Assembly: GCF_050304635.1 (NCBI RefSeq) | Contig: NZ_JBNLDX010000012.1 | Origin: Haliangium sp. | GTDB lineage: Bacteria > Myxococcota_A > Polyangia > Haliangiales > Haliangiaceae | Reading direction: 5' to 3' (one strand) | DNA length: 64,000 nucleotides | In this document: piece by piece, positions 1 to 64,000 of the stretch | How positions within the stretch are numbered: position 1 is the stretch's first letter | How the letters are laid out: each line of letters starts with the position of its first letter | Made by a program: the position numbers and the translations under genes | Notes under the pieces: model-generated | Database searches by the model: none | Seen by the model: the letters and a program-made list of their open reading frames with translations, nothing else | Told to the model about the DNA's origin: nothing

Positions 1-796
1 TCGGACCGATCCGCCATCCATGCGCCCAGGGCCGATACTCCCCCGTGAACCGAGCCTCCCAGCCCGCCCCGATCAAGTGCCACTCTCCCACGATCCCCGG
101 GTCATGCGACGCCAAGTGATTGACCGACACCATCGCGCCCGTGTCGAGCCCGATATGAAGACACAGCGAGTGCGCCGGCCGCCCCATCATTACGGCCTCG
201 ACCCAGGCCGGCCGTCCTCGCATCAGCCAGAACGCCGCGTCCAGCACGTGGGACGCCCCGCCGAAATCCCCCGAAACCCCCATCAGCGGCCCCTCCTGCG
301 CCCGCCCCTCGGCGGCCGCGAAGCTCGACCGCAGCGTCACCGTCAGCCACTCTCCCGGGCCCCGCCCGGGCGCCCCCAGCCATTCATCCAGCGCGACCAC
401 CGGCGGGCTCATCCGATAGGGAAAGCTCACCGCGCACACCCGCCCCCGGGCCTCGAACCCCTGCGCCAGCGCCGCCAGCGCGCGCGCGTCGTCGGCCGTG
501 CGTGTGATTGGCTTCTCGCTCAGCACGTGACACCCCGCCGTCAGCGCGGCCTCGATGTGCTCCCGGTGCAGCCCATCCGGCCCTGACACCACCGCGATAT
601 CCACCGCCGCGCACAGCTCCTCCACCCGCGTCGTCGCCAGCGCGATGTCCTCGTCGCGCGCGATCCCGGCGGTCTTGTCCCGATCGCGCCCACAGATCCC
701 CGCGACCAGGGCCCCCGCCGCGCGGAACCCCCCGATGTGCATCCGGCCCCAGTTGGTGCCGATCACGCCCACCCGCGGTCCACTCATATCCGTCAT
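1..796 (-). CDS. Gfo/Idh/MocA family oxidoreductase (C-terminally truncated by window edge)
   Basis: Manual reverse-strand translation from the ATG at 796 gives MTDMSGPRVGVIGTNWGRMHIGGFRAAGALVAGICGRDRDKTAGIAR...AAVDIAVVSGPDGLHREHIEAALTAGCHVLSEKP. This is the N-terminal NAD-binding Rossmann fold (GxGxxG-type) typical of Gfo/Idh/MocA. The ORF runs off the window start, so it is absent from the ORF track. Its start overlaps the upstream gene stop (ATGA). Confidence 0.65.
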   Translation of the reverse strand, partial: MTDMSGPRVGVIGTNWGRMHIGGFRAAGALVAGICGRDRDKTAGIARDEDIALATTRVEELCAAVDIAVVSGPDGLHREHIEAALTAGCHVLSEKPITRTADDARALAALAQGFEARGRVCAVSFPYRMSPPVVALDEWLGAPGRGPGEWLTVTLRSSFAAAEGRAQEGPLMGVSGDFGGASHVLDAAFWLMRGRPAWVEAVMMGRPAHSLCLHIGLDTGAMVSVNHLASHDPGIVGEWHLIGAGWEARFTGEYRPWAHGWRIGP

Positions 797-1848
797 GTCT
801 CATCTGCTCCCGAAATCGCACCCCGCCCCTCATCGGGCGAGCCTGACCCCGCGACCACCGGCGAGATCAGCCGGACCTCGTTTGCGTACCAGACCTGCCC
901 CCCGGCCAGCATCACCCGCAGACCCGTACGCATCACCACCGCCACCTGCCGAACCATCCACAGCGCCACCACCGCGCTCAGCCCCGCGCCCACCAGCCCT
1001 GCCAGCGCCGTGACCACCAAGAACCCAAGCCCAAACCCAGACAGGTGCACCAGCGGCCGCCAGTCCCGCGTCACCGCCCCGTAGCCACGCAGCAGCGCCC
1101 GCCGCGCCGCCAGCCGTGCCCCCGGCTCGGCCAGCGCGCGCGCCGTCAGCTCCACCCGGGCGTAATCCACCGCGGCCCAGGTCACCGCCACCAGCGCCAG
1201 CGCCGGGACCAGCCCGGCGCCGCCCCAGCCCACCAGCGCGACCATCTCGACCGCGAGCTCCGCCCGATCACGGATCGCGTACAGCCCGACCCCGGCGACC
1301 ACCCCCGCCAGCCCCAGCGGGATCAACGACCACAGCGCCAAGCGCAGATAGGCAGTGAAGGACACCGCCCCGCCCGCGCCGAACTCCCGAGCCAGCGCGC
1401 GCTGGCGCAGCCGACGCTCGGCCACCGACTCCCGACCCGGCCCGGACGCTCGGTCGACATCTCGGTCGCCCGACCCGGACACCCGGTCACCCACCCGACG
1501 CCCAAGAACATCCCCCAGCAGCACCGCGTTCAGCCCCCCGAGCAAGAACCACGACCACACCGCGTACACCGCGACCGCCCCGACCCCGACCCCCAGCGCC
1601 GCCGCGAACAGCTCTGGGGTCTCGGCCACGACCTGGACCAGACTCACCACGTCGCCGGCCACCGCCCGGTCGAGCAAAGGGCTTCGCGCCCACCCTGCGG
1701 CCACGATCCAGCTCATCATCAGCGCCGCGCCCGCGCCCCACACCACCTGCACCGCGCCCAACCCCAGCACCAGCCCCCAGCGGCGCCGGGCCGCGGCCCA
1801 TCCGGCCCCGATCATGCCCCCCAGCGTGGCGCGTCCGGCGGTCATGGT
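793..1848 (-). CDS. Polytopic integral membrane protein, function unknown
   Basis: ORF 793..2025(-) trimmed to the internal Met (MTAGRATLGGMIG...) at 1848, immediately after the aminopeptidase stop at 1842 (ATGA overlap). It has multiple hydrophobic segments (LVLGLGAVQVVWGAGAALMM, LGVGVGAVAVYAVWSWFLLGGL, LIPLGLAGVVAGVGLYAI). It sits between and is translationally coupled to two recognisable genes. Confidence 0.5.
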   Translation of the reverse strand, partial: TMTAGRATLGGMIGAGWAAARRRWGLVLGLGAVQVVWGAGAALMMSWIVAAGWARSPLLDRAVAGDVVSLVQVVAETPELFAAALGVGVGAVAVYAVWSWFLLGGLNAVLLGDVLGRRVGDRVSGSGDRDVDRASGPGRESVAERRLRQRALAREFGAGGAVSFTAYLRLALWSLIPLGLAGVVAGVGLYAIRDRAELAVEMVALVGWGGAGLVPALALVAVTWAAVDYARVELTARALAEPGARLAARRALLRGYGAVTRDWRPLVHLSGFGLGFLVVTALAGLVGAGLSAVVALWMVRQVAVVMRTGLRVMLAGGQVWYANEVRLISPVVAGSGSPDEGRGAISGADET

Positions 1849-3848
1849 CCCAGCACCTGCATCAGCGTTTGCGCCCAGTACCCCAGCCGTGCCCCCACCC
1901 GCCAAGACGCGCTGCCGTCGCCGACCCGACGCCAGGTACCGCGCCGCGACCCATCGTACAGCAACACCTGCCGGTCCGGGTCCACGACCACCTGCGCGAC
2001 CCGGGCGCTGTGCGCGATCCGCCACCGCTGCCAGCGCTGGTGCCCGGCCGTGTCCCAGCGCTCGCGCAGGCGCGCGCCGTCATCGAACTCGATCTCGACC
2101 TCCACCGGCACCGACACCGCGCCGGTATTCACCACCAGCACCTCGCACACCCAGTCGTCCCGGTCCGGGGCCTGCTCCCGCGACACCACCCGGCGCTCAC
2201 CGTCCCCGTCGTCACGCGGGAACGCCCCGCGCAGCTCGTGCCCGGCGCGGCAGTTGACCTCACGGACCGCGAACGCCGCGTCCCCGACCTGGCGGAAGGC
2301 CGGGTCCAGGAACCAGTCGAGCTCTTGCCCCAGCGCCTGTTCCAGCGCGGCAAAGAACTCCTCGCCGGTGGGGTGTCGGAACCCGTAGCGCTGAGCGTAG
2401 GCGCGCATGGCGGCCCGGAACGGCTCACGCCCCACGGTCCGTTCGAGCGTGGCCAGCGCGGCCGCGGTCTTGCGGTAGGTCGCGGCCCCGTAGGCGCCGA
2501 AATCGGGGAATTCGTACGAGCGGGTCGCGATCGGCACCGGCAGGTGTGCAAAGCCACCCGCCCCGGCGCTGGACAGCTCGGCCCAGCGCGCGTGCAGCCC
2601 GTTCCAGTCGATGCCGCTGGTGCGCTCGCCGAAAAGCTCGTCCATGACCACCGCGTCGGCGTAGTCGTTGACGCCCTCGTCGAGCCAGGCCTCTTCGACC
2701 TCGTTCGAGGCCAGGATCCCCTGGAACCAGTTGTGCCCCACCTCGTGCACGGTGATGAACTCGGGCAGGCGAACGCCCGGGCGCATCAGCGGCATGTCCC
2801 CGGCCGTGGTCACCAGGGTCGGGTACTCCATGCCACCGGCGCCCGCGGTCGCGTCCGGGGGCGGGTCGATGATGCTCATGATCGGCCACGGGTAGGGCAC
2901 GAGCCAGCGGCTGAGCACCTCGATGGTGCCGATCCCGGCCTGCAGGTGGCGGCGCGCGAAGGCCTCCTGGCCGGGCCGGTGATAGACCCGGACCTCGACC
3001 TGGCCCAGCTCGGTCTCGGCCTGGCCGCGCACGACCTGCATGAACGGGTCGGCCATCCAGGCGAAGTCGTGCACGTCTTCGGCCCGGTAGCGCAGGGTGC
3101 GGGTGCCATCGCCGTGGTCCTCGGCCGCCTGCAGCACCCCGGTGGCCGCGACCACGAGCGTGTCGGGCACGGTGAGGGCGACGTCGTAGGTGCCGAAATC
3201 GGCGAAGAACTCGCTCATCAGGTGGAACGGCTCGCAGCGCCAGCGCTCGGTCCCGGGCGGGCCCGTGAGCACGCCGATCTTGGGGAACCACTGCCCGGCC
3301 ATCAGGAACCAGCCCTTGTGCCCCGTGCGCGCGAACACCTCCGGGAACTGGACCCGAAAGTCCATCTCGACCTCGATCTGGGCGCCCGGGGCCACCGGCT
3401 CGGGCAGCACCAGCTCGACCACGGTGCGGTCGGGGCCGGGCGTGCGCAGCGCGGCGCTCAGGTCGCGGCCGGCCACGGCCACCCGGTCCACGTCGATCCA
3501 GCCCCAGCCGGTGTCCGAGGCCCGGGCCCGGCGGTGTTGGCCCTGGGCCTCGCGCATGAACACCGTGGCCTCGCTCTCGAAGGCGTTCATGTACAGGTGA
3601 AAGGGCAGGCGCTCGACCGGGCGCTGAGACGAGTTGGTCCAGGTCAACGTCTGGCGGGCGTCGACCTGCCAGGTGTCGACGTCGAGGCGGGCGTCGATGC
3701 GGTAGTTGGCCAGGCGCGGTGAGCGCGGCACCCCGTCCAGCAGCGGCGGGCGCAGGTCGGGCGCCGGCAGCGGGGTTGTTTCGGGCTCCGGCGCCGAGCC
3801 GCACGCGCTCGCGAGCACGCACGGGAGCAGCCAACTGCAGACGCGCAT
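1842..3848 (-). CDS. M1-family zinc aminopeptidase, lipoprotein
   Basis: 668 aa. N-terminal lipoprotein signal MRVCSWLLPCVLASAC. HEXXH-18-E zincin motif HEVGHNWFQGILASNEVEEAWLDEG and the M1-type overall layout. Confidence 0.85.
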   Translation of the reverse strand: MRVCSWLLPCVLASACGSAPEPETTPLPAPDLRPPLLDGVPRSPRLANYRIDARLDVDTWQVDARQTLTWTNSSQRPVERLPFHLYMNAFESEATVFMREAQGQHRRARASDTGWGWIDVDRVAVAGRDLSAALRTPGPDRTVVELVLPEPVAPGAQIEVEMDFRVQFPEVFARTGHKGWFLMAGQWFPKIGVLTGPPGTERWRCEPFHLMSEFFADFGTYDVALTVPDTLVVAATGVLQAAEDHGDGTRTLRYRAEDVHDFAWMADPFMQVVRGQAETELGQVEVRVYHRPGQEAFARRHLQAGIGTIEVLSRWLVPYPWPIMSIIDPPPDATAGAGGMEYPTLVTTAGDMPLMRPGVRLPEFITVHEVGHNWFQGILASNEVEEAWLDEGVNDYADAVVMDELFGERTSGIDWNGLHARWAELSSAGAGGFAHLPVPIATRSYEFPDFGAYGAATYRKTAAALATLERTVGREPFRAAMRAYAQRYGFRHPTGEEFFAALEQALGQELDWFLDPAFRQVGDAAFAVREVNCRAGHELRGAFPRDDGDGERRVVSREQAPDRDDWVCEVLVVNTGAVSVPVEVEIEFDDGARLRERWDTAGHQRWQRWRIAHSARVAQVVVDPDRQVLLYDGSRRGTWRRVGDGSASWRVGARLGYWAQTLMQVLGP

Positions 3849-3968
3849 GAGCGCGCATAGTACACGAGCCCGGGGTCGGCTCGCCTCACAAGCTGCTCGT
3901 CGGCTCGGGCGACCGTGCCGACCGTGCCGGTCGGGCGACCGCGGCGGTCGGGCGACCGCGGTGACGGC

Positions 3969-5051
<1,083 letters not shown>

Positions 5052-5244
5052 TCGATCGGATCGGATTCAAGCCGAAATTGGCCACGATCACGCGAAATGG
5101 GCCCCGGTACGACCGACTTCGGCGTCCGCTGTCCAATCCGGAGCGTGCGATATTGGAACCAAAGCTGCTCGGGTCTGCTCCGCGCAAAGAGATCGCAACA
5201 AAGAGTGCGCAAGTGCCGACTTTGACGTACCTTGGTGGCCCTCG

Positions 5245-5736
5245 ATGGCCGAGCTGCGCGATCACCTGTGCTCGACTCCGGAGGCCACGGCGGAACTCGC
5301 CGGGCGCTTGGCCGAGCTGCTGCAGCCCGGCGACCTCATCGGCTTGATCGGCGAGCTGGGCGCGGGCAAGACGCTGCTGGTCCAGGCCCTGGCCCGCGGC
5401 CTGCGGATCCCGCCCGAGGTTCGAGTGACGAGCCCGACCTTCACCCTGATCAACGAGTACCACGGCGGCGCCGTGTCGCTGTATCACGTCGACCTGTACC
5501 GCATCGATCGCGCGCGCGATCTCGACGAGCTCGGCCTCGACGAGATCTGCCGCCGCGCCGACGGCGTTGTGTGCGTCGAGTGGTGCGATCGCTATCCGGT
5601 GCTGGGCCGCGACTTTCTCGAGATCCGGCTCGATATCGCGGGTGCGCACGCGCGTCGGGTCTCGGCGATCGGACACGGCCGGCGCGGAGGTGTGCTGGCC
5701 ACGGCCTGGGCGGATGCTGTGAGCAGCTCGACCTGA
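5245..5736 (+). CDS. tsaE: tRNA threonylcarbamoyladenosine biosynthesis ATPase TsaE
   Basis: ORF 5044..5736 trimmed to Met at 5245 (MAELRDHL...). P-loop GELGAGKT, SPTFTLINEY and LYHVDLYRI motifs are characteristic of TsaE/YjeE. Confidence 0.85.
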   Translation: MAELRDHLCSTPEATAELAGRLAELLQPGDLIGLIGELGAGKTLLVQALARGLRIPPEVRVTSPTFTLINEYHGGAVSLYHVDLYRIDRARDLDELGLDEICRRADGVVCVEWCDRYPVLGRDFLEIRLDIAGAHARRVSAIGHGRRGGVLATAWADAVSSST

Positions 5737-5830
5737 CCGAACCGCAGGTGTCGGGTGCCGTACTTGCCAACGTTGTGGGCAGTGTCTGGTGAGCAGCTCG
5801 ACCTGACCGAACCGCAGGTGTCGGGGCGCG
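5719..5830. repeat. About 1.6 copies of a 70-bp tandem duplication spanning the tsaE stop codon
   Basis: gtgagcagctcgacctgaccgaaccgcaggtgtcggg occurs at 5719-5755 and again at 5789-5825 (37/37 identical). The flanks diverge afterwards. Confidence 0.6.
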
Positions 5831-5839
5831 CTGCGTCAT

Positions 5840-6035
5840 GTGTCGGCTTCGCGTTAGCTGGTAAGTCGAATTACTGAATTTAGGTCGATCCTAGCGCCAT
5901 CCACCGCATTTTCGGCGGTCTGTCACCTATTCACTTGGGTGCAAGGACTTGGCAACGTGGCCCAAATCTGGGATAGGGTAGGCCGCATCGCGTCGCAGTC
6001 CCCAATGCATCAGACGAACTGGGAGTAGCAAAACT
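5840..6035 (+). promoter_or_regulatory. Low-GC intergenic leader and putative promoter upstream of the SusC-like receptor
   Basis: About 50% GC stretch in a 70% GC background, directly 5' of the ATG at 6036. AAACTATG start context. No motif assigned. Confidence 0.3.
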
Positions 6036-8966
<2,931 letters not shown>

Positions 8967-8987
8967 GACCTGAGGAGGCTTATCATC

Positions 8988-10301
<1,314 letters not shown>

Positions 10302-10419
10302 CCGCCGGTCGTCCCCAACCGCGGACAGAGCCCGGCCCTCGCCGGGCTCTTTTGCATTTCGGGGAAGCAGACGGCCGCGGTCGTGGACGAGGCCCCGACC
10401 GAGGGCCTACGCTCGGGCC

Positions 10420-11694
10420 ATGTCTGCGCGCGTCCACCTCGATTTACGTGTGCGCGGCGGGTCGGACTCGGCCACCGTCGCGATCAACGAGCGCAGCCAC
10501 GAGCTGTCTCGGCAGGGCCGGCAGGTGTTCAAGCTCGGGTTTGGGCAGTCGCCCTTCCCGGTGCCGGAGCCGGTGGTGCAGGCGCTGCGCGACAACGCCC
10601 ACCGCAAGGACTACCTGCCCGTGCGCGGGTTGGCCGAGCTGCGCGCGGCCGTGGCCGAGTTTCACGACCGCCGCGACGGGCTCGGGCGCTCGGCCGCGCA
10701 GGTGCTCATCGGGCCCGGCTCCAAGGAGCTGATGTTCCTGCTCCAGCTCGTGTGCTACGGCGACCTGCTGTTGCCCTCGCCGGCGTGGGTGTCGTACGCG
10801 CCTCAGGCGCGTATCCTCGGCCGCGCGGTCGACATGGTCGACACCCACCCCGAGGACGGCTGGCGGCTGCGCCCCGAGGCCCTCGACGCCGCCTGCCGCG
10901 CCGACCCCGACCGGCCCCGGCTCTTGATCCTGAACTACCCGTCCAACCCGGTCGGTACCACCCTCGACGCCGACGAGTTGGCAGCCCTGGCCGAGGTGGC
11001 GCGCCGCTACCGCCTGTTGGTGCTCTCGGACGAGATCTACGGCGAGCTGCACCACCGGGGTGAGCATGTGTCCATGGCCCGCTTCTACCCCGAGGGGACG
11101 ATCGTGTCGTCGGGGCTGAGCAAGTGGTGCGGGGCCGGGGGCTGGCGTCTGGGCACCTTCTTGTTCCCGCCCGGGCTGGACCGGCTGGTCGACGCCATGT
11201 CGTTCGCGGCCAGCGAGACCTTCACCACCGCCAGCGCGCCGATTCAGTACGCCGCGGTGCGGGCCTTCGCGGGCGGGGCCGAGCTGGACGGATACCTCGA
11301 CGCCTCGCGCCGGCTGTTGGGCGCGCTGGGGCAGTGGGTGGCCGCGTGCTTGGGCGCCGCCGGGGCGGGCTGCGCGGCGCCCGAGGGTGGGTTTTATCTG
11401 TTCCCGGACTTCGAGCCCCAGCGCGAGCGCCTGGCCGCGCGCGGGATCCACGGCAGCCAGGAGCTGTGCCGGCGCCTGCTCGAGGACACCGGGGTGGCCG
11501 TGCTCGCCGGCCAGGAGTTCGGACGACCGGCCGCAGAACTGAGCTTCCGCCTGGCCTACGTCGACTTCGACGGCGAGGCCGCGCTGGCCGCGCTGACGCC
11601 GGACACGAGTCCCGATGAGGCCTTCCTGCGGGCCCACTGCAACCGGGTGTGCGAGGCCGCCGAGCGGCTCGGTGGGTGGTTGGCCGACGCCTGA
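10420..11694 (+). CDS. Class I/II (aspartate-aminotransferase-like) PLP-dependent aminotransferase
   Basis: ORF 10066..11694 trimmed to MSARVHLDL. Motifs [33 protein letters not shown] (PLP Lys), [10 protein letters not shown]. Confidence 0.85.
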
Positions 11695-11709
11695 CCCGAG
11701 CGCGCTGGT

Positions 11710-13152
11710 TCAGGCCGGGCGCCGGCCCGGGCCCACACGCGCCACCGGCAGACGCGAGCGGGTGCGCGCCACCAGCATCAAGGTGACCAGCGCGACCGCG
11801 AGCTCCAGGGCCCACAGCAGCCCGCCGGCCATGCTGGGAAGGTGCCCGCCGAGCGCGTCCACGGCCCACGCTGCGGCGTCGGCGAGCCCCATGAGCGCGC
11901 ACCAACTCGCCCACCGCGGTCCCCGTGGTCGGGCACCCACCAGCGCGGCCCCGGCCCACAGCGCGAGCCCGGCGAGCGCGGCCACGCGCCAGGGCACGGC
12001 GTCCATCGCTGCCCACGGCTCCAGCGGGCCATGGGCGGCCGCCGCCGGCAGCCCGGCCAGCCACTGCCCGAGCGCGATCGCGCCCAAACCGAGCAGCACC
12101 CAGCCCAGGGCCTGCAGGCCGCTGTCGGGTCCACAGCCGCCGGCGCCGCCGCTCTCCTCGGCGAGGTAGGCCTCGAAGCGGCGCTCGCTGTACAGTCGCA
12201 GCAGGATGGTCGGCCACGAGCGCAGGGCCATGCCGGCCCCGGCCGTGGTCAGGGCGGCCGCGGCGATGTCGCCGGTGGCGGCCAGAACCGCGATCCCGAG
12301 GATTACGGCGGCCGCGCGCGCGCTCGCCCGCGCCACCGCGCAGTAGCGCACGCCAGGGGCCATTCGGGTGTCGGCGTCGTGGCCGCGGAGGGCGCCGAGC
12401 CCGGCCCGGATGTGGATCACCGACCGGGCCAGGAGCAGGGCGGCCGCGGCGATGCCGGCCCAACGGGCCAGGGCGACGCTGTCGAGCGACCAGGCCCCGG
12501 GGCCGAGCGGCCCTGTGCAGGTCAGGCCGTGCAGCATTGCCATGCCCTGGGGCGCGGCCACGTCCCGGGTGCCGTCACCGAGGGTCAACACCGCCATGAA
12601 CACGGCCGCCCCGGCCGCGCCGACGCCGCCGAGCACGGCCATGAGCACGGCCGCGCCGGCCAAGTCTCGGTCCGCGCTCACCGGGCGGCTCGGCATGAGC
12701 GCGCGCGCGGGTTGCTGCGCGCGCACGCGCGGGAGCGACACATACACCAGCAAGACCGCGGGCCAGGCCATGAGCAGCATCGCCACCCGGGCCAGGGTGG
12801 TGGCGTCGAGGTGCTCGCGCAGCAGCAGCACCATGACCGCGCTGTGACACGCTGCCACCCATACATAGGTGGCGATGGCGCGTCTGGGGCTGGTGTCGGT
12901 CGCGTACAGCACGACGTTGCCGGCGGCGCGCTGGAAGGCCGCCCGGACCCCGTACAGCAGGGCGAAGAAGAACACCACTTGGCTGCCGTGGCCGCCCTGG
13001 GCCGCGGCCGGCACCGCTGCCAGCAGCGCCACGACGATCCCGGTTCCGCCGCCGAGCTGCATCAGCAAGCCCAGGCTGCCGAGACCGAAAGCCGCCGGCT
13101 CGCTCGCGCCGACGGCTGGGCGCTGTCGTGCTTGGCTCGCTGATGGTGTCAT
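11710..13152 (-). CDS. Polytopic membrane protein (possible transporter), function unknown
   Basis: ORF 11710..13176(-) trimmed to Met 13152. About 12 hydrophobic helices. No catalytic motif recognised. Confidence 0.45.
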   Translation of the reverse strand: MTPSASQARQRPAVGASEPAAFGLGSLGLLMQLGGGTGIVVALLAAVPAAAQGGHGSQVVFFFALLYGVRAAFQRAAGNVVLYATDTSPRRAIATYVWVAACHSAVMVLLLREHLDATTLARVAMLLMAWPAVLLVYVSLPRVRAQQPARALMPSRPVSADRDLAGAAVLMAVLGGVGAAGAAVFMAVLTLGDGTRDVAAPQGMAMLHGLTCTGPLGPGAWSLDSVALARWAGIAAAALLLARSVIHIRAGLGALRGHDADTRMAPGVRYCAVARASARAAAVILGIAVLAATGDIAAAALTTAGAGMALRSWPTILLRLYSERRFEAYLAEESGGAGGCGPDSGLQALGWVLLGLGAIALGQWLAGLPAAAAHGPLEPWAAMDAVPWRVAALAGLALWAGAALVGARPRGPRWASWCALMGLADAAAWAVDALGGHLPSMAGGLLWALELAVALVTLMLVARTRSRLPVARVGPGRRPA

Positions 13153-13277
13153 GGCCCGGTGACGATAGCGTAACACGAGGTACCGTGGTTACGAGATCAA
13201 AACCCGCGAAGGCTGTGGCCCATCGCGGCGGGATTCGCTAGCCTCCCGCAATGGCTGTGGAATCAACGCTGACGTCG

Positions 13278-14864
13278 ATGTCTGTTCGGATGCGCGGGCG
13301 CCGCCGCCTGGGCCTGGGCCTGGTGGCCTTGAGCGCGTGTGCGATCGCGTGGGCGTGGACGCCGGCGCCGGCCCAGGCGCGGGAGCCGCGCGTGTTCGAC
13401 CCGGCCCAGACGTATCTCGTCCCGCTCGGAGACGGTCCCCGACGGGGGCCGGACGACGCCCTGGTCACGATCGTCGAGTTTTCGGACTTCATCTGTCCGT
13501 ACTGCGGGCGGGTGCAAGAGACCCTGGCCGACCTCGAGCGGCTGTTTCCGGGCCAGATCCGGCGAGTGTATCGCCACAACCCGCTCGACCTCGACGACGC
13601 CGGTCTGGCCGCGGAGGCGTCCATGGCGGCGGGGGCGCAGGGCGCGTTCTGGCCCATGCACGAGCTGATCTTCGCGGCCGGCGGCCACCCCGGGCGAGCC
13701 CAGGTCGAGGACTTTGCGGCCGCGCTGGGGCTGGATGTGGGTCGGTTTCGGCGCGACCTGGACCAGCACCGACACCGCCCGGCGATCGAGGCCGACGCGG
13801 CGTCGGCCGAGCACCTGGGCGTGTACAGCACGCCCAGCTTCTTCATCAACGGTCGGCCCGTGGTCGGGGCGATGCCGCTGGAGGTGTTCGCGCGCATCGT
13901 CGAGGAGGAGCTGGCGCGGGCGCGGGCCTTGGTGGCCCAGGGCGTGGCCGCGGCCGAGGTCTATGACGCCGTGACCGCGGGTGGGCTGGCGCAGGGGGCT
14001 CGGCCCGAGGACGCGCCGGACGAGTTCGACCCTCGCTACCGCCCGACCGCGCTCGATTCCGCCTCGTTGTACGAAGTCGGTGACGGCTTGCCCGGGCACG
14101 CCCTGGGGCCGGCGGACGCGCCGCTCACGGTGGTGGTGTTTTCGGACTTCGAGTGTCCGTACTGCGCTCGGCTCCACCCGACCTTGCAGGAGCTGCGCGC
14201 GGTCTATGGGGACCGGGTGCGGGTCGTGCTGCGGCACCTGCCGCTGTCGTTCCACCCCCGGGCCCAGCTCGCGGCCGAGGCGGCGGTGGCGGCGGCGGCC
14301 CAGGGGCGACTATGGGCGTTTTACGACCGCGTGTTCGCCGAGCCGGAGGCGCTGTCGCGGGCCGACCTGGAGCGCCACGCCCGCGCCGCGGGCCTGGACA
14401 TGGACCGGTTCCGGGCCGCGCTCGACGACCGGCGCTACTTCGAGCAGGTGGCGGCCGACGCGGCCGCGGGCAAGGCGCTGGGGGTGCGGGGGACGCCGAC
14501 GATGTTCGTCAACGGCACTCCGATCCCGGGCGCGGCACCCTTCGATGTGCTCGATCGGCACGTGTTCCGGCCCAAGATGGCCGAGGCCGAGGCTTTGATC
14601 GCGGCCGGGGTGGCGCCGGCGGCGGTGTATCGCGCGCTGCTCGAACAGGTGGGCGGCGACGACGTCGCGGGGCGGGAGCGGCCCGTGGTCGGGGCCGCGG
14701 TCGGGGCCGCCGCGGGGGATCCGGGCACGGGTCGTGCGGCCCTGCTGCAGGCCTGTCGAGCCCGGGACGACGCCCGCGCGCAGCGGCTGTATCGCCAGAT
14801 GGGCACGCCGGCGCCGCCAGGAGTGCGGGTGCAGTGCAGGCCGTTTGGGGTGGATCTTCCTTGA
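13278..14864 (+). CDS. Secreted DsbA-family thiol:disulfide oxidoreductase with two tandem thioredoxin-fold domains
   Basis: Signal peptide RRRLGLGLVALSACAIAWA. Two CPYC active sites (FSDFICPYCGR and FSDFECPYCAR), each followed by a DsbA-like helical insertion (FWPMHELIF / LWAFYDRVF). Confidence 0.8.
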   Translation: MSVRMRGRRRLGLGLVALSACAIAWAWTPAPAQAREPRVFDPAQTYLVPLGDGPRRGPDDALVTIVEFSDFICPYCGRVQETLADLERLFPGQIRRVYRHNPLDLDDAGLAAEASMAAGAQGAFWPMHELIFAAGGHPGRAQVEDFAAALGLDVGRFRRDLDQHRHRPAIEADAASAEHLGVYSTPSFFINGRPVVGAMPLEVFARIVEEELARARALVAQGVAAAEVYDAVTAGGLAQGARPEDAPDEFDPRYRPTALDSASLYEVGDGLPGHALGPADAPLTVVVFSDFECPYCARLHPTLQELRAVYGDRVRVVLRHLPLSFHPRAQLAAEAAVAAAAQGRLWAFYDRVFAEPEALSRADLERHARAAGLDMDRFRAALDDRRYFEQVAADAAAGKALGVRGTPTMFVNGTPIPGAAPFDVLDRHVFRPKMAEAEALIAAGVAPAAVYRALLEQVGGDDVAGRERPVVGAAVGAAAGDPGTGRAALLQACRARDDARAQRLYRQMGTPAPPGVRVQCRPFGVDLP

Positions 14865-14893
14865 GCGGGCCTTGAGCGGGCCTTGAGCGGGCC
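14861..14893. repeat. Perfect 11-bp x3 tandem repeat (ttgagcgggcc) at the 3' end of the DsbA gene
   Basis: ttgagcgggcc ttgagcgggcc ttgagcgggcc read directly. The first copy overlaps the TGA stop of the DsbA-like gene. Confidence 0.7.
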
Positions 14894-14998
14894 CGAATTG
14901 GTTTGGCCTGAGCTGGTCGGGTCTGTCCTGGTCTGACCTGATCTGGCCTCGGTGGGTCGGCGCGCACTGCGGGCGCACGACTTCCTCGTGTGGACATC

Positions 14999-15045
14999 GA
15001 ACTGCGCGCGAGCGCGGGTGGGAACTGCGCGCGAGCACGGGTGGC
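14999..15045. repeat. Direct repeat gaactgcgcgcgagc(g/a)cgggtgg x2 in the leader of the large sensor gene
   Basis: Two 23-bp copies, 22/23 identical, separated by 1 bp, about 300 bp upstream of the start at 15346. Candidate paired operator sites. Confidence 0.5.
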
Positions 15046-15345
15046 GCGCGCGGTACCGATTTCGGTTGTCGTTTTTGCACGGACGGTCGAGAATGGTTTC
15101 ATCGCGTCCAGATTCCTTGGCGGCGCGCGACCGCGATCCGTACCACCTCGCAGTGATTGACGTGCCTCGCTGGTCACTCGGCTCGTCTCGGCGGACCGTC
15201 TGTCCTGCCATGAGGCGAGCGTACGAGTCTTCACTGGCGGGCGCGGCCATCGCGCTCGTTCGGCGTGGGGACGAGGTCGTCGGCGCGAATACGGTCGCTC
15301 GCGGACGCAGCGAAATGGGTCCACTCAGAGGGAGAACACACTCAT

Positions 15346-18300
15346 ATGTTGGATATCGGGGATGTCTGCGCTGATCGCTATCGGCTGACCCGCCGGCTCT
15401 CCACGGCCTGGTCGGGCATCGAGCGGTTCTTGGCCGAGGACATGGGTCAGGGCGCCCCGGTCATCCTCCAGGCGGTCTCGGCCGAGCGCGTCCCCCACGC
15501 CACCAGGCTCCGGGTCGCGGACGAGGCCGTCATCGTCTCGGAGGTCGCCGATGGCGCCTTCCTCCCCGTGCTCGGGTCGGGGCTGCACGGAGATGTGCTC
15601 TATCAAGTAACCCCGAGGCTCGACGGCGACCTGCTCAGCGCGCGCATCGACGCCCAGCCGCTGTCGGTCGCGGACACGGTGGCGTTGGCCACGCGGGCCA
15701 CCGCCGCGCTCGACCTCGCCCATCGCAACGGCCTCGTCCACCGCAGCATCACGCCCTTCGATCTGCACATCGCCTCTGACGACCGGCTCTATCCGCTCGG
15801 CTTCGGCTGCGTCCGGGCGCCCGACCTCGAGACCGATGACCGCGCCATGTTGGTACAGCGGGCCCGCTACGCCTCGCCCGAGGAGGCCGGGATGGTCCAC
15901 GCCAGCGTCGACGGCCGGGCCGACCTGTACTCGCTCGGTGTCACCGTCTACCAGTGCGTGAGCGGGGAGGTGCCGTTCTTGGGCGACAACGTGGGCGAGC
16001 TGCTGCGCAATCACCTGACCGCAACCCCGGCGCCTTTACGCGAGCGCCGCGGCGAGGTCCCGCGGGTGCTCGACGAGCTGGTCCAGCGGCTGTTGCACAA
16101 GGACCCCGAGCAGCGATATCAGTCTGCGCAGGCGTTGCTCGTCGATCTCGAGGAGATCGGGCGTCGGCTCGCCCGCGGCGAAGCGGAGCCCGAGTTGACC
16201 CTGGGCCTGGCCGACCGCCGGCTGGCGCTCACCCAGCCCAGCTTCATCGGCCGGGCCAAGGAGCTCGCCTGCATCGAGACCCAGTTCGAGGCGGCGCGGG
16301 CCGGCAAGGGGGATCTCGTGCTCATCGAAGCCCCCTCCGGAGGAGGCAAGTCACGCTTGCTCGAAGAGGTCATGCTGCGCGCCACCCAACGGGGGCTGTG
16401 GTTGCTGCGTGGCCAAGGGGTGGCCGAAGGCGGTCTGCCCTACGAGGCCTTGGAGGGGTTGACGCGTGAGGTGGTGCGCGCGGGCCAAGACGAGCCGACG
16501 CTGGCCGCGCGCCTGCGCGAGGCCCTCGAAGAGCACCTCCAGGCCAGCTACGAGGTGTTCCCCGGCCTGCGCTCGCTCTTGGGCGAGGTCCCCGAGCGCG
16601 ACTTCGGCGTCGCCGTCGGTGCCCAGGAGCGCACCCAACGCGCGCTCACCGAGTACGTCTGTGCGCTGGGCACGGCCGAGCGGCCGGCCGTGGTCGTGAT
16701 CGACGACGCACAGTGGGCCGACACCAGCACCCTCGAGACCGTGGCCTCGTGGCGGACCCGGGTCGCGCGCGGGTCCGGTGCGTCGAGCCACACCCTGGTG
16801 CTCTTGGCCTTCCGGTCCGACGAGGGCGACGCCGTGCGCGCGCTCGAGACCGACACCCACCTGGTCCTGCCGCCCCTGCGACAGCCCGAGGTGCGCGCGT
16901 TGCTCGAGTCCATGGCCGGCGCGTTGCCCGACGATATCGCGACCACGGTGATCCGCTTGGCCGACGGCAGCCCGTTCTTGGCCGCCTCACTGCTGCGCGG
17001 GCTGGTCGAGGTCGGGGCTCTGCAGCACCAGGGCGCTACGTGGGTGGTCGAGTCGTCGGCGCTGGACGACATGCGCTCCTCGGCCGACGGCGCGGTGATG
17101 TTGCAGCGTCGGCTCACCCACCTGGCCGAGGAGACCCTCGCGGTGCTCGAGATCGGGGCCGTGCTGGGCAGGCACTTCGCCGCCCACATCGTGGCCGAGC
17201 TCAGCCGACGTGAGCGCCGCCTGGTCAACCAGACCCTGGCCGAGGCGTGCCGGCAGCAGCTCCTGTGGGCCAACGCCGACCTCACCACCTACACCTTCGT
17301 GCACGACAAGCTGCGCGAGGCGGTACTCGACCGGCTGTCCCCGGACCAGCAGCGCGCCCTCCATGTGGCCGCCGCCGCCGAGTTGGAGACCCAGGTGCCG
17401 GCCTCGGCCAGCGAGGTCGCCTACCACTACGACGCCGGCGGGGAGCCGGTGCGGGCATTGCCGTTTGCCATCGAGGCCGCGGAGGACGCCCGCCGCAGGC
17501 ACGCGCTGTCCGTGGCCGAGTCTCTGTATCGGGTCGCCTTGCGCGGCGAGGAGGCCGCCGACCAGGCCATGGCGCGGCGGATCCAGCTCGGGCTCGCCGA
17601 CATCCTGCTCCTCCAGGGCCGCTTCGACGAGGCCGAAGGGCACCTGGAGGCCGGGCGCCAGCTCGCCGAGAGCCACGAGCAGCGAGTAGAGGTCGAGAGC
17701 CAGTTCGGCAAGCACTTCCACCAGCGCTGCAACTTCCCCAAGGCGGTCGAGCACCTCGAGCGGAGCTTGGTCATGCGCGGGGTGTCGCTGCCCCGGCGCC
17801 CGACCTGGGTCGCGCTGCGTTTGCTGAAGGAGGTGGGGGTGCAGGTCCTGCACCGCGTCTTCCCGCGCTGGCTCCGGGCCCGTGGTCCGCTCGACCGGGC
17901 CGAGCACGACCTGGGCGTCGCGCTCGACCTGGTCCGCCTGAGCTACACGTGGTTGTTCTTGGGCAACCCCAAGGCCAGCCTGTGGGCGGTGCTGCGCGCC
18001 GTCAACCAGGCCGAGCGCTACCTTCCCGGCGCTACCCTGGGCGAGGCCTATGGGTTCATCACCTTCGCGGGCTCGATGGGGCTCGGCTACGATGCGGTCG
18101 CCTACTACGGCGAGGGCGCGCTGGACTACTCGCGCCGCTTTGGCAACCTGTTCCAGGAGGGGCTGTCGCACGCCCGCGTGGGCAGCGCCATGTTCTGGAT
18201 GGCCCGTTGGGACGAGAGCCTTCACCACGCCGAGATCGCGGTGCGCATGTTCGAGCGCGCCGGCGAGGCCTTCGAAGGCGGCTCCGCGCTGTACGTGGCC

Positions 18301-20487
18301 AGCATGGCGGCCTTTCGCCTCGGCGATCTGCGCGCCGGCCTCGCCTACGCCCGCCGGCTCTACGATGACGGGGTGGCGCGCCAGCTCCCGCAAGGCTTTG
18401 CCACCGGACTGGCGATATGGGCCTTCGCCAGCGGCGGCCAGGTTCCGGAGCAGGCGTTCGAGACCGATATGCCCGGGGTCGAGGATGACCTCGTCCGCCG
18501 GCAGTGCCTGTACCTGGCCAGGGGCGTCTGCTGCTACTACCGCGGCGACAGCCGGGCCGCGGTCGAACTGCTCGAGCAGGCGAGCAATGCGCACGACCGC
18601 TTCACCGCGTCGGTGGCGACATCGATGACGGTGCTGCCGTGGTACGCCACGGTCCTGCGGCGCGCCGCCCTGGAGACCCCGCCCCATGCCCCCGCCGAGC
18701 GCCGTGGCTTTCTGCGCCGGGCCCGCCGGGCCGCGCGCCAGGGGCTGAAGACGGCCGGTCGCCTGCCCGCCGGGCACCCCCACGCGCTGCGCGAGCTGGG
18801 CTTGTTGGCCGCCTACGACGACGAGCCCGGCGAGGCCCGTCGCCTCCTCGACCAGAGCCTGGCCGAGGCCCGCCGCCAGCAGGCCCGCATCGAGGAGGCC
18901 TACACGCTGTGGATGCGGGGCCGGGTCGGGCTGTCCTTGGGCTGGGAGGACGCCGACGTGGACCTGGCCAAGGGCCGCACCACCCTGCGCGAGCTGGGTG
19001 CCGGCTTCATCTTGGCCGCGGAGGGCGATGAGGGCATCAGCGGCGGCGCCGAAGGGTTCTCACTCTCGCTCGCCGACCGCTTCACCACCATCCAGGAACA
19101 GGGCCGCCGCATCGCCGCCGCGCTGTCCCGCGACGCGGTCTTCGACGCCACCCACGAGGCCGGCAAGACCCTGCTCCGGGGCGACGTGGCCGTGGTCCTG
19201 ATGCGCGCGAGCGACGCGCCCGACGCCCCCTGGCGACCCGTTGCGGGCGATGTCGGACGCACGGACATCGAGCCCGAGCTGCTCCGGCGCGCGGCCGAGT
19301 CGGGGCAGCCGCTGATCGCGGCGGACGACGAAGAGCTCAGCGGCGTCGACGAGGTCGGGATCCGCTCGGCCCTGGGGGTGCCCATCAAGGAGCGCGGCCG
19401 ATGCGCGGCCGTGTTGCTGGTGGAGCATCACGGCGTGGCCGGGCTGTACGGCGACGAGGAGGCCCGGCTGGGCGAGTACATCGCCACCCTCGCCGGCGCG
19501 GCCTTGGAGAACGCGGCCGGCTTCGCCGAGGTTCAGGAGCTGAGCCGCAGCCTCGAGCAGCGCGTGGTCGAGCGCACTGCCGAGTTGGCCGACTCCAACG
19601 TCAAGCTGCAAGACAGCCTGCGGCAGCTCCACGAGGCCCAGCAGCGCCTGATCCGGATGTCGCGCGAGGCCGGCATGGCCGAGATCGCCACCGGGGTGCT
19701 GCACAACGTCGGCAACTTGCTCAACAGTCTCCAAACCTCCACCTTCGTCGCCATCGAGCGGCTGCAGGCGTCGAGCATCGACTCCGTGTCCCGCTCCAGC
19801 GCCCTGCTCGACCAGCACCAAGGCGACTTGGTCGCCTTCTTCGTGCACGACCGGCGCGGCCAGCGCTTCCCCGAGCTGCTCCAGCGCCTCGGCGAGCGCC
19901 TCATCGATGAGCGTGACCAGGTCTTGGTCGAGATGCAGCGCATCCAGGAGCTCATCGGGCACATCAAGAAGGTCGTGCAGGCCCAGCAGGTCTACGCCAC
20001 GCGCGCCAGCGTCAAGGAGGAGTGCGCCTTGACGGCGCTGGTCGAGGAGGCGCTCGAGCTCCAGGCCGAGCGCCTCGCCCGTCACCAGGTCACGGTGGTG
20101 CGCGAGCTCGCCGAGCTCCCCTCCTTCGCGCTGGAGCGCCACAAGCTGGTCCAGATCCTGATCAACCTGATCTCCAACGCGATCGATGCCATGGTCGAGG
20201 TCCCTGCGGGCGAGCGCCGCCTCAGTGTGCGTGTTCGCGCTCACGACGGCGATTCCTCGCCGCCGATCGCCCACGTCGACGTCGCGGACAACGGGCGCGG
20301 CATCGCTCGGGAAAACCTGGTCAGGGTCTTCCAGTACGGCTTCACCACCAAGGCGGACGGCCACGGCTTTGGCCTGCACTCCAGCGTTCTGGCCGCCAAC
20401 GAGATGGGCGGCGCGCTCCGATGTAGCAGCGACGGGCCCGGCACCGGCGCCACCTTCACCCTCGACCTGCCCATGCAGCCGGCGTGA
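15346..20487 (+). CDS. Multidomain sensor: degenerate Ser/Thr-kinase (pseudokinase) + AAA/STAND ATPase + TPR-like region + GAF + histidine kinase (HisKA-like H-box + HATPase_c)
   Basis: ORF 15265..20487 trimmed to ATG 15346, preceded by GGGAGA. The N-terminal kinase fold lacks the VAIK lysine (PVILQAV), has HRS instead of HRD (LVHRSITPFD) and LGFG instead of DFG. P-loop LVLIEAPSGGGKSRLLEEV. GAF region (...GVPIKERGRCAAVLLVEHHGVAGLYGDEEARLGEY). H-box EIATGVLHNVGNLLNS. HATPase ISNAIDAM...DNGRGI...GFGLHSSVLAANEMGG. Confidence 0.85.
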   Translation: MLDIGDVCADRYRLTRRLSTAWSGIERFLAEDMGQGAPVILQAVSAERVPHATRLRVADEAVIVSEVADGAFLPVLGSGLHGDVLYQVTPRLDGDLLSARIDAQPLSVADTVALATRATAALDLAHRNGLVHRSITPFDLHIASDDRLYPLGFGCVRAPDLETDDRAMLVQRARYASPEEAGMVHASVDGRADLYSLGVTVYQCVSGEVPFLGDNVGELLRNHLTATPAPLRERRGEVPRVLDELVQRLLHKDPEQRYQSAQALLVDLEEIGRRLARGEAEPELTLGLADRRLALTQPSFIGRAKELACIETQFEAARAGKGDLVLIEAPSGGGKSRLLEEVMLRATQRGLWLLRGQGVAEGGLPYEALEGLTREVVRAGQDEPTLAARLREALEEHLQASYEVFPGLRSLLGEVPERDFGVAVGAQERTQRALTEYVCALGTAERPAVVVIDDAQWADTSTLETVASWRTRVARGSGASSHTLVLLAFRSDEGDAVRALETDTHLVLPPLRQPEVRALLESMAGALPDDIATTVIRLADGSPFLAASLLRGLVEVGALQHQGATWVVESSALDDMRSSADGAVMLQRRLTHLAEETLAVLEIGAVLGRHFAAHIVAELSRRERRLVNQTLAEACRQQLLWANADLTTYTFVHDKLREAVLDRLSPDQQRALHVAAAAELETQVPASASEVAYHYDAGGEPVRALPFAIEAAEDARRRHALSVAESLYRVALRGEEAADQAMARRIQLGLADILLLQGRFDEAEGHLEAGRQLAESHEQRVEVESQFGKHFHQRCNFPKAVEHLERSLVMRGVSLPRRPTWVALRLLKEVGVQVLHRVFPRWLRARGPLDRAEHDLGVALDLVRLSYTWLFLGNPKASLWAVLRAVNQAERYLPGATLGEAYGFITFAGSMGLGYDAVAYYGEGALDYSRRFGNLFQEGLSHARVGSAMFWMARWDESLHHAEIAVRMFERAGEAFEGGSALYVASMAAFRLGDLRAGLAYARRLYDDGVARQLPQGFATGLAIWAFASGGQVPEQAFETDMPGVEDDLVRRQCLYLARGVCCYYRGDSRAAVELLEQASNAHDRFTASVATSMTVLPWYATVLRRAALETPPHAPAERRGFLRRARRAARQGLKTAGRLPAGHPHALRELGLLAAYDDEPGEARRLLDQSLAEARRQQARIEEAYTLWMRGRVGLSLGWEDADVDLAKGRTTLRELGAGFILAAEGDEGISGGAEGFSLSLADRFTTIQEQGRRIAAALSRDAVFDATHEAGKTLLRGDVAVVLMRASDAPDAPWRPVAGDVGRTDIEPELLRRAAESGQPLIAADDEELSGVDEVGIRSALGVPIKERGRCAAVLLVEHHGVAGLYGDEEARLGEYIATLAGAALENAAGFAEVQELSRSLEQRVVERTAELADSNVKLQDSLRQLHEAQQRLIRMSREAGMAEIATGVLHNVGNLLNSLQTSTFVAIERLQASSIDSVSRSSALLDQHQGDLVAFFVHDRRGQRFPELLQRLGERLIDERDQVLVEMQRIQELIGHIKKVVQAQQVYATRASVKEECALTALVEEALELQAERLARHQVTVVRELAELPSFALERHKLVQILINLISNAIDAMVEVPAGERRLSVRVRAHDGDSSPPIAHVDVADNGRGIARENLVRVFQYGFTTKADGHGFGLHSSVLAANEMGGALRCSSDGPGTGATFTLDLPMQPA

Positions 20488-20584
20488 TCTGCCGGTGTCG
20501 TCGTTGCCCGCCATTGCTGGTCCGACCATGTCCTCTATGAGTTGCGACCGGCCAACTCCGCGGCAAGACCAGCGGGAGGGCCAG

Positions 20585-21073
20585 ATGCACTCTTGTGCGG
20601 GCGCGCCAAGCGGGTACGATGCCCCTGTCGAAGCGAGGGGAGAAACCGTGTCTCACGAAAAGCGGCGGGCTCGCCGTGTTTTGCTCAACGTTCCCACCGT
20701 CGTTCAGCCGCTCGCGCCGGCTGACGTCAGCATGCACCCCAACCTGGAGCGGGTCTACGAGCGCGTCATGCCCAACGAGCGCGCCATCGGCCAAAAATTC
20801 CCGGCCGTGGTCCGCGACATCTCCATCAACGGCGCCTTCATCGTCGGCGAGGCCCTGCCCCTGCTGACCCGGGTCGCGTTCTCGTTCCAGCTCAAGGGCT
20901 ACGGCCAGGTCGACGCCCTGGGCTGGAGCCTGTGGCGGCGCGAGGAGGACTGCGAGGTCCCCGGCCCCAATGACACCATCCTGATCCTGCCCATGGGCTT
21001 CGGCGTCCTGTTCGAAGCCATCCCTCTGGACGCCCGCATTGCCATCCACAAATACGTCGCCGCTGCCTCGTAG
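20585..21073 (+). CDS. PilZ-domain protein (c-di-GMP binding)
   Basis: RRARRVLLNVPT (RxxxR) and VVRDISINGAFIVGE (DxSxxG) motifs. Alternative GTG start at 20648 with GAGGGGAG Shine-Dalgarno. The longer track ORF (from 20186) overlaps the upstream gene. Confidence 0.7.
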   Translation: MHSCAGAPSGYDAPVEARGETVSHEKRRARRVLLNVPTVVQPLAPADVSMHPNLERVYERVMPNERAIGQKFPAVVRDISINGAFIVGEALPLLTRVAFSFQLKGYGQVDALGWSLWRREEDCEVPGPNDTILILPMGFGVLFEAIPLDARIAIHKYVAAAS

Positions 21074-21593
21074 TTTTCGCTTTCGCCCCCGCTTCCGCGC
21101 CCTCGCCACCGGCGCGAGCGCGCTCGGCGCGGCCCTGATCGTCTACGGCGCCGTGCTCGGCGGCCCGCAGGCGCTCTACGCCGTGCTCGGCGGCGCTCTC
21201 GGGCTGGCCCTGGGGGCCCTGTACTTGATCTCGCCCGCGTGGCGCCTCACCGTGACCGCCGACGAGGACGGGCTGGTGGTCGAGCGCCGGGGCCGCCCGC
21301 GGCTGAAGCTGGCCTGGACCTCGATCGTGCGCGTCGTGGCCTCGCCCGACACCGCCACCTGCTTCGTGGACGGCGGCGACCCAGCCTGCAGCCTGTTGGT
21401 GCCCGGCGTCGGCGCCAGCGCGCCCTATGACATCGAGGACAAGGCCGTCCTGTGCGAGATCATCCTGGCCCGGGTCGCGCCCGAGCGAATCGAGCGGGTC
21501 GAGCTGCTCGAGGCCTCGCTCGGCGAGCGCCGGTCCGGGGCCGCGCCCGACGGTGAGCGGGTCGAGACAGATCCGGCCCAATCTGCTAAGTAG
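21039..21593 (+). CDS. Small membrane protein with two N-terminal TM helices and a bPH-like soluble domain
   Basis: TM segments GASALGAALIVYGAVLGG / LGGALGLALGALYLISPAW followed by WRLTVTADEDGLVVERRGRPRLKLAWTSIVRV. The start is uncertain; the 21039 ATG overlaps the PilZ gene end by 35 nt. Confidence 0.4.
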   Translation: MPSTNTSPLPRSFRFRPRFRALATGASALGAALIVYGAVLGGPQALYAVLGGALGLALGALYLISPAWRLTVTADEDGLVVERRGRPRLKLAWTSIVRVVASPDTATCFVDGGDPACSLLVPGVGASAPYDIEDKAVLCEIILARVAPERIERVELLEASLGERRSGAAPDGERVETDPAQSAK

Positions 21594-21632
21594 CCCGCGA
21601 CGCGGACGAGGACCCGTCCGCCCGGAGCCGCC

Positions 21633-22729
21633 GTGACCTACGAGCTGCGATCGAGCACCATCACCTTCGAAGCCGCGCTGCGCGACCTCGGCAGCAAGAG
21701 CGACCGCGTGCGCGCCCAGGCCGCCAACGCCCTCGGCGACGTGCACACCCCCGAGCAGCGAGCCCAGGCCGTGCCGGCCCTGATCCAGACCCTGGCCGAC
21801 CGTCGGCCCGAGATCCGCAGCGAGGCCGCGCTCGCGCTGGGCGAGCTCGACAGCGCCGACGCCGTGGACCCGCTCGTGGCCTGCTTCGACGATCCCGTGC
21901 CGGTGGTCCGTCAGGCCGCTGCCATCGCGCTCGGACGCCTGGCCCTCCCGGCCGCGTTCGAATCGGTGGCCCGGGCCCTGCGCGAGGGGCCACCTGATCT
22001 GCGTTTCCAGGCCGCGACCTCGCTGGCCGAGATCGACCCCGAGCGCGCCGGCTCGGTTTTGCTCGACGCCCTGGACGACGACGACGGTGAGGTGGTGGCG
22101 GCCGCGGCCCTGGCCCTGGGCGCCGTGGGCGAGACCCGCGCCCGTGAGCGCCTGGCCGAGCTGCTCGACACCTGGTCCCGGCCCCGTACCCGCTTCGACC
22201 TCGCCTACGCCCTGGCCGACCTCGGCGACGCCCGCGCCCTCGACGTGCTCGCGACCTTCCTCGACGACGACGGCTTGGCCTGGGACGCCATCGAGGCCCT
22301 CGAGCGCCTGGCCGGCACCCTGCCCGGCGCCGGCGCCGACGGCCGTGTCCCAGGTAAGACCGAGCCTGCGCGCTCGGCCAGCCCCGACCACGCGGACGAT
22401 GTCCCGAGCCCGGCCGAGCTGCGCGCCGGCGCGGCCGTGTATATCGCGCCCCTGCTCAGCAAGCGGGGCGTGGCCGCCATGATCAAGCTGCGCGCCGCCG
22501 CCGCCGTGCTCGCCTTGGATCCCGACAACCCCGCCGCCGAGCCGGCTCGGGCCGCGCTGCTGGCCGGCCTGCGGGCCCGCAAGCGCGAGCGCCGCGGCCT
22601 CACCATCGAGCTCCTGGCCCGGGTCGGCGGCCCCTGGGCCATCGCGCCCCTCCAGGCCCTGCGCGCGCGCCGCGCCGGGCGTCCCTTCCACGACGAGATC
22701 GACGACACCCTGGCCCGGCTGGGAGCGCC

Positions 22730-22733
<4 letters not shown>
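21633..22733 (+). CDS. HEAT/PBS-lyase-like repeat protein
   Basis: GTG start. Repeated ~30-aa units (RAQAANALGDV, RSEAALALGEL, VRQAAAIALGRL, RFQAATSLAEI, VAAAALALGAV) typical of HEAT repeats. The 3' end overlaps the tatD start (ATGA). Confidence 0.7.
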
Positions 22734-23530
<797 letters not shown>

Positions 23531-23544
23531 TGCCGGCGGGCGCG

Positions 23545-25149
23545 CTAGCTGTCGATGCGCAGGTAGCGCGGGCTTTCGTCCAGCGGGTCGAGTTCGTGCT
23601 CGGCGCCGATGGTCTCGAGCGCAGGGGACGTGGACATCGCCGCCGGCGTGGCCATGATGCCGCTATACGGCTCCAGCGGGGCCCAGTCGCCGAGTTCGAG
23701 CACCGGCCCGCCGATCACTTGTCTGGCGCCGTCGACCGTGCGCAGGGTGGCCTCGGCCCGGTGCAGGCAGATGTTGACGTGCAGGCGGCTGTGCGGGTCC
23801 AGGCAGGAGGCGAGCTGGGGCTCCAGCTCGCGCGCGAGCGCGATCAGGGCGGAGCGGTGCACCACCGCGGTGTCAGTGATGGGCACGACCCCGACCAGGG
23901 TCTGGCCGGTCTGCAGCGCGGTTTGCACGCCCGCGCCGTCGAAGATGGCCTCGGTGGTGTCGAGCACGGCCATGAGCTCCATGAACAGGTCGTCGTCGAG
24001 GGCTTCGTCTTCGGCCACGCGGGCGTCCACGTACAGCGCGAAGGCCGAGCCGGTGGTGTCCTTGGTGGCGTCGGCTGGGTTGGGGTGGACCGCGCGCCGC
24101 AGCCCGGCGAGGAAGTCGGCGACGCTGTCGTAGCGCTCCGCCGGCGCCTTGGCCATGGCCCGCGCGACCACGGCGTCGAGGCCGGGGCCGACCGGGGCCA
24201 GCTTGCTGGGCGGGGGCGGGGCGGCGTGGACCTGCATCTGAGCGAGCAGGATCGAGTTTTTGTTCATGAACGGGAACCGGCCAGTGAGCATGCGGAACAA
24301 CAGCACGCCCAGGGCGTAGACGTCGGTGCGCACGTCGACCGGTTGTCCCAATACTTGCTCGGGCGCCATGGTGTGGGGCGAGCCGAGCAGCAGCCCCACG
24401 CTGGTGTTGATGCCGCTGGGGCCGTCGGGGTCGATCAGCTTGGCCAGCCCGAAGTCGAGCAGCTTCACCGTCGGCCCTGCCCCGGAGGCGTCGGGGGCGC
24501 CGGGGGGATCGCGCAGCATGACGTTGCTGCTCTTGATGTCGCGGTGGACGATGCCGGCCTCATGGGCGCAGGTGAGGGGATCGCAGATGAGCTCCATGAG
24601 CTCCAGCGCTTCGGTCGGGGACAGCCGCCCGCGGCGGTCGATCCACTCGCTCAGGCTGATCCCGATGACCAGCTCCATGATCATGTACGGGCGCCCATCG
24701 TCGAGGGCACCGGTGCCCAGAATCTCGACCACGCCGCGGTGACGGATGCGCTGCATGGCCTCGCTCTCGCGCAGGAAGCGCTGCACGTGCTGCGGCGACG
24801 CGGCGAGATAGGAGTGGAGGACCTTCACCGCCACCCGCCGGCCGCTGTCTTCGCGCACGGCTTCGTACACGGTCCCGCACCCACCGCGGCCGAGCGTGTC
24901 CACGATGCGACAGCCTCCGATCATGGTGCCCGCAGCGAGCTGCGCTCCGTAGTCGAACTCCTCGTCGCCCTTGATGAAGCGCATCGACTGGGTGACCACG
25001 ATCATTTGTGAGTCGGTCTCGTCTGTCTGGCCGGGCGCGGCCACCAGCTCGGACGCGCGTTTGCTGGGGGCGCCGCTGTCGCCGGGGGCGAGGTCGGCCC
25101 CGGGTGGGCGATGGTCATGCTGTGGAGGGTTGTGGTTGCGATCGCTCAT
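23545..25149 (-). CDS. Canonical Ser/Thr protein kinase with ~190-aa C-terminal domain of unknown function
   Basis: ORF 23545..25431(-) trimmed to MSDRNHNPP (ATG 25149, preceded by AGGTGGTG). [41 protein letters not shown]-terminal 190 aa with no recognised catalytic motif. Start lies 8 bp after the stop of the RCC1 gene. Confidence 0.85.
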
Positions 25150-25157
25150 GGCACCAC

Positions 25158-28037
25158 CTATGGCGTGACGTCCACATCGAGGACCGGATGAACCGCGGGC
25201 GCAGCGTCTTCCTTGGAGGCGATGGAGAAGGTGCCGGACTGGGCCACGCAGGCGAAGCTGACCACGCCGTCGCCGGCGTACTCGTCGCTGACGTAGTCGG
25301 TGACGTCTACGTACACCCAGCCGCCGGCCACGCCGCTCACCGCCCCGAGGCTGACCCCGGGCGCCGGCATGTCGTTCCAGGTGAGGGTGTCTTCGCTCCA
25401 GCCGTCGTCGTCGATCCGCACCAAGTCGCACACCCCGCTGGGGTCGTTGGAGTACAGGCGCAGGATGGCTTGGCTCACGCTGGAGCCGGGGGCGGCGGAG
25501 AGGTCGAAGCGCAGCAGCAAGCGCTCCTCGGCGAGGGCCGAGGCCACGCTCGTGATCGGGTCTTGCCCGCCGTAGCTGGTGTCGGGCTTCTTGGCCCGGG
25601 CCTCGGTGTCGTCACTCGGGGCCAGCGACACCCGAGCGGTGTCGCACACGCCGCAGTCGGCGGCGCAGGTGTCACAGGACTCCGCGTGCTCGGGCTCGCA
25701 CACCGCGTTGTGGTTGCAGGCCAGGTCGACGACGACCGGCACCGACGAGGACCAACCCGGGAACAGCAGCGCGTGCGTATCTCGGCCCCAGCACGACAGG
25801 GTGCCGTCAAAGCTCACCGCGCAGCTCGTCTCGCCCTGGCAGGTCACCAGCTCGACGTCGGTGCCGAGGGCGGTGACCTGGGTCGGGATCTCGGCCGGGC
25901 TGGAGGTGCCGTCGCCGACCTCGCCGAAATCGTTTGCGCCCCAGCAGAACAAGGCCCCGTCGTCGCGGATGGCGCAGGTGTGGTCGCGTCCGCAGGACAG
26001 GCCGCCGGGCGCGGCGAAGCCCGGGAACGCGGTCTGGACCGGTCGGGGGCGGGGGCTCAGGGTCGGGGCGCCGGCGCCGATCTGGTACTGGGAATCCTGA
26101 CCCCAGCACCACACCGTGCCGTCGCTGCGGCGCGCGCAGGTGTGGGCCTCGCCGCCGCAGACGTCGGTCACGGCGCCGAAGGCACCGCCGCCGGCGTCCT
26201 GGTCCACGACCACCGGGACGAGGCGATCGACGAGGCTACCGTCGCCGACCTGACCGTAGTCGTTTCGGCCCCAGCAGTACAGATCGCCGCTGATGGTGAT
26301 GGCGCAGCTCGAGCGCGAGCGCGAGCCCAGCGAGCGCTCCGAGACCTGGTTGCCGAGCGCGCTCACCGGCACCGGCAGGGGCTGGTCGACGCCGCTGCCG
26401 TCGCCGACCTGACCGAAGTCGTTGTTGCCCCAGCAGTGTAGGGTGCCGTCGGTGCGGCGGGCGCAGCTATGGCGGTCGTTGGCCGAGATCGCGGCGACGT
26501 CGCTGCTCAGGGCGGAGACGTAGGTCGGCTTGGAGCGGTCGACGATGGTGCCGTCACCGAGCTGCCCCTTGCTGTTCAGGCCCCAGCAGTACCCATCGCC
26601 ACTGGTGGTGCGGGCGCAGGTGTGGCGCCAGCCGCCCGAGACCTCGGCCACGGCGCCGCTCAGGGTCATGACCTGGAGCGGGTAGGGTTCGAAGTCGGAC
26701 ACGAAGCCCAGGCCGAGCTGACCGAGGTTGTTCTTGCCCCAGCACCACAGCGTGCCGTCGTTGCGAATGAAGCAGTTGTGCTCGTCGCCGAAGGCCAGCT
26801 CCTGGCCCAGATCGAGGAAGGTGTTGATCACGGCCGACTCGCCGTCGCAGTCACCGTAGGCGAGATCGACCGGGTCGCGCTGGCTGCACACGTCGGCGCA
26901 GTCGCCCAACGAGCGGAAGCCGCAGTCGCCCTCGGTGCAGGTGCGCCCCGACAGCCCGCCGCCGGTGACCATGCAAGTGTGGATTTCGGGGGTGGGGCCG
27001 AACACGTCGCCCCAGAACGCGCCCTCGTGGGTATCGAAGTGGGCGCGCTCGACCGCGGACGTGGTGATGCCCGAGCCCCGCAGCGAGATCCGCACCTTCT
27101 TGCCCTTGGCGTTGGAGCGCGCCGCCAGACACGCCGACACCTTGCGCTGCTCCACGGAGGTGGGCGCGCCGTCACGCCAGCTCGGGGCCAGCCCGAGCGA
27201 GCCCTCGAACACCATGGGGGTGACACCGTCGATGTCGTAGATGGTAGCGCTTTGGCCGGGAGAAAGGGCGCACTCGACCATGTACTGGAGCAGAATCTTG
27301 GTGGCCTCGATGTTCCACGGCTCGTGGGTGGCTGTGTGACCGTCTGCGCCGGCGCGACGGACGAAGCACTCGCCCATGTCGGCGGACTTGGTCAAATCGG
27401 GCACGTTCACGTTCCAGGTGGGATCGTGTCCTTCCAAGCCACAATAGTCCTGGGTGGTGCCGTCGAGCCGGGTGACGGTGACGCACTGCCCCACGACGAG
27501 GGCGCACTCGGCCAGGTACTTGATGATGTTCTCGACGTCGTCGGCCTCGAGCGCGCTGATGGGCTGCCCGTCGATCTTCATCGTGCTCAACGTGGCGTCG
27601 GAGAGGGAGGCCGCGTTGAGAGACGCGTTGCTCATGGCCTCGGCGTCGAAGGAGAGCGTGTTCAGCCAGATGTCCTCATAGACGGCGCCGTTGAGGGAGG
27701 CGAGGTTGAGGGAGGCGAGGTTGCGCGAGGCGAGGTTGAGGGAGGCGAGGTTGAGGGAGGCGAGGTTGAGCTGCACGCCGTTGAAGGCGAGGCCGCTGGG
27801 GTTGACGTGGTTGAACGCGATCCCGTTGGGGCCGAGGTTGTTCTGGCTCAGGCCGTTGGAGAGCTGAGCGAGCGCGGCGCGGTTGTGCTCGACCTCGCCC
27901 GCGAATGCGGACGCGGGCGGGTTCTCTGCCGGCCGGCACGCGACCAGCGCGACCCACGCCAGCAGGGCTGCGCCGGCGTATCTCCCGTCGTGCCTGCGCC
28001 GCCGCGGCTCGATTCGAGCCTGGCAGTCGGGTTTCAT
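25158..28037 (-). CDS. Secreted lipoprotein: NLASL pentapeptide-like repeats + Cys-rich region + RCC1-type beta-propeller + C-terminal beta-sandwich-like domain
   Basis: ORF 25158..28067(-) trimmed to MKPDCQ...ALVAC (lipobox). NLASLNLASLNLASRNLASLNLASLN repeats. At least six RCC1 blades (C(W)G.N..GQLG.G, H(T/S)CA). Cys-rich middle and tail. C-terminal LRLYSN...LTWNDMP region. Confidence 0.85.
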   Translation of the reverse strand: MKPDCQARIEPRRRRHDGRYAGAALLAWVALVACRPAENPPASAFAGEVEHNRAALAQLSNGLSQNNLGPNGIAFNHVNPSGLAFNGVQLNLASLNLASLNLASRNLASLNLASLNGAVYEDIWLNTLSFDAEAMSNASLNAASLSDATLSTMKIDGQPISALEADDVENIIKYLAECALVVGQCVTVTRLDGTTQDYCGLEGHDPTWNVNVPDLTKSADMGECFVRRAGADGHTATHEPWNIEATKILLQYMVECALSPGQSATIYDIDGVTPMVFEGSLGLAPSWRDGAPTSVEQRKVSACLAARSNAKGKKVRISLRGSGITTSAVERAHFDTHEGAFWGDVFGPTPEIHTCMVTGGGLSGRTCTEGDCGFRSLGDCADVCSQRDPVDLAYGDCDGESAVINTFLDLGQELAFGDEHNCFIRNDGTLWCWGKNNLGQLGLGFVSDFEPYPLQVMTLSGAVAEVSGGWRHTCARTTSGDGYCWGLNSKGQLGDGTIVDRSKPTYVSALSSDVAAISANDRHSCARRTDGTLHCWGNNDFGQVGDGSGVDQPLPVPVSALGNQVSERSLGSRSRSSCAITISGDLYCWGRNDYGQVGDGSLVDRLVPVVVDQDAGGGAFGAVTDVCGGEAHTCARRSDGTVWCWGQDSQYQIGAGAPTLSPRPRPVQTAFPGFAAPGGLSCGRDHTCAIRDDGALFCWGANDFGEVGDGTSSPAEIPTQVTALGTDVELVTCQGETSCAVSFDGTLSCWGRDTHALLFPGWSSSVPVVVDLACNHNAVCEPEHAESCDTCAADCGVCDTARVSLAPSDDTEARAKKPDTSYGGQDPITSVASALAEERLLLRFDLSAAPGSSVSQAILRLYSNDPSGVCDLVRIDDDGWSEDTLTWNDMPAPGVSLGAVSGVAGGWVYVDVTDYVSDEYAGDGVVSFACVAQSGTFSIASKEDAAPAVHPVLDVDVTP

Positions 28038-28080
28038 AGGCCCCGCCAAAGGTCGATGTGGTCGCATTCATTGGCTCCAT

Positions 28081-28361
28081 ATAAGACTTGTCATACGGTG
28101 CACGGCGGTCGCAACCGTCCCATCCCGGGCCACCGTTGGTAGATCGGGCTCGCTGAGCGATCCCCCGTGCTCGAGCGTCTATCGACAGTATTCAACAGTA
28201 TTCAACGAAGTGTTTGACATGTACCATAACATGTTCTTTGCTTTTTGCGACCGAGATACGGGGGGCGTGGCCTGGATCCGTCAGGGTTTTTCTGATCCAG
28301 GTCTAGATGGCCAAGTTTGATTGGATTGGGCATCACATGTGGATGACGCGTTGATACCCCG
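28081..28361. promoter_or_regulatory. AT-rich divergent promoter region between the RCC1/kinase operon (-) and the STPK-AAA-TPR gene (+)
   Basis: About 48% GC vs 70% background. Tandem decamer cagtattcaa x2 at 28186-28205. TTGACA at 28214-28219 followed by ACATGT-n6-ACATGT. Confidence 0.45.
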
Positions 28362-31300
28362 TTGACCCAAAACGGGAATCGTAGAGATAATGGCGGCGCT
28401 GGCCACGTGTCTGGTTTCGGGAGCGCGTTCGGCCAGTTGGGTAGACCTAGTCGGGTAGACATGCAGGGTGAAGCCAATCACGTCGACGTCGCTGTGACCC
28501 TATCGGTCGCTGGGTATCGGATCGATGGTCGCCTTGGACAGGGAGGTTTCGCGACCGTGCTCGCGGCCACACGCGAGGCCGATGGGCTGCCCGTGGCCAT
28601 CAAGGTGGTGCACCGCGAGGACCCTACGGCGCGTGTGCGCCTGGAGACCGAGGCCCAGGCCTTGAGCGCCATCGGACCACCCTACGTGCCTGCTCTGTAC
28701 GGCCGGGGCGTACTCGACGATGGACGCCCGTACTTGGTGATCGAGCGGCTGACGATGCCGACGCTGGATCGGGTTCTGGGTGCGCCGTTGGCCGCGGCGA
28801 CCATGGCGGCGTTGCTGGGTCCGATCCTCGACGCCGTCGAGGCCGCTCATGGGTGCGGCTTCGCCCACCGCGATCTGTCGCCGCAGAACATCTTCGTGAG
28901 CCGCGGGTTGGCGGCGCCCGGCCCCGAGCCGGTGGAGACGCCGGCGGTGGCCAAGCTCATCGATTTCGGCCTGGCCAAGTCGTTGGTCGTGGCGCCGGGG
29001 ACGCCGGTGCAGACCGTGCCGGGCATGATCCTGGGGACCCCGGCGTACATGTCCCCCGAGCAGTGTGAAGGGCTGGGACGGGTGGACTCCCGCGCCGACA
29101 TCTATTCGCTGGGGATCATGGGCTACGAGATGATCGCGGGCGAGCCGCCGTTCGTGGGGGACGCGTCGAGCGTGCGCATGGCCCACATGTACCGCCGTCC
29201 GCCCTCGTTGCACGGCGGTCTGGTGCGATCTGAGGCTGTGCTCGACGTGCTGCAGCGGTGCCTGGCCAAGCGTCCCGATCGCCGCTTCGGCTCGGTCGCC
29301 GAGCTGCGTGCGGCGCTGCTCCCGGCCCTGGACGCAGCCTCCCGCTCGACGCGGGCGAGCGCCGCCGCGGCCTCGACCGCGGAGGCCGCGGCGACAGCAT
29401 GGTCCGAGCGTCCCAACTCGAGCCCGGGGGCTTCGCGCCGGGCCCGCACCGAAGACCCGGCGCCGATATCGTCGTCGAATCAGCGTCGGTGGGCCGGAGT
29501 GGTACTGTTCGAACCCGAGGTCGATCTCGGCTTGGTGGGGCGCGAAATCGGCGAGCTGGGTGGGCTCCTGGCCGCGACCAGCGCGCGCTTCTGTGCGGCC
29601 GTGTTCTATGGCACCGAGGCTCAGCCGCCGGTGGCGGCCGCGTCGGCCGCGGCCCAGGCCTTGATCGAACGCGGCGTGGCCGTTCGCGTGATCGTGGACC
29701 GCGACCAGGTCCGTTCGATGCGCAGCCGGCGCGGGGTCGAGCGAGTCGTCGGGGTCAACACCGGCAAGGCCGCGGTGCTGCTGCGGGGAACGCTGCCGGC
29801 GGCGGTGCTGCTGTCGCGACAAGCAGCCGAGGCCGTGGCGCCGGCCGCGGTCGTGGCGCTCCCCGGGCGCGACGACCTGGTTCGCGTTCGCGCCGGCTCG
29901 GGCGAGGTGGTGTCGATGGTCGGGCTCGGGGCCGACGGGCCGCTGTTGGGTCGCGACCAGGTCCTGGCCGAGCTCGTGGACAGCGCCACCGAGTGTGCCC
30001 GGGAGCGGCGTCCGGGACTGTGTACGATCTTGGCCGAGACCGGCCTCGGCAAGTCTCACCTGGCGGCCACGCTGAGCCGCACGTTGAGCGAGCGCGATCC
30101 GAAGCTGTGTGTGCTCACGCTCCACGCCCGGCCCCGGGTCGGCGATCAGGGGGCGCGTATCTTGGGCACCTTGGTGGCCTCGATCCTGCGCGAGGCGTCG
30201 GAGCAGGTCACGCCCGGGGTAGAGGTCCTGCTCGCGCGTCTCGAACGCGTGCTCGGAGCGACCTCGTGGCCGGCCTTGGCCTTGGTCTGCGGCTGGCTGA
30301 GCGCGGACGAGCCGGCGCTGGCCAAGCTGCGGGCCGCGCCCTCGGTGCTGCGCAGGACCGCGGCCCAGGCCGCCGGTGAGCTGCTCTGCCGCCTCGCCGC
30401 GCGGGCCCCGGTGTGCTTGGTGCTCGATGACGGACACATGTCCGACGGCATCACCCTGGACGCCCTGGAGTACGCCACCCGAGCCGAGGTGGCGGCGCCG
30501 CTGTGGGTGGCCGTGTTCGCCCAGCCCAAGCTCACCCAGACCCGCCAGCACTGGGGCCGACGGGCCGCGAGCCGACGCGAGGTCACCCTGGGGGCGCTCG
30601 CCGACGAGGACGCGGCCGCGCTGTGCCGGCGGCTCCTGCACCCGGCCCGCGACGTGCCGACTCAGGTAGTGGCCCGCTTGGTGGCCCAGACCCAGGGCAA
30701 CCCGCTGCTTTTGACCGAGCTGGCGCGTGGGATCCAGCGCCAGGGGTTGATCCGCCGCCACGACCGCGGCAAGGCTTGGTTCCTGGCCGCCGACGAGCTG
30801 GGCGAACTGCTCGACCTGCCCGGGATTGCGTGGCTGGTCGAGCGCGAGCTGGGCGCGCTGTCACCGGCGCTGGCGGCCCACGCCCGACTGCTGTCCCTGC
30901 TCGGCGCGAGCTTCACCCTGGCTGAGGTCGAGGGGGTGCTGCACGAGCTGGAGCGCGATGGGCTCGGCGATGAGTTTCCGCTCGACGCCGAGGTGGGCTG
31001 CGGCTTGCTGCGCGAGCAGGGCCTGCTGGTAGACCGTGGTCAGCGGGCGTTCTGGTTTCGTCACGCCCTGTTCCGAGAGCAGATCGTCCGCCTGATACCG
31101 GCGCCGTTGACGTTGAGCATCCACGCCGCGGCGGGGCGGTATTACGAGCACGCGTCTGGTCTGGGCGAGGCCCGCCGGCGGCCGTTGCTGGCCTATCACG
31201 CCGCGCAGGCGGGGCTGCGAGAACGCGCCATCGGCCTCTACGTCGAGCTCGCTGATACCATGCGGGATCACCACGACTACGTCGAGGCGGCCGAGCTCTA

Positions 31301-32510
31301 CAGCCGCGCTCTGGAGCTAATCGCGGCGTCCGGAGTCGACCCGGTGCGGCCACGGGCCGCTGGGATCCCGGCCGCCGTGGCGCAGCCGTGTCTGCGCGCT
31401 CTGCGCGGTCGTGGGCTCATGCACTACCGTCAGAGCCGCTTCGACGACGCGGTCGCGGATCTGTGCGCCGCCGCCGAGCTGGCCGAGTCCTTGGGTGTGG
31501 TCCACGTTCGGGCCGCGATTCTGCTCGATCAGGCCACCGCGCTCGATTGGCGTCGCGACTTCGCCGCCTCGCGCGCGTGCGTGGACGAGGCCCGGGCCAT
31601 CGCCCCCGCCGGCGATTCGCTGCTGGAGGCGCGGCTGGCGCTGGCGCTGGGACGCGCGCACCATCGCGCCGAGGACGACGCCACCGCGGTCGTCCATCTG
31701 GAAGAGGCGGCCCGGCGCGGGGGCGCGCTCGGCGAGCTGGGCTACGAGCCGCGCGTGATCGCGCTGCTGCTGCTGGGCTACATCTATCCCTCGCTGCACG
31801 AGATCGAGCGTGCGCAAGCGGTGTTCGAGACCTGCATCGCGCTGTGCGAGGAGCACGGTGACAGGCTGCACCTGGCCGCGGCGCTCAGCAACCGGTGCGA
31901 GCTGTGGAACTGGCAGAATCAGCCCGAGCGCTCGGCCCGTGATATGCGCCGGGCGGAGTCCATCGGGCGTGAGATCGGCCAGCTCAGCGTCGAGTACGTC
32001 ACCGCGCGCAACCTGGCCGAGCTGTACTACTACACCGGCGATCTGGTCGCGGTCGAGGCCCCTCTGGGCCGCGCCGGCGAGCTCGAGCCCATCACCGGCG
32101 ACAAACCGATGATGCCGCTGTTGAGCGCCCGGCTGGGGGTGTTCGCGGGAGACCCGGAGCGGGCCCGCGAGGGCCTGGCGCGGGTGCGCGCGGCCGAGGC
32201 CCGGGCTCGCGCCGAGCACAATCACAGCGGTCAGCTCGGCGAGGCCGAAGAGGTCATCGTCCAGGCGGTCGAGCTGGCCGTCGAGGGCGCCGGGGAAGCG
32301 GCCTGGCACGCGGTCCTGGTCCGCGCCGAGGCTGCGCTGGGCGAGGTCGATTCCATCGACGTCATGGACATGATGGCGTGGACGCTGCACCGGCGCGGCG
32401 AGGCCAACGCGGCCCGGCAGATGTGGCGGCAGGCGCACGCGCGCAGCCTGGCCGCCGGACACGTGATCGAAGCTCGGCTGCGCCGGCGGGTCGCGGCCGG
32501 GGACGACTGA
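28362..32510 (+). CDS. Ser/Thr kinase + AAA/STAND ATPase + TPR-repeat signalling protein
   Basis: 1382 aa (alternative ATG at 28461). Kinase: GQGGFATV, VAIKVV, FAHRDLSPQN, DFGLAK, GTPAYMSPE. P-loop CTILAETGLGKSHLAAT. Long C-terminal helical repeat (TPR-like) region. Confidence 0.85.
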   Translation: MTQNGNRRDNGGAGHVSGFGSAFGQLGRPSRVDMQGEANHVDVAVTLSVAGYRIDGRLGQGGFATVLAATREADGLPVAIKVVHREDPTARVRLETEAQALSAIGPPYVPALYGRGVLDDGRPYLVIERLTMPTLDRVLGAPLAAATMAALLGPILDAVEAAHGCGFAHRDLSPQNIFVSRGLAAPGPEPVETPAVAKLIDFGLAKSLVVAPGTPVQTVPGMILGTPAYMSPEQCEGLGRVDSRADIYSLGIMGYEMIAGEPPFVGDASSVRMAHMYRRPPSLHGGLVRSEAVLDVLQRCLAKRPDRRFGSVAELRAALLPALDAASRSTRASAAAASTAEAAATAWSERPNSSPGASRRARTEDPAPISSSNQRRWAGVVLFEPEVDLGLVGREIGELGGLLAATSARFCAAVFYGTEAQPPVAAASAAAQALIERGVAVRVIVDRDQVRSMRSRRGVERVVGVNTGKAAVLLRGTLPAAVLLSRQAAEAVAPAAVVALPGRDDLVRVRAGSGEVVSMVGLGADGPLLGRDQVLAELVDSATECARERRPGLCTILAETGLGKSHLAATLSRTLSERDPKLCVLTLHARPRVGDQGARILGTLVASILREASEQVTPGVEVLLARLERVLGATSWPALALVCGWLSADEPALAKLRAAPSVLRRTAAQAAGELLCRLAARAPVCLVLDDGHMSDGITLDALEYATRAEVAAPLWVAVFAQPKLTQTRQHWGRRAASRREVTLGALADEDAAALCRRLLHPARDVPTQVVARLVAQTQGNPLLLTELARGIQRQGLIRRHDRGKAWFLAADELGELLDLPGIAWLVERELGALSPALAAHARLLSLLGASFTLAEVEGVLHELERDGLGDEFPLDAEVGCGLLREQGLLVDRGQRAFWFRHALFREQIVRLIPAPLTLSIHAAAGRYYEHASGLGEARRRPLLAYHAAQAGLRERAIGLYVELADTMRDHHDYVEAAELYSRALELIAASGVDPVRPRAAGIPAAVAQPCLRALRGRGLMHYRQSRFDDAVADLCAAAELAESLGVVHVRAAILLDQATALDWRRDFAASRACVDEARAIAPAGDSLLEARLALALGRAHHRAEDDATAVVHLEEAARRGGALGELGYEPRVIALLLLGYIYPSLHEIERAQAVFETCIALCEEHGDRLHLAAALSNRCELWNWQNQPERSARDMRRAESIGREIGQLSVEYVTARNLAELYYYTGDLVAVEAPLGRAGELEPITGDKPMMPLLSARLGVFAGDPERAREGLARVRAAEARARAEHNHSGQLGEAEEVIVQAVELAVEGAGEAAWHAVLVRAEAALGEVDSIDVMDMMAWTLHRRGEANAARQMWRQAHARSLAAGHVIEARLRRRVAAGDD

Positions 32511-32575
32511 GCGACGGGGACCCAGACCTCGGCGTCAGAGCCGCTGGGGTCCGGTGTTGGTCGCGGGGGTTGGGC

Positions 32576-34069
32576 TCAGAAGGTGCTCTGCGGCCAGTCG
32601 GCGACCGCCTCGAGCCAGAAGCGCTGTTCGTCGTAGCTGCCGCAGCCGTAGGTCTCCCAGTCCTGGCCCGAGGCGGTGGAGGCAGTGGCGTCCATGCAGT
32701 AGGCGCTGTTGTCGTAGCTGCGGAAGCGGCCGCTGTTGGTGATGATCCACTTCTCGCTGTTGCCGCCGTCGCAGTCCCACAGGTGCATCTTCTCCCCCTG
32801 GCCGGCGTCGCCGCCGTCGATGTCGACGCAGTAGCGGTTGTTGCCGCGGGGCCGGAGCTGGCCCTCGGCGGTGTACACGAACTGCTTGTCGTAGCTGCCG
32901 TCGCAGGTGGCCTGCTGGATGTCGGCGCCGTTGCCGTAGGAGCCCTCGACGTCCATGCACAGCGACGGCGCGTGCGAGGGTTTTAGGCGAAAATACCCCG
33001 GCAGCGAGCGGCGTACGCCGACCAGGGGGATGCTCCCGCCAAACGTGGTGCCCGCGCTGGGATTGGCCAGATCCTGGCCAATGGCCTGGATTCCGTGGGC
33101 CACGGCGATGTAGTTGTAGGTGAAGCTGGTGTTTCCGTACACGTGGTCGCCCCAGAGGTGGATGATCTGCTTGTTTTGGGCGGCGCGGTTGGCGGTCACC
33201 TGGTAGTGGTCGCGCGACTTGAGGTTGGAGCACAGGAAGAACTGTGAGTTGTTGGTGCCGATGCCGTCGACGGTGCCGCCGACGGCGACCTCGTCGGGAT
33301 CGGACTCGACGTCCGGGCACATGAAGGTGGCGGGGTAGCGGCCATAGCCGAAGTAGAGGTCGACCAGGGCGTCTTCCATGTGCTGGTTGACCGAGCCGAC
33401 CCGGCCGCCGGTGAGCGCGACGATCATCTTGCCGCGCAGGCTGTCGAGGCGGGGCCAGCCGCGCTCGGCCAGGAGCGCGCGGGGGGTGTCCGAGCGGACC
33501 GCGATGTAGCCGAGGAGCTGATCGTAGCGGTACATGTCGTCACCGAGGTGGTCGACGATCCACTCGTCGAGCATGGCCACCTCGTCGCCCTTCCAGGCGT
33601 TGAGCGGATCCCAGCTCGCCTTCATGTCGACCAGCACCAAGATGGGCGGGCTGTCGGGGTTGTCGGCCAGGAAGCCGCGGATGTCGTCGAGGCAGTGGCC
33701 GAGCCGATCGTCGGCGCTGCCCGAGCTGCAGTTCTTCTGCCCGGGCGAGGAGTCGTGGGAGACGTAGGGGCCGAGGCGCTGCAGCTCCCAGTCGCCGCGG
33801 TCGATGACGTCGAGCTCGACCGAGCGGTAGCCGGCGTCGAGCCAGGCCCGCAAGGAGGTGCCGTGGTCGTAGGTGTTGTGCGGCTGGACGTAGTAGACCT
33901 CGTCGAAGTGGTGGGTGAAGACGTCGGCGGTCGCGGCCCGGTAGGGGGGCGTGAGGGTGTCCGCGGAGGCCACGCCGGTGGCCGCGAGCATGGCCGTGAA
34001 GGAGACGGCGGCGACCAGGGCCGGCGCGGTCGGGCGAGGCGCGCGCACGCGCGCAGGGAGGAGTTGCAT
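32576..34069 (-). CDS. Secreted PI-PLC X-domain-like phosphodiesterase with C-terminal ricin-B (beta-trefoil) lectin domain
   Basis: ORF trimmed to MQLLPARV... signal peptide (ATG 34069). FTHHFDEVYYVQPHNTYDHG and SVELDVIDRG resemble the PLC-like phosphodiesterase TIM barrel. Three QxW-type ricin-B repeats (YDKQFVY, EKMHLWDCDGGNSEKW, DEQRFW) with paired Cys. Confidence 0.7.
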   Translation of the reverse strand: MQLLPARVRAPRPTAPALVAAVSFTAMLAATGVASADTLTPPYRAATADVFTHHFDEVYYVQPHNTYDHGTSLRAWLDAGYRSVELDVIDRGDWELQRLGPYVSHDSSPGQKNCSSGSADDRLGHCLDDIRGFLADNPDSPPILVLVDMKASWDPLNAWKGDEVAMLDEWIVDHLGDDMYRYDQLLGYIAVRSDTPRALLAERGWPRLDSLRGKMIVALTGGRVGSVNQHMEDALVDLYFGYGRYPATFMCPDVESDPDEVAVGGTVDGIGTNNSQFFLCSNLKSRDHYQVTANRAAQNKQIIHLWGDHVYGNTSFTYNYIAVAHGIQAIGQDLANPSAGTTFGGSIPLVGVRRSLPGYFRLKPSHAPSLCMDVEGSYGNGADIQQATCDGSYDKQFVYTAEGQLRPRGNNRYCVDIDGGDAGQGEKMHLWDCDGGNSEKWIITNSGRFRSYDNSAYCMDATASTASGQDWETYGCGSYDEQRFWLEAVADWPQSTF

Positions 34070-34220
34070 CGGAGCTTCCTTTCGATAGCGGGTCGGGCGG
34101 ATCGGGCGATGCTCCGGATCCAGGCGCCGCGTCATCGCCGGCGGCCGCCGGAGCGACGCTATCTTGCCGAGGTGCCCCGGGCCTGACCAGGGTCCATCGC
34201 CGCCACGCCGGGACGGCCCG

Positions 34221-35333
34221 TTACGGGCGCAGGAGCTGGGCCAGGCGCTCGACCCCGCGGCCCAGGTCGCCCTCGTCGTAGTATGCAAACGACAGCCGCA
34301 CGAAGCCGCGCAGGTCGCGCGACACCGCGCAGCGCGGGCCGGGCGTGAACAGCACGCCATGGGCGCGGGCACGCTCGAACAGGGCCGTGCTGTCACTCCC
34401 GGGTGCGAGCGCGAGCCACAAGAAATAACCGCCGCGGGGGGAGCGAAAGTGGCACTCGGGCAGCGCGCCCCGCACTGCCTCGCCCAGGGCCTGGGCCCGG
34501 CGGGAGTAGACTGCGCGCAGGTGGTCGACGTGGTCGCCAAGGGCGCCGCGGTCCAGGAGTCGGTGCAGGATCGCGCCCGTGAACGGGTTGAGCCCGCCGC
34601 CGCTGACGATGCTGCCGTGGCCGACGAAGCGCTCGATCAAGCTGGGGTGCGCGTGCACCCAGCCGGTGCGCAGGCCCGGGGCCAGGAGCTTGGACAGCGA
34701 GCCGAGGGCGAGCACGCGGGCCCGGCCGCGGTCGTAGGACATCATGCATGGCGGCGGCGCAGGGTCGAAGTGGAGCAGCGGGTAGGGCTCGTCGGCGACG
34801 ATCAGAAAGTCGTAGACGTCAGCCAACTCGACCAGGCGGCGGGCGCGCGCGGGGGCGAGGGTGACGGCGGTGGGGTTGTGGAACGAGGGGATGCAGTACA
34901 CCAGCGCCGGCCGCAGCTCATCCTCGGCCAGGGCTCGCTCGAGCAGGTCCACCCGCAGGCCGTCCGCGTCGATCGGTATCCCGCGCAGCTCGACCCCGGC
35001 GGTGGCGAAGATGCTGTGGGCGTGGAAGTAGGTGGGGTCTTCGCAGACCACCACATCGCCGGTGCGGGTGAAGAGCTGGCAGACGAGCGCGAGGGCGAGC
35101 GAGATGCTGCCGCCCAGGGCCAATTCCCGGGCGGCGACGGGGGTGCGGTAGCGCTCGCTCAGGAACTCGGCCAGGGCTTGGCGCAGATCCATGGGGCCGC
35201 CGTTCGCGCCGTAGGCCAGGGCCGCGCTCATCCGGTCTTCGGACAGCGCGGCCACGGCGGCGCGGATGGCGTCGGCGGCGAGCAGTGAGGGGGAGGGCTG
35301 ACCCCGGCCCAGGTGCAAGATGGAGTCGTCCAC
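34221..35333 (-). CDS. Class I/II PLP-dependent aminotransferase
   Basis: C-terminal part of fused track ORF 34221..36797. Proposed GTG start at 35333, 36 nt after the upstream stop. [29 protein letters not shown] (PLP Lys), GGYFLWL. Confidence 0.7.
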
Positions 35334-35368
35334 GGCGAACGGCGGTGGCGCGCGCTGACCCGGCGCGC

Positions 35369-36742
<1,374 letters not shown>

Positions 36743-36842
36743 GGCGGTAGTCTCGATGGCGCGACCATACGACAGCGAGTGCCGGGGTGCAGCTCACCTC
36801 GGCCGGCTCGACATCGTCGAGGCCCCATGGGCTCCGCCGGGG

Positions 36843-37967
36843 TCACTGCGTCGAGGCGCGCCGGCGCTCGAGCTGGTGCACGACCGCGTCCATGATGGCG
36901 CAGCGGAGCTCCCTGATCCCGGTCTGCTCGCGGCTGGGGTGGACGCGGTTGGTGAGCAGCACGACGTAGCGCCCACGGCTGGGGTCGAGCCACATCGAGG
37001 TGCCGGTGAAGCCGAGGTGGCCGACACCGTCTCGGGGCCAGGCGACGCCGGCGTGAGAGACCCCGGGCACGGGCGATGGAGTGTCCCAGCCCAGCCGCCA
37101 GGTGGTGTCGGGCGCGCTCGCGGTGGAGAAGAAGCGCCGCACGACCTCGGGCTGGAAGCCGCCGATGGCGTCGCCGGCGGCGGTGAGGGTGAGGGCGCGG
37201 GCGAAGCGGGCCACGTCGCCGGCTGGGGCGAACAGGCCCGCGTGTCCAAAAATGCCCCCGCCGGCGTGGGCGTTGTCGTCGTGGACCTCGCCCACCACCA
37301 GGCCGCGGTAGGGGCACTGCTCGGTGGGCGCGATGCGTCGATCGGCGCGTACACGCTTGGCCTGGGCCGGACGTCCCAGATCCACGAAGAAGGTCGAGTT
37401 CATCTCCAGCGGCTCGGTCACCAGGGCGCGTACGACCTCGTCGAGGCGCTGGCCGGTGATGCGCTCGATGGCGAAGCCGAGCACGATGTAGCCGAGGTCG
37501 CTGTACACGCTACGGGTGCCGGGCGCGGCCTCGAGCTTGGCGCCGGCGGCCATCTTGAGCAGAGTGGTGCGGCGCGAGCGGGCCCCGGAGCGGGCCCCAC
37601 GCAGACGCTCGTAGAAGCAGCGGTGGGCGGGCAGGCCGCTGGCGTGGCCGAGCAGGTGGGCGAAGGTGATGTGGGCCCCGGCTTTGCCGAGCTCGGGCAC
37701 ATGAGGCCGGACCGGTGCGTCGAGATCCAGGTCGAGCTTCATGAGCACGGCGGCGGTGGCGATGGGCTTGGTCAGCGACGCCAGGTCGTAGACGGTATCG
37801 GCGGTGACGTCGAATACGTCCTCCTCGGGCCCGAAATGGGAGCGGCCAAAGGGGATGGTGGCGACGTCTTCGCCCTCGTCGCCGTATACCAGCACGCCGC
37901 CCGGGGTGACGCCGGCCTGGTCGGTGGCGGAGCGACGAACACCTTGACGTAGGATCCGATATAACAC
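36843..37967 (-). CDS. Beta-lactamase-family serine hydrolase (class C/PBP4*-like)
   Basis: SxxK active site YDLASLTKPIA. YSDLGY (YxN-like). HAGG near C-terminus. Typical length 374 aa. Confidence 0.8.
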   Translation of the reverse strand: MLYRILRQGVRRSATDQAGVTPGGVLVYGDEGEDVATIPFGRSHFGPEEDVFDVTADTVYDLASLTKPIATAAVLMKLDLDLDAPVRPHVPELGKAGAHITFAHLLGHASGLPAHRCFYERLRGARSGARSRRTTLLKMAAGAKLEAAPGTRSVYSDLGYIVLGFAIERITGQRLDEVVRALVTEPLEMNSTFFVDLGRPAQAKRVRADRRIAPTEQCPYRGLVVGEVHDDNAHAGGGIFGHAGLFAPAGDVARFARALTLTAAGDAIGGFQPEVVRRFFSTASAPDTTWRLGWDTPSPVPGVSHAGVAWPRDGVGHLGFTGTSMWLDPSRGRYVVLLTNRVHPSREQTGIRELRCAIMDAVVHQLERRRASTQ

Positions 37968-38037
37968 GGCGTGAACCTAACTCTCTCTGGCCTGGGTTCC
38001 AACAGTCGTGCGCGGCTGTGATACGCTGCGGGCGGTC

Positions 38038-40080
<2,043 letters not shown>

Positions 40081-40168
40081 CGTCGACCGCGGGCATGGGC
40101 TCGAACGCGCCGCAGGGCAACCGCCGCAGCGAGTCTACGTGGGCGACCGCGGAAATGCGCCCGCAGGC

Positions 40169-40735
40169 TCATAGGTCGAAGTTGTAGCGGCCGCAGCGGA
40201 TCTCCATGATGCGCTGATCTTGCGGGATCGCGGCCTCGTAGTAGCGCCGGGCGACCTCGGCTTCGCCGAGTGCGCAAGCGGCGACTACGATCACACGCTG
40301 AGCGTAGCGGTCGTTGGGGTACTCGCGCAGGTGCTGGGTGGCGTTGTCGAGCGCGCCCTCGAAGTCCCCGCGGTCATAGGCGGCCCGCAGCGTGTCTTGC
40401 GACGCCTTGCGCAGCGGCTGGTCGGGAGAATTGATCGCCGGCCGCCGACGCTCGCTGTCGCCGTCGTCCTCGCGCTCGTCCTCGCGCTCGGCGCTCGTCG
40501 GCGACGCTGCCTCGGTGGAGCGGGTCGCGGCCCGGCGGGTGGTCGTGATCGGGCGGCTTGCACGGGGGCGCGGCGCCCGCGCGGCCTGGGTTCGCTGGTA
40601 GCGCGCGCGGGCTTGCTCGAGCTCGTCCGGCGGTACGTCGATGTCCGGCGTCGCTCGAACCTGTACGAACAAGATCACCAGGGCCCCCAATACGGCGGCC
40701 GTCGCGACACTGAGCGCAATGGTACGGAGCTGCAT
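40169..40735 (-). CDS. Small N-terminally membrane-anchored protein with C-terminal TPR-like helical domain
   Basis: TM helix LSVATAAVLGALVILFV. Acidic low-complexity linker. C-terminus AAYDRGDFEGALDNATQHLREYPNDRYAQRVIVVAACALGEAEVARRYYEAA (TPR-like). Convergent with the kinase at 38038. Confidence 0.45.
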   Translation of the reverse strand: MQLRTIALSVATAAVLGALVILFVQVRATPDIDVPPDELEQARARYQRTQAARAPRPRASRPITTTRRAATRSTEAASPTSAEREDEREDDGDSERRRPAINSPDQPLRKASQDTLRAAYDRGDFEGALDNATQHLREYPNDRYAQRVIVVAACALGEAEVARRYYEAAIPQDQRIMEIRCGRYNFDL

Positions 40736-40864
40736 GGGCGTCTTCTCTCGGCGAGCCGGAGAGGTTATAGCACGCGCCGTAGGACGCGAAAGTGCGTGCA
40801 GCCGGGCGCGAACGCGGCGCGCTGGCCGCCGGAGGTCGCGCCTCGCGCTTCTGGATGGAAGCCG

Positions 40865-41959
40865 CTAACGCTCGAACGGCTGTTCGGGAGCCGCCTCTGC
40901 GGCGGCGTCGTCGAGGTGCGCGAGGTAGGTGTCGCCCAGGGCCACGGTGCCCGCCATGCCGCCGTTCTCACCGAGGATATAGGTCCGCTCCTTGGCGACG
41001 CCGACCTGCTCGTAGGCGTAGATGTCGCTGCTGGCGTTGCCGTAGGCCAGGTCGATGGTGAAGCCGAGGTCGAGCACGGACTGCAGAAAATCGGCCTTGT
41101 AGTCGCCCACCGCGCTCTCCGACGGCCACGAGTCGGCGACCTCGTCGGTGAGGTGCACGGTGCCGCCGGGGAAGCTCAGGTCGTCGAGCCAGCCGCGGGT
41201 GAGGGCGTCGAGCAGATAGGGCCGTCCGGTGAGGTAGATGAGCTCGTAGCCCTGCTGGTGTCGTAGCGCGGCGATGTCGTGCGCGCCGGCGCGGGCGTCG
41301 GGCGGGGCGACGATCCCGGTCAGGATCTCGGCCACGATTTGCCCCACCAGTTCGCTATCGCTGGTGGTGAGGGTGGCGTCGATGTCGAACACCACGAAGT
41401 GGGTCCCGGGCGGGTACACGCGCAGCACCGAGGCGGCCGTGCTGTCATCGCCCATGACTCGGAACACCAGCCCGTAGACGCCCGCCGCGGGCACCTCGGC
41501 GCTGCTCAGGGGCAGGCCGATGCGGCCGTCGGAGTTGCTGACCTGCTCGCCCAGCTTGCGATAACCCCCGGCGCAGTCATCGATCCAGACCTCGATCCGC
41601 TCGCCCTCCAGATCCTTGCTGATGTCCCCGTACGAGAACTTGCCCGCCAGGTTGGTGTCGTGTCCGGTCGCGGCGATCACGTCCTGGGCGCTGTGCCACG
41701 GGTCGGCGAGGGTGATGACGTCGTTCAGTGGGTTCGACCAGTCCACCTGGGGCAGATCGGCAGGCATCACGCCGTCCATGCAGGTGCGGAACCCGACCGT
41801 CGGCGGCACCTGCGCGTCCGGGGGCGACGGCGGCGGGCCGGCGTCTGGGCCTGATGGCGGGTCGGGCGGGTCGCCGCCGGGGTCGTCAGGGGTGGCCATG
41901 CAGCCCAGGGCAGGAGTGAGCAGGAGGGCCATCGCGGCCAGCCGAGGGGAGGACTTCAT
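40865..41959 (-). CDS. HAD-superfamily (LNS2/App1-like) phosphatase lipoprotein
   Basis: ORF trimmed to MKSSPRLAAMALLLTPALGC (lipobox). FVVFDIDATLT (DxDxT nucleophile motif), YLTGRPY, GNASSDIYAY consistent with HAD motifs I-III. Confidence 0.6.
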   Translation of the reverse strand: MKSSPRLAAMALLLTPALGCMATPDDPGGDPPDPPSGPDAGPPPSPPDAQVPPTVGFRTCMDGVMPADLPQVDWSNPLNDVITLADPWHSAQDVIAATGHDTNLAGKFSYGDISKDLEGERIEVWIDDCAGGYRKLGEQVSNSDGRIGLPLSSAEVPAAGVYGLVFRVMGDDSTAASVLRVYPPGTHFVVFDIDATLTTSDSELVGQIVAEILTGIVAPPDARAGAHDIAALRHQQGYELIYLTGRPYLLDALTRGWLDDLSFPGGTVHLTDEVADSWPSESAVGDYKADFLQSVLDLGFTIDLAYGNASSDIYAYEQVGVAKERTYILGENGGMAGTVALGDTYLAHLDDAAAEAAPEQPFER

Positions 41960-42179
41960 ATGCGATCCTTTCGGGAACAATGGCGGCGTCATCTGCTCCC
42001 GGTATTCAGCAAACCCCGTGCCGCCTCTGCCGGGCCCAGAGCGCGCATACTTCCATGTCTGCACGGGGGTCGGCTGTGGCCGATGTACCTCAGCCTGTGA
42101 CGTGGATGTCTCGCCTGCACCACGCGATGCGGTCGACGGTCGAGCCCTCGGCGTCGAGATCGCGCGATCGCCGCGGCGC

Positions 42180-45857
<3,678 letters not shown>

Positions 45858-46119
45858 GGGGCGGGTTCCAAGAGCCCAATCCGGAAATACGACCAGAAGT
45901 GACGATCTTTCTCCTATTGCCGCGCCGACAGGGGACGGCCCGCCGCGACACGGTCGGCGCCGGTAGCCGGGATCGATGGACGGCCCGCTCGCTCGTGCCG
46001 GAGTCGGCGCCACCACTGCGTCGCCCCGCGAGCGCCTGCCGCCGCCAGCGCTGGTTGCCCCGGCGGCGCCGCCGATGCGCCCCTTCCGCGCCCTTGGGCG
46101 CTCGTGCTAAACGTGGCTC

Positions 46120-48102
<1,983 letters not shown>

Positions 48103-48196
48103 GCGCCGCGCCCATCGCGGGATCCGCTCAGGTGTCCCAGCTCGGCCACGGGCCGGGCGCGCTCCATCTTCGTCACCGTCACGTCAGAGGAACCCA

Positions 48197-49345
48197 ATGC
48201 ACTATCGACCCCTCGCCTCGTCTTCGTCGCGGCCCGCGCCGGGCCGCCGCCCGATCGTCTCCGTCCCCGCCGCCGCGGTCGCCCTGTGGGCCGCGCTGCT
48301 GTGCTCGGCCGCCGGCACCGCCCAGGCGGCCGAGATCCATGTCCACTACGACACCGGCTTTGGCAACTTCATCAGTGTGCGCGGCAGCGGCGCCGGGCTG
48401 AGCTGGAGCCAGGGCAGCGGCGCCACCTGGACCGCGGGCAACGACTGGGTGCTGACCACCCCGGCCTCGTCCGGCGGGTTCGAGTTCAAGCCCCTGTTCA
48501 ACGACAGCCAGTGGTCCGTGGGCGCCAACTACGTGGTCCCGAGCGGCGACAGCGTGGTCCACGTGTATCCCTTCTTTGGGCCTGCCCAGGGCAGCCTGCA
48601 CACCATCTCGGGCTTTTTTTCCCAGAACATGCAGGACAGCCGTGACATCACCATCTACCTGCCGCCGAGCTACACCGAGAACGCGGCCAAACAGTACCCG
48701 GTGCTGTACATGCACGACGGCCAGAACCTGTTCCACGACAGCGAGGCCTTCGGCGGCGTGGCCTGGGAGGTCGACGACACCATCGACAGCCTGATCGCCC
48801 AGGGTCGCATGCGCGAGGTCATCGTGGTCGCGGTGGACAACGACGCCGACCGCATCTCCGAGTACACCCCCGTGCCCGATCCCGACTACGGCGGCGGCAA
48901 TGGCGAGAGCTATCTCGACTTCTTGCAGTTCGAGCTCAAGCCCTTCATCGAGGCCAACTACCGAGTCCTCACCGGGCCCGCGAACACCCTCATCGGCGGC
49001 TCGTCGCTGGGCGGCCTGATCAGCTTCTGGGCCGCGTGGACGCGCCCGCAGGTGTTCGGCACCGCGGTGTGCATGTCGAGCAGTTTCTGGTGGAACGACC
49101 GCTTCCTCATCGACACGGTGGCCGGCCACACCGGCGCCAAGGTGCCGGTGGTGCTGTACATCGACGCCGGCGGCCAGAACGACGGCGCCACCAACACCGC
49201 CGACATGCGCGACACCCTCGAGAGCAAGGGCTACGTGCACGGCGCTGACCTTTTCCACTGGTTCGAGCCCAGCGGGGCCCACAACGAGGCCTCGTGGGAG
49301 GCCCGCTTTTACGTCCCAATGGAGCGCGTGCTGCCCTTTCAATGA
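48197..49345 (+). CDS. Secreted esterase (esterase D/enterochelin-esterase-like alpha/beta hydrolase) with N-terminal Ig/CBM-like beta domain
   Basis: ORF trimmed to MHYRPLA (GAGGAAC Shine-Dalgarno). Signal peptide. N-terminal beta domain (HVHYDTGFGNFISVRGSGAGLSW...). YPVLYMHDGQNLF and GGSSLGGLISFWAAW (GxSxG nucleophile). Confidence 0.8.
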   Translation: MHYRPLASSSSRPAPGRRPIVSVPAAAVALWAALLCSAAGTAQAAEIHVHYDTGFGNFISVRGSGAGLSWSQGSGATWTAGNDWVLTTPASSGGFEFKPLFNDSQWSVGANYVVPSGDSVVHVYPFFGPAQGSLHTISGFFSQNMQDSRDITIYLPPSYTENAAKQYPVLYMHDGQNLFHDSEAFGGVAWEVDDTIDSLIAQGRMREVIVVAVDNDADRISEYTPVPDPDYGGGNGESYLDFLQFELKPFIEANYRVLTGPANTLIGGSSLGGLISFWAAWTRPQVFGTAVCMSSSFWWNDRFLIDTVAGHTGAKVPVVLYIDAGGQNDGATNTADMRDTLESKGYVHGADLFHWFEPSGAHNEASWEARFYVPMERVLPFQ

Positions 49346-49423
49346 CGGCTGCGCGCCCGGCGCGCGGCTGTCCCGATTGGTCTCGCAGGTCGCGGTGTTG
49401 CCCGGAAGCCTGGCGGCCGCGTT

Positions 49424-52400
49424 ATGCTCGCGTCCGTGCCTGCGGTCCTGGTTCTCGTCCTCGTGCTGGTGCTCGTGCCGGTCGCCCCGGTTGGGGCCGC
49501 GCCGGCGTCAGCGCCCGCCGACGCCGGCCCCGATGAAGTGACCACGGCCGGCGAGACCGGGACCGCGGCCGGTGAGGCCGAGCCCGAGCCAGGCCTCGAC
49601 CCCAGCGGTGACGATCTGGAGGCCTTCCGGCGTCATCAGGTCGCGCTGCTCGACGGCAAGCTCGCGGTCGTCAAGCGCCAGCTCGAGGCCGTGCAGGGCC
49701 TGGACCCAACTCTCCCGGCGGTGCCGGCGCTGCTGCCGGGTGGCCTTGGGCTCGAGCAGGTGGTGGCCGATCTGCTCGCGGTCGGGCTCGGTGACGAGCC
49801 GCCCCCGCTCGATCTCGGCAGCGCCGACGCGGTCGACAGCTTCCTGCCGGTGCTCGATCGGGGCCGTCAGGGGCTCGCGGTCGCGGCCGCAGACGCACGT
49901 GCGGTGGAGGCGGCGGTGGTGGTCCAGTGGTCTGTACCAGCGCCTGTGGACGCGGGCCCAGCACCGGACCTCGGGCGCCGGCGCCGGCGCCCCGGAGCGA
50001 CCCCGGACGCCGGCGTGGCGAGCATCGACGCCGACCCGGTACCGCCGCCGCCGGTCGATGCCCAGCTCGAACGGGTTCGGCGCGAGCGCGAGTTGGCCGA
50101 GGCCCGCGTGATCTTGCTCGACGCCATTCGGGTCTACTTGGTCGCGAGCCAGCCCGCGCGTCGCGAGGCGGAGGCCCAGGACAGCGCCGAACGCGCGATC
50201 GCCGAGCGCGATCAGCAGGCCGAGCGAGCCCGGCGCGAGGCCGCCGCGGCCCGCCAGAGCGCCCTCGAAGAGCAGGAGCGGGCGGCGTCGCTGGCCGAGG
50301 CCTCGCTGCGCAAGGAGGAGGCCGCGATGCACGAGGTCGCCGAGCAGCTCGCCCGCTTCGAACGAGTCGTCGTGCTCGCCCGCGAGCGTGAGATCGGGCG
50401 CGAGCATGACCGTCTGTCCGCGCAGGAGGCCGAGTTGGCCAAGATCGAGCCCGCCGCCACGCGCTACCAAGACGTCCAACAGGCCCTGCTCGAGGCCCGC
50501 TTCGCCCTCGTCCCAGCGCGCTTGTTGGACCTACTCGCCGCCGCCCGCTGGCCTCGCCCGGCGCCGCCGGTGCCGGCGCCCCCGCCGGTGCTGAGCGAGG
50601 AGGTGCGCGAGCTGCCCGGCGAGTACCAGGCCGCCGTGACCGAACTCGAGCACCTGCGCGACCGCCTGGAGCGGGAGGCCGCGCGCAAGCGCGAGGAGGT
50701 GCGGGAGCTGTGGCGAGCCTGGGCGGCGCTGCGCTACCTCCACCTGGGCAAGCTGTACGCGCTGCGCATCGACACCCGGGCCCAGCTCGCGCCCGAGCAC
50801 GCGGCGGTACGGGCCCCGCTGTCGGCGTCCGCGACCATCGACGAGCTGCGCGGCGAGCTGGCCCAGGTCGTGATCGCGCTCGGCTACTGGGCCAGCCGCA
50901 GGCTCGACGCCGCCCGCGCCGGGCTCGGTCTGCTGCGCGACCTGAGCGTCATCGGCGAGCTGCTGTGGTGGCTGTTCGACATCGTCGTGATCGTCTTGCT
51001 CTTGCGCTTCTGCCTGCGCGGCTGGGACGGCTGGATGCAGCGCCTTGTCGAGTTCATCGGGACCACGCTCCCAGTGGGGCCGTGGACCCTCACGCTGGCC
51101 CGGCTGTGCGACTTCGCCCGCGCCTTCGGCCCCCCGCTGCTGTGGCTCGGCGCGGCCCGAGTCGTGTACTGGCAGCTTGGACAGGACCACGGCGACGCCG
51201 GCATCCAGGCCCCGCCCGAGGCTGAGGTCGGCTATCGACTGGTGTTCTGGGTGGCCCTGTTCCGGGCCCTCATGCACTTCATCGACCGCCTGTCCCGGTA
51301 CTTCGAGCAACGCGCCCATGAGCGCGCGCGCGAGTACGCCGAGCTGCAGGCGCAGGACAGCGCCTTCGCCGAGGAGCACCCTGGGGAGGCGTCCGACCAG
51401 CCCCCGCCGGCTCCCGAGTCGGCCCCGGTCCAGGTCCCGTGGCCGCTCCTGGCCCGGGCCTGGCGGATCCTCTCCGGCTACCTAGCGGTAGTCTTCATCT
51501 TGCTTTCGCTCGTCGAGTACGGCCTCGACCGCGGCGTGCTATGGACCCTGGCCACCCGCTACGCCTGGTGGGGCGGGGTCTTGCTCCTGGCGATCTGCCT
51601 GCATGTGTGGCGCGCCGCCATCGCCGACGTGGTCGCCGGCCGGCTGGCGCGGGAAGGTGCGCTGGCCCGACTCACCGCGCGCCACGGCCGGCGCCTGTAT
51701 GGGGCCGTGGTGAGCGCGCTGGCCCTGGTCGTGGTGCTGGCGCACCGCCTGGGCCTGTTCGTGCGCGACGAGGTCGCCGGCCTGGACGCCACCAAGCGGC
51801 TGCTGGCGTTTCTGTTTCGGCGCCGGGTCGAGAAGCAGGCGGCCGAGCGGGGTCGTGTGCTCGAACAGCCCCTGCCCCTGCCCGAGGCCCTGGTGGCCCA
51901 GTTCCCCACCAATGCCATCGGCCAGGCCGACCGCCCGGTCAAGCTCGAGACCCTGTCCGAGATCAAAGCCTCCTACAAGGCCTGGCAGAAGGATCGGGTG
52001 CAGGGCTCGGTGGTCGTGGTCGGCGCCACCGGCATGGGCAAGAGCACGCTCCTGGCCATGCTGGAGGGCGAGCTGGAGGCGCCGGTGCTGAGCGCCGAGA
52101 TCACCACCAAGTACACCCAGCCGCGCGCGCTGGTGGCGGCCTTGGGCGGGCTGTTGGGGCTGTCCCCGGCGCTCGCCGGCGACGAGGTGGCCGGCCCGCG
52201 CGTATTCACCGACGAAGACGAGCTGATCGAGGCCATCTGCGCCCAGCCCCCGACGATCATCGCCCTCGACGGGTGCCACAACTTCTTCTTGCGCCAGGTG
52301 GGAGGCTTCGCCGCCTGGGAGGCCTTCACCCGCATCGTCAACCAGAGTTGCGAGCAGGTCTTCTGGGTCCTCACCTTCAACGACGCCGCCTGGGACTACC

Positions 52401-52975
52401 TGCGTAACATCGCCGGCGGGGTGGCCTACTTCCGTCGGGTGGTCGAGATCGGGCGCTGGAGCGACGAGCAGCTCCGGCGCCTGCTGCTCACCCGCATGCG
52501 CCGGGCCGGCTACCGGCCCAACTTCACTGACCTCCTGGTCACCCGCATCGAAGGAGTCGAGACCCGAGCCCAGGTCATCCGCACGTCCCAGGGCTACTTT
52601 CGGTTGTTGTGGGACTTCACCGACGGCAACCCCCGGGTGGCCACTCACTACTGGCTGCGCTCATTGGTGCCCGACCCCGACAAGCCGCGGGTGCGGGTGC
52701 ACCTGTTCGCGGCTCCTCGCATCGAGGAGCTGGAAGAACTCTCGGACGACATGGCCTTCGTGCTCACCGCCGTGGTCGAGCACGAGAACCTCGACGCCGA
52801 CGAGCTGACCGCCGTGTCCAACCTGCCCGCCGACTTCTGCCGGTTCGCGCTCGATTACTGCTGCGAGCACGGCTACCTGCGTGAGGGCGGCGGCAGCGGC
52901 CGCTTCCGGCTCGCCACCCACTGGCAGCAGCCCATCATCCGCTACCTCAAGCGCCGGCACTTCTTGTACTCATGA
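49424..52975 (+). CDS. Large membrane protein: signal peptide + ~400-aa periplasmic coiled-coil domain + ~6 TM helices + cytoplasmic P-loop NTPase domain
   Basis: 1183 aa. Leu/Val-rich signal. Long E/R/A-rich heptad region. TM segments (LLWWLFDIVVIVLLL, LVFWVALFRALMHFI, LSGYLAVVFILLSLV, WWGGVLLLAICLHVW, VVSALALVVVLAHRL). Walker A VVVVGATGMGKSTLLAML. Walker B TIIALDGCHNFF. Stop overlaps the start of the MscS gene (ATGA). Confidence 0.7.
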   Translation: MLASVPAVLVLVLVLVLVPVAPVGAAPASAPADAGPDEVTTAGETGTAAGEAEPEPGLDPSGDDLEAFRRHQVALLDGKLAVVKRQLEAVQGLDPTLPAVPALLPGGLGLEQVVADLLAVGLGDEPPPLDLGSADAVDSFLPVLDRGRQGLAVAAADARAVEAAVVVQWSVPAPVDAGPAPDLGRRRRRPGATPDAGVASIDADPVPPPPVDAQLERVRRERELAEARVILLDAIRVYLVASQPARREAEAQDSAERAIAERDQQAERARREAAAARQSALEEQERAASLAEASLRKEEAAMHEVAEQLARFERVVVLAREREIGREHDRLSAQEAELAKIEPAATRYQDVQQALLEARFALVPARLLDLLAAARWPRPAPPVPAPPPVLSEEVRELPGEYQAAVTELEHLRDRLEREAARKREEVRELWRAWAALRYLHLGKLYALRIDTRAQLAPEHAAVRAPLSASATIDELRGELAQVVIALGYWASRRLDAARAGLGLLRDLSVIGELLWWLFDIVVIVLLLRFCLRGWDGWMQRLVEFIGTTLPVGPWTLTLARLCDFARAFGPPLLWLGAARVVYWQLGQDHGDAGIQAPPEAEVGYRLVFWVALFRALMHFIDRLSRYFEQRAHERAREYAELQAQDSAFAEEHPGEASDQPPPAPESAPVQVPWPLLARAWRILSGYLAVVFILLSLVEYGLDRGVLWTLATRYAWWGGVLLLAICLHVWRAAIADVVAGRLAREGALARLTARHGRRLYGAVVSALALVVVLAHRLGLFVRDEVAGLDATKRLLAFLFRRRVEKQAAERGRVLEQPLPLPEALVAQFPTNAIGQADRPVKLETLSEIKASYKAWQKDRVQGSVVVVGATGMGKSTLLAMLEGELEAPVLSAEITTKYTQPRALVAALGGLLGLSPALAGDEVAGPRVFTDEDELIEAICAQPPTIIALDGCHNFFLRQVGGFAAWEAFTRIVNQSCEQVFWVLTFNDAAWDYLRNIAGGVAYFRRVVEIGRWSDEQLRRLLLTRMRRAGYRPNFTDLLVTRIEGVETRAQVIRTSQGYFRLLWDFTDGNPRVATHYWLRSLVPDPDKPRVRVHLFAAPRIEELEELSDDMAFVLTAVVEHENLDADELTAVSNLPADFCRFALDYCCEHGYLREGGGSGRFRLATHWQQPIIRYLKRRHFLYS

Positions 52976-53967
52976 CCCAGCCCCAACCGCGTCTCCTCGT
53001 GTTCGCCGGCCGCCGACGCCGCGCCGGCGGCTCGCTCGCAATCTCCCTCGTGGGGGTCCTCGTCGGGATCTTCGCATGGGCCTGGCCGGCCCCGGCCCGG
53101 GCCCAGGAGTTGGCCGGCATCGACCTGGCCCGGCTCATCGAGCAGGTCAGCCCGGCCGGGCTGGTGGTGTCGCTGATCGTCATCGCCATCGCGCTGCTGG
53201 TACTCCGCTTCATCACTGGTCTGACCGACTCCCTGAGCAAGCGGTTCTCGGACCGGCGCCTGATGCTGCAGCAGATCAGCACCGTGCTTCGGTTCATCAT
53301 CTACGTGCTCACCAGCATCCTGGTGGTGAGCGCGTCGATTCGACTCGAGGGCCAGGTCCTGGTCGCGCTGGCGGTGGCCATCGGCTTCGCGCTCAAGGAC
53401 CTGGCGTCGTCGGTGCTGGCCGGCATCATCATCCTCTTCGATCGGCCCTTTCAAGTCGGTGACCGTGTCACCGTCGCCGGCCACTACGGCGAGATCCTCG
53501 CCATCGGGCTGCGCTCCGTGCGTCTGGTCACCCTCGACGACTCGCTGGTGACCATCCCGAACAATCGTTTTCTCACCGAAGCGGTGGTGTCGGGCAACGC
53601 CGGCGCGCTCGACATGCAGATCGTCATGGACTTCTACGTCGCCATCGACAGCGACCTGCGCACCGCCAAGCGCATCGTATACGAGGCGGTTCGGACCAGC
53701 CGCTTCGTCTACCTGGAAAAGCCAGTCGTAGTGCTGGTGACCGATATCATCGAGTCGTCCTACTTCGCGACACGGCTGCGTGCGAAGGCTTACGTGCTCG
53801 ACGTGCGCTATGAGAAGCTGTTCGCGTCGGATGTAACCGAGCGGGTCAAAATGGCGTACCTCGACCAGGGGATTCGCCCTCCCTCGGTGCTTCACCGCGG
53901 CACCGACGCCAGCCGCCAGGCACCTGCGCACCCGCCCGCGCCGGTTGCAAGTTCATCTCCCGAGTGA
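52972..53967 (+). CDS. MscS-family mechanosensitive ion channel
   Basis: Three TM helices followed by ILFDRPFQVGDRVTVAGHYGEILAIGLRSVRLVTLDDSLVTIPNNRF, the canonical MscS TM3/beta-domain signature. Translationally coupled to the upstream ATPase gene. Confidence 0.9.
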   Translation: MTQPQPRLLVFAGRRRRAGGSLAISLVGVLVGIFAWAWPAPARAQELAGIDLARLIEQVSPAGLVVSLIVIAIALLVLRFITGLTDSLSKRFSDRRLMLQQISTVLRFIIYVLTSILVVSASIRLEGQVLVALAVAIGFALKDLASSVLAGIIILFDRPFQVGDRVTVAGHYGEILAIGLRSVRLVTLDDSLVTIPNNRFLTEAVVSGNAGALDMQIVMDFYVAIDSDLRTAKRIVYEAVRTSRFVYLEKPVVVLVTDIIESSYFATRLRAKAYVLDVRYEKLFASDVTERVKMAYLDQGIRPPSVLHRGTDASRQAPAHPPAPVASSSPE

Positions 53968-53971
53968 GACA

Positions 53972-56900
53972 ATGGGAGACGCGCACTTCGCGTCGCTGCC
54001 AAGCTCAAACGACTCCGTATTTGCCATGACCGACCAGGGTGACGAACGTTCGTTGCCGAGACGGGCCACCTCTACGGCCGCCGACCTCGATGACGACACG
54101 GTAGTCGAGGACCAACCAGCGCCGGACGAGCGGACGTGGGCCGCGCTGCACGCCAAGCTCGCCAGCGGTGCGCGCGCGCGTGCCGCGCGCCGGGAGGACG
54201 CGCTCCGGCGGGAAGCCGCCACCCAAAAAGACCCGACCCACGAGGACGTCACCCAGGAAGACGAGACCGTGCGCCGGAACCCGGTCTCTCCTCACGAGGA
54301 GCCCACCCGGCGCTACGGAGAGCCACGGGCGAGGAACCTCCGCGCCCGCGATCGCCTCGCCAGCGAAACCTACGACGTCGACATCGACGCGCCCACCGGG
54401 GTGCTCGCGCGCCCGCGTCCGTATCGAGTCGTACGATCGGACGACAAAGAGCTCGAAGGCGGGCGGCCCGGGCAGCCACCGCCGGCGGCGTTGCCGTCCC
54501 TGGCCGACGTGGTGACCTCGTTCGAGTCGCCGGCGGAGCCCGGCACCCGCGCGACGGCGGTGGCCGAACCTTCGACTCTGTCGATCTCGGTCGAGTCGCT
54601 GCCCGACGTCGAGGATCGGCTCGGTTCGGAGCTCAGTCTGGTCCAGGCGACCGGTGAAATCCCCACGGTGACCGCCGTGGCCGGGCGTCACGGCGAATAT
54701 CTGCCGGTGGGGACGAGCGTAGGGCGGTACGTGGTGCTGGGCGCCCTAGCCGTCGGCGGCATGGGCGTGGTCTACACTGCCTACGACCCCGAGTTGGACC
54801 GCAAGGTGGCCCTCAAGCTGATGCGGGTGAACCCCGGACGATCGGTCGACAAGGCCTGCGCCCGGCTCCTGCGTGAGGCCCAGGCTTTGGCCCGGTTGGC
54901 CCACCCCAACGTCATCGCGGTATACGACGCTGGGCGCTTGGGCGAGCAGGTGTTCGTGGCTATGGAGTTAGTCGAGGGCGTCACTCTGCGTCGTTGGCTC
55001 GACGAGGAGACCCCGGCGCTGAGCGACATCCTGGCCGCGTTCTGGGCCGCGGGGCAGGGCCTGGCGGCTGCTCACGCGGCCGGCCTGGTCCACCGCGACT
55101 TCAAGCCCGAGAACGTCATGATGGGCGCTGACGGGCGTGTGCGCGTGCTCGATTTCGGTCTGGCCCGAGCGGCGCAGCAAGCCGCCGACTCGTCGCTGCC
55201 CGGCTCGGACTCGCCACCGGACGCGGAGGTCGCGGGCGCCGGCGTAGAGACCGCGCCCGAGCCGGCCGCCGAGGTCGGTGTCGACACCACCGTCGACGAC
55301 GACGCGCACGGAGAGGATCCGCACGCGCCGTTGGCGCAGTTCAACCCGGCGGCCGTGGAGAGGCCCGGCACCCTCACCCGAGCCGGGGTGTCGAACCTCG
55401 CGTCTCGGCGCGTCCTCCACAACCCCTTGACCGCTCACGGCGCGCTGGTGGGGACCCCCGGGTACATGGCTCCGGAGCAGTACGGCGGCGGGAGCACGGA
55501 CGCACGCACCGATCAGTTCTCGTTCTGCGTGGCCTTGTACGAGGCCGTGTGTGGGCATAGGCCATTTTCGGGCACCCGTCCCGAAGAGGTTGCTTATCAG
55601 ATGGCGTCGGGCCAGATCGAGCCACCACCGCCGCAGGCGCGGACCCCGGCCTGGCTGGTGACCATGATGATCCGTGGCCTGTCGGCTGAACCCGAGCAGC
55701 GCTACCCCTCGATGAATCACCTCCTGGCCGACCTCGAGCACGGCATGCAGCGGGGCGCGCGGCTGGTGCGCATGGGCACGGCCATCGGCATCGCCGCCCT
55801 CGTGATGATGGTGGTCGTGGGCGCGGCCTTTCTGGTTACGGGTGAGCGTGCCCGCAGCGCGGCCTTGTGCCAAGGCAGCGAGGAGCGCCTGGCCACGGTC
55901 TGGAACGACGACCTGGCCGCCACCGTGGCTGCGGGCTTCGCGGCCAGCGGGCGCCCACACGCCAGCGAGGCCTTCGAGCAGGTGGCGCGTGAGATCGAGA
56001 CCTACGGCCGCGATTGGGTCGCCATCCGCGTCGACACCTGCGAAGCCACTCACATCCGCGGCGAGCGCTCGGAGGCCATGCTCGACCTGAGCATGAGCTG
56101 CCTCGATCGCCGCTTGGGCACCCTGCGCGCCCTCACCGGCGTGTTCGTGCGCGAGATCGGCGACGACGGCGGCCTCGACGGCGCCGTGGTCGATCGTGCC
56201 CTGGGCGCGGTCCGACAGTTGCCGGGGCTGCGCGGCTGCACCGATGAGCTGGCGCTGCGCGACACCTACCCGATGCCGGGCGATCCCGAGCTGCGCCAGG
56301 CCATCGCGACCCTCACTGAGGACGTCGACGACGTCGAGGCCCGGATCCAGATCGGTCAGTATCGGGCGGTGTCGGAGTCGCTGGCGAGGCTGGTACAGCG
56401 CGCCGATGAGCTCGACTTCCCGCCTTTGCAGGCGCGCACACGCTATCTGTCGGGCCAGACACAGCACGCCCTGGGCAACCTGAGCAGCGCCGAGATCAGG
56501 TTCCACGAGGCGGTCGGCATGGCGGCCGAGGCCCGTGACGATCGCCTGCTGGCGGCGCTGTGGACCAAGCTCATGTGGCTGGTGGGCGCGGGTCAGGGAC
56601 GTTATCAAGAGGCGCTGCGCATGCGTCCCATGGCGGCGGCGTCGATCTCGCGGGCGGGGGGCGACGGCGCCTTGGAGGCCGACTTGCTCGCCCACGCCGG
56701 CATGCTCTTGGCGCGGCTGGGCGAGAACGCCGAGGCCGAGTCGATGCTGCGCCGGGCGGTCGACCTGGGCACGGCGACCCTCGGCGCCGACCACCCCCAG
56801 GTGTCCAAGTACATGAGCTTTCTGGGCGAGCTGTACTTCGCCCAGGCGGACTACGACATGGCCTTGGAGTCCCAAGAGCGCTTGATCGAGACCACCCAAG

Positions 56901-57991
56901 ACGTGTGCGGCGCCGAGCACCTGTTCTTGGTCGAGCCCCTGATCAGCATCGGCCGCATCCACACCGAGCAGAGTCGCTTCCAGGAGGCCCTGGGCCGCTT
57001 CCAGCAGGCCGCCGCCATCGAGCGCGCCAACCTCGGCGACGACGCCCCCGGCATGGCTCGGCACCTGCTGGACATCGGCCTGGCCCAGCTCATGCTTGGC
57101 GATCACGACGCCGCCGAGAAGGCCCTGGACCAAGCCTGGCAGATCGCCGATCGCGCCTACCCGGCGGATCATCCCCGCCTGGCCGAGGTGCTATTGGGCC
57201 GGGGGCGGCTGCACATGGCCCGTGGTCAGCTCGGCGTCGCCGAGAACGAGTTGGAGCGCGCCCGGGTGATCTGCGAGGCCACCTTCGGGCGCCGCCACGA
57301 GCGCCACGCCGAGGCCGTGTGGCACCTTGGGGCCGTGGCCCTGGCCCGGGGCGCTCTCGACCTCGCCGAGGAGCGGTTCCGCGAGGCGCTCGCCGTCCGC
57401 GAGGCGTTGCTCGCGCCCGATCACCCCGCGGTGGCCGAGGCCCTGCACGGGCTGGGTCGCACGCTCGTGGCCACTGGCGCTTATGATCAGGCCGAGGCCG
57501 CGCTGCAGCGGGCGTTGTCGATCTACGAGCGCCGCGAGGAAGGCGAAGGCGCGCGTGCGGCGGCTGTGCTCGCCGATCTAGGCGCGATGTGGGCCGCCCA
57601 GGGCGAGCACGCGTCGGCGCTCGACCAACTCTCGCGCGCGCTTGCGCTGAAGGAGCGCGTGCTCGGCGCGGACCACCCCGACCTGGCGGCGACCCTCACC
57701 GCATTGGGGCGGGTCCACCTTGCGCTCGGCGACCCCGAGGTCGCCGCTGTGTCGCTGCGACGGGCGATGACGATCCGCGAGGCCCGGCCCGGTCCGGCCC
57801 TGGCGCTGGCCCGCACCCGCCTCGCCCTGGCCCGCGCGCTGTGTGCGGCCCGGCTGTCCGAGTCAGACCTGAGCGAGGCCCGCAAGCTGGCGACGCGCGC
57901 GCGCGCTGAGCTACTCGAGGCCGACATCGAGAGTCGGCCCCAGAGTCGTCTCGCCGCCCAACTCGACGCCGTGCTGACACAGTGCCGCTGA
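53972..57991 (+). CDS. Ser/Thr kinase - single TM - large TPR-repeat domain protein
   Basis: ATG 53972, 4 nt after the MscS stop. Kinase: GGMGVVYTA, VALKLM, LVHRDFKPENVMM, DFGLAR, GTPGYMAPE. TM GTAIGIAALVMMVVVGAAFLV. About 700 aa of TPR-like repeats (LAEVLLGRGRLHMARGQLGVAENELERA, etc.). Confidence 0.85.
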   Translation: MGDAHFASLPSSNDSVFAMTDQGDERSLPRRATSTAADLDDDTVVEDQPAPDERTWAALHAKLASGARARAARREDALRREAATQKDPTHEDVTQEDETVRRNPVSPHEEPTRRYGEPRARNLRARDRLASETYDVDIDAPTGVLARPRPYRVVRSDDKELEGGRPGQPPPAALPSLADVVTSFESPAEPGTRATAVAEPSTLSISVESLPDVEDRLGSELSLVQATGEIPTVTAVAGRHGEYLPVGTSVGRYVVLGALAVGGMGVVYTAYDPELDRKVALKLMRVNPGRSVDKACARLLREAQALARLAHPNVIAVYDAGRLGEQVFVAMELVEGVTLRRWLDEETPALSDILAAFWAAGQGLAAAHAAGLVHRDFKPENVMMGADGRVRVLDFGLARAAQQAADSSLPGSDSPPDAEVAGAGVETAPEPAAEVGVDTTVDDDAHGEDPHAPLAQFNPAAVERPGTLTRAGVSNLASRRVLHNPLTAHGALVGTPGYMAPEQYGGGSTDARTDQFSFCVALYEAVCGHRPFSGTRPEEVAYQMASGQIEPPPPQARTPAWLVTMMIRGLSAEPEQRYPSMNHLLADLEHGMQRGARLVRMGTAIGIAALVMMVVVGAAFLVTGERARSAALCQGSEERLATVWNDDLAATVAAGFAASGRPHASEAFEQVAREIETYGRDWVAIRVDTCEATHIRGERSEAMLDLSMSCLDRRLGTLRALTGVFVREIGDDGGLDGAVVDRALGAVRQLPGLRGCTDELALRDTYPMPGDPELRQAIATLTEDVDDVEARIQIGQYRAVSESLARLVQRADELDFPPLQARTRYLSGQTQHALGNLSSAEIRFHEAVGMAAEARDDRLLAALWTKLMWLVGAGQGRYQEALRMRPMAAASISRAGGDGALEADLLAHAGMLLARLGENAEAESMLRRAVDLGTATLGADHPQVSKYMSFLGELYFAQADYDMALESQERLIETTQDVCGAEHLFLVEPLISIGRIHTEQSRFQEALGRFQQAAAIERANLGDDAPGMARHLLDIGLAQLMLGDHDAAEKALDQAWQIADRAYPADHPRLAEVLLGRGRLHMARGQLGVAENELERARVICEATFGRRHERHAEAVWHLGAVALARGALDLAEERFREALAVREALLAPDHPAVAEALHGLGRTLVATGAYDQAEAALQRALSIYERREEGEGARAAAVLADLGAMWAAQGEHASALDQLSRALALKERVLGADHPDLAATLTALGRVHLALGDPEVAAVSLRRAMTIREARPGPALALARTRLALARALCAARLSESDLSEARKLATRARAELLEADIESRPQSRLAAQLDAVLTQCR

Positions 57992-58083
57992 GCCCACCGC
58001 CGGCGCCCAGACCTCGGTCGCCCGGCCGGACCCGGCCATGATCGGCTGCCGCGGCGACGCCGGGTCGCGATGACCCGCGGTGA

Positions 58084-59283
58084 TCACTCGTCCGCGTCGG
58101 CGAAGCCGTAGCGCTCCGGGTGTCGCAGCGGGGGCAGCACTGCGCGGCGGAGCAGCACGGTGCGAGTGGCCCAGACGTCGCTGAACACCCGGTAGGCGAG
58201 CGCGGTCTGATCCAGGTAGGCGACCCCGGCCGAGCCTCCGGTGCCGGTGCGGCGGCCGATGACGCGCTCGACCATACGAGCGTGACGCTGGCGGAAGATC
58301 GTAAACGCCTGCTCCAGGGCCACGATGGCGTCGATGACCTCGCGCGGCCAGGCCAGCAGCGGCAGCTCGCGGTAACTCTCGATGAAGACCAAGGCCGCGC
58401 GCACGCGCGAGCGATAGGCACGCCGGGACTCATCGTCGCCGACCTCCACATCGCGGGCTTCGAGCCACGACCGCGCCGCCGCGAGCTCGCCCTGATAGCG
58501 CTTGTCGAGCCGCTCCCGGTCTTGCTCAGTGAGCGCGTTGTCCATGGCGCGGGTCTTGATCTCGTTGATCTCGTCCCGCTGGGCGGCCAAGAACGCGTCG
58601 ATGAAGGCGGTGACGCGCGCGGCGTCATCTGGGCCGTCCGGCACCGAGCCGTCGATGGGGGTTCGATGCAGCCAGGCCTCGATGGCCTCGCGCAGGCTCG
58701 GGCGATCGTGGAGTCGGCGCTCGACCCGGCGCGACGCCGGCGAGCCGGAGCCATCCGGGTAGCGCAGCGCCTGCTGATAGGTCTCGTGCCCCAAGGGCAG
58801 GCGCTCGGCCTCGCCCAGGCCCATGATGATCTCGATCTCGCGCATCTGGGCCGACTGGAACCCACTGGCCGGGCTGAGCTTGTCGCGGAACGCCAGGTAG
58901 TCACGGGTGGTCAAGGTCTCCATCAGCGCGAAGTGCCCGGCGGCCTGCTGGAACAGCAGCGCGGCCCGTCGGATGCCGCGCACGGCCGTGGCCAGTGACT
59001 GCTCGCGGACGTGCTCCTGGGCGAACAGATCGCGCACCGACACCAGCTCGCGAATGGCCAGCTTGAACCAAAGCTCGTCGATCTGGTGCACGACGATGAA
59101 CATGATCTCATCGTTCGACAGCGCCGCCTCGTCGTCCTCCAGCCCAGTCTGCAGAGCCAGGAGCTCTTCCACCTTGATGTAGTCCCAATAGGTCGTGGGT
59201 CCGCTTGCCATCGTCCGCACGATGCCATTGGCGCTGACGGCCGGCAAGGGGATCGAGGGATCGCTGGGCAGGGGCTGGTTCAT
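58084..59283 (-). CDS. kynA: Tryptophan 2,3-dioxygenase
   Basis: TYWDYIKVEELLALQ, SNDEIMFIVVHQIDELWFKLAIREL, GTGGSAGVAYL. Full TDO signature. Start chosen at MNQPLPSD (59283; alternative 59211). The Cys-rich N-terminal extension of the track ORF is rejected as non-coding. Confidence 0.85.
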   Translation of the reverse strand: MNQPLPSDPSIPLPAVSANGIVRTMASGPTTYWDYIKVEELLALQTGLEDDEAALSNDEIMFIVVHQIDELWFKLAIRELVSVRDLFAQEHVREQSLATAVRGIRRAALLFQQAAGHFALMETLTTRDYLAFRDKLSPASGFQSAQMREIEIIMGLGEAERLPLGHETYQQALRYPDGSGSPASRRVERRLHDRPSLREAIEAWLHRTPIDGSVPDGPDDAARVTAFIDAFLAAQRDEINEIKTRAMDNALTEQDRERLDKRYQGELAAARSWLEARDVEVGDDESRRAYRSRVRAALVFIESYRELPLLAWPREVIDAIVALEQAFTIFRQRHARMVERVIGRRTGTGGSAGVAYLDQTALAYRVFSDVWATRTVLLRRAVLPPLRHPERYGFADADE

Positions 59284-59428
59284 TTCGGAGCAAGTGCACC
59301 AACAAGACACACGTCCGGCGCCGCGCATGGGCTGGTAGCCGTGGCAAATCCGGCACTTGCCGCCGGCACGGTGCTTGCTCTTGGCCTGGAGACCGGTGAG
59401 CAGCAAGTCCACAAGGAGAGCAAGGCCC
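59284..59428. promoter_or_regulatory. Divergent intergenic region between kynA (-) and the MVP-like gene (+)
   Basis: Strong AAGGAGAG Shine-Dalgarno 8 nt before ATG 59429. Imperfect inverted repeat gcaagtgcacc ... ggcacttgcc/ggtgcttgc. Confidence 0.4.
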
Positions 59429-61462
59429 ATGGCAGAACGAGACATTCGCGAACGCGACATCCTGGTTGCCCCCAACGAGTACGCCTACGTGCAGGACCTC
59501 ACCAAGGGAGACATCGTCCTCTACGTCGGCCCCACCAAGATCAGCCTGTCCAACACCGAGCGCATGATCATCCTGCGCGACGGCCGCTTCGTGCCCGTGC
59601 GCGGCGACGAGGCCGGGCTGGGGGTACACAAGTTCGTCGCGGCCTCATCATCGCAGTACATCATCCTCGAGAACCCGCCCCAGGACCCCGACGACAAGCC
59701 GGTCAAGGGCGCAAACTCGGCCATCCCGCTCCGCTTCGGGCGCAAGGTCGTCGTGCCCGGCCCGGCCGAGTTCCCGCTCTGGCCCGGGCAGCGGGCCCAG
59801 GTCATCGACGGCCACGAGCTGCGCCTGGACCAGTACCTCGTCGTCCGTGTGTACGACGATATGGGCGACGGCGAGCCGATCGGCACCGAGCACATCATCT
59901 GCGGCACTGACGTGAGCTTCTACATCCCGCCCAGCGGCCTGGAGGTGGTGCCCAACCGCAACGGCAGCTACGTGCGCCGGGCCTGGCGTATGGAGCGCAA
60001 CAAGGGCCTGCACCTGCGCGTGCGCGCGCCCTTCGAGGTCGGCCCCGCCGCGCAGGTGCCCGAGGGCCGATACCTGGCCGGGCAGGACATCTTCCTGCGC
60101 GACCGCGAGGGCATGTTTTTCCCCTCCGACAACCTGGACGTCGTGGGCGAGGTGGCTCCGATCCCGCTGGCCGAAAACGAGGCCATCTACGCGCGCGAGT
60201 TGGGCACGGGCAAGCTCACCACCGTCGAGGGTCCGGTGAACTACCTGGTCGATCCCACCCGCGAGGAACTGGTCACGCGTCGGCTCGACGAGCGCCGGGC
60301 GGTGCTGTTCCGGCTCGACACCGACAGCCGCGACCCCAACCGGGCGTGGTCGATCTACGTGCCCCCGAGCACAGCGGTGATGATCACGGCCAAGAACAAG
60401 CGCGAGGTGGTGAGCGGGCCCCAGACCCGCATCCTGCACTACGACGAGGAGCTCGAGGTTCTGACCTTATCGACCGGGCGACCGAAGAGCGACGAGGAGC
60501 TCTTGCCCACCTGCTTCTTGCAGGTACAGGGCAACAAGGTGTCGGACCTGGTCCGGGTCAAGACCTCCGACCACGTCGGGCTCGAGATCCTGCTGTCGTA
60601 TCGAGTGTCGTTCGTGGGCGACTCCGAGCGCTGGTTCAACGTCAAGGACTATGTCGGCCTGCTATGCGACCACCTCGGTTCGATCATCCGCGCGGCCGCG
60701 CGGACGAGTTCGATCGAGACCTTCCACGGCACCAGCACTGACATCTTGCGCACCGCCATCCTGGGCGCGCGCGGCGACGACGGCGAGCGCGAGGGGCGGC
60801 ACTTCAAGGAGAACGGGATGTGGGTCTACGACGTCGAGGTGCTCGACGTGCGCATCCTGGACCAGGACGTCGAGCGCATGCTGCAGGAGGCCCAGCGCAT
60901 GGCGATCGTCTCGGCGATCACGCGCAGGCAGGAGGAGCTGCGACTGGGCGACGAGAACCTCAAGGAGTCGGTCAACCGAGAGATCTACGGCGCCCAGATG
61001 GAGACCCTGGCCAAGGCTGCCGAGCACGAGGCCGTGAGCCGCACCGTGGAGCTGGCGCGGATCGGGACCATCATCGAGCGCGACCGCCTGGACAAGATCG
61101 GCCGGGCCGAGCACGAGGCTGAGGCCGACGCGATCCGCAGCCGGGCTCGGCTCGAGATCGCCGACCGCGAGGCCGGGTTGGCGCGGGAGGCCCTGGCCGC
61201 GCGCTCGGCGGCCTTTCGCGAGCAGATGGAGGCGCTGCAGCCCGAGCTCATCGCGACCCTCAAGGGCCTGGCTGGGCAGCAGCTCGCCGGCGCTTTGTCC
61301 AAGAACCTGTCGCCGCTGGCCATCCTCGGCGGCGAGAGCGTGGCCGAGGTGGCCGCGCGCTTGCTCGACCGTCTGCCCCTGGGCTCCAAGTCGGGCCCGG
61401 CGGCCGACATCCAAGGCATCCTTGGCCTGGTGCCGTCGCCGGACCAGGGCGAGTCGGCGTAG
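59429..61462 (+). CDS. Major vault protein (MVP) homolog: N-terminal MVP repeats + SPFH/band-7-like shoulder domain + coiled-coil cap helix + disordered tail
   Basis: 677 aa. ILVAPNEYAYVQDLTKGDIVLYVGPTKISLSNTERMI aligns to eukaryotic MVP [37 protein letters not shown]. Further matches PLAENEAIYARELGTGKLTTVEGP (vs [21 protein letters not shown]), VLTLSTGRPK (vs VLSLSAGRPK), DHVGLEILLSYRVSF, FHGTSTDILRTAILG, ENGMWVYDVEVLDVRILDQ, then a long Ala/Glu/Arg coiled coil. Confidence 0.8.
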   Translation: MAERDIRERDILVAPNEYAYVQDLTKGDIVLYVGPTKISLSNTERMIILRDGRFVPVRGDEAGLGVHKFVAASSSQYIILENPPQDPDDKPVKGANSAIPLRFGRKVVVPGPAEFPLWPGQRAQVIDGHELRLDQYLVVRVYDDMGDGEPIGTEHIICGTDVSFYIPPSGLEVVPNRNGSYVRRAWRMERNKGLHLRVRAPFEVGPAAQVPEGRYLAGQDIFLRDREGMFFPSDNLDVVGEVAPIPLAENEAIYARELGTGKLTTVEGPVNYLVDPTREELVTRRLDERRAVLFRLDTDSRDPNRAWSIYVPPSTAVMITAKNKREVVSGPQTRILHYDEELEVLTLSTGRPKSDEELLPTCFLQVQGNKVSDLVRVKTSDHVGLEILLSYRVSFVGDSERWFNVKDYVGLLCDHLGSIIRAAARTSSIETFHGTSTDILRTAILGARGDDGEREGRHFKENGMWVYDVEVLDVRILDQDVERMLQEAQRMAIVSAITRRQEELRLGDENLKESVNREIYGAQMETLAKAAEHEAVSRTVELARIGTIIERDRLDKIGRAEHEAEADAIRSRARLEIADREAGLAREALAARSAAFREQMEALQPELIATLKGLAGQQLAGALSKNLSPLAILGGESVAEVAARLLDRLPLGSKSGPAADIQGILGLVPSPDQGESA

Positions 61463-61492
61463 ACGCCTGCTCGGCCCGGGGCTGGCGCGCGC
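61244..61492. repeat. Copy 1 of a ~250-bp segmental duplication (MVP 3' coding end + 30 bp 3' flank)
   Basis: gagctcatcgcgaccctcaagggcctggctgggcagcagc...gagtcggcgtagacgcctgctcggcccggggctggcgcgcgcg. About 90% identical to 61969-62219. Confidence 0.8.
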
Positions 61493-61968
61493 GTGGGCGG
61501 GTAGCCCTCTGGTCCAGGGTGGGCTCTCGTCTATTCGTGGTCGACCATGGACCGTGCGACGCCCGAGTTCCGGTTGCTGTGCGCACGAGTCGGCATGGCA
61601 GCGGGGGCAAATTCGGGCTGGCACACGCGTGTACGGGATTCGATCGTCGCCGGTTCGATGCTTGCTGGGCTGGACCGGCCCAGACGAGCCCACGGCCCTA
61701 CCGGCGGACGACTCGCACGAACGCCTATCTCTCCCTCCGGTCAACGGCTCTCTCCCCCATGGCTGCCGGCGTTCACCTCGTCTCGACCTTGTCCTGGCAT
61801 CCGACTCGTCTCTGTACTCCTGCCCATCGCGGCATCGTCTCGGCCCTCCGTCCGATCTGGGTTGGTCGGAGCAGACAACGACGCCGCCTTCGGGCCGTGG
61901 GCTCGCCCGGGCCTGTGCCGTCCTCGCCTCTGCCCAGATAGGCTCTTCGCTCGGTGGGCTCTGCAGCA

Positions 61969-62219
61969 CGAGCTCATCGCGCCCCGCAAGGGCTTGGCCG
62001 GGCAGCAGCGTGCCGGCGCCTTGTCCAAGGATCTGTCGCCACTGGCCATCCTCGGCGGCGAGAGCGTGGCCGAGGTGGCCGCACGCTTGCTGGAACGCCT
62101 CCCCCTTGGACCCAAGTCCGGCCCGGCGGCCGACATCCAAGGCATCCTTGGCCTGGTGCCGTCGTCGGACCAGGGTGAGTCGGCGCAGCCGCCTGGTCGT
62201 CCCGGGGCTGGAGCGCGCG
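61969..62219 (+). pseudogene. Copy 2 of the duplication: orphan fragment encoding the last ~74 aa of the MVP-like protein (stop TAG->CAG), embedded in non-coding-looking low-GC sequence
   Basis: Encodes LIAPRKGLAGQQRAGALSKDLSPLAILGGESVAEVAARLLERLPLGPKSGPAADIQGILGLVPSSDQGESAQ inside track ORF 61547..62359, whose upstream 140 aa have no protein-like character. Confidence 0.45.
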
Positions 62220-62503
62220 GCCGACGCGGCGACGGCGTGCGGCAACTTCGGGCCAGTGAAAGCACTCACACCCTCGGAGCTCGCGTTGAGTTGTGGCTGG
62301 ATGCCGCGCTGCGTCACGAAGGTTTCGACACGTGTGTCAGCTTGGACACAGGCGCTTGAGCGATGTAACCCCCAACTGCAACAAAAGGAGCGGCCGCTCT
62401 TCCAGAGTATCTCAGGTGCCTATCTGACGGGGGTGAGAGCGATTCAGTCAGCAGTGGAACGACCGCCGCAGGTAGTTCCGCTAGCGAGATTGTCGGAGGC
62501 GGT

Positions 62504-63898
62504 GTGTATGATGCAACCGGGATGGCATTCGAGAAAGCACCTCGTCTATTCCGCGACCCAGTACACTTGCAGCTTCGCTACGAGCGGGTCGAAGACGAAC
62601 GGCACATCCCTTCACCAGCATTCGGTGACAAGCGCTTCGGCTGGGTGATGCAGCGGCTTATCGACACCCCAGTCTTCCAGAGGCTACGGCACATCCGTCA
62701 GAACGGGTTGACCAATTTAGTGTTCCATGGCGCCGAGCACTCACGTTTCAGTCACTCGATGGGTGTGGCCTATCTGGCCGGCGAGATGTACGATCGCATC
62801 TGCCGCAACATGGGTGAAGAGCCCGATGACGAGACCCGGCTGGCGACATGTGCGGCAGGACTGCTGCACGACATCGGACACGGTCCCTTCTCGCATACTC
62901 TCGAGGAGGCTCTCGATGTTCTAGGGATCGAGTTCGCTCACGAAGCGATGACCTTGCGTATCATCAGAGAGTCGGTTGTCGCCGAGACTCTGGGCCATGT
63001 CGATCAGACCTTTCCCGAACGCGTCGCCGAGTATATTAGTAAGAAGGTAAAGAAACCACATTGGAGTCACAAATTAGTGTCGAGTCAGCTCGATGCAGAT
63101 CGGCTCGATTATCTGCTGCGCGATGCAGCGGCATGCGGACTTCGCGGCCATACTTACGATTTAGCTCGTCTTTTGGATATGCTGCGGCATGTGGATGGAC
63201 AATTGGTCGGTGTGGATCGCAAGGGGTTGGAAACCGTCGAGGGATATTTGGTCGCTTTGGATCAAATGTATCGAGCCATCTACTTCCATCACACCGTGCG
63301 GGCTGCGAGCGTGCTTCTGACCTCCGTCCTTCGTCGTGCCGTCATGCTGGCAAGCAATGGAGACAAAGATGTATTCTCAACGCGAGACCGACGTCATCCA
63401 TTGAAGCGATTTTTCGACACAGGTGGACAGTGCGACCTTGAGACATATTCCCACTTGGGCGAATTCCACGTCTGGGTCCTCGTTGACGAATGGAGAGGGC
63501 ACCCGGACCCGATCCTTTCAGATCTTTCTCGGCGACTCTACGAGCGCCGTCTACCAAAGACAATACAGTTACCGGCTAAGCCCAAGCAGTCATTAGAGCT
63601 GATAGCCAAAGCTCGTGATCTCACCTGTAAGCGCATCGCCCATGTTGATGCCACATTGGTTGACTTCTACGTCGCCGTAGATGAGGCCGAGCGAACCAGC
63701 TACAAGCTGTATGACTGGCGAGAGGAGGAAAAGCCGGACGAGTCTATCTACATCTGTGAACGTAACGGCAAGAGCTGGCCTATTCACGCTTATGGTGAGA
63801 GCAAGATTATTAATGCGCTGAAGGATACCCGCTACGTCTCACGGCTGATGTTCCCGTATGAGATTCGGGACGATATGCAAGCAGGAGCACTACGATGA
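62504..63898 (+). CDS. HD-domain phosphohydrolase of the dGTPase/SAMHD1-like (COG1078) dNTP triphosphohydrolase family
   Basis: GTG start with GGAGG Shine-Dalgarno. HSRFSHSMGVAYLA, AAGLLHDIGHGPFSH, QLDADRLDYLLRDAAACGL. About 52% GC vs ~70% host background. Confidence 0.8.
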   Translation: MYDATGMAFEKAPRLFRDPVHLQLRYERVEDERHIPSPAFGDKRFGWVMQRLIDTPVFQRLRHIRQNGLTNLVFHGAEHSRFSHSMGVAYLAGEMYDRICRNMGEEPDDETRLATCAAGLLHDIGHGPFSHTLEEALDVLGIEFAHEAMTLRIIRESVVAETLGHVDQTFPERVAEYISKKVKKPHWSHKLVSSQLDADRLDYLLRDAAACGLRGHTYDLARLLDMLRHVDGQLVGVDRKGLETVEGYLVALDQMYRAIYFHHTVRAASVLLTSVLRRAVMLASNGDKDVFSTRDRRHPLKRFFDTGGQCDLETYSHLGEFHVWVLVDEWRGHPDPILSDLSRRLYERRLPKTIQLPAKPKQSLELIAKARDLTCKRIAHVDATLVDFYVAVDEAERTSYKLYDWREEEKPDESIYICERNGKSWPIHAYGESKIINALKDTRYVSRLMFPYEIRDDMQAGALR

Positions 63899-64000
63899 GT
63901 ATGTCGAGAGCAATGACTACGACGCAGGGGCTGCTCGCGCTCATTGCAGCGAACGGTGGTTGTATCGAACAGCGCATCAAAATGCAGAAGGAAGCCTACA
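63896..64000 (+). CDS. Start of an uncharacterised gene translationally coupled to the HD phosphohydrolase (runs off window)
   Basis: ATG 63896 overlaps the TGA of the HD gene (ATGA), preceded by AGGAG at -8. Open frame MSMSRAMTTTQGLLALIAANGGCIEQRIKMQKEAY to the window end. Same low GC as the HD gene. Confidence 0.4.

Follow-up and report, generated by a model that had tools for sequence, protein, structure and literature searches.

The Haliangium gene at positions 15346–20487 (+ strand) encodes a large sensor histidine kinase (HK) of 1713 aa, a soluble myxobacterial protein from a widespread, already catalogued family. Its unusual trait, judged from aligned residues, is limited to an N-terminal Ser/Thr kinase domain without catalytic residues. 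We consider it probable that the protein is a STAND-type multidomain sensor HK of the STK-AAA_16-(TPR)-GAF-HK family, that its Ser/Thr kinase is a conserved pseudokinase in this Haliangium lineage, and that the PilZ gene lying downstream is separate from it.

The open reading frame begins at the ATG at 15346, the same start used by RefSeq, and has a GC3 of 0.92. Its product is a 100% match to RefSeq WP_428261864.1 from Haliangium sp. and contains no TM-like segment. From the N to the C terminus, the protein comprises a Hanks-type kinase fold, an AAA_16/STAND NTPase, a TPR/helical region, a GAF domain, a coiled coil, a DHp and a HATPase_c domain. The first-pass annotation had described a pseudokinase-STAND-TPR-GAF-HK hybrid of this length, and that layout was upheld by Pfam, by sequence motifs and, for the DHp, by AlphaFold2 (AF2) and Foldseek. 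The Pfam matches span aa 56–264 (Pkinase), 300–468 (AAA_16), 745–808 (TPR_12), 1262–1388 (GAF) and 1599–1711 (HATPase_c).

The kinase fold occupies aa 1–275 (15346–16170, + strand), as delimited by Pfam and by alignment with Mycobacterium tuberculosis PknB. A Pkinase match of 45.9 bits, against a cut-off of 31.7, indicates that the fold is present, and PknB aligns over aa 9–271 (HMMER, E=2.8e-25). Catalytic residues were called from this HMMER alignment, which is ungapped across the catalytic and DFG region, with MAFFT columns serving as a second check. The VAIK lysine, K40 in PknB, is replaced by Q42. HRD has become HRS at aa 132–134 (nt 15739–15747), with Ser134 in place of the Asp, and the catalytic loop carries T for K and D for N. 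DFG has become GFG at aa 152–154, leaving Gly152 at the Asp position, and the Gly-rich loop, LGFGGMS in PknB, reads LSTAWSG. This degenerate domain does retain the alphaC Glu and the SPE motif. The initial claim that the VAIK lysine, the HRD Asp and DFG are lost is thus confirmed by both alignments, and a displaced catalytic lysine was ruled out, no Lys being found in residues 1–251. With the VAIK, HRD and DFG motifs all gone, we infer that the N-terminal domain is a pseudokinase.

Only four close relatives were found (P0002–P0005, 50–80% identity; RefSeq WP_428261696.1, WP_428261346.1, WP_428263978.1 and WP_428263979.1), and they appear, from RefSeq accession numbering, to be paralogues within one genome, the last two of these accessions being putative neighbors. 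All four share the kinase-domain losses: across the five proteins, Q or H stands in for the VAIK Lys, Ser for the HRD Asp and Gly for the DFG Asp. The catalytic-loop Asn position is Asp in three of the five. Residues 1–251 are likewise free of Lys in three of the four paralogues, P0002 having a single Lys at position 105. The loss of five key positions together with the Gly-rich loop, repeated in every close relative, supports the earlier view that the fold is catalytically degenerate.

Among the five proteins, the pseudokinase domain has a mean pairwise identity of 61%, compared with 62% for the NTPase and 56% for the CA domain, and 40% of its columns are invariant, C-lobe surface motifs among them; the lowest conservation falls in aa 831–1235. 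Identity to active relatives is 36% for the pseudokinase domain and 31–41% for the other domains. This pattern of conservation indicates that the domain is held under constraint and is not a decaying remnant. It also makes it improbable that the domain merely survives from an ancestral dual kinase as a neutral relic, retained as a functionless N-terminal appendage. Degenerate kinase domains do recur in the family, which speaks for such a relic: of 115 homologues, 81 have the full set of four key kinase residues, 34 lack at least one, and the domain is wholly absent in at least one homologue (P0053). In this lineage, however, the domain is full length, is as well conserved as the NTPase and HK domains in the five paralogues, and has diverged from active relatives to no greater degree than other parts of the protein. 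In a rough NJ tree built from 265 kinase domains, in which we place low confidence, the Haliangium clade had no degenerate group as its sister, and we therefore dropped the possibility that the pseudokinase subfamily is older and wider.

By its Walker motifs, a P-loop STAND NTPase is present in the central part of the protein (aa 300–470; 16243–16755, + strand; AAA_16, 73.6 bits). Walker A (APSGGGKS, aa 329–336, nt 16330–16353) and Walker B (VVVIDD, aa 449–454) are invariant across the five paralogues. Further along lies a TPR/helical repeat region (aa 701–1235; 17446–19050, + strand), a putative sensor arm. Its TPR_12 match scores 40.2 bits, and across aa 831–1235 no Pfam family exceeded threshold, the only match being a sub-threshold one to DUF3856. 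A GAF domain (GAF/GAF_2 in Pfam; aa 1260–1388; 19123–19509, + strand) precedes the HK module, which consists of a coiled-coil signalling helix with the DHp (aa 1393–1551; 19522–19998, + strand) and a HATPase_c catalytic (CA) domain (aa 1558–1709; 20017–20472, + strand; 65.6 bits).

The HK module looks intact. The predicted phospho-acceptor His1453 (nt 19702–19704) lies in an invariant H-box, GVLHNVGNLLNS, and the CA domain contains an N box (NLISNA, 1607), a G1 box (DNGRG, 1648), an F box and a G2 box (GHGFGL, 1672). The residues of the H-box and of the N, G1, F and G2 boxes are invariant in 22 of 22 sequences. Pfam HisKA gave no match to the protein, and the identity of the DHp is inferred from the H-box, an AlphaFold model and Foldseek matches. 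In the AF2 model (mean pLDDT 80.5), His1453 sits on DHp alpha1, and two short helices are inserted between alpha1 and the long alpha2; the DHp part is modeled with moderate confidence (pLDDT 57–89). The top Foldseek matches are all DHp-CA kinases, namely DivL, HK853, ZraS, LvrB, WalK and CckA. An intact GAF-HisKA-HATPase module had been proposed at the outset; the GAF domain, the HATPase_c domain and the H, N, G1, F and G2 residues agree with that description, but the HisKA assignment does not extend to a Pfam match. No response regulator was found in the window, that is, the whole 64-kb stretch of DNA analyzed, by tblastn with CheY, PhoB and NtrC receivers.

Downstream of the kinase, a stand-alone PilZ-domain protein of 141 aa is encoded at 20648–21073 (+ strand) from the GTG start given by RefSeq; an alternative ATG at 20585 would yield 162 aa. 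The gap between the HK stop and the PilZ start is 160 nt with the GTG and 97 nt with the ATG, in keeping with the PilZ gene first reported about 100 bp downstream. The protein scores 18.1–18.7 bits against Pfam PilZ (PF07238), under the cut-off of 22.5, because a spacer of ~46 aa bearing a helix separates its two motifs. Among its homologues, 24 of 25 match Pfam PilZ at E<=0.01 (best, 1.2e-6). Both c-di-GMP motifs are found, RRARR (RxxxR) and DISING (DxSxxG); the D, S and G never vary across 25 homologues, and R6/R10 are kept in at least 90% of them. An AF2 model has a pLDDT of 88.3, and its top 27 Foldseek PDB matches are PilZ domains, with a Foldseek probability of 1.00 for 5y6g, 7mie and 8u0i. 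Searching the PDB with a profile of this family returned a single match, weak and irrelevant. By family, modeled fold and both c-di-GMP motifs, the gene is a true PilZ.

Functionally, this PilZ gene is probably outside the kinase system and a neighbor by rearrangement. In five of five other Myxococcota loci, its orthologue lies in the order holB-PSP1-(metG)-PilZ-small membrane (TM) protein, beyond which come a HEAT-repeat gene in four of the five and TatD in three. We take this holB-PSP1-metG...TatD cluster to resemble the Pseudomonas holB-pilZ-tatD arrangement. None of the five loci inspected has a STAND-HK kinase directly upstream of the PilZ orthologue, and the adjacency is therefore no evidence of a functional pair. 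A co-transcribed, c-di-GMP-linked module in which PilZ replaces the response regulator as partner or output is accordingly unlikely, for all that the two genes share a strand with a gap of 97–160 nt in which no convincing terminator was seen; past the kinase stop, a single terminator-like site was called on the + strand, and it lies within the PilZ coding sequence. Such a module would also fit the position of PilZ, in the slot held by a response-regulator gene in kinase relatives, and its two c-di-GMP-binding motifs. Apart from the conserved context elsewhere, copy number counts against it: in the homologue search, this gene itself is the sole member of its PilZ family at >75% identity and the kinase has ~5 paralogues, so most kinase copies cannot pair with it. 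PilZ genes are, moreover, abundant in myxobacteria, M. xanthus having 24, of which 14 are stand-alone (PMC8316039). The suggested c-di-GMP link of the kinase is not supported.

The 481-nt leader of the kinase gene contains a tandem direct repeat of 23 nt x 2 (14999–15044, + strand), located 302–347 nt ahead of the ATG. The near-perfect leader repeat reported earlier is real, with 22 of 23 positions identical and a match in none of 100 shuffles, but it lies upstream of the interval stated there, 15346–21073. Tandem repeats are common in the window, which holds 14 distinct arrays at a TRF score of at least 50; the same leader carries an 11 nt x3 array at 14859–14893 and overlapping 15/10-nt arrays at 14899–14949. 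No evidence of a function for the leader repeat was found, a sigma-70 promoter scan identified no site, and neither an Rfam match nor a tRNA gene was detected anywhere in the window.

Homology searches with the 1713-aa protein returned 649 matches at E<=1e-10, and RefSeq names it a [quoted passage not shown]. The architecture is already known, the literature using the name "dual protein kinases" or HstK (PMC2176072), and the protein is otherwise an ordinary part of the large myxobacterial signaling repertoire. A literature search for the combination of AAA_16, Pkinase, histidine kinase and GAF found no paper, and the architecture is absent from a Planctomycetota STK paper. The first-pass annotation had singled out the bridging of kinase, STAND and two-component elements; these do occur in one polypeptide, but as a trait of a very large named family. 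Relatives in this family have adjacent response-regulator genes, and tandem pairs are frequent. Within the family, aa 1–1235 are ~38% identical to TPR-containing homologues (up to 49% for the GAF region, 1236–1392), whose outputs are HisKA, HisKA_3 or GGDEF-EAL. Residues 1393–1713 show 40–52% identity to another branch, with which they have the H-box LHNVGNVLNS in common. These identities make the protein a mosaic, put together from two family branches.

In the cytoplasmic, STAND-type sensor HK that we favor, input would be taken up by the TPR/helical arm and the GAF domain, and the P-loop NTPase would act as an ADP/ATP-gated oligomerization switch, as in MalT-type STAND proteins. The long coiled coil would link GAF to the DHp carrying His1453, which the CA domain is predicted to phosphorylate for transfer to a response regulator presumably encoded elsewhere; the motifs and fold of these domains are observed, and their activity and partner are proposed. 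The N-terminal kinase fold, given its residue losses, would have forfeited productive ATP binding and transfer catalysis, and may have been kept as a non-catalytic module for dimerization, for allosteric control or as a docking platform for one of the organism's many active Ser/Thr kinases. In evolutionary terms, the HK output module may have been swapped in from the second family branch, after which the gene would have multiplied to ~5 paralogues, and a lineage-specific rearrangement would have placed the PilZ gene, from a separate housekeeping-type cluster, beside the kinase.

Some kinases without canonical residues remain active. We nevertheless regard it as very unlikely that the N-terminal domain works as an atypical kinase, or binds nucleotides as an enzyme, by means of migrated or non-canonical residues in the style of WNK, CASK or SelO, which would make the protein a true dual kinase. 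In favor of this reading, conservation extends to the overall fold, the alphaC Glu, the first two residues of HRD (His-Arg), the SPE/P+1 loop and the alphaF motif; three of the five proteins have Asp where the catalytic loop normally carries Asn; and conservation of the domain argues for some function. Against catalysis stand the joint loss of the Gly-rich loop and of five positions needed for catalysis or ATP binding, the Q/H, Ser and Gly substitutions in all five proteins, and residues 1–251 that are Lys-free in four of the five, with only Lys105 in P0002.

It is highly doubtful that the dead kinase serves as an integrated decoy or sensor that feeds into two-component signaling, as a bacterial counterpart of ZAR1-ZED1, and that it detects partner kinases or the molecules and proteins that target kinases, for instance toxins and effectors from prey or phage; were this true, the ~5 paralogues with their least-conserved TPR arm would reflect diversifying specificities. 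The setting of this reading is a myxobacterium that lives as a predator and has hundreds of Ser/Thr kinases. A role in anti-phage defense, whether as an Avs-like STAND or as a kinase-based system, is extremely improbable despite the STAND NTPase and TPR architecture and PADLOC matches to the PD-T4-6, mad6 and MkoA models, since every match is confined to the kinase fold (aa 1–317) of systems that need an active kinase, the output is a canonical HK with no defense-type effector, and the adjoining genes are housekeeping and signaling genes with no defense island. These PADLOC matches were set aside as generic kinase-fold similarity, with no full-length model match.

STAND-coupled histidine kinases constitute a very abundant family that is biochemically almost unstudied. 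If the pseudokinase assignment holds, the Haliangium protein provides a clean natural case of a dual kinase whose Ser/Thr half has turned into a conserved module without catalysis and whose His-kinase half is intact. The five relatives, apparently paralogues, set against active relatives would offer a ready comparison for asking how the kinase domain matters to kinases of this STAND-coupled type.

Non-catalytic pseudokinase signaling modules are known from plant ZED1, which works with the STAND/NLR protein ZAR1 (PMC6634424), and a bacterial pseudokinase example is YukC/EssB (PMC9600267). Like the ZED1-ZAR1 pair, the 1713-aa protein brings together a STAND NTPase and a conserved kinase fold lacking catalytic motifs, here in cis where the plant partners act in trans. 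Unlike that pair, it has a predicted two-component phosphotransfer output and shows no sign of a decoy or immune role, and its homology to ZED1 and YukC/EssB is restricted to the general kinase fold.

The PilZ protein can be compared with the stand-alone PilZ receptors M. xanthus PlpA and P. aeruginosa PA0012 and with the PilZ domain of E. coli YcgR. It shares their PilZ beta-barrel fold and the RxxxR and DxSxxG motifs, which are predicted to bind c-di-GMP, and differs from them in the helix-bearing spacer between the two motifs.

The NTPase and arm of the kinase are closest in design to MalT-type (AAA_16) STAND NTPases, in which a Walker A/B P-loop is followed by a helical/TPR sensor arm, and by analogy ligand- and ATP-gated oligomerization would be expected. 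Some members of the MalT-type group are fused to kinases, M. tuberculosis PknK being one. Whereas MalT-type STANDs carry a LuxR DNA-binding domain, the Haliangium protein has an HK output, an extra N-terminal pseudokinase and an extra GAF domain.

The nearest counterparts are the dual protein kinases of the cyanobacterial cbSTKIII family, HstK/Alr2258, Alr0709/Pkn40 and Alr0710/Pkn41. These have in common with the 1713-aa protein an N-terminal Hanks-type fold, a central GAF domain and a C-terminal HK in one polypeptide (PMC2176072), with an AAA_16 NTPase in between, and adjacent paralogues occur among them, Alr0709 and Alr0710 (PMC2176072). The Haliangium protein differs from them in having no Ser/Thr catalytic residues, a TPR/helical arm of ~530 aa, a make-up drawn from two family branches and no adjoining response regulator. 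Because its Ser/Thr catalytic residues are all lost, the names "dual" and "trifunctional" do not apply to it, and the database name is corrected for this protein and its four close relatives, none of which is "trifunctional".

The window has a G+C content of 66–74% across most of its length, and a GC3 filter singled out one long gene at 15346–20487 (+; GC3 0.92), whose translation from ATG 15346 yields 1713 aa. The product is identical to WP_428261864.1 (Haliangium sp., Myxococcota, Haliangiales), which RefSeq names a 'trifunctional serine/threonine-protein kinase/ATP-binding protein/sensor histidine kinase'. Pfam matches comprise Pkinase (aa 56–264), AAA_16 (aa 300–468), TPR_12 (aa 745–808), GAF (aa 1262–1388), and HATPase_c (aa 1599–1711). 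No hydrophobic segment was found across the 1713 residues; the protein is therefore considered cytoplasmic.

Residues 9–271 align to Mycobacterium tuberculosis PknB (HMMER, E about 3e-25), gap-free from the catalytic loop to DFG. Residue losses were read here and in a MAFFT alignment comprising PknB and 120 homologues, and motif coordinates were checked by translation. K40 of PknB, the VAIK lysine, is replaced by Q42, HRD by HRS, the catalytic-loop Lys by Thr, N143 by Asp, and DFG by GFG, and LSTAWSG stands in place of the Gly-rich loop LGFGGMS. Retained features are the alphaC Glu, SPE, and the alphaF motif DLYSLG. A mere shift of position is excluded for the catalytic lysine, as the earliest lysine in the protein is K252. 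The first-pass annotation observed the gene correctly, and its pseudokinase call proved robust, the VAIK Lys, HRD Asp, DFG Asp, and Gly-rich loop all being gone; the N-terminal kinase domain is thus firmly predicted, from its sequence, to be dead.

Decay would be one explanation for these losses, and the close relatives argue for conservation instead. In a search of 5.8 billion clusters, only four other proteins (P0002–P0005) exceeded 50% identity (51–80%). A filter-free HMMER search with the first 300 aa against 1.84 billion representatives placed only two of these four close (82% and 56%), with the next matches at no more than 44% identity. In all five proteins, Q or H takes the VAIK position and D or H the Asn position, and HRS, the catalytic-loop Thr, and GFG are common to them. 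Mean pairwise identity among them is 61% for the pseudokinase, 62% for the NTPase, 59% for DHp, 58% for GAF, 56% for CA, and 49% for aa 831–1235. Identity to active relatives is 36% for the pseudokinase domain and 31–41% for the other domains, a parity indicating that the domain has been maintained. The dead state therefore appears, on these sequence comparisons, to be conserved rather than decaying. The accessions of the five span WP_4282613xx–639xx; WP_428263978 and WP_428263979 are consecutive and lie on the same 76,745-bp contig, and the kinase (WP_428261864) and its PilZ neighbour (WP_428261863) are likewise consecutive. From these RefSeq records, we infer that the five are paralogues of one Haliangium genome (assembled twice), two copies being adjacent. 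They form a single clade without a degenerate sister in a rough NJ tree, which suggests that the catalytic loss arose independently and preceded the duplications.

The histidine-kinase half appears intact but belongs to a type that Pfam HisKA misses, as no HisKA match was obtained in the protein even at E<=0.1. The segment MAEIATGVLHNVGNLLNS lines up with the ZraS and FixL H-boxes. Invariant positions in 22 sequences comprise His1453-Asn-Val-Gly-Asn, the N-box asparagines, DxGxG of G1, the Phe of the F box, and GxGxGL of G2. In an AlphaFold model of aa 1393–1713 (mean pLDDT 80.5; CA domain >90, helices 57–89), a ~48-residue helix is followed in turn by DHp alpha1 with His1453, two short inserted helices, a 49-residue alpha2, and the CA domain. 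All of the top 50 Foldseek matches in the PDB were histidine kinases or near relatives, the alignment spanning DHp and CA in almost every case. Residues 1–1235 show about 38% identity to the TPR-containing branch of the family (GAF, 1236–1392, up to 49%); aa 1393–1713 show 40–52% identity to a different branch, P0093–P0111, with a common LHNVGNVLNS H-box. These identities mark the protein as a mosaic of two branches with a swapped HK module. The H-box variant [VA][LM]HNVGN[VLA][LM][NT]S occurs in aa 1393–1713 (window 19522–20484) and in P0093–P0111, accompanied by a DHp that exceeds the usual length by about 70 residues owing to the two inserted helices, and HisKA misses it; together, these features define a distinct DHp subtype shared throughout one branch of the multidomain kinases. 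Response-regulator genes adjoin relatives of both branches, and tandem pairs occur. No receiver domain was found in the 64-kb window, and the kinase is accordingly an orphan there.

Within the STAND module, Walker A (APSGGGKS, aa 329–336) and Walker B (VVVIDD, aa 449–454) are intact and invariant among the paralogues. In MalT-type STAND proteins, a ligand on the repeat arm licenses nucleotide exchange and oligomerisation. By analogy, ligand at the repeat arm would trigger both steps and could thereby bring the DHp–CA modules together. The aa 831–1235 arm is the least conserved part among the paralogues, which would fit a specificity-determining sensor.

The downstream ORF that stops at 21073 (+) scores well as coding sequence (GC3 0.85) and has two candidate starts with Shine–Dalgarno-like sequences, ATG 20585 and GTG 20648; the latter (141 aa) is favoured by RefSeq and homologue N-termini. 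Pfam PilZ is sub-threshold for this protein, yet matches 24/25 homologues. RxxxR and DxSxxG are conserved in the family with an unusually long spacer (~46 aa), and the top PDB matches of the AlphaFold model (pLDDT 88) are PilZ domains only. By family, motifs, and fold, the product is a PilZ protein. The family exceeds 500 proteins, the best 120 being about 140 aa with 54–75% identity; one homologue, P0188, carries a tRNA_bind domain alongside PilZ. The c-di-GMP link to the kinase suggested by this neighbour is unsupported: on all five long contigs examined (L081, L082, L084, L088, L089), PilZ lies between holB-PSP1-(metG) on its upstream side and a small membrane protein gene on its downstream side, with HEAT (4/5) and TatD (3/5) further downstream. 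The window retains the downstream half of this cluster (membrane protein, 21039–21593; HEAT, 21633–22733; TatD, 22730–23530), and the kinase and a DsbA-like gene stand upstream in place of holB-PSP1; the adjacency of kinase and PilZ is therefore attributed to a lineage-specific rearrangement. M. xanthus alone has 24 PilZ proteins (PMC8316039), and a PilZ gene could easily come to lie beside a signalling gene by chance. A predicted c-di-GMP receptor linked to replication and translation housekeeping genes may deserve separate study. The conserved Myxococcota cluster holB-PSP1-(metG)-PilZ-small membrane protein-(HEAT-TatD), represented in the window by 20648–23530, resembles the holB-pilZ-tatD arrangement that exists in Pseudomonas.

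The leader contains a 23-nt repeat in two copies (14999–15044; 22/23 positions identical), which occurs once in the window and exceeds chance expectation. The 64 kb contain 14 distinct tandem-repeat arrays with a TRF score >=50, this one included; no promoter- or terminator-like site and no RNA family was associated with it, and slippage duplication is the simplest explanation. The leader also carries an exact 11-nt x3 repeat, CCTTGAGCGGG (14859–14893), and overlapping 15-nt/10-nt arrays (14899–14949), so that several distinct tandem arrays fall inside 481 nt.

Five further genes in the window have strong Pfam Pkinase matches: 3969–5066 (-), 23545–25431 (-), 28347–32510 (+), 37981–40080 (+), and 53837–57991 (+). 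AAA_16 is present in one and TPR_12/TPR_10 repeats in another; canonical HRD and DFG were read solely in the 23545–25431 protein. The ORF at 59339–61462 (+), with major-vault-protein domains (MVP_shoulder, E=8e-29; Vault_3), encodes a myxobacterial homologue of vault proteins, a eukaryote-like feature, and that at 40865–42418 (-) combines lipin/PITM-type LNS2 and PITM beta-sandwich domains of eukaryote-like lipid signalling. A SusC-like (Plug + CarboxypepD_reg) and SusD/RagB-like gene pair, a type typical of Bacteroidota, lies at 5982–10301 (+) in this Myxococcota genome. An RCC1-repeat (WD40_RLD) protein with a CBM96 module (25158–28067, -) contains a 15-nt x5.4 tandem repeat (27690–27770, 93% matches) inside its coding sequence. 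G+C falls from about 0.70 to 0.575 at 62001–64000, a possible boundary of foreign or non-coding DNA.

The interpretation in the first-pass annotation needs correcting here too, as the bridging architecture it highlighted is common and already named. At E<=1e-10, 649 proteins from many phyla share a Pkinase-AAA_16-(TPR)-GAF core, followed by HisKA/HATPase, HisKA_3, GGDEF-EAL, or receiver outputs, and from 2001 onward the literature has called the cyanobacterial branch HstK or 'dual protein kinases' (cbSTKIII) (PMC2176072). Degenerate kinase domains recur within the family: all four K/D/N/D residues are kept in 81/115 homologues and 95/144 nearest kinase-domain relatives, three or more are lost in 8/115, and one other homologue among the 115, P0059, has lost all four. 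Three points are specific to this gene: its Ser/Thr catalytic apparatus is lost completely and the loss is conserved, its HK module is swapped, and it belongs to what seems to be a five-fold paralogue expansion within a single Haliangium lineage. Members of the family are frequently encoded next to or close to a paralogue, a Response_reg+GerE regulator gene following the pair, as in L085 (Comamonadaceae MAG; 1–10379) and L087 (metagenome contig; 1–9971); P0242/P0005 is probably such a pair in Haliangium. This pairing may point to heteromeric function, and it resembles the adjacent Alr0709/Alr0710 pair of Anabaena, adjacent and co-transcribed paralogues being known among the cyanobacterial dual protein kinases (PMC2176072).

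Follow-up and report, generated by a model that had tools for sequence, protein, structure and literature searches.

In the window, which is the whole stretch of 64,000 nucleotides of Haliangium sp. DNA that was analysed, we found three consecutive genes on the (+) strand that encode a large membrane AAA+ protein (gene 1), an MscS-family channel (gene 2) and a Ser/Thr protein kinase (gene 3; Table 1). The stop codon of gene 1 and the start codon of gene 2 share four nucleotides in the junction sequence tcATGAcc, which confirms the ATGA overlap reported in the initial annotation; as read from the sequence, genes 1 and 2 are translationally coupled. The two ORFs lie in different reading frames, both here and in all loci examined. 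Read from codon 5, gene 1 is identical to WP_428261846.1, a hypothetical protein of Haliangium sp. at NCBI.

Table 1. Positions of the genes and their parts in the window
Feature	Position	Strand	Description or basis
Gene 1	49424..52975	+	1183-aa membrane AAA+ protein; ORF and translation
Signal peptide or signal anchor, residues ~1–25	49424..49498	+	Kyte-Doolittle peak at residues 2–20
Putative periplasmic all-helical domain, residues ~60–505 (~450 aa)	49601..50938	+	AlphaFold2 (AF2) helices, composition
Membrane domain, residues 507–786, six hydrophobic helices	50942..51781	+	AF2, family-averaged hydropathy, loop charges
AAA+ alpha/beta core, predicted cytoplasmic, residues ~842–1010	51947..52453	+	ORC/Cdc6/TnsC/BrxC (AAA_22) type
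Walker A GATGMGKST, residues 867–875	52022..52048	+	Sequence read
Walker B IIALDG, residues 945–950	52256..52273	+	Sequence read
Helical lid, winged helix (residues ~1100–1165) and conserved basic tail L-K-R-R-H-L-L	52463..52972	+	
ATGA overlap, gene 1 stop/gene 2 start	52972..52975	+	4 nt, direct sequence read
Gene 2	52972..53967	+	331-aa MscS-family channel gene
Gene 3, Ser/Thr protein kinase (single TM helix, long TPR region)	53972..57991	+	Pfam Pkinase, TPR_12/TPR_10

The ORF and an AlphaFold2 model of gene 1 (overall pLDDT 83) agree with the parts first described for this protein, namely a signal peptide, a helical periplasmic domain, membrane helices and a P-loop ATPase. Classical signal peptides are found in gene 1 homologues such as P0002, whose n-region is positively charged and which contains AVAQP. 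The N-domain, which we infer to be located in the periplasm, is rich in A, L, R and E and consists of very long helices. In the model, residues 62–503 are all-helical, with helices at 62–91, 134–169, 211–285, 290–340, 344–373, 399–453 and 468–503 that reach 75 residues in length (pLDDT mostly 85–97). When we searched Pfam with gene 1 and 32 family members, the N-domain had no match, and there was no peptidoglycan-binding (PG_binding) or other periplasmic Pfam domain in any of these proteins.

The membrane domain is modeled as helices 507–548, 553–587, 598–651, 673–701, 705–740 and 760–786, and the family alignment contains an invariant E599 as well as nearly invariant W729, R730 and R799 (at least 90%). 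The earlier estimate of about six TM helices is correct if hydrophobic helices are counted; by the positive-inside rule, however, probably five span the membrane and the sixth (760–786), which is broken by His-Arg, lies at the cytoplasmic face. This topology is based only on hydropathy and the positive-inside rule. If all six hydrophobic helices were simply counted as crossing, the gene 1 ATPase would end up on the wrong membrane face. The gene 1 and gene 2 products are both integral membrane proteins, with predicted periplasmic N-termini.

In the C-terminal part of gene 1, Pfam detects AAA_22 (E = 5e-6) and a weak AAA_16 match and nothing else, and AAA_22 matches 30 of 32 family members (best E = 7e-14). 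The AlphaFold2 model has an alpha/beta core, a lid and a winged helix, and the AAA+ fold is of the ORC/Cdc6/TnsC/BrxC type. Both Walker motifs named in the first reading were found and are conserved in the family: G870 and G872 are present in 32/32 members, K873 in 31/32 and the Walker B aspartate D949 in 29/32. Beyond the Walker motifs, R1024 (31/32) and R1060 (30/32) are also retained, and the lid motif YFRLLWD...GNP occupies residues 1058–1070. By sequence, the predicted nucleotide-binding residues are thus conserved across the family. At position 950, directly after the Walker B aspartate, the residues seen most often among the 32 members are N (14), D (13), G (2), Q (1) and H (1), with no catalytic Glu among these five. 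Since the catalytic Glu is absent, the AAA+ module should act as an ATP/ADP-dependent switch of conformation or oligomerisation and not as a motor; alternatively, the ATPase domain could be inactive. Across the 32 members, the winged-helix region carries a net charge between –6 and +4 (median near 0), and only the C-terminal tail is basic, which makes DNA binding by gene 1 doubtful.

At its N-terminus, gene 2 has either a signal peptide or an additional helix (residues 22–40, ARA|QE), followed by three TM helices and the beta and alpha-beta domains. We found a match to PF00924/MS_channel_2nd (E = 1.3e-19, 70.5 bits, cutoff 20.2), which covers pore helix TM3 and the beta domain, and BLASTP aligned residues 63–304 with residues 30–269 of E. 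coli MscS (25% identity, E = 5e-15); PDB MscS chains align with residues 63–301. The alignment is colinear through TM1–3, the beta domain and the alpha-beta domain, which assigns gene 2 to the MscS family. The best NCBIfam match is MscK (positions 827–1036, E = 1.5e-22), and the best PDB match is likewise MscK (7uw5, E = 1.2e-18, as compared to 5.6e-14 for MscS). In contrast to MscS (YggB), with which it shares all of these domains, gene 2 has a cleavable-looking signal peptide, as do about half of its orthologues, and the gene 2-type partners retain a short conserved motif in the periplasmic N-terminal part. A further difference from MscS is that channels of this type always have a dedicated upstream partner gene. 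The best 120 gene 2-type proteins are all 262–357 aa long, so none of them is a fusion of sensor and channel in a single polypeptide.

To describe the distribution of the pair, we inspected related loci from genome MAGs and metagenomes, in which gene 1 identity is 24–42% and gene 2 identity 39–68%. An MscS gene lies on the same strand directly downstream of the gene 1 homologue in all ~39 loci with downstream sequence. Among 19 junctions, 13 are overlaps of 4 nt or 1 nt and 5 more are gaps of 2–22 nt. In the reverse direction, look-ups that started from gene 2-type MscS proteins (52–65% identity) recovered gene 1 upstream in 4/4 cases. Thus, genes 1 and 2 are a strictly conserved two-gene module. 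Every related locus examined has them side by side on one strand with a tight or overlapping junction, which supports the proposal that they are a functional pair. Conservation of the three-gene order, the check suggested in the initial annotation, holds for gene 1 and MscS, whereas the kinase is absent from every other locus, and no other conserved neighbor of the pair was found among the loci inspected.

The gene 1 family comprises 2347 cluster representatives at E ≤ 1e-30, labeled only as hypothetical proteins or AAA ATPases, and its best 150 matches are mostly near-full-length; the MscS partners are 52–72% identical among more than 120 clusters. The pair is widespread in myxobacteria and looks lineage-wide in Myxococcota. 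Our literature search found no published account of such an MscS/membrane-ATPase gene pair. The cultivable, sequenced Haliangium ochraceum also seems to have the pair, as the partner gene lies upstream on a contig whose MscS is identical to that of DSM 14365. Neighboring genes with roles in osmoregulation or ion transport include an OpuA-type betaine ABC transporter (L025), a trehalase (L001) and, in L044, a second MscS, a Na+/H+ exchanger and TrkA-N/C; with 3 loci of ~39, these neighbors are anecdotal.

Gene 1 had been described as the N-terminal two-thirds of an MscK/KefA-type channel. The parallel in architecture stands: MscK (KefA) and MscM (YjeP) of E. coli (PDB 7uw5/7ux1, 11sm) also begin with a signal peptide and continue with a helical periplasmic domain of ~450 aa, extra membrane helices and an MscS channel module, and the MscK channel module is the best-scoring match of gene 2. 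Homology, however, was not demonstrated, as Pfam, hhalign and Foldseek were all non-significant. None of the 32 gene 1 family members matched MscS_porin (PF12795) or MscS_TM (PF12794), even at E ≤ 1, and hhalign gave a probability of 4–5% against MscK or MscK and MscM together, with gene 1 residues 10–827 aligned colinearly to MscK residues 16–786. When the model of the N-domain and TM helices was compared to 350,542 chains with Foldseek, there was no significant PDB match, and the chain at rank 1 was E. coli MscK (E = 0.084, TM-score 0.10). The resemblance to the MscK N-terminus is thus faint and only weakly hinted at. In contrast to MscK and MscM, the parts are split here over two genes, with an AAA+/lid/winged-helix module at the split point, and the extra crossing helices are odd in number (~five) in gene 1 as compared to eight. 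To our knowledge, no characterised MscS-family channel carries such a module.

The ATPase module has relatives of its own. It shares the Walker A motif and fold type with ORC/Cdc6, TnsC/MuB and BrxC (AAA_22/AAA_16) but is tethered to a polytopic membrane domain and lacks the catalytic Glu. The usual target of ORC/Cdc6, TnsC and BrxC relatives is DNA and not a channel, which counts against a role in channel switching. The partner of gene 1, in contrast, is a channel and not DNA machinery. With the STAND NTPases (Apaf-1/CED-4, NLRs, MalT), which are nucleotide-dependent oligomerisation switches, gene 1 shares the layout of nucleotide-binding domain, helical domain and winged helix, a GxP-type motif in the helical domain (GNP, residues 1068–1070) and a Walker B of the form hhhhD[DN]. 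In contrast to these proteins, gene 1 ends right after the winged helix without a C-terminal repeat sensor (TPR, WD40 or LRR), and its candidate sensor is the N-terminal periplasmic and membrane domain. Pfam matches to nSTAND/NACHT are weak and occur in 5–9 of 32 family members; with these matches and the missing repeat sensor, gene 1 does not qualify as a full STAND NTPase. The bCNG channels, which are MscS-family proteins fused to a C-terminal cyclic-nucleotide-binding domain with a cNMP ligand, likewise combine an MscS-type pore with a cytoplasmic nucleotide-binding regulatory module; in the pair described here, by contrast, this module is an AAA+ domain, and it belongs to a separate subunit that is polytopic.

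Taken together, these data suggest that genes 1 and 2 are a translationally coupled module for a two-subunit inner-membrane channel whose accessory subunit carries a nucleotide switch; we put the probability of this reading at about one half. The pairing is obligate and the domain make-up and folds are established, and gene 1 is most likely the accessory or regulatory subunit. The two products would form a physical complex in which nucleotide controls gating. Gene 2 would be the MscS-type pore, expected to be a heptamer by analogy with all solved MscS-family channels. The long helical periplasmic domain of gene 1 could sense the state of the envelope, and its five to six membrane helices could serve as additional sensor paddles packed on the channel; published work on MscS-like channels shows that the paddle helices at the periphery determine the gating threshold (PMC12375004). 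The nucleotide state of the AAA+ module would decide if the channel assembles or opens, or the ease with which it does so, and solute release would thereby be coupled to cellular energy status or to a signal from the envelope.

More tentatively, the pair may represent an unrecognised class of nucleotide-controlled MscS channels. In this view, the sensor would be a subunit of its own, perhaps very remotely related to the MscK N-terminus from which it had split off, with an ORC/STAND-like AAA+ switch that oligomerises with the heptameric pore, perhaps 7:7, and licenses or gates its opening; we regard this as possible rather than probable. If it is true, this would be the first bacterial mechanosensitive-type channel under the control of an ATP-binding partner and the first initiator/STAND-type AAA+ protein with an ion channel as its dedicated client, a new kind of client compared to DNA or a death effector. 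The prevailing view of MscS-family channels is that they are self-contained valves gated by lipid tension, and the variants known so far have extra helices or ligand-binding domains fused to them. An obligate AAA+ partner would add a layer of control, by energy state, envelope signal or regulated assembly, in a large family (thousands of sequence clusters) that is wholly unannotated. The apparent presence of the pair in H. ochraceum makes the hypothesis directly testable.

The two genes could instead have separate functions and merely be co-expressed, with gene 1 as an envelope ATPase that spans the periplasm and resembles ExeA/GspA in function, where AAA_22 is coupled to the cell wall, and gene 2 as an ordinary osmotic safety valve of the same stress operon. 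ExeA/GspA likewise belongs to the AAA_22 family, the gene 1 homologue of L044 is overlapped at its start by an OmpA-like peptidoglycan-binding gene, and gene 2 has all MscS domains and by its sequence requires no partner. However, the invariant order and the stop/start overlaps have persisted despite the divergence of gene 1, which points to stoichiometric co-production; the four look-ups from gene 2 never found its clade without gene 1; and gene 1 has no peptidoglycan-binding or enzymatic periplasmic domain. We therefore consider separate functions unlikely. As for gene 1 being itself an ATPase of the ExeA/GspA type, those proteins have a cytoplasmic AAA_22 domain at the N-terminus, a single TM helix and a peptidoglycan-binding domain in the periplasm; gene 1 has its parts in the opposite order, a polytopic membrane domain and no PG_binding match.

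Another alternative to the two-subunit channel, which we hold to be rather improbable, is an anti-phage or conflict system in which a membrane-anchored ORC/STAND/BrxC-like NTPase senses infection, through envelope disturbance or a cytoplasmic ligand, and opens the MscS-like pore, leading to depolarisation or solute dumping (abortive infection). The weak nSTAND matches, the variable genomic neighborhoods and the transposases near the pair in L023 and L027 fit such a role. In contrast, PADLOC-DB v2 gives no match to gene 1 or gene 2 (E ≤ 0.01), and the neighbors are housekeeping or osmoregulatory genes, with no defence genes nearby. The partner is invariably MscS, without the effector swapping typical of STAND defence systems, and both its strong conservation and the apparently lineage-wide occurrence of the pair also speak against defence. 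Membrane P-loop proteins with a defence role do exist, Tmn being one example (PMC13001434).

The TPR-tailed kinase lies where the initial annotation had placed it, 4 nt past the MscS gene: the gene 2 stop codon TGA (53965–53967) is followed by gaca and the ATG of gene 3. Co-transcription is probable at this spacing, and we found no terminator-like site between the genes. However, no other locus has a kinase directly downstream of the pair, the closest relatives included (64% and 47% identity, C-terminal 690 residues), so its proposed membership in the system fails and gene 3 is a lineage-specific neighbor, not a conserved member of the module. A three-gene system, in which a split MscK-like channel has an ATPase-bearing gating module that is regulated through phosphorylation by the co-expressed TPR kinase, is largely refuted by this non-conservation and, with homology of gene 1 to MscK also non-significant, is very improbable. 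Kinases do occur within a few kb of the pair in three loci, on the other strand or at another position. In PADLOC-DB v2, the generic kinase domain of gene 3 alone has matches, which are to kinase models.

In the window, which has a G+C content of ~70%, we found the three open reading frames that the initial annotation had described, and its account of the ATGA overlap, 4-nt gap and Walker motifs was borne out. Gene 1, read from codon 5, is identical to WP_428261846.1, which RefSeq lists as a hypothetical protein from Haliangium sp. (Myxococcota). Its TGA is overlapped by the ATG of gene 2, and the junction reads tcATGAcc. In Pfam, gene 1 has only AAA_22 (E 5e-6) and a weak AAA_16 match, gene 2 matches MS_channel_2nd (E 1e-19), and gene 3 matches Pkinase and TPR_12/TPR_10. 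A promoter and terminator scan of this 70% GC DNA was uninformative.

Positions of the genes, of the parts of gene 1 and of other features in the window
Feature	Position	Strand	Description
UvrD/REP-type helicase	42180-46016	-	1278 aa
Aconitase-family protein	46120-48102	+	
Gene 1	49424-52975	+	ORF, 1183 aa
Hydrophobic leader	gene 1 residues ~1-25		
Disordered acidic linker	gene 1 residues ~25-60		
All-helical domain	gene 1 residues 62-503		helices 50-75 residues long: 211-285, 290-340, 399-453
Six hydrophobic helices	gene 1 residues 507-786		
Amphipathic Arg-rich helix	gene 1 residues 788-808		
Alpha/beta P-loop core	gene 1 residues 862-1010		
Walker A	gene 1 residues 867-875		GATGMGKST
Walker B	gene 1 residues 945-950		IIALDG
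Helical lid	gene 1 residues 1014-1079		
Winged helix	gene 1 residues ~1100-1165		
Conserved basic tail	gene 1 C-terminus		L-K-R-R-H-L-L
Gene 2	52972-53967	+	ORF, 331 aa
Gene 3	53972 (ATG) to 57991	+	starts four bases past gene 2 stop
ORF with vault domains	59357-61462	+	701 aa
Low-G+C stretch	62001-64000		
HD-domain ORF	62504-63898		

An initial word-indexed protein search found few relatives of gene 1. In an exhaustive profile search, we found 2347 representatives of the family at E<=1e-30 (one per 50%-identity cluster); the best 150 of these all have E < 1e-162, and for most of them the length is 850-1270 aa and the profile is covered almost end to end. Where source names are given they are 'hypothetical protein' or 'AAA family ATPase', and the named sources are Haliangiales, Byssovorax, Polyangiaceae and 'Deltaproteobacteria' MAGs. 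The clade of gene 2 is large as well, with >120 clusters at >=52% identity. The best 120 of these gene 2-type proteins are 262-357 aa long, so none is fused to gene 1, and they provide no Rosetta-stone evidence.

Across related loci, the MscS-family gene accompanies gene 1. It adjoins the 3' end of the gene 1 homologue in 3/3 loci from the first protein matches and lies directly downstream in all 16 loci with downstream DNA among 17 from a scan of species-representative genomes (mostly Myxococcota MAGs, plus bins labelled Acidobacteriota and Gaiellaceae), in 14/14 loci from a metagenome scan, and in both of two close relatives, 64% and 47% identical across the last 690 residues. In all these loci the downstream MscS is on the same strand as the gene 1 homologue and is 39-68% identical to gene 2. 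In reverse look-ups from four gene 2-type MscS proteins (52-65% identity), an AAA_22 protein of ~1000-1240 aa was directly upstream each time. When we examined 19 junctions, the two genes overlapped by 4 nt in ten and by 1 nt in three, and gaps of 2-22 nt separated them in five. At one locus (L011, 1-3252), the two homologues apparently share one reading frame parted by a single stop codon; this may be a candidate for read-through or fusion, or else an error of assembly. A group of near-identical metagenome contigs (L038-L042) has a second, distant MscS-like gene, 26-29% identical to gene 2, at ~2583-3074 on the minus strand; it is opposite in strand to the pair and lies ~2 kb upstream of it.

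AlphaFold2, run with a 32-sequence alignment, gave a confident model of gene 1 (mean pLDDT 83), from which the parts in the table are taken. Because gene 1 homologues bear classical signal peptides, the helical N-domain should be periplasmic. It had been described as a coiled coil; the long helices of the model agree with this, but a heptad-based heuristic was indecisive, so it is the modelled helices by themselves that suggest one. The family-averaged hydropathy profile has six peaks, in line with the initial count of about six membrane helices, but helix 760-786 is broken by His-Arg and has strongly positive segments on both flanks, and hydropathy and loop charges together fit five membrane-spanning helices with helix 760-786 at the cytoplasmic face. 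Only with this probable five-crossing topology does the ATPase lie in the cytoplasm.

In a fold search, the full gene 1 model returned AAA+ matches only. Comparisons of the ATPase fold gave values of 15.1 for Cdc6, 14.4 for the N-terminal part of BrxC, 14.3 for TnsC, 14.0-14.1 for archaeal Orc1/Cdc6 and 11-12 for CED-4, plant NLRs and MalT; a PDB sequence search with the ATPase part gave generic P-loop matches only. Among 32 family members, the Walker A Lys is present in 31 and the Walker B Asp in 29, and two arginines are almost invariant (R1024 in 31, R1060 in 30). The Walker B Asp is followed by N, D or G, at a position where Glu is not one of the commonest residues. The lid carries a conserved YFRLLWD...GNP motif that is reminiscent of the STAND GxP motif. 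In the same 32 members the winged helix is close to neutral in net charge, and a DNA-binding role is unsupported by this charge analysis. We read the gene 1 ATPase as a probable nucleotide-binding switch with slow or absent hydrolysis that is no obvious DNA binder.

Gene 2 encodes a complete MscS-type protein with 25% identity to E. coli MscS residues 30-269. By sequence it matches the MscK channel module a little better (NCBIfam E 1.5e-22; PDB 7uw5 E 1.2e-18) than it does MscS (~1e-13). At its N-terminus lies an additional hydrophobic segment with ARA|QE at its end. In about half of the gene 2 orthologues there is a clear signal peptide and then, immediately before TM1, the conserved periplasmic motif ..A.F[IV]RWGG; the remainder are without the signal peptide and keep a similar short periplasmic N-terminal stretch.

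The order of parts in gene 1 plus gene 2 parallels MscK, and gene 1 had been proposed to be the N-terminal two-thirds of such a channel. None of 32 family members matches Pfam MscS_porin or MscS_TM, even at E<=1. With hhalign, the probability was 4.6% against MscK alone and 4.1% (P 0.01, non-significant) against an alignment of MscK and MscM, where gene 1 residues 10-827 align colinearly with MscK 16-786; the reversed-sequence control of this run gave P 0.13. A separate AlphaFold2 model of residues 1-830, covering the N-domain and membrane helices (pLDDT 74), had no match at E<=1e-3 among 350,542 PDB chains, and its best match was open-state E. coli MscK (7ux1_A; E 0.084, probability 0.21, TM-score 0.10). 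The parallel in part order stands, but homology is non-significant by Pfam, hhalign and fold search alike. The three faint signals agree in direction, each non-significant; MscK is the closest architectural analogue of gene 1, and a remote homology between them is possible.

A heteromeric channel of gene 1 and gene 2 is suggested by their strict pairing, by the overlap of stop and start codons, an arrangement that favours co-production in stoichiometric amounts, and by the fact that both products lie in the membrane. Among the loci examined we saw no alternative partner of gene 1 in place of MscS. In YnaI/MscS chimeras, the gating threshold is set by peripheral paddle helices (PMC12375004), and on this basis we suggest that gene 1 plays three parts. 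Its helices in the membrane would serve in trans as paddles around the pore of gene 2, its helical domain in the periplasm would report envelope state, and its AAA+/lid/winged-helix module would change conformation or oligomeric state with bound nucleotide; such switching could license or tune channel opening or assembly. The complex, the topology of gene 1 and its nucleotide control are what we infer here.

A defence or abortive-infection system, with gene 1 as a STAND/BrxC-like sensor and gene 2 as a pore effector, is disfavoured: PADLOC matches neither gene, the neighbourhoods consist of non-defence genes, the effector is invariably MscS, and the channel is strongly conserved. Independent functions within a shared operon are hard to reconcile with the invariant coupling of the two genes. 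A three-gene, kinase-regulated system, as originally suggested, is contradicted, since the kinase is missing from every other locus and is rejected as a third component. Of the proposed three-gene order, then, gene 1 and MscS are kept, but in no other locus did we find a kinase directly after the pair. Three loci have a kinase within a few kb, in another position or on the opposite strand, which is unremarkable given how common kinases are in the genomes of myxobacteria. We saw no neighbour other than MscS, upstream or downstream, that is common to the loci; because only MscS recurs, the conserved unit is gene 1 plus gene 2, and the gene 3 kinase is a local neighbour outside it.

Full-text literature searches brought up no account of an MscS-family channel that has an AAA+ partner of its own (MscS paired with an ATPase, AAA or STAND protein). 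No curated family in Pfam, NCBIfam or PADLOC covers gene 1 beyond the generic AAA_22. We file the pair as an MscS-family channel whose accessory subunit is without precedent; the gene 1 family is large, without annotation and experimentally tractable.

At a locus whose MscS has the same sequence as the one in Haliangium ochraceum DSM 14365 (L025, 5279-13279), the pair faces, in convergent orientation, an operon for an OpuA-type glycine-betaine ABC transporter (OpuAC, permease, ABC-CBS ATPase). In GCA_964493735.1 (L044; contig CAZBPN010000015.1, 2021-8554), the gene 1 homologue has its start overlapped by a gene for an OmpA-like peptidoglycan-binding protein, and the gene 2 homologue is followed by DUF432 and a second MscS, of the canonical kind; the opposite strand carries a Na+/H+ exchanger and a TrkA-N/C-Usp gene. 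In that lineage the pair may be part of a larger operon for the envelope or for ion homeostasis. A trehalase is near the pair at a third locus (L001). Anecdotally, these neighbourhoods agree with a role in osmotic or ion homeostasis.

The gene 3 kinase has ~240 disordered residues N-terminal to its kinase domain, a Pfam kinase match in two separate stretches, and one lone hydrophobic helix (residues 604-622) that separates the kinase domain from a ~700-aa TPR region and by simple topology would place the TPR part outside the cytoplasm. Elsewhere in the window, the helicase has a ~560-aa N-terminal extension without a Pfam match, and the aconitase-family protein has a permuted domain order, since its swivel (Aconitase_C) domain precedes the catalytic domains. 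With its Pfam MVP_shoulder (E 8e-29) and Vault_3 domains, the 701-aa ORF is a bacterial homologue of eukaryotic major vault protein. At the end of the window, the G+C content falls to 0.575, as compared to ~0.70 elsewhere, in a stretch that covers the HD-domain ORF; the DNA there may be foreign or unusual in some other way.

Follow-up and report, generated by a model that had tools for sequence, protein, structure and literature searches.

A Short Major Vault Protein Homolog of Haliangium sp. and Its Predicted Vault-Like Assembly

Introduction

Vaults are abundant particles of eukaryotic cells, the function of which is still debated. The major vault protein (MVP) of eukaryotes self-assembles into vaults on its own, with lateral association occurring via the cap helix (summarised in 10.1101/2023.11.10.566534). 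Homologs of MVP in myxobacteria were reported in 2013 and 2019, and the published bacterial examples include proteins of Corallococcus coralloides (H8MNI3), Plesiocystis pacifica (A6FXM1 and A6FXE2) and Enhygromyxa salina (A0A0C2D5V5) (PMC3762200; bioRxiv 10.1101/872010). In archaea, short Asgard homologs with five repeats were modelled as cups in 2026 (PMC12962969), and single-repeat MVP proteins of 300-400 aa have been described (PMC13607799). The only multimer model published for a short prokaryotic MVP is a decamer, which reached modest confidence (ipTM 0.525; PMC12962969), and no experimental work on a prokaryotic MVP was found in the literature searched.

Here, we describe an MVP-family gene of Haliangium sp., located in a stretch of 64,000 nucleotides (contig NZ_JBNLDX010000012.1; “the window”). 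Because in silico descriptions of bacterial relatives date back to 2013, the gene is a new member of a known family and not a discovery. It adds nothing in kind to the published record, and the initial annotation of this DNA overstated its novelty, given that bacterial (including myxobacterial) and archaeal MVP homologs had already been published.

The Gene and Its Assignment to the MVP Family

The reading frame is open at 59357..61462 (+ strand), and the ATG at 59429 together with the TAG at 61460-61462 delimits a coding sequence for a 677-aa protein (59429..61462, + strand), which is supported by the list of open reading frames, GC3, Pfam, and matches to MVP in the PDB. The choice of this ATG is supported by 118 homologs, all of which begin with the shared pattern M-x-E-R-D-x-RERDILVAPNEY. 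The strong Shine-Dalgarno sequence noted initially can be read directly as AAGGAG, 10 nt 5' of the ATG (59413..59418, + strand). The gene is intact and uninterrupted, with a GC content of ~70%; along its whole length, GC by codon position is ~0.7/0.4/0.92, i.e., GC3 is of host type, and regional GC around the gene is 0.68-0.69 vs. 0.70-0.74 for most of the window.

Since the window is probably MAG-derived, eukaryotic contamination or an assembly artefact has to be considered as a source of the gene; a 100% identical protein is already present in NCBI, where it is labelled “hypothetical protein [Haliangium sp.]”. This explanation is effectively refuted by the GC content, the uninterrupted gene and the bacterial ribosome-binding site, by flanking genes that are typical of Myxococcota, and by an identity of only 20-26% to animal MVP, compared with more than 650 close prokaryotic relatives. 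Moreover, a related Haliangium MAG shows synteny across the upstream genes and the MVP gene itself. Host-like GC3, bacterial neighbors and this synteny therefore identify the gene as resident, as had been proposed from its composition.

That the product is a bacterial MVP homolog is borne out by MVP-specific Pfam domains, profile matches in the PDB and a vault fold. MVP_shoulder (PF11978) matches aa 369-478 (E 7.7e-29, 100.6 bits vs. a cut-off of 25) and Vault_3 matches aa 320-358 (E 7e-7, 29.7 bits vs. a cut-off of 28.8), while Vault_4 at aa 245-281 stays under its cut-off in this protein (19.7 vs. 22.9). Among 30 family members, MVP_shoulder and Vault_3 were each found in 30/30 and Vault_4 in 29/30, whereas Band_7 gave weak matches in 2/30; in the 677-aa protein itself, Band_7 (PF01145) had no Pfam match at E<=0.1. 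The hits are thus not confined to generic SPFH/band-7 proteins.

With the single sequence as query against the PDB, phmmer retrieves human and rat MVP at E 4e-27 (query 142-629 = MVP 285-797), and the family profile reaches rat MVP at E 1.1e-54. Of the alignment along the whole length of MVP that had been claimed, the stretch 142-629 is strong and two N-terminal segments are weak: the profile aligns query 68-260 with rat MVP 49-233, and BLASTP aligns query 8-83 with rodent MVP 5-64 (26% identity, E 0.001, a single pairwise comparison). Collinearity of the N-terminus with MVP repeat R1 is visible in this pairwise BLASTP only, and phmmer with isolated residues 1-144 retrieved nothing from the PDB. 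The last ~50 residues are unmatched by sequence, and phmmer with the C-terminal 81 aa (aa 597-677) found no MVP in the PDB; the structure comparison with vault chains, in turn, spans the entire 677-aa chain. Three of the motifs listed in the initial annotation recur in the HMMER alignment, in which IPLAENEAIY pairs with IPLDQNEGIY of rat R8, and LSTGRPK and FHGTSTDILRTA stand opposite LSAGRPK and FHKNSARIIRTA of human/rat MVP, respectively. The fourth, VGPT/VGPK, pairs only in the weak BLASTP alignment.

Predicted Structure and Domain Layout

An AF2 model (m4d529b6a37c9) computed from an alignment of 118 sequences has a pLDDT of 83.4, with values of about 84-97 in the repeats; it replaced a run with 30 sequences, in which the N-terminus was poor (pLDDT 38-60). 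In Foldseek, the model matches vault cryo-EM chains at E 2.5e-35 (4v60_A, TMq 0.57), and its beta repeats on their own match the mouse R1-R7 crystal structure at E 2.5e-14 (TMt 0.56), so that MVP-type repeat beta-sandwiches are present in a confident model. Their number is six, within the range of five to six (vs. nine in eukaryotes) that had been suggested. This count rests on the structure model, because an internal comparison by hhalign finds significant likeness for repeats 1 and 5 only (E 1e-5).

Repeat 1 (aa 8-57; 59450..59599, + strand) is the counterpart of rat R1, as indicated by conservation, BLASTP and a pLDDT of 88-93; rat R1 forms the waist of the vault. Repeats 2-4 (aa 58-119, 120-178 and 179-233; 59600..60127, + strand) are beta-sandwiches according to strand pattern, pLDDT (84-96), profile and Foldseek. 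Repeats 5-6 (aa 234-304 and 305-358; 60128..60502, + strand) correspond to rat R8 and R9, based on Vault_4, Vault_3 and the HMMER motifs. They are followed by a shoulder of the SPFH/band-7 type fold (aa 359-478; 60503..60862, + strand; MVP_shoulder PF11978, pLDDT >90) and by the cap helix, a single helix of 124 residues (aa 479-602; 60863..61234, + strand; DSSP on the model, HMMER), which HMMER aligns with the cap-helix region of rat MVP, to residue 772-797. The C-terminal tail (aa 603-677; 61235..61459, + strand) is delimited by conservation, carries the motif LSPLAILGGESV at aa 628-638, and has low pLDDT in the monomer model.

The fold of the shoulder brings up a different kind of assembly, namely a scaffold like HflK/C, QmcA or flotillin, which would form a single dome on the cytoplasmic membrane and corral membrane proteins. 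The shoulder is indeed an SPFH fold, and SPFH cages (flotillin, erlin, HflK/C, prohibitin, stomatin) are significant fold matches; a few family members have Band_7 or Flot matches in Pfam, one source names relatives “HflC (stomatin/prohibitin superfamily)”, and the conserved repeat 1 could dock something other than a second half-vault. However, these cages reach only 7e-7 to 1e-4 in Foldseek, with the MVP fold matching ~28 orders of magnitude better, and six MVP-type repeats sit where SPFH proteins carry their membrane anchor. The 677-aa protein has no such anchor: hydropathy and N-terminus reveal neither a transmembrane or hydrophobic segment nor a lipoprotein signal (maximal 19-residue Kyte-Doolittle hydropathy 1.08, net charge -21, charged N-terminus MAERDIRERD). 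Likewise, no recurrent NfeD- or protease-type partner was found among 74 downstream neighbors of related loci. We consider a membrane-bound scaffold of this kind unlikely.

Across 30 homologs (58-80% identical overall), conservation is highest in repeat 1, where 33 of the 50 residues, E8, D23, G34-P35 and E44-R45 among them, are invariant. In the tail, 12/37 residues are invariant at aa 614-650 and 0/27 at aa 651-677, and the tail motif SPLAILGG(ESV) is invariant or nearly so. The MVP gene is under strong purifying selection, and the near-frozen repeat 1 offers itself as the first target for mutagenesis. Of the structured parts, the cap helix varies most (mean column conservation 0.60), which would suit a protein that keeps the MVP fold but forms no cage, e.g., an elongated scaffold or an envelope-associated, TolA-like rod; a likeness between this long helix, rich in Ala, Glu and Arg, and TolA domain II has been reported (10.1101/872010). 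Against such a rod, the similarity to TolA is located in coiled sequence of low complexity, the Pfam scans returned no TolA domain, the protein lacks a membrane anchor, and the helix is flanked by a strongly conserved shoulder and tail, as expected of an assembly element. We regard this explanation as very unlikely.

Genomic Context

The MVP gene is consistently stand-alone. Clustering of ORFs from 80 related loci and the window yielded no recurring neighbor gene: upstream neighbors of the related loci share no cluster, and Pfam analysis of 74 downstream neighbors revealed nothing recurrent, the most frequent family occurring in 5/74. Genes of ~500 aa that lie immediately 3' in several loci are mutually unrelated and encode a GH1 glycosidase, a cytochrome c protein and an uncharacterized secreted protein. 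Of the neighbors singled out in the initial annotation as possible companions, kynA is adjacent in only 2/81 loci, and the HD gene in 0/80 related loci. Its statement that no vPARP or TEP1 homolog lies adjacent agrees with a Pfam scan of 13 ORFs located between 35.4 and 63.9 kb, in which no PARP, TROVE or WD40/NACHT (TEP1-like) domain was found. As no neighbor is conserved across the 80 related loci, the context gives no indication of cargo or function, and the consistent isolation of the gene speaks against an encapsulin-like arrangement with cargo encoded in the operon.

A vault-RNA-like gene was also considered and rejected: Rfam returned nothing at gathering thresholds in the whole window, and only a chance-level match (E 0.79) at E<=1 in 61400-62560. 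No tRNAs were found. Membership in a defense system was likewise discarded, as PADLOC had no match for the MVP protein.

The 3' end of the gene has been duplicated, as seen by repeat search and pairwise alignment. Copy A of this 263-nt direct repeat consists of the end of the MVP coding sequence and the 31 nt that follow its stop codon (61231..61493, + strand); copy B, 726 nt downstream of the original, repeats the last 76 codons as a pseudo-copy without a stop (61957..62219, + strand). The copies are 89% identical (tblastn of copy B: 89.5% over aa 602-677), and copy B is closest to copy A and not to relatives. Of the 24 differences between the two, 15 are at third codon positions; GC by codon position shows no coding periodicity around copy B, which adjoins an HD (dGTPase-like) gene of foreign composition. 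The DNA 3' of the MVP gene is conserved in no relative.

Distribution of the Family

The family comprises 1,132 clusters at 50% identity and spans Myxococcota, Planctomycetota, Acidobacteriota, CPR bacteria, archaea and huge phages; in size and spread, it thus greatly exceeds the “few Bacteria” of the 2026 literature. Loci in Myxococcaceae, Archangium, Polyangiales and Haliangiales encode proteins of 660-770 aa that are 53-80% identical, the best match among GTDB representative genomes being 78% identical, while loci in archaeal MAGs (Methanosarcinales, Nanoarchaeota) encode proteins 39-41% identical to the 677-aa protein. Some sources already name close relatives “major vault protein”.

This distribution is patchy over distant phyla and archaea, and homologs occur in huge uncultured phages (462-735 kb), in a giant virus, and in gut phages (10.1101/2023.11.10.566534). 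Together with the duplication and the foreign-composition gene that border its 3' end, these observations could suggest that the gene is cargo of a mobile element or virus, having been derived from a phage or transferred recently. We consider such an origin highly improbable: GC3 (0.92) is in the style of the host, the upstream synteny with the related Haliangium MAG includes the MVP gene, and no phage or plasmid genes adjoin it. Furthermore, orthologs are found across loci of Haliangiales, Polyangiales and Myxococcaceae, and the plasmids and viral contigs searched contained no match for the short subfamily of Myxococcota.

A Putative Vault-Like Shell

Taken together, the protein is a cytoplasmic, soluble, short prokaryotic MVP that probably self-assembles into a vault-like cup or shell. 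Many copies would line up laterally, with contacts in the shoulder and the cap helix, to build a closed cup, the pole of which might be sealed by the C-terminal tails, and two such cups may join via the almost invariant repeat 1 to form a barrel that would be shorter than its eukaryotic counterpart. Scaling from the geometry of the rat vault, we estimate that the ring would contain some tens of subunits and that the particle would reach approximately three quarters of the rat vault length; a smaller vault-like nanocompartment, as initially proposed, is plausible. Because no partner gene travels with the MVP gene, any cargo would have to be supplied by genes at other genomic sites; alternatively, the shell might act alone.

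A more far-reaching proposal is that of a true bacterial vault, in which a free, closed, two-halved shell joined via repeat 1 would be combined with descent from a subfamily near the lineage of the eukaryotic vault. As a whole, we consider this proposal distinctly unlikely. Its first part, the free two-halved shell, is moderately likely. Its evolutionary part, which would place the short form of Myxococcota near the eukaryotic MVP lineage, is weakly supported by similarity scores and a rough NJ tree; of the prokaryotic forms collected, the short Myxococcota subfamily has the best scores with rat MVP. Published trees favor an Asgard affiliation. If the proposal were true, the ancestry of the vault would parallel that of sterol and plasmalogen pathways, for which a myxobacterial origin has been proposed.

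A tractable prokaryotic vault could reveal the purpose and the origin of the shell, and the six-repeat architecture has now been modelled with confidence. Cultured myxobacteria with homologs, known since 2013, are better experimental starting points than a MAG-derived sequence.

Comparison With Known Systems

With SPFH/band-7 cages (HflK/C, QmcA, flotillin, prohibitin, stomatin, erlin), the Haliangium protein shares the shoulder fold and a long helix. In these cages, the long helix bundles into a dome and C-terminal segments close the top. SPFH proteins are membrane-anchored, lack MVP repeats and are often accompanied by NfeD or a protease, and in all these respects the Haliangium protein is the opposite.

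Among prokaryotic relatives, the archaeal single-repeat MVP proteins are much smaller and belong to another domain of life (300-400 aa; PMC13607799). The short Asgard/archaeal MVP is more similar in layout: in both cases, a reduced set of repeats (five in the Lokiarchaeial protein) is followed by shoulder and cap helix, and closed cups have been proposed for the archaeal form (PMC12962969). The published bacterial homologs represent the same type of protein within the same phylum; the Haliangium sequence is new, and the duplication of its 3' end is unique to this copy.

The eukaryotic vault particle differs in its known companions, since no vPARP, TEP1 or vault RNA was found near the Haliangium gene, and assembly of the Haliangium protein is a prediction. 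Compared with rat MVP, the Haliangium protein has six repeats instead of nine; three middle rat repeats lack a counterpart, given that repeats 3-4 of the query can be aligned with either R3-R4 or R6-R7. Its cap helix is shorter (~124 vs. ~156 residues), and its tail, which is modelled with low confidence, has no detectable match to the cap-ring by phmmer against the PDB. Nevertheless, eukaryotic MVP (rat/human; PDB 4V60, 9BW5, 9R86) and the Haliangium protein follow the same order of repeats, SPFH-type shoulder, long cap helix and tail, their motifs can be paired in R8 and R9 as well as in the shoulder, the N-terminus runs collinearly with R1, and both are soluble proteins without a membrane anchor.

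Gene Model and Family Membership

The gene for the major vault protein (MVP) homolog (59429-61462, + strand) lies in a frame that the ORF list gives as open from 59357 to 61462; the sequence itself reads as an ATG at 59429, preceded by a Shine-Dalgarno-like AAGGAG (59413-59418, + strand), and a TAG stop, which yields a product of 677 aa. An equivalent start is found in 118/118 aligned homologs, with the shared N-terminus M-x-E-R-D-x-RERDILVAPNEY, so that the start chosen in the initial annotation is correct and a longer TTG start is unnecessary. Codon-position GC is ~0.7/0.4/0.92 over the entire gene, which in a genome of 70% GC is the signature of a genuine, resident gene, as had been proposed from its host-like composition.

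Membership in the MVP family is indicated by several searches. In Pfam, MVP_shoulder was matched at aa 369-478 (E 7.7e-29), Vault_3 scored over its cut-off and Vault_4 slightly under it; of 30 family members, all 30 matched both MVP_shoulder and Vault_3, 29 matched Vault_4, and just 2 the generic Band_7. All significant matches in a sequence search of the PDB were major vault proteins: the single sequence aligned over residues 142-629 to MVP 285-797 (E 4e-27), and the family profile reached rat MVP with E 1.1e-54 and, in a second and weaker alignment, paired query 68-260 with rat 49-233. The N-terminal 144 aa alone and the C-terminal 81 aa alone did not reach MVP with phmmer. In a single pairwise BLASTP comparison with rodent MVP, the sequence of which was checked beforehand against the PDB, query 8-83 aligned to residues 5-64 (26% identity, E 0.001), and by this alignment the N-terminus is collinear with that of the rodent protein.

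Predicted Structure

A first AlphaFold run with 30 sequences left the N-terminus weak; with 118 sequences, the second run reached a mean pLDDT of 83.4 (85-97 across residues 10-500). The model comprises six beta-repeat modules (approximately aa 8-57, 58-119, 120-178, 179-233, 234-304, and 305-358), an alpha/beta shoulder (aa 359-478), a single continuous cap helix (aa 479-602), and C-terminal to it a low-confidence tail with two short helices. The top Foldseek matches in the PDB were vault structures (E 2.5e-35; 4v60_A, TMq 0.57), followed by the isolated mouse R1-R7 repeat crystal (E 2.5e-14, TMt 0.56); SPFH cages, among them prohibitin, flotillin, HflK/C, erlin, and stomatin, ranked lower (7e-7 to 1e-4), and the ranking was the same with the first, 30-sequence model. 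Because the profile matches are specific to MVP and the modeled repeats are MVP beta-sandwiches, the two grounds named at the outset for rejecting the assignment, namely hits to generic SPFH/band-7 proteins only or a fold lacking these repeats, fall away. By sequence and model, the protein is thus a true member of the MVP family in both homology and architecture.

Solubility, Conservation, and Assembly

The 677-aa protein is acidic (net charge -21), and no part of it is hydrophobic (maximum 19-residue hydropathy 1.08); it is expected to be soluble and to reside in the cytoplasm. Conservation is highest by far in repeat 1 (aa 8-57, window 59450-59599), the near-invariant sequence of which is RERDILVAPNEYAYVQDLTKGDIVLYVGPTKISLSNTER: 33 of its 50 residues are invariant, although the proteins overall are just 58-80% identical. 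Such a nearly frozen module points to a critical interface. The shoulder and the tail motif LSPLAILGGESV are strongly conserved as well; variability is greatest in the cap helix and the last 27 residues. In the eukaryotic vault, the first repeat forms the waist that joins the two halves, and lateral contacts come from the cap helix and shoulder (Santos et al., 2023; 10.1101/2023.11.10.566534). The conservation pattern fits this logic, without amounting to proof.

We lean, with somewhat better than even confidence, toward a soluble homo-oligomeric cup, which would be closed by the cap helices and tails; two cups might pair via repeat 1, giving a barrel shorter than the eukaryotic vault. The main rival, a single dome docked on the membrane in the manner of SPFH proteins, appears rather unlikely: SPFH proteins are membrane-anchored, whereas the homolog lacks any anchor, and there is no NfeD/protease partner.

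Genomic Neighborhood

The neighbors of the MVP gene in the window encode a mechanosensitive-channel protein, a Ser/Thr kinase with TPR repeats and, downstream, an HD-domain protein; tryptophan 2,3-dioxygenase (kynA) is a neighbor on the opposite strand. Farther upstream the genes are ordinary ones, for a kinase, a UvrD-like helicase, an aconitase-family protein, an esterase, a beta-lactamase-fold protein, and an amidohydrolase. The kinase-TPR gene (1,348 aa, 53945-57991, + strand), located between the MscS-like gene and kynA, is missing from the equivalent position in the syntenic locus of a Haliangium MAG (L002), which indicates that the region upstream of the MVP gene has undergone a local insertion or rearrangement. 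A second eukaryote-like protein is encoded within the window at 40865-42271 (- strand; 468 aa), with a eukaryote-type PITM1-3 beta-sandwich (E 2e-24) and an LNS2 domain (lipin/Nir2-like, E 8e-13).

Clustering of every ORF in 80 related loci from species-representative genomes, together with Pfam searches of 74 downstream neighbors, revealed no recurrent neighbor: the commonest downstream family occurs in just 5/74 loci, and although several loci have a ~500-aa gene directly adjoining the MVP gene, these genes are not related to each other. Co-occurrence with kynA or the HD gene, which the initial annotation proposed to check, is not supported: apart from the window, kynA adjoins the MVP gene in a single Haliangium MAG only, and the HD gene in no other locus. 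No Rfam family or tRNA was found in the window, and the DNA downstream of the MVP gene is conserved in no relative. The MVP gene is thus stand-alone and its context yields no cargo, in agreement with the initial annotation, which had seen no evident cargo partner nearby.

A Duplicated 3' End

The 3' end of the MVP gene is part of a 263-nt direct repeat of 89% identity. Copy A (61231-61493) comprises the last 232 coding nt (last 76 codons) and 31 nt of 3' flank; copy B (61957-62219), 726 nt downstream, is a stop-less pseudo-copy with CAG in place of the stop codon. It is nearest to copy A, not to orthologs, and none of the 80 other loci has the duplication. Third codon positions hold 15/24 differences between the copies (binomial P = 0.003), and 13/22 differing codons are synonymous, so that much of the divergence arose while both copies were still coding; import of a 3' end from a related strain would fit better than decay after duplication in place. 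Synteny with the nearest MAG ends at the MVP gene 3' end, and the 463 nt separating the copies show no coding periodicity. The duplication was probably left by an insertion or recombination event at the 3' end of the gene that preserved the reading frame, the far end of which lies beyond the window, but it may also be an assembly artefact in a metagenome-derived contig. The HD-domain protein (62504-63898, + strand; 464 aa; HD + HD_assoc_2) is dGTPase/SAMHD1-like, and PADLOC matched it in part to a dGTPase (E 6e-12). In composition it looks foreign (regional GC 0.575, GC3 0.4-0.7; MVP gene GC3 0.92), and it is possibly a defense gene of the dNTP-hydrolase type on an acquired segment running off the window.

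Distribution and Relation to Known Vaults

At 90% identity, >650 clusters match the 677-aa protein, as do 1,132 representatives at 50% identity with E<=0.001 (518 with E<=1e-30); the breadth of the prokaryotic family far exceeds what is stated in the literature. Two peptide patterns alone retrieved 159 species-level genomes, the majority Myxococcota (Haliangiales, Polyangiales, Myxococcaceae, Archangium, Labilithrix), the others including Planctomycetota, Acidobacteriota, Vulcanimicrobiota, Wallbacteria, several CPR lineages, and MAGs labeled Methanosarcinales and Nanoarchaeota. Binning errors may account for several of the MAG labels (Clostridia, Burkholderiales, Selenomonadaceae). Among the compared loci, L055-L057 and L074 are from archaeal MAGs, and L066-L080 from Vulcanimicrobiota, Wallbacteria, and CPR.

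By tblastn, huge uncultured phages (462-735 kb) also encode relatives, at 28-35% identity (E 3e-39 to 3e-42), in GenBank records that carry no annotation: LR756500.1 (21402-23363), LR756501.1, and LR756503.1 (17320-18918). An 802-aa Harvfovirus protein (BFVD A0A3G5A4K1) matches in fold (E 4.6e-14). Plasmids and viral contigs gave no match for the short Myxococcota-type subfamily; recent transfer, phage origin, or contamination is unlikely for this MVP copy.

Bacterial homologs, including those of Corallococcus coralloides and two Plesiocystis pacifica proteins, were listed early on and predicted to fold and dock like MVP (Daly et al., 2013; PMC3762200). Further homologs were reported in Myxococcales, Cytophagales, and Oscillatoriales (Sokolskyi, 2019; 10.1101/872010) and in phages (Santos et al., 2023). 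Recently, five-repeat Asgard homologs were described, with a modeled decameric cup (ipTM 0.525) (Kostlbacher et al., 2026; PMC12962969), and the MVP repeat + SPFH architecture was found across all major archaeal groups (PLoS Comput Biol 2026; PMC13607799). Close relatives already carry the label "major vault protein" in some sources, and our literature search turned up no experiments on prokaryotic MVPs. The Haliangium protein adds a member to a known, uncharacterized family, an assignment that is correct but ordinary for the field.

Most relatives are longer than the Haliangium homolog (median 859 aa): proteins of 670-770 aa represent the Myxococcota/Planctomycetota/Acidobacteriota type, and long forms of 800-980 aa predominate outside Myxococcota. 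A rat MVP fragment (residues 285-797, taken from the PDB-search alignment) scored a median of 105 bits against short forms vs. 57 against long forms, and a rough NJ tree placed rat on a long branch, by distance nearest the short forms, a nearness that denotes similarity and not resolved phylogeny. That the homolog forms a true bacterial vault, near the ancestor of the eukaryotic vault, seems quite improbable. Compared with the nine repeats of rat MVP, three middle repeats are missing in the Haliangium homolog, since its repeats 3-4 can be aligned as well with rat R3-R4 as with R6-R7, and its cap helix is ~20% shorter.

What the first reader, a model, noticed from the sequence alone, without database searches (positions are those of the whole stretch)
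61244..62500. Segmental duplication of the MVP gene tail into a degraded, low-GC spacer
The last ~220 bp of the MVP-like gene plus ~30 bp of its 3' flank recur ~475 bp downstream at ~90% identity. In the second copy the TAG stop is mutated to CAG. The second copy encodes the same disordered LSPLAILGGESVAEVAARLL...GILGLVPS tail but has no credible upstream coding sequence. It is either the remnant of a deleted tandem MVP paralog or a recombination scar from insertion of the adjacent island. In eukaryotic MVP the C-terminal tail is the cap-ring and protein-interaction region, so an orphan tail peptide could in principle still be made.
Basis: seen in the sequence. Interest (0 to 1): 0.55.

Follow-up and report, generated by a model that had tools for sequence, protein, structure and literature searches.

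The report
Orphaned vault-gene tail beside foreign cassette
A 263-base copy of the end of a bacterial vault-protein gene lies 463 bases downstream of the real gene, at the edge of a foreign low-GC gene cassette. It is a leftover of a recombination event rather than a second gene, and is ordinary except that related cassettes carry similar leftovers in two other genomes.

Summary
Window 61231-61493 recurs at 61957-62219 (263 nt, 89% identity, offset 726 nt, blastn E 2e-96). The repeat covers the last 76 codons of an MVP-like gene (59432..61462), the stop codon and 31 nt of flank. In copy 2 the stop TAG is CAG.

Both repeat boundaries are sharp. The 463-nt spacer is non-coding, matches nothing, and has host-like GC (0.68), so it is not low-GC. 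The GC drop (0.54-0.62) starts only after copy 2, where a foreign HD-domain gene plus a Panacea-like partner begins.

None of 61 related MVP loci has a second tail or a tandem MVP. Copy 2 carries four radical changes at invariant residues and lower GC3. Yet dN/dS between the copies is 0.18, so most divergence arose while both were translated.

Two of three retrievable close relatives of the HD cassette (L064, L145) are flanked by a duplicated 3' end of a different host gene.

Best reading: copy 2 is the orphaned 3' end of a diverged MVP allele, left by homology-anchored or illegitimate recombination at the cassette junction (a C-terminal-displacement-type scar). It is probably non-functional, although RefSeq annotates a 112-aa ORF over it. 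Interest is low to moderate.

The parts
59432..61462 (+). Intact MVP-like gene (677 aa with its start Met; identical to P0124, 'hypothetical protein [Haliangium sp.]')
   Evidence: Pfam MVP_shoulder scores 100.6 bits and Vault_3 29.7 bits, both above cutoff. phmmer aligns residues 142-629 to residues ~285-797 of solved MVP chains. GC3 is 0.94 to the stop. P0124 is 100% identical.
61231..61493 (+). Repeat copy 1 (T): last 76 codons, TAG stop (61460-61462) and 31 nt of 3' flank of the functional gene
61494..61956 (.). 463-nt spacer: non-coding, GC 0.68, pyrimidine-rich on the + strand, origin unknown
   Evidence: No GC3 periodicity in any frame. No significant similarity to the rest of the window or to 61 related loci, nor to the non-coding flanks of the other HD cassettes. 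No Rfam family or tRNA. RNA fold z-score is -0.70. No promoter-like or terminator-like site.
61957..62219 (+). Repeat copy 2 (T'): orphan MVP tail. Stop changed to CAG (62186-62188). Changes P>H, T>P, L>R, L>R at invariant residues. GC3 0.84.
   Evidence: At least 14 of 19 differences in the first 51 codons are derived on this copy relative to five outgroups.
62021..62359 (+). 112-aa ORF (TTG start) annotated in RefSeq as a hypothetical protein (P0244). It comprises codons 22-76 of copy 2 plus a 57-codon read-through.
   Evidence: The read-through part has no coding-type GC3.
62220..62503 (.). Junction and upstream region of the HD gene. GC falls from ~0.73 to ~0.58. Contains the 12-nt palindrome GAGCGGCCGCTC at 62388-62399.
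62504..63898 (+). HD-domain gene (PF01966 + PF19276), GC 0.54; foreign cargo
63895..64000 (+). Start of the partner gene (Panacea/SocA-like family), with an ATGA overlap with the HD stop; runs off the end of the window

Best explanation
Copy 2 is the orphaned 3' end of a second, diverged allele of the MVP-like gene. It comprises 76 codons, the former stop and 31 nt of flank.

Proposed mechanism (inferred). Either DNA from a related lineage carrying the HD/Panacea-like cassette directly behind its own MVP gene was joined into this chromosome, or cassette-free DNA was joined into a chromosome that already carried the cassette. In both cases one join did not resolve by clean homologous exchange inside MVP. 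It was an illegitimate join at 61956/61957, or a Campbell-type single crossover of a circular fragment. The result is two tails in tandem: one finishes the functional gene, and the other is stranded next to the cassette. The right-hand limit of the repeat (61493 / 62219) then marks the point, 31 nt past the stop, where cassette-bearing and cassette-free haplotypes stop being homologous.

Since being stranded, the orphan has lost its stop codon, gained radical replacements and lost GC3. It most likely has no function now.

Shown here: the repeat, its sharp limits, its position at the GC break, the substitution pattern, its absence from relatives, and parallel scars at two related cassettes. Inferred: the direction of transfer and the exact joining mechanism.
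For: 1. The repeat is real and sharply bounded.
2. Copy 2 ends about 25 nt before the drop from ~0.73 to 0.54-0.62 GC. The rest of the 64-kb window is 0.66-0.74.
3. dN/dS between the copies is 0.18 (Sd 15, Nd 8, Fisher p 1e-4). Differences by codon position are 5:3:15. Counting G/C sites only, 12/71 third positions changed against 3/96 first and second positions (p 0.0045). Most divergence therefore arose in translated genes, as expected for two alleles and not for decay after an in-situ duplication.
4. Later decay is visible: the stop is lost, four radical changes hit residues invariant in all relatives, and there are 9 A/T-ending codons.
5. Recurrence in L064: an 83-88-nt repeat (93-95% identical) flanks the HD + partner pair. 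One copy is the end of a glycosyltransferase gene. The other is an in-frame orphan with its own stop.
6. Recurrence in L145: a ~200-250-nt repeat flanks HD + partner + DUF5647. One copy ends an intact type IIG restriction-modification gene. The other is an in-frame orphan with its own stop. Codon-position differences are 12:13:26.
7. Dispersed repeats of this size occur only about 2-3 times per Mb in 1.13 Mb of comparable loci.
8. The cassettes share no conserved ends and no recombinase gene is visible. This fits passive, recombination-driven insertion.
9. No relative has a second tail or a tandem MVP.
10. An analogous mechanism, homology-facilitated illegitimate recombination that shifts old 3' ends downstream, has been proposed for T6SS and Rhs loci (PMC5361080).
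Against: - In L064 and L145 the two copies flank the cassette. Here both lie to its left, with an unexplained 463-nt spacer between them, so the parallel is not exact.
- The sequence beyond 64000 could not be obtained. The right end of the cassette, and any further copy, are unseen.
- The donor lineage is unsampled: no MVP closer than ~80% exists in the databases searched.
- Nearly all differences map to the copy 2 branch. Two equally constrained alleles would not predict that.
- Among more distant HD loci (30-42% identity), none of the ones with adequate flanks shows flanking repeats. The recurrence therefore rests on three loci.
- No clear microhomology at the junction could be established.
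Confidence: 0.6

Rival explanations
1. attL/attR-type repeats of a site-specific integrative element that targets the 3' end of the MVP gene and carries a surrogate 3' end, as e14 and phage 21 do at icd. Either the element has decayed to the 463-nt spacer, or copy 2 is the left att site of the HD island and a further copy lies beyond the window.
For: - The repeat covers a gene's 3' end through the stop, the classic geometry.
- Identical runs of 41-46 nt inside the repeat could serve as a core.
- L064 and L145 have the repeats on both sides of the cassette.
- Copy 2 lies ~285 nt upstream of HD, much as the L064 orphan lies ~380 nt upstream.
Against: - No integrase or recombinase gene is visible in the window's last 2.5 kb, in the 2.3-kb L064 cassette, or called in L145.
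- The duplicated gene differs in each genome (MVP, glycosyltransferase, restriction-modification gene). Repeat lengths also differ (263, ~85, ~200-250 nt).
- The cassettes share no conserved ends.
- No third tail-bearing short ORF from the source contig turned up in the protein search, which is weak evidence.
- There is no tRNA.
Confidence: 0.15
2. Remnant of a tandem MVP paralog that stayed functional for some time, and then lost everything upstream of codon 601 by deletion.
For: dN/dS of 0.18 and the long copy 2 branch would fit a redundant, faster-evolving paralog. The copies are in the same orientation and close together.
Against: - Homology ends sharply at 61957.
- The 463-nt spacer has no similarity to the MVP coding sequence or its upstream region, so deletion alone cannot produce it.
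- No tandem MVP exists in 61 related loci, including the syntenic L001.
- The repeat's right limit coincides with the island edge, which this model does not predict.
Confidence: 0.1
3. In-situ segmental duplication (slippage or template switching during repair) followed by neutral decay of the downstream copy.
For: Most differences are derived on copy 2. The stop is lost, GC3 is lower and there are radical replacements. The offset is a multiple of 3, which may be chance.
Against: The expected dN/dS is about 0.5 or more, against 0.18 observed. A mixed model with 80% of changes neutral gives a binomial p of about 0.01 by my own calculation from the counts. The model does not explain the unrelated 463-nt spacer or the recurrence at related cassettes.
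Confidence: 0.08
4. Metagenome-assembly artefact: two strain haplotypes, one with and one without the cassette, joined in series.
For: The source is a MAG contig. Two deposited versions (149,091 and 149,096 nt) differ by small indels, so the assembly is not perfect.
Against: Copy 2 is not a plausible functional allele, given the lost stop and four radical changes at invariant residues. Independent assemblies from other projects (L064, L145) show the same kind of structure.
Confidence: 0.04
5. Copy 2 is a functional mini-gene: the annotated 112-aa ORF at 62021..62359, which retains the conserved MVP C-terminal motif. It might act as a partner or decoy for the vault-like protein, or as a cassette for switching the C-terminus by recombination.
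For: - RefSeq annotates the ORF (P0244).
- All four radical substitutions lie upstream of its TTG start.
- Within it, changes are 4 conservative replacements against about 10 synonymous.
Against: - No Shine-Dalgarno-like motif is evident upstream of the TTG on reading the sequence, and there is no promoter-like site.
- The 57-codon read-through has no coding-type GC3.
- No homologue of such a mini-protein was found apart from short MVP-tail ORFs on short contigs, which may be contig-end fragments.
- There is no orphan tail in any relative.
Confidence: 0.03

Closest known systems
C-terminal displacement and orphan 3' ends in Rhs, CDI and T6SS effector loci. The proposed mechanism is homology-facilitated illegitimate recombination (Kirchberger et al. 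2017, PMC5361080; Jackson et al. 2009 as cited there).
   Same: Incoming DNA anchors in the conserved part of a resident gene. The old 3' end is shifted downstream and survives as an orphan fragment next to newly acquired cargo. The copies differ as alleles do.
   Different: MVP is not a polymorphic toxin, and its tail is conserved rather than variable. No immunity gene is involved. Only one orphan is present, not an array. Both tails here lie on the same side of the cargo.
Integration of e14 and phage 21 into icd in E. coli, with a duplicated, slightly divergent 3' end (the icdC pseudogene). Cited from my own knowledge, not checked here.
   Same: A gene's 3' end of ~150-260 nt is duplicated. 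One copy completes the gene and the other is a pseudogene. The differences are mainly synonymous.
   Different: Those elements encode an integrase and always use the same gene. Here no recombinase is seen, and the related cassettes sit beside three different genes.
Homology-facilitated illegitimate recombination in transformable bacteria (de Vries & Wackernagel 2002 and Prudhomme et al. 2002, as cited in PMC5361080; also PMC3240628).
   Same: One homologous anchor plus one illegitimate join traps foreign DNA beside a conserved gene.
   Different: Experimental events usually delete host DNA rather than duplicate it. No experiment exists for Myxococcota.
Bacterial MVP homologues of Myxococcales and related groups (Sokolskyi 2019, bioRxiv 10.1101/872010).
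   Same: The gene at 59432..61462 belongs to this group, with a shoulder/band-7-like domain, MVP repeats and a C-terminal coiled coil.
   Different: That work does not describe partial duplications. The function of bacterial MVPs is unknown.
PanAT toxin-antitoxin pairs with a Panacea-domain antitoxin (Kurata et al. 2022, PMC8832971).
   Same: The cargo is a two-gene operon with a 4-nt overlap. A partner-family member passes the Panacea Pfam threshold. It sits in defence-island neighbourhoods.
   Different: The terms 'HD domain' and 'phosphohydrolase' do not occur in that paper's main text. The window's own partner is truncated, and its close relatives do not reach the Pfam threshold.

Membership tests
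Major vault protein family (the intact gene) | MVP shoulder domain | tested here: met
   PF11978 scores 100.6 bits (cutoff 25), residues 368-477.
Major vault protein family (the intact gene) | MVP repeat domains | tested here: met
   PF17795 Vault_3 scores 29.7 bits (cutoff 28.8). Vault_4 is below cutoff. phmmer aligns residues 142-629 to solved MVP chains, E 4e-27.
Major vault protein family (the intact gene) | Full set of nine N-terminal repeats and a cap-ring equivalent to eukaryotic MVP | tested here: not met
   The protein is 677 aa against 861-893 aa. The alignment starts at about residue 285 of the solved chains and ends at query residue 604-629, so the duplicated tail (601-676) is largely unaligned.
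Major vault protein family (the intact gene) | Assembly into vault particles | not testable with these tools
   Needs purification and electron microscopy.
C-terminal displacement / homology-anchored recombination scar | The orphan comprises the 3' end of the gene through the stop position plus native flank | tested here: met
   76 codons, the former stop and 31 nt of flank, 27/31 identical.
C-terminal displacement / homology-anchored recombination scar | Abrupt 5' limit of the orphan with unrelated DNA upstream (illegitimate join) | tested here: met
   Local alignment left of 61957 is no better than shuffles. The spacer has no homology.
C-terminal displacement / homology-anchored recombination scar | The copies differ like alleles evolved under coding constraint | tested here: met
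   dN/dS 0.18, p 1e-4; codon positions 5:3:15.
C-terminal displacement / homology-anchored recombination scar | Horizontally acquired DNA directly adjacent | tested here: met
   GC 0.54-0.62 from ~62245 onward against 0.66-0.74 elsewhere. The HD gene's best non-self hit is 59-60% identical.
C-terminal displacement / homology-anchored recombination scar | Acquired DNA lies between the functional end and the orphan | tested here: inconclusive
   Only the 463-nt spacer of unknown origin lies between the copies, and the cassette lies beyond the orphan. In L064 and L145 the cassette is between the copies.
C-terminal displacement / homology-anchored recombination scar | Identifiable donor allele or lineage | not testable with these tools
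   No MVP above ~80% identity other than the source itself.
Site-specific integrative element (att repeats in a gene's 3' end) | Integrase or recombinase gene in the element | tested here: not met
   None in window 61494-64000. None in the L064 cassette (HD + partner only). None called in L145. The window ends at 64000, so this applies only to what is visible.
Site-specific integrative element (att repeats in a gene's 3' end) | Same target gene or sequence at independent insertions | tested here: not met
   The targets are MVP, a glycosyltransferase gene and a type IIG restriction-modification gene. The cassettes share no conserved ends.
Tandem gene duplicate (paralog remnant) | Residual homology upstream of the fragment to the gene body or promoter | tested here: not met
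Tandem gene duplicate (paralog remnant) | A second gene copy in related genomes | tested here: not met
   0 of 61 loci.
Diversity-generating retroelement (template and variable repeat at a gene's 3' end) | Mismatches confined to adenines of one copy, with a reverse transcriptase nearby | tested here: not met
   Substitutions are of all types. No reverse transcriptase is seen in the visible sequence.
PanAT toxin-antitoxin pair (the adjacent cargo) | Panacea (PF13274) domain in the partner | tested here: inconclusive
   Only the L065 partner passes, at 28.1 bits (cutoff 25.7). It is 37% identical to the L064 partner. The close partners give no hit.
PanAT toxin-antitoxin pair (the adjacent cargo) | Conserved two-gene operon | tested here: met
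   HD + partner are adjacent in the window, L062, L064, L145, L065, L066 and others. The ATGA overlap is present in the window and L064.
PanAT toxin-antitoxin pair (the adjacent cargo) | Toxicity of one gene, neutralised by the other | not testable with these tools
   Needs expression experiments.

The most novel reading that the evidence does not exclude
HD/Panacea-like two-gene cassettes of Myxococcota are a recombinase-less mobile module. It spreads by travelling with the 3' end of whatever host gene it lies beside, and uses that piece as its homology anchor. Each insertion leaves an orphan gene tail. The orphan MVP tail here would be one such footprint, possibly still translated as the annotated 112-aa ORF.
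Probability: 0.15. Interest if true: 0.55.

Novelty: new member of a known kind. Interest (0 to 1): 0.25.

Why it matters
By itself the duplication is a small genomic scar with no likely function. Its practical value is for annotation: the 112-aa 'hypothetical protein' called over it is probably a pseudogene fragment.

It marks precisely where a foreign HD/Panacea-like cassette meets the core genome. With the parallel scars in L064 and L145, it suggests that such small defence or toxin-antitoxin cassettes can move between related myxobacteria by homology-anchored recombination rather than through their own recombinase. If a systematic survey confirmed this, orphan gene tails could serve as markers for dating and tracing cassette insertions.

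The finding gives no new information on what bacterial vault-like proteins do.

Tried and rejected
1. Retrieving the source contig beyond 64000 failed. Seven exact look-ups with MVP and HD protein variants found nothing. The source is a Haliangium sp. MAG contig of about 149 kb.
2. The genome-contig scan did not contain the source. The best relative is 78% identical.
3. The metagenome scan with an HD alignment used very general motifs and returned only relatives at 30-42% identity, so it was of little use for the close subfamily. The viral scan found nothing. Plasmid hits were 32-41% identical relatives, mostly in Firmicutes, and were not followed up.
4. The spacer is not a structured RNA or regulatory element. 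There is no Rfam hit, no tRNA, no promoter-like or terminator-like site, and the fold z-score is -0.70.
5. The spacer is not a relic of MVP, of its upstream region, or of any gene in 61 related loci. There is no significant DNA or translated similarity.
6. The non-coding flanks of four HD cassettes share no conserved element ends.
7. The 1342-aa ORF downstream of MVP in L001 is not an ortholog of the window's 1348-aa kinase, so there is no evidence of a local rearrangement.
8. A sliding-window comparison of the MVP gene with 15 relatives showed no mosaicism. The relatives are too distant to be informative.
9. The diversity-generating retroelement idea is rejected because the substitutions are not adenine-specific.
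10. The Band_7 protein next to the HD gene in L064 is not an MVP homologue (blastp E > 0.3). No conserved MVP-HD linkage is claimed.
Full report
**Observation.** The segment 61231-61493 recurs at 61957-62219. It is 263 nt long, 89% identical and has no gaps. The start-to-start offset is 726 nt, which is 242 codons. blastn gives E 1.9e-96. Copy 1 is the end of a gene at 59432..61462. Pfam identifies the product as MVP-like: MVP_shoulder at 100.6 bits and Vault_3 at 29.7 bits. It aligns to residues ~285-797 of solved major vault protein chains. The repeat covers the last 76 sense codons, the stop codon and 31 nt of 3' flank, which is 27/31 identical. In copy 2 the TAG stop is CAG at 62186-62188. 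The gap between the copies is 463 nt. Outside the repeat, similarity falls to background on both sides (identity profile). The spacer is not low-GC: it is 0.676, against 0.685 for the MVP gene. The low-GC DNA begins only about 25 nt after copy 2.

**What surrounds it.**
- The window is uniformly 0.66-0.74 GC, except for its last ~1.75 kb.
- That last stretch holds an HD-domain gene (62504..63898; PF01966 + PF19276; GC 0.54). It also holds the first 35 codons of a partner gene that overlaps the HD stop by ATGA.
- The 463-nt spacer shows no GC3 periodicity in any frame.
- The spacer matches no Rfam family and contains no tRNA.
- It has no promoter-like or terminator-like site, and its RNA fold is no more stable than shuffles, z -0.70.
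- It has no detectable similarity to the rest of the window, to 61 related MVP loci, or to the non-coding flanks of other HD cassettes.

**Source and relatives.** The MVP and HD proteins are 100% identical to proteins of a Haliangium sp. MAG contig of 149,091 or 149,096 nt. Its DNA could not be retrieved. The nearest other MVP genes are 76-80% identical. L001 is syntenic upstream, sharing the tryptophan 2,3-dioxygenase gene and the genes before it. The DNA downstream of MVP differs in every relative examined. None of 61 related loci has a second tail copy or a tandem MVP within 10 kb.

**Substitution pattern.** Across the 76 codons there are 13 synonymous and 8 non-synonymous codon differences. 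By codon position the differences are 5:3:15 (chi-square p 0.005). Nei-Gojobori dN/dS is 0.18 (Fisher p 1e-4). Restricting to G/C sites, 12/71 third positions changed against 3/96 first and second positions (p 0.0045), so base-composition bias does not explain the excess. Most of the divergence therefore accumulated while both sequences were being translated.

Copy 2 also shows clear decay:
- Its stop codon is lost.
- P>H, T>P, L>R and L>R fall at residues invariant in all relatives.
- It has nine A/T-ending codons (GC3 0.84 against 0.94).
- At least 14 of 19 differences in the first 51 codons are derived on the copy 2 branch, judged against five outgroups.

An in-situ duplication followed by immediate neutral decay would give dN/dS of about 0.5 or more, so it fits poorly. 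The best fit is a diverged allele, or a long-lived paralog, that was orphaned late. The length of the copy 2 branch is not fully explained.

**Parallel cases.** The HD gene has thousands of homologues, and the closest outside the source are 57-60% identical. Three of these could be read with their surroundings.
- **L064.** HD + partner has lower GC than its flanks. It is bracketed by 6781-6863 and 9172-9254 (83 nt at 95%, or 88 nt at 93%). The right copy is the end of a glycosyltransferase gene on the minus strand. The left copy is an in-frame orphan ending in its own stop (...FTRLTP* against ...FTRLPPG*) and lies ~380 nt upstream of HD.
- **L145.** HD + partner + a DUF5647 gene is bracketed by 9681-9929 and 12281-12529. 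The left copy ends an intact type IIG restriction-modification gene. The right copy is an in-frame orphan with its own stop. The 3' 135 nt are ~94% identical and the 5' part is ~60-70% identical. Codon-position differences are 12:13:26.
- **L062.** The cassette sits inside a larger low-GC island and the contig ends 1.4 kb after it. No repeat was seen.

In 1.13 Mb of comparable loci, dispersed direct repeats of 75 nt or more at 85% identity or more, with a gap over 400 nt, occur only three times, and one of those is the window's own. The association is therefore unlikely to be chance. It does not extend to more distant HD relatives (30-42% identity): among 83 HD loci, only L064 showed a flanking repeat. 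The cassettes share no conserved ends and contain no visible recombinase gene.

**Interpretation.** The most economical reading is a recombination scar of the 'C-terminal displacement' kind. DNA from a related lineage recombined at the MVP-cassette junction, with one homologous and one illegitimate join, or as a circle by a single crossover. Two tails ended up in tandem. One finishes the gene, and the other is stranded against the cassette and is now decaying. The same logic, homology-facilitated illegitimate recombination shifting an old 3' end downstream, has been proposed for T6SS effector-immunity arrays and for Rhs loci (PMC5361080). The right limit of the repeat, 31 nt past the stop, is then the point where cassette-bearing and cassette-free haplotypes diverge.

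What does not fit neatly is the geometry. In L064 and L145 the cassette lies between the copies. Here only the orphan-like 463-nt spacer does, and the cassette follows copy 2. Two explanations remain open. The incoming piece may have been MVP tail plus cassette-free flank, entering a cassette-bearing chromosome. Alternatively, the cassette may have arrived with a hitch-hiking donor tail and joined 463 nt downstream of the resident gene. The sequence beyond 64000 would decide between them.

**Rivals.**
- **Integrase-type att duplication** (as with e14 at icd; my own knowledge) is weakened by the absence of any recombinase gene in the visible sequence. It is also weakened by three different target genes and by the lack of shared cassette ends. 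It cannot be excluded, because the window ends inside the cassette.
- **Deleted tandem paralog** is disfavoured by the sharp boundary, the unrelated spacer and the absence of paralogs in relatives.
- **Assembly chimera** is unlikely, because copy 2 is not a viable allele and independent assemblies show the same kind of structure.
- **Functional mini-protein** has no support beyond two facts. RefSeq annotates a 112-aa ORF (62021..62359; P0244), and all four radical changes lie upstream of its TTG start. Its 57-codon read-through has no coding-type composition.

**The cargo.** The partner family includes a member that passes the Pfam Panacea/SocA threshold: the L065 partner scores 28.1 bits and is 37% identical to the L064 partner. 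HD + partner occur as a conserved pair in many loci. In the relatives they sit beside DUF1156/DUF499/SMC-type genes or a type IIG restriction-modification gene. The HD protein gives only weak, partial matches to dGTPase models. A PanAT-like toxin-antitoxin or defence pair is a reasonable label but is untested (PMC8832971).

**Verdict.** The feature is real and is correctly described. It is best explained as an orphaned gene end left by recombination at the border of a horizontally acquired cassette, which is a new example of a known kind of scar. Interest is low to moderate. The one point worth following is the recurrence of such scars at this cassette family.

Noticed in passing
window 62504-64000: A low-GC (0.54) HD-domain gene (PF01966 + PF19276) is followed by a partner gene starting at 63895 with an ATGA stop/start overlap. 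The partner family is Panacea/SocA-like, because a relative passes PF13274. This suggests a PanAT-type toxin-antitoxin or defence pair with an HD-domain toxin. The terms 'HD domain' and 'phosphohydrolase' do not occur in the main text of the PanA paper consulted.
   Followed up: partly
L064 6781-6863 and 9172-9254; L145 9681-9929 and 12281-12529: In two other genomes the related HD + partner cassette is flanked by a duplicated 3' end of a host gene: a glycosyltransferase gene and a type IIG restriction-modification gene. The orphan copy keeps the reading frame and has its own stop codon.
   Followed up: partly
window 53945-57991: A 1348-aa Ser/Thr kinase-TPR gene lies between two genes that are adjacent (57 nt apart) in the closest relative, L001. 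This is a gene-sized insertion or deletion difference, and it has no flanking repeats.
   Followed up: partly
window ~63860-63898 (C-terminus of the HD gene): Two deposited versions of the source contig (149,091 and 149,096 nt) give HD proteins that differ by a frameshift in the last ~12 residues. The window's version (…EIRDDMQAGALR) agrees with homologues, so the other version probably carries an indel error.
   Followed up: partly
window 62388-62399: A perfect 12-nt palindrome, GAGCGGCCGCTC, lies ~105 nt upstream of the HD start. It could be an operator of the cassette.
   Followed up: no
window 62021-62359: RefSeq annotates a 112-aa 'hypothetical protein' (P0244) made of codons 22-76 of the orphan MVP tail plus a 57-codon read-through. 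It is probably a pseudogene fragment called as a gene.
   Followed up: partly
L026 1-532 and 3404-3935: 532-nt perfect direct repeats bracket an IS66-like transposase pair in a Myxococcales MAG. This is unusually long for a target duplication.
   Followed up: no
L064 7097-7177; L062 12637-12726: Short arrays of 24-nt tandem repeats lie beside HD cassettes in two genomes, upstream of HD in one and downstream of the cassette in the other. None is present in the window.
   Followed up: no
L064 4575-6440: A 621-aa membrane-anchored Band_7/SPFH protein lies ~800 nt upstream of the HD cassette. The MVP shoulder is also band-7-like, but the two proteins share no significant sequence similarity (blastp E > 0.3), so the adjacency is probably coincidental.
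   Followed up: yes

Follow-up and report, generated by a model that had tools for sequence, protein, structure and literature searches.

At the 3' end of a 64,000-nt stretch of Haliangium sp. DNA (the window), a gene for an HD-domain protein and the beginning of a second gene lie in sequence of unusually low GC content. A sequence-only reading of this DNA took the pair for a candidate defence module acting by nucleotide depletion. Does the locus have the features expected of one, and to which enzyme family does its first gene belong? Depletion of nucleotides is established as a means of countering viruses; to our knowledge, the examples demonstrated in bacteria are limited to Dgt-like dGTPases, dCTP deaminases and Clover. 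A 2026 review noted that bacterial SAMHD1-like proteins acting against mobile elements may remain unidentified (PMC13276650). The literature that we searched held no paper on the HD-YwgA gene pair described here, nor any experiment with it.

The gene pair lies in a horizontally acquired islet

The features of the region are as follows.

59357-61462: MVP-shoulder "vault" gene (domain match)
61231-61493 and 61957-62219, unstranded: direct repeat D1, 263 nt, 89% identity
61957-62219, unstranded: second repeat copy, comprising the decayed last ~75 codons, stop and ~30 nt of the vault/MVP-like gene
62250-62503, plus strand: low-GC 5' leader of the islet (GC 0.57-0.61 from 62250, 0.70-0.78 before)
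62504-63898, plus strand: SAMHD1-like HD dNTP triphosphohydrolase gene, 464 aa, GTG start (Pfam, alignment and fold)
63882-63886, plus strand: AGGAG ribosome-binding site of the second gene, read from the sequence, inside the 3' end of the HD gene
63895-64000, plus strand: first 35 codons of a putative YwgA-family gene, in ATGA overlap and running past the window end

The two-gene islet at the end of the window is horizontally acquired. GC content was 0.550 over the final 1.7 kb (62300-64000) and 0.707 over positions 1-62200; the value for the Haliangium genome around the islet was 0.71. None of the 605 other 1700-nt segments of the window fell below 0.639 (mean 0.707, sd 0.026), which puts the islet ~6 sd low. 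The HD gene had a GC3 of 0.60, compared with 0.87-0.93 in both neighbouring genes. This foreign composition bears out the earlier suggestion of lateral acquisition. The fall in GC had been placed exactly at the gene pair; the drop is real, but its onset is at ~62250-62300, some 200-250 nt 5' of the HD ORF. The islet is compact, with two genes and no mobility genes of its own.

Both the duplication and the vault-protein gene that had been seen beside the islet are genuine. In the second repeat copy the vault stop codon has changed from TAG to CAG and the frame is broken, as judged by alignment. GC content falls 30-80 nt past the end of this copy (100-nt windows), and the foreign segment has its left boundary at this copy. 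The leader between the repeat and the HD gene presumably carries the promoter region of the operon; a scan of 61400-64000 found neither a sigma-70 consensus promoter nor a terminator. An integration site at a tRNA or structured RNA was rejected, as the islet border showed no tRNA and no Rfam match, and upstream of nine pairs no conserved element, operator or palindrome was found. A functional tie between the pair and the vault gene was also rejected. An SPFH/Band_7 gene likewise stands upstream of the pair at a related locus (L004); its product has no sequence similarity to the window vault protein and both genes have host GC, so we regard the co-occurrence as coincidence.

The first gene encodes a SAMHD1-like protein and not a Dgt-type dGTPase

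The HD reading frame is not a chance ORF, because its product has 7808 database homologues, among them an identical protein (100%) from Haliangium sp. and relatives that share 59% identity. An alternative ATG start at 62522 gives the 458-aa NCBI product WP_428269329.1. A relative was also seen in Mangrovicella in a genome scan.

The signature motifs of HD dNTPases were present, as had been noted from the sequence: AEHSRFSHS at residues 77-85, LLHDIGHGPFSHTLEE at 120-135 and SSQLDADRLDYLLRDA at 193-208. Two Pfam domains scored above their cut-offs, HD (41.2 bits) and HD_assoc_2 (PF19276; 33.8 bits against a cut-off of 23.1). The protein aligned to Enterococcus faecalis EF1143 (2o6i) over residues 48-424 with an E value of 1.9e-55, and to SAMHD1 with an E value of ~1e-21. 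Foldseek comparison of its AF2 model (pLDDT 85.5) matched EF1143 (3irh) over the full length with a TM score of 0.80 (458 columns, 32% identity), followed by 2q14 (0.73) and human SAMHD1 (0.66); no Dgt-like chain was among the top 50 matches. The protein has the catalytic N-lobe together with the C-lobe fold (HD_assoc_2), a fold that is absent from Dgt-like enzymes. Sequence and fold match thus agree with the original view of the first gene as a SAMHD1-type HD dNTP triphosphohydrolase whose active-site residues are intact. It belongs to the SAMHD1-like family (EF1143/YwfO, COG1078).

The same reading had called the protein dGTPase-like, which in the family sense is wrong. Models of the Dgt type matched only ~100 N-terminal residues (~49-156) at 15-44 bits, whereas the curated NCBIfam cut-offs for Dgt and antiphage-dGTPase models are 152-511 bits. 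Scores were 38.8 bits for TIGR01353 (cut-off 152.35), 30.1 bits for NF041026 (cut-off 400) and 43.6 bits for the PADLOC dGTPase model, a comparison that had been proposed earlier and that gave only this weak match. The Dgt-like structures 2dqb and 9p8w (Sp-dGTPase) were matched with E values of 0.004-0.007 (0.007 for 9p8w). With partial matches below cut-off and no Dgt-like chain among the 50 best folds, membership of the Dgt or anti-phage dGTPase families was rejected, and with it the possibility, raised at the outset, that the protein groups with housekeeping dgt.

Positions of functional residues were derived from the EF1143 alignment, their invariance was judged in 28 homologues, and their roles in EF1143 and SAMHD1 were taken from published work (PMC3190883, PMC7854603). 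The metal ligands of the H...HD...D motif (H84, H122, D123 and D199, equivalent to H66, H110, D111 and D183 of EF1143) were invariant, as were the catalytic dyad E134/H146 and the helper H126 (E122/H129 and H114 in EF1143). Residues that recognise deoxyribose (Q66, H79, R81, D207, Y256 and Y260, for Q48, H61, R63, D191, Y239 and Y243) were invariant or nearly so. The allosteric guanine site at the subunit interface is conserved in D54, Q59, R62, F82, R348 and K352, the counterparts of N36, Q41, R44, F64, R326 and K330; D54, Q59, R62 and R348 also correspond to D137, Q142, R145 and R451 of the SAMHD1 A1 site. By alignment, the catalytic and allosteric residues are intact, and the window HD protein is predicted to have dNTPase activity.

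The second gene probably encodes a YwgA-family partner related to DarG

The start codon of the second gene (63895-63897) overlaps the HD stop codon TGA (63896-63898) as ATGA, with AGGAG 8 nt upstream of the ATG. This arrangement supports the translational coupling that had been suggested. Translation confirmed that 35 codons of the second ORF are visible, reading MSMSRAMTTTQGLLALIAANGGCIEQRIKMQKEAY. The fragment was 41-55% identical to the N-termini of the genes that follow HD at three related loci (L004, L002 and L001), with L14, A19, G22, R27, Q31, K32 and E33 invariant. Proteins of the YwgA family are ~170 aa long and carry the motifs R-x-R-x-QKE...GPYSR.LS...ELAAT, the first of which (R27, Q31, K32, E33) lies within the window fragment, residues 1-35 only. 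The full-length genes in relatives encode 174-183 aa; partner proteins overall have 164-190 aa (typically ~175) and bear the COG name "uncharacterized protein YwgA" at JGI; the family comprises 2689 clusters at 50% identity. Named through these homologues, the window partner would be a YwgA protein and a homologue of the DarG C-terminal domain, which sequesters the toxin.

The fold and the DarG homology were established on one homologue, P0124, the window gene being seen for 35 codons only. The partner had no Pfam match. P0124 matched residues 164-311 of the 329 in the PADLOC DarG model (E 4e-9) and NCBIfam antitoxin_DarG (residues 176-309, E 1e-6). [quoted passage not shown] On this modelled structure, the partner family shares the fold of the DarG C-terminal domain, which sequesters DarT (PMC7003065).

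The N-terminal half of YwgA resembles the winged helix of MarR/PadR regulators, and therefore DNA binding is equally plausible. Isoelectric points across the family (median 6.4, range 4.9-9.6, with charge near neutral) were uninformative, and we did not retain the idea of an acidic DNA mimic or a basic DNA binder. Autorepression was likewise set aside, since the nine upstream regions share no operator or palindrome. No natural HD-YwgA fusion occurred among the best 150 YwgA representatives. A pattern scan and tblastn found nothing close to YwgA on viral contigs or in phage genomes; HD matches in records labelled "phage" lay on unverified, host-like contigs.

The two genes are strictly linked and recur in defence islands and mobile elements

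In each of the eight close relatives with downstream sequence, HD was followed directly by YwgA in the same orientation, and the start-stop overlap found in the window was also present in L004. At every locus the gene upstream of the DarG-like gene was an HD dNTPase; DarT was not found there. Across 19 loci the divergence of HD paralleled that of YwgA (Mantel r 0.79, a value reached in 0 of 5000 permutations). The two genes are thus strictly linked and have diverged together.

The window HD clade groups relatives at 46-59% identity. GC content of the pair was below that of its flanks in 9/9 related loci measured (differences of -0.02 to -0.20), as well as in L088. Neither an ordinary metabolic partner nor a pair fixed at this locus across relatives, both raised earlier as signs against a defence role, was found: the partner is YwgA/DarG-CTD-like, and the flanking genes differ at every locus. 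In Sorangium a BREX locus encloses the pair, with PglX on one side and BrxC/BrxB/BrxE on the other. One relative has it next to a DUF499/LmuB-like/MTase_II cluster (Lamassu/MADS-like, methylase), and in Microvirga it adjoins Vsr, SNF2, Dcm, IetA-like and PD-Lambda-5_A-like genes. Elsewhere it occupies an integrative element with PrimPol, ParA, an excisionase-like HTH and a PDC-M30A-like gene, or stands beside two tyrosine integrases in a provirus. Five of ~10 distinct loci, a small and uncontrolled sample, had a BREX, restriction-modification-like, other defence or integrative-element context; ordinary neighbours were present at about half of the related loci (the window, L001, L004 and L006). 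The pair recurs in defence islands and mobile elements. Because close relatives sit in such places, nucleotide-depletion defence is a reasonable candidate function.

The pair resembles known nucleotide-depletion and toxin-antitoxin systems in part

PADLOC v2 holds no model for the HD-YwgA pair; the HD protein matched its dGTPase model only, weakly, and the partner DarG and PDC-M19A only. The closest characterised enzymes are those of the window protein's own family, the SAMHD1-like COG1078 dNTP triphosphohydrolases EF1143 (PDB 2O6I/3IRH/4LRL) and B. subtilis YwfO. EF1143 shares with the window protein the full-length fold, metal site, His/Glu dyad, deoxyribose residues and dGTP allosteric site, but has no YwgA neighbour; the Bacillaceae ywfO gene is followed by ywgA, as the window gene probably is. 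The Firmicutes genes are chromosomal and of host GC, whereas the window clade spreads to defence islands and mobile elements within an islet of low GC. Human SAMHD1 has the same catalytic core and A1 allosteric residues, and its antiviral depletion of dNTPs is, by analogy, the function proposed here. The window protein differs in being bacterial and in lacking a SAM domain, and its control is proposed to lie in a separate partner, as against the phosphorylation and Vpx-type degradation of SAMHD1.

Sp-dGTPase (Tal et al. 2022; NF041026; PADLOC dGTPase) is also an HD-superfamily triphosphohydrolase that defends by dNTP depletion, and anti-phage dGTPase genes adjoin restriction-modification and other defence genes; unlike the window protein, it is a Dgt-like COG0232 enzyme and acts as a single-gene system without a partner. 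Clover is, like the window pair, a two-gene operon, and its effector is a dNTPase. Its dNTPase CloA is toxic alone and restrained by the operon partner (PMC12265719), a restraint that is known for Clover and proposed here. CloA, which is octameric, is a relative of Sp-dGTPase, and CloB is a nucleotidyltransferase of the Pol-beta type making the inhibitory nucleotide p3diT, whereas the window partner is predicted to be a non-enzymatic winged-helix/helical protein; any restraint would therefore act by protein binding. Clover membership was rejected on the ground of this partner fold; none of the related loci contained a nucleotidyltransferase gene. (PDB 9mr6, considered as a CloA structure, is a fungal SAMHD1.)

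DarTG has the same order as the pair, effector gene first and DarG-like binder second, and the partner is homologous to the DarG C-terminal domain. It differs in its effector, the ADP-ribosyltransferase DarT in place of a dNTPase, and in the DarG macrodomain. This N-terminal ADP-ribosyl glycohydrolase is absent from the partners, whose matches are limited to positions ~164-311 of the 329-residue DarG model; the fold of the C-terminal toxin-binding domain is present in the YwgA homologue.

Discussion

We propose that the islet is a mobile nucleotide-depletion module, a dNTPase controlled by a DarG-like binding partner, and thus a candidate defence or toxin-antitoxin-like system; we judge the chances of this reading to be evenly balanced. 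The first gene would supply a tetramer-type, nucleotide-activated SAMHD1/EF1143 dNTPase that converts dNTPs to deoxynucleosides and triphosphate. The translationally coupled YwgA protein may bind the dNTPase and keep its activity in check, or gate it. Phage infection or another trigger would then remove the restraint, the dNTP pool would collapse and replication of the invader's DNA would be blocked. The design would be that of a toxin-antitoxin pair, with the effector first and the DarG-like binder second, as in darT-darG. Within this model, dNTPase activity, physical contact between HD and YwgA, an inhibitory direction of control, the trigger and the effect on phage are all inferred. Homology to the DarG C-terminal domain, translational coupling and co-divergence are indirect evidence for a toxin that its partner would neutralise by direct binding.

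Evidence for a different role comes from the Firmicutes. Priestia megaterium carries a homologous pair at host GC in the conserved ywd-ywh core region, and B. subtilis ywfO-ywgA has the same core placement as judged by gene names, which points to housekeeping dNTP control and against defence. The homologues in Listeria and S. aureus, like EF1143, have no YwgA neighbour, and EF1143 is nonetheless active and self-regulated by dGTP in vitro (PMC3190883), so the partner is not required for control. The islet might then be a laterally spread version of ywfO-ywgA with no immune role. Its dNTPase would trim pools, for instance during sporulation, development or the stationary phase, with YwgA acting as a transcription factor of the winged-helix type or as an accessory regulator. 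We think this unlikely: in the window clade the pair is always compositionally foreign and never at a conserved locus, and it turns up repeatedly within defence islands or mobile elements. Its upstream regions share no operator or palindrome, and YwgA has a single full-length structural relative, which is an antitoxin domain that sequesters a protein and not a regulator.

A selfish origin would account for some of the same observations. As a type II-like addiction module, with the dNTPase as toxin and the DarG-CTD-like protein as antitoxin, the pair could persist by post-segregational killing or by stabilising its host islands, without conferring phage resistance. Its gene order and partner homology are those of darT-darG, it forms a compact islet without mobility genes, and it occurs in integrative elements. 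Nevertheless, embedding in BREX and restriction-modification-like neighbours are more typical of defence cargo, and the existence of a core pair in Bacillaceae speaks against a purely selfish role, leaving this an improbable account. Many toxin-antitoxin pairs, DarTG included, are defence systems, so it overlaps with the module that we favour. More improbable still is that in vivo the HD protein has some substrate other than dNTPs (NTPs, nucleotides that are modified or non-canonical, or nucleic acid bound to the allosteric site), with YwgA targeting the protein to DNA. YwfO has been proposed to be a sanitising pyrophosphohydrolase for modified nucleotides (PMC4993169), and YwgA does have a winged helix; against this, the deoxyribose residues (Q66, H79, R81, D207, Y256, Y260) and His/Glu dyad of EF1143, a proven dNTPase, are conserved, and over its full length the fold agrees with that of EF1143 in complex with dGTP/dATP.

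More broadly, HD-YwgA may be a widespread, unrecognised two-gene immune or toxin-antitoxin system, in which a SAMHD1-family dNTPase is kept inactive by a free-standing homologue of the DarG domain and freed on infection, a generalisation that we offer tentatively. The locus and its relatives provide a concrete, easily cloned candidate of ~1.9 kb and two genes, whose enzyme is of the human SAMHD1 family and whose partner provides a link to the antitoxin of DarTG. If the proposal is right, it would show how a lethal dNTPase is kept safe through protein sequestration, define a function for the uncharacterised YwgA family and give one to B. subtilis ywfO-ywgA. The fold shared by YwgA and the DarG C-terminal domain would become a reusable "antitoxin" module serving an ADP-ribosyltransferase, a dNTPase and other effectors that are unrelated to one another. 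Even if the model proves wrong, the pair clearly exemplifies a dNTP-pool regulator that is mobile; if it holds, SAMHD1-type antiviral dNTP depletion with protein-level control would be placed in bacteria, as a direct counterpart of the human restriction factor.

A low-GC islet at the 3' end of the window

GC content along the window falls from ~0.70 to 0.52-0.59 at its 3' end. The last 1.7 kb has a GC of 0.550, and 0 of 605 equal-size windows elsewhere fell below 0.639 (mean 0.707, sd 0.026); GC3 of the HD gene is 0.60 vs 0.87-0.93 in the two genes upstream. A sequence-only reading had placed a drop from ~70% to ~52% exactly at a gene pair. The drop is real, but the break lies at ~62250-62300, 200-250 nt 5' of the HD ORF and directly after copy 2 of a 263-nt duplication. 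The other features it described, namely the HD ORF, the overlapping second ORF and the adjoining duplication and vault gene, were all found as follows.

Features of the islet and its upstream border
58084-59475, minus strand: tryptophan 2,3-dioxygenase (TDO) gene, divergent from the vault-like gene
59357-61462, plus strand: vault-like gene (bacterial major vault protein-like; MVP shoulder and Vault_3), directly 5' of the pair
61231-61493 and 61957-62219: direct repeat, 263 nt, 89% identity, duplicating the 3' end of the vault gene
61667-61698 and 61892-61923: imperfect inverted repeat inside the spacer
62504-63898, plus strand: HD ORF, 464 aa
63895-63898, plus strand: ATGA overlap of the HD stop codon with the ATG of the second ORF

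The repeat unit spans ~75 codons at the end of the vault gene, its stop and the next ~30 nt; in copy 2 the stop is changed from TAG to CAG and the reading frame is broken. The spacer (61494-61956, 463 nt) has host-like GC, and no tRNA or Rfam match is present. Copy 2, ending just 5' of the islet, may be the scar of an insertion event, and we are confident that the islet was horizontally acquired. The second ORF, with 35 codons inside the window, is preceded by an AGGAG of its own, 8 nt before the ATG.

The exact HD protein is on record for Haliangium sp. as WP_428269329.1. Another NCBI assembly of this organism (contig of 149096 nt vs 149091 nt) gives it a C-terminus that reads ...PYEIVTKQAIRCEGEQGS rather than ...PYEIRDDMQAGALR (proteins P0121, P0123; window region ~63860-63898). 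The family consensus EIRD favours the window version; the second assembly probably carries a 5-nt indel, with which the ATGA coupling would be lost too. Further upstream, the mechanically called TDO and vault ORFs overlap by 119 nt as listed. Their TTG starts probably lie too far upstream, since Pfam matches TDO only from residue 84 on and an internal MAERD start exists in the vault ORF.

The HD protein is a SAMHD1-like enzyme

Pfam identified HD and HD_assoc_2, each above cut-off. The best match among solved structures was EF1143 of Enterococcus faecalis (E 1.9e-55, residues 48-424), followed by BT4208 (2q14), Aquifex 2hek and ~25 SAMHD1 entries near 1e-21. An AlphaFold model (pLDDT 85.5) superposed on EF1143 over its full length (TM 0.80, 32% identity), on 2q14 with TM 0.73 and on human SAMHD1 with TM 0.66. 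The sequence-only reading had set a grouping with dgt orthologs against its own proposal; no Dgt-like chain appeared among the top 50 fold matches. Each of the Dgt and anti-phage dGTPase models (TIGR01353, NF041026 and PADLOC dGTPase, the last a comparison it had suggested) reached no further than the N-terminal HD core, scoring 15-44 bits vs NCBIfam cut-offs of 152-511 bits. Because the structure matches favour EF1143 and SAMHD1 and the Dgt models fail, we rejected a dGTPase/Dgt assignment: in the scheme that separates SAMHD1-like COG1078 from Dgt-like COG0232 (PMC7854603) the protein is SAMHD1-like, and only that half of the label 'SAMHD1/dGTPase-like' holds. By itself, the enzyme is a further member of a known family.

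Functional residues of the HD protein, assigned by alignment to sites defined for EF1143 (PMC3190883)
Metal ligands: H84, H122, D123, D199
Catalytic dyad and helper His: E134/H146, H126
Deoxyribose recognition: Q66, H79, R81, D207, Y256, Y260
Guanine-specific allosteric site: D54, Q59, R62, F82, R348, K352

As these residues are invariant or nearly so across 28 homologues, the sequence strongly predicts a nucleotide-activated dNTP triphosphohydrolase; dNTPase activity as such is likely.

The partner resembles the DarG C-terminal domain

In the closest relatives (HD 46-59% identical), a gene of 174-183 aa lies immediately 3' on the same strand. The 35 partner residues in the window are 41-55% identical to the N-termini of the proteins it encodes and have the invariant R..QKE motif in common. 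The partner, unnamed in the sequence-only reading, is by homology a probable member of the family that JGI calls 'uncharacterized protein YwgA', which comprises 2689 clusters at 50% identity (E <= 1e-3), nearly all stand-alone proteins of 165-190 aa. Two rare members, P0288 (364 aa) and P0257 (249 aa), carry ~75-170 added C-terminal residues, and these domains might show what YwgA connects to.

The homologues gave no Pfam match. They did match the C-terminal half of the PADLOC DarG model (E 4e-9) and of NCBIfam antitoxin_DarG (E 1e-6), and the model of the homologue P0124 (pLDDT 94.5) shows a winged helix and, after it, a helical bundle. DarG uses its C-terminal domain to bind the toxin DarT directly and so neutralise it (PMC7003065). 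The window partner very probably belongs to this YwgA/DarG-C-terminal family.

At L002/L003 (4142-4798), a 219-aa protein within a DUF499, LmuB-like SMC and type II methylase (mad2/mad3-like) cluster also matched the C-terminal half of DarG (PADLOC, E 1.6e-4) and the YwgA HMM (23 bits). Given this second such protein, it seems that other defence operons, too, contain YwgA/DarG-C-terminal-like modules.

The two genes are inherited and transferred together

In an HMM scan of 161 loci, with L162, L163 and L164 added later, YwgA adjoined HD in all close relatives whose downstream sequence was available (L001, L002, L004, L005, L006, L162, L163, L164) and in 10 scattered distant relatives; within the 161 loci it was absent next to most distant COG1078 genes and next to giant-virus homologues. 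Divergence of the two proteins was correlated across 19 loci (Mantel r 0.79, 0/5000 permutations as high), and therefore they are inherited and transferred together. The GC of the pair was below that of its flanks in 9/9 loci measured (Mangrovicella, 0.47 vs 0.67). The flanking genes were different at each locus, which means that the locus itself is not conserved; the conserved, normal-GC arrangement at this locus among relatives that would have spoken against the sequence-only reading was not seen.

Genomic neighbourhoods of the pair in defence or mobile-element settings
Sorangium sp. So ce1036: inside a BREX locus, between PglX and BrxC/BrxB/BrxE; transposase nearby
Kofleriaceae MAG: 3' of a DUF499, LmuB-like SMC and type II methylase cluster, which itself has a second DarG-C-terminal-like protein
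Microvirga rosea: among Vsr, SNF2, Dcm, an IetA-like ATPase and a PD-Lambda-5_A-like gene
Another genome: in an integrative element with PrimPol, ParA and an excisionase-like gene; PDC-M30A-like gene adjoining
IMG/VR provirus L088 (10001-11975 and 12465-15838): abutting two tyrosine-integrase genes and a RecD2-like helicase

The distant provirus pair (31% identity) is a low-GC islet too (0.52 vs 0.62-0.70). In the window, L001, L004 and L006 the pair has ordinary neighbours. Directly 5' of it in L004 (4575-6756) are a 621-aa Band_7/SPFH gene and a 107-aa zinc-ribbon gene. The SPFH protein has no sequence similarity to the window's vault protein (BLASTP E 0.35) and both genes have host GC, so the presence of vault and SPFH genes upstream is probably coincidence.

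A putative effector and its controller

The best-supported reading is that HD-YwgA is a mobile effector-plus-controller module. The SAMHD1-type dNTPase would be an effector hazardous to its own cell, as the precedent of Clover suggests, in which the dNTPase CloA is toxic by itself and held back by its operon partner (PMC12265719); YwgA, by likeness to the toxin-sequestering DarG domain, would be its controller. The effector-then-binder gene order is common to darT-darG and HD-YwgA, and DarG, the only characterised relative of YwgA, acts through toxin sequestration. An immune or toxin-antitoxin-like role is about evenly balanced for and against; that YwgA inhibits HD by direct binding is a more tentative proposal.

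The chief alternative is a housekeeping role in dNTP control, in which YwgA would serve as a regulator. Its winged helix would fit such a role, as would the Bacillaceae core locus: in Priestia megaterium the pair (HD 34% identical; YwgA hhalign probability 98.75%) lies at host GC in the conserved ywd-ywh region, inferred from gene nomenclature to be B. subtilis ywfO-ywgA. This alternative is weakened because the window's clade is strictly foreign in composition, mobile and embedded in defence islands, and because no conserved operator was found upstream of nine pairs. YwgA is absent beside the EF1143, Listeria and S. aureus homologues. Three 'UNVERIFIED_ORG' phage records from Enterococcus, Listeria and Staphylococcus with a host-type SAMHD1-like gene (L167, L168, L169; INPHARED OR846587, OR846731, OR844990) resemble contigs of the host chromosome, not genomes of phages, and were used only to establish that EF1143-type loci are without YwgA.

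Apart from weak dGTPase and DarG-type matches, neither protein is covered by a PADLOC v2 model, and full-text literature searches found no description of the pair. In reviews from 2026 the list of nucleotide-depletion systems is limited to dGTPase, dCTP deaminase and Clover, and one considers that SAMHD1-like bacterial defence proteins may still be unidentified (PMC13276650). The observation behind the sequence-only reading is thus confirmed and its interpretation, a nucleotide-depletion defence module, partly supported. The pair is a candidate for nucleotide-depletion defence or a toxin-antitoxin architecture in which effector and partner are combined in a new way. Its interest is moderately high, since comparison with relatives has drawn from a single truncated locus a specific hypothesis that is cheap to test.
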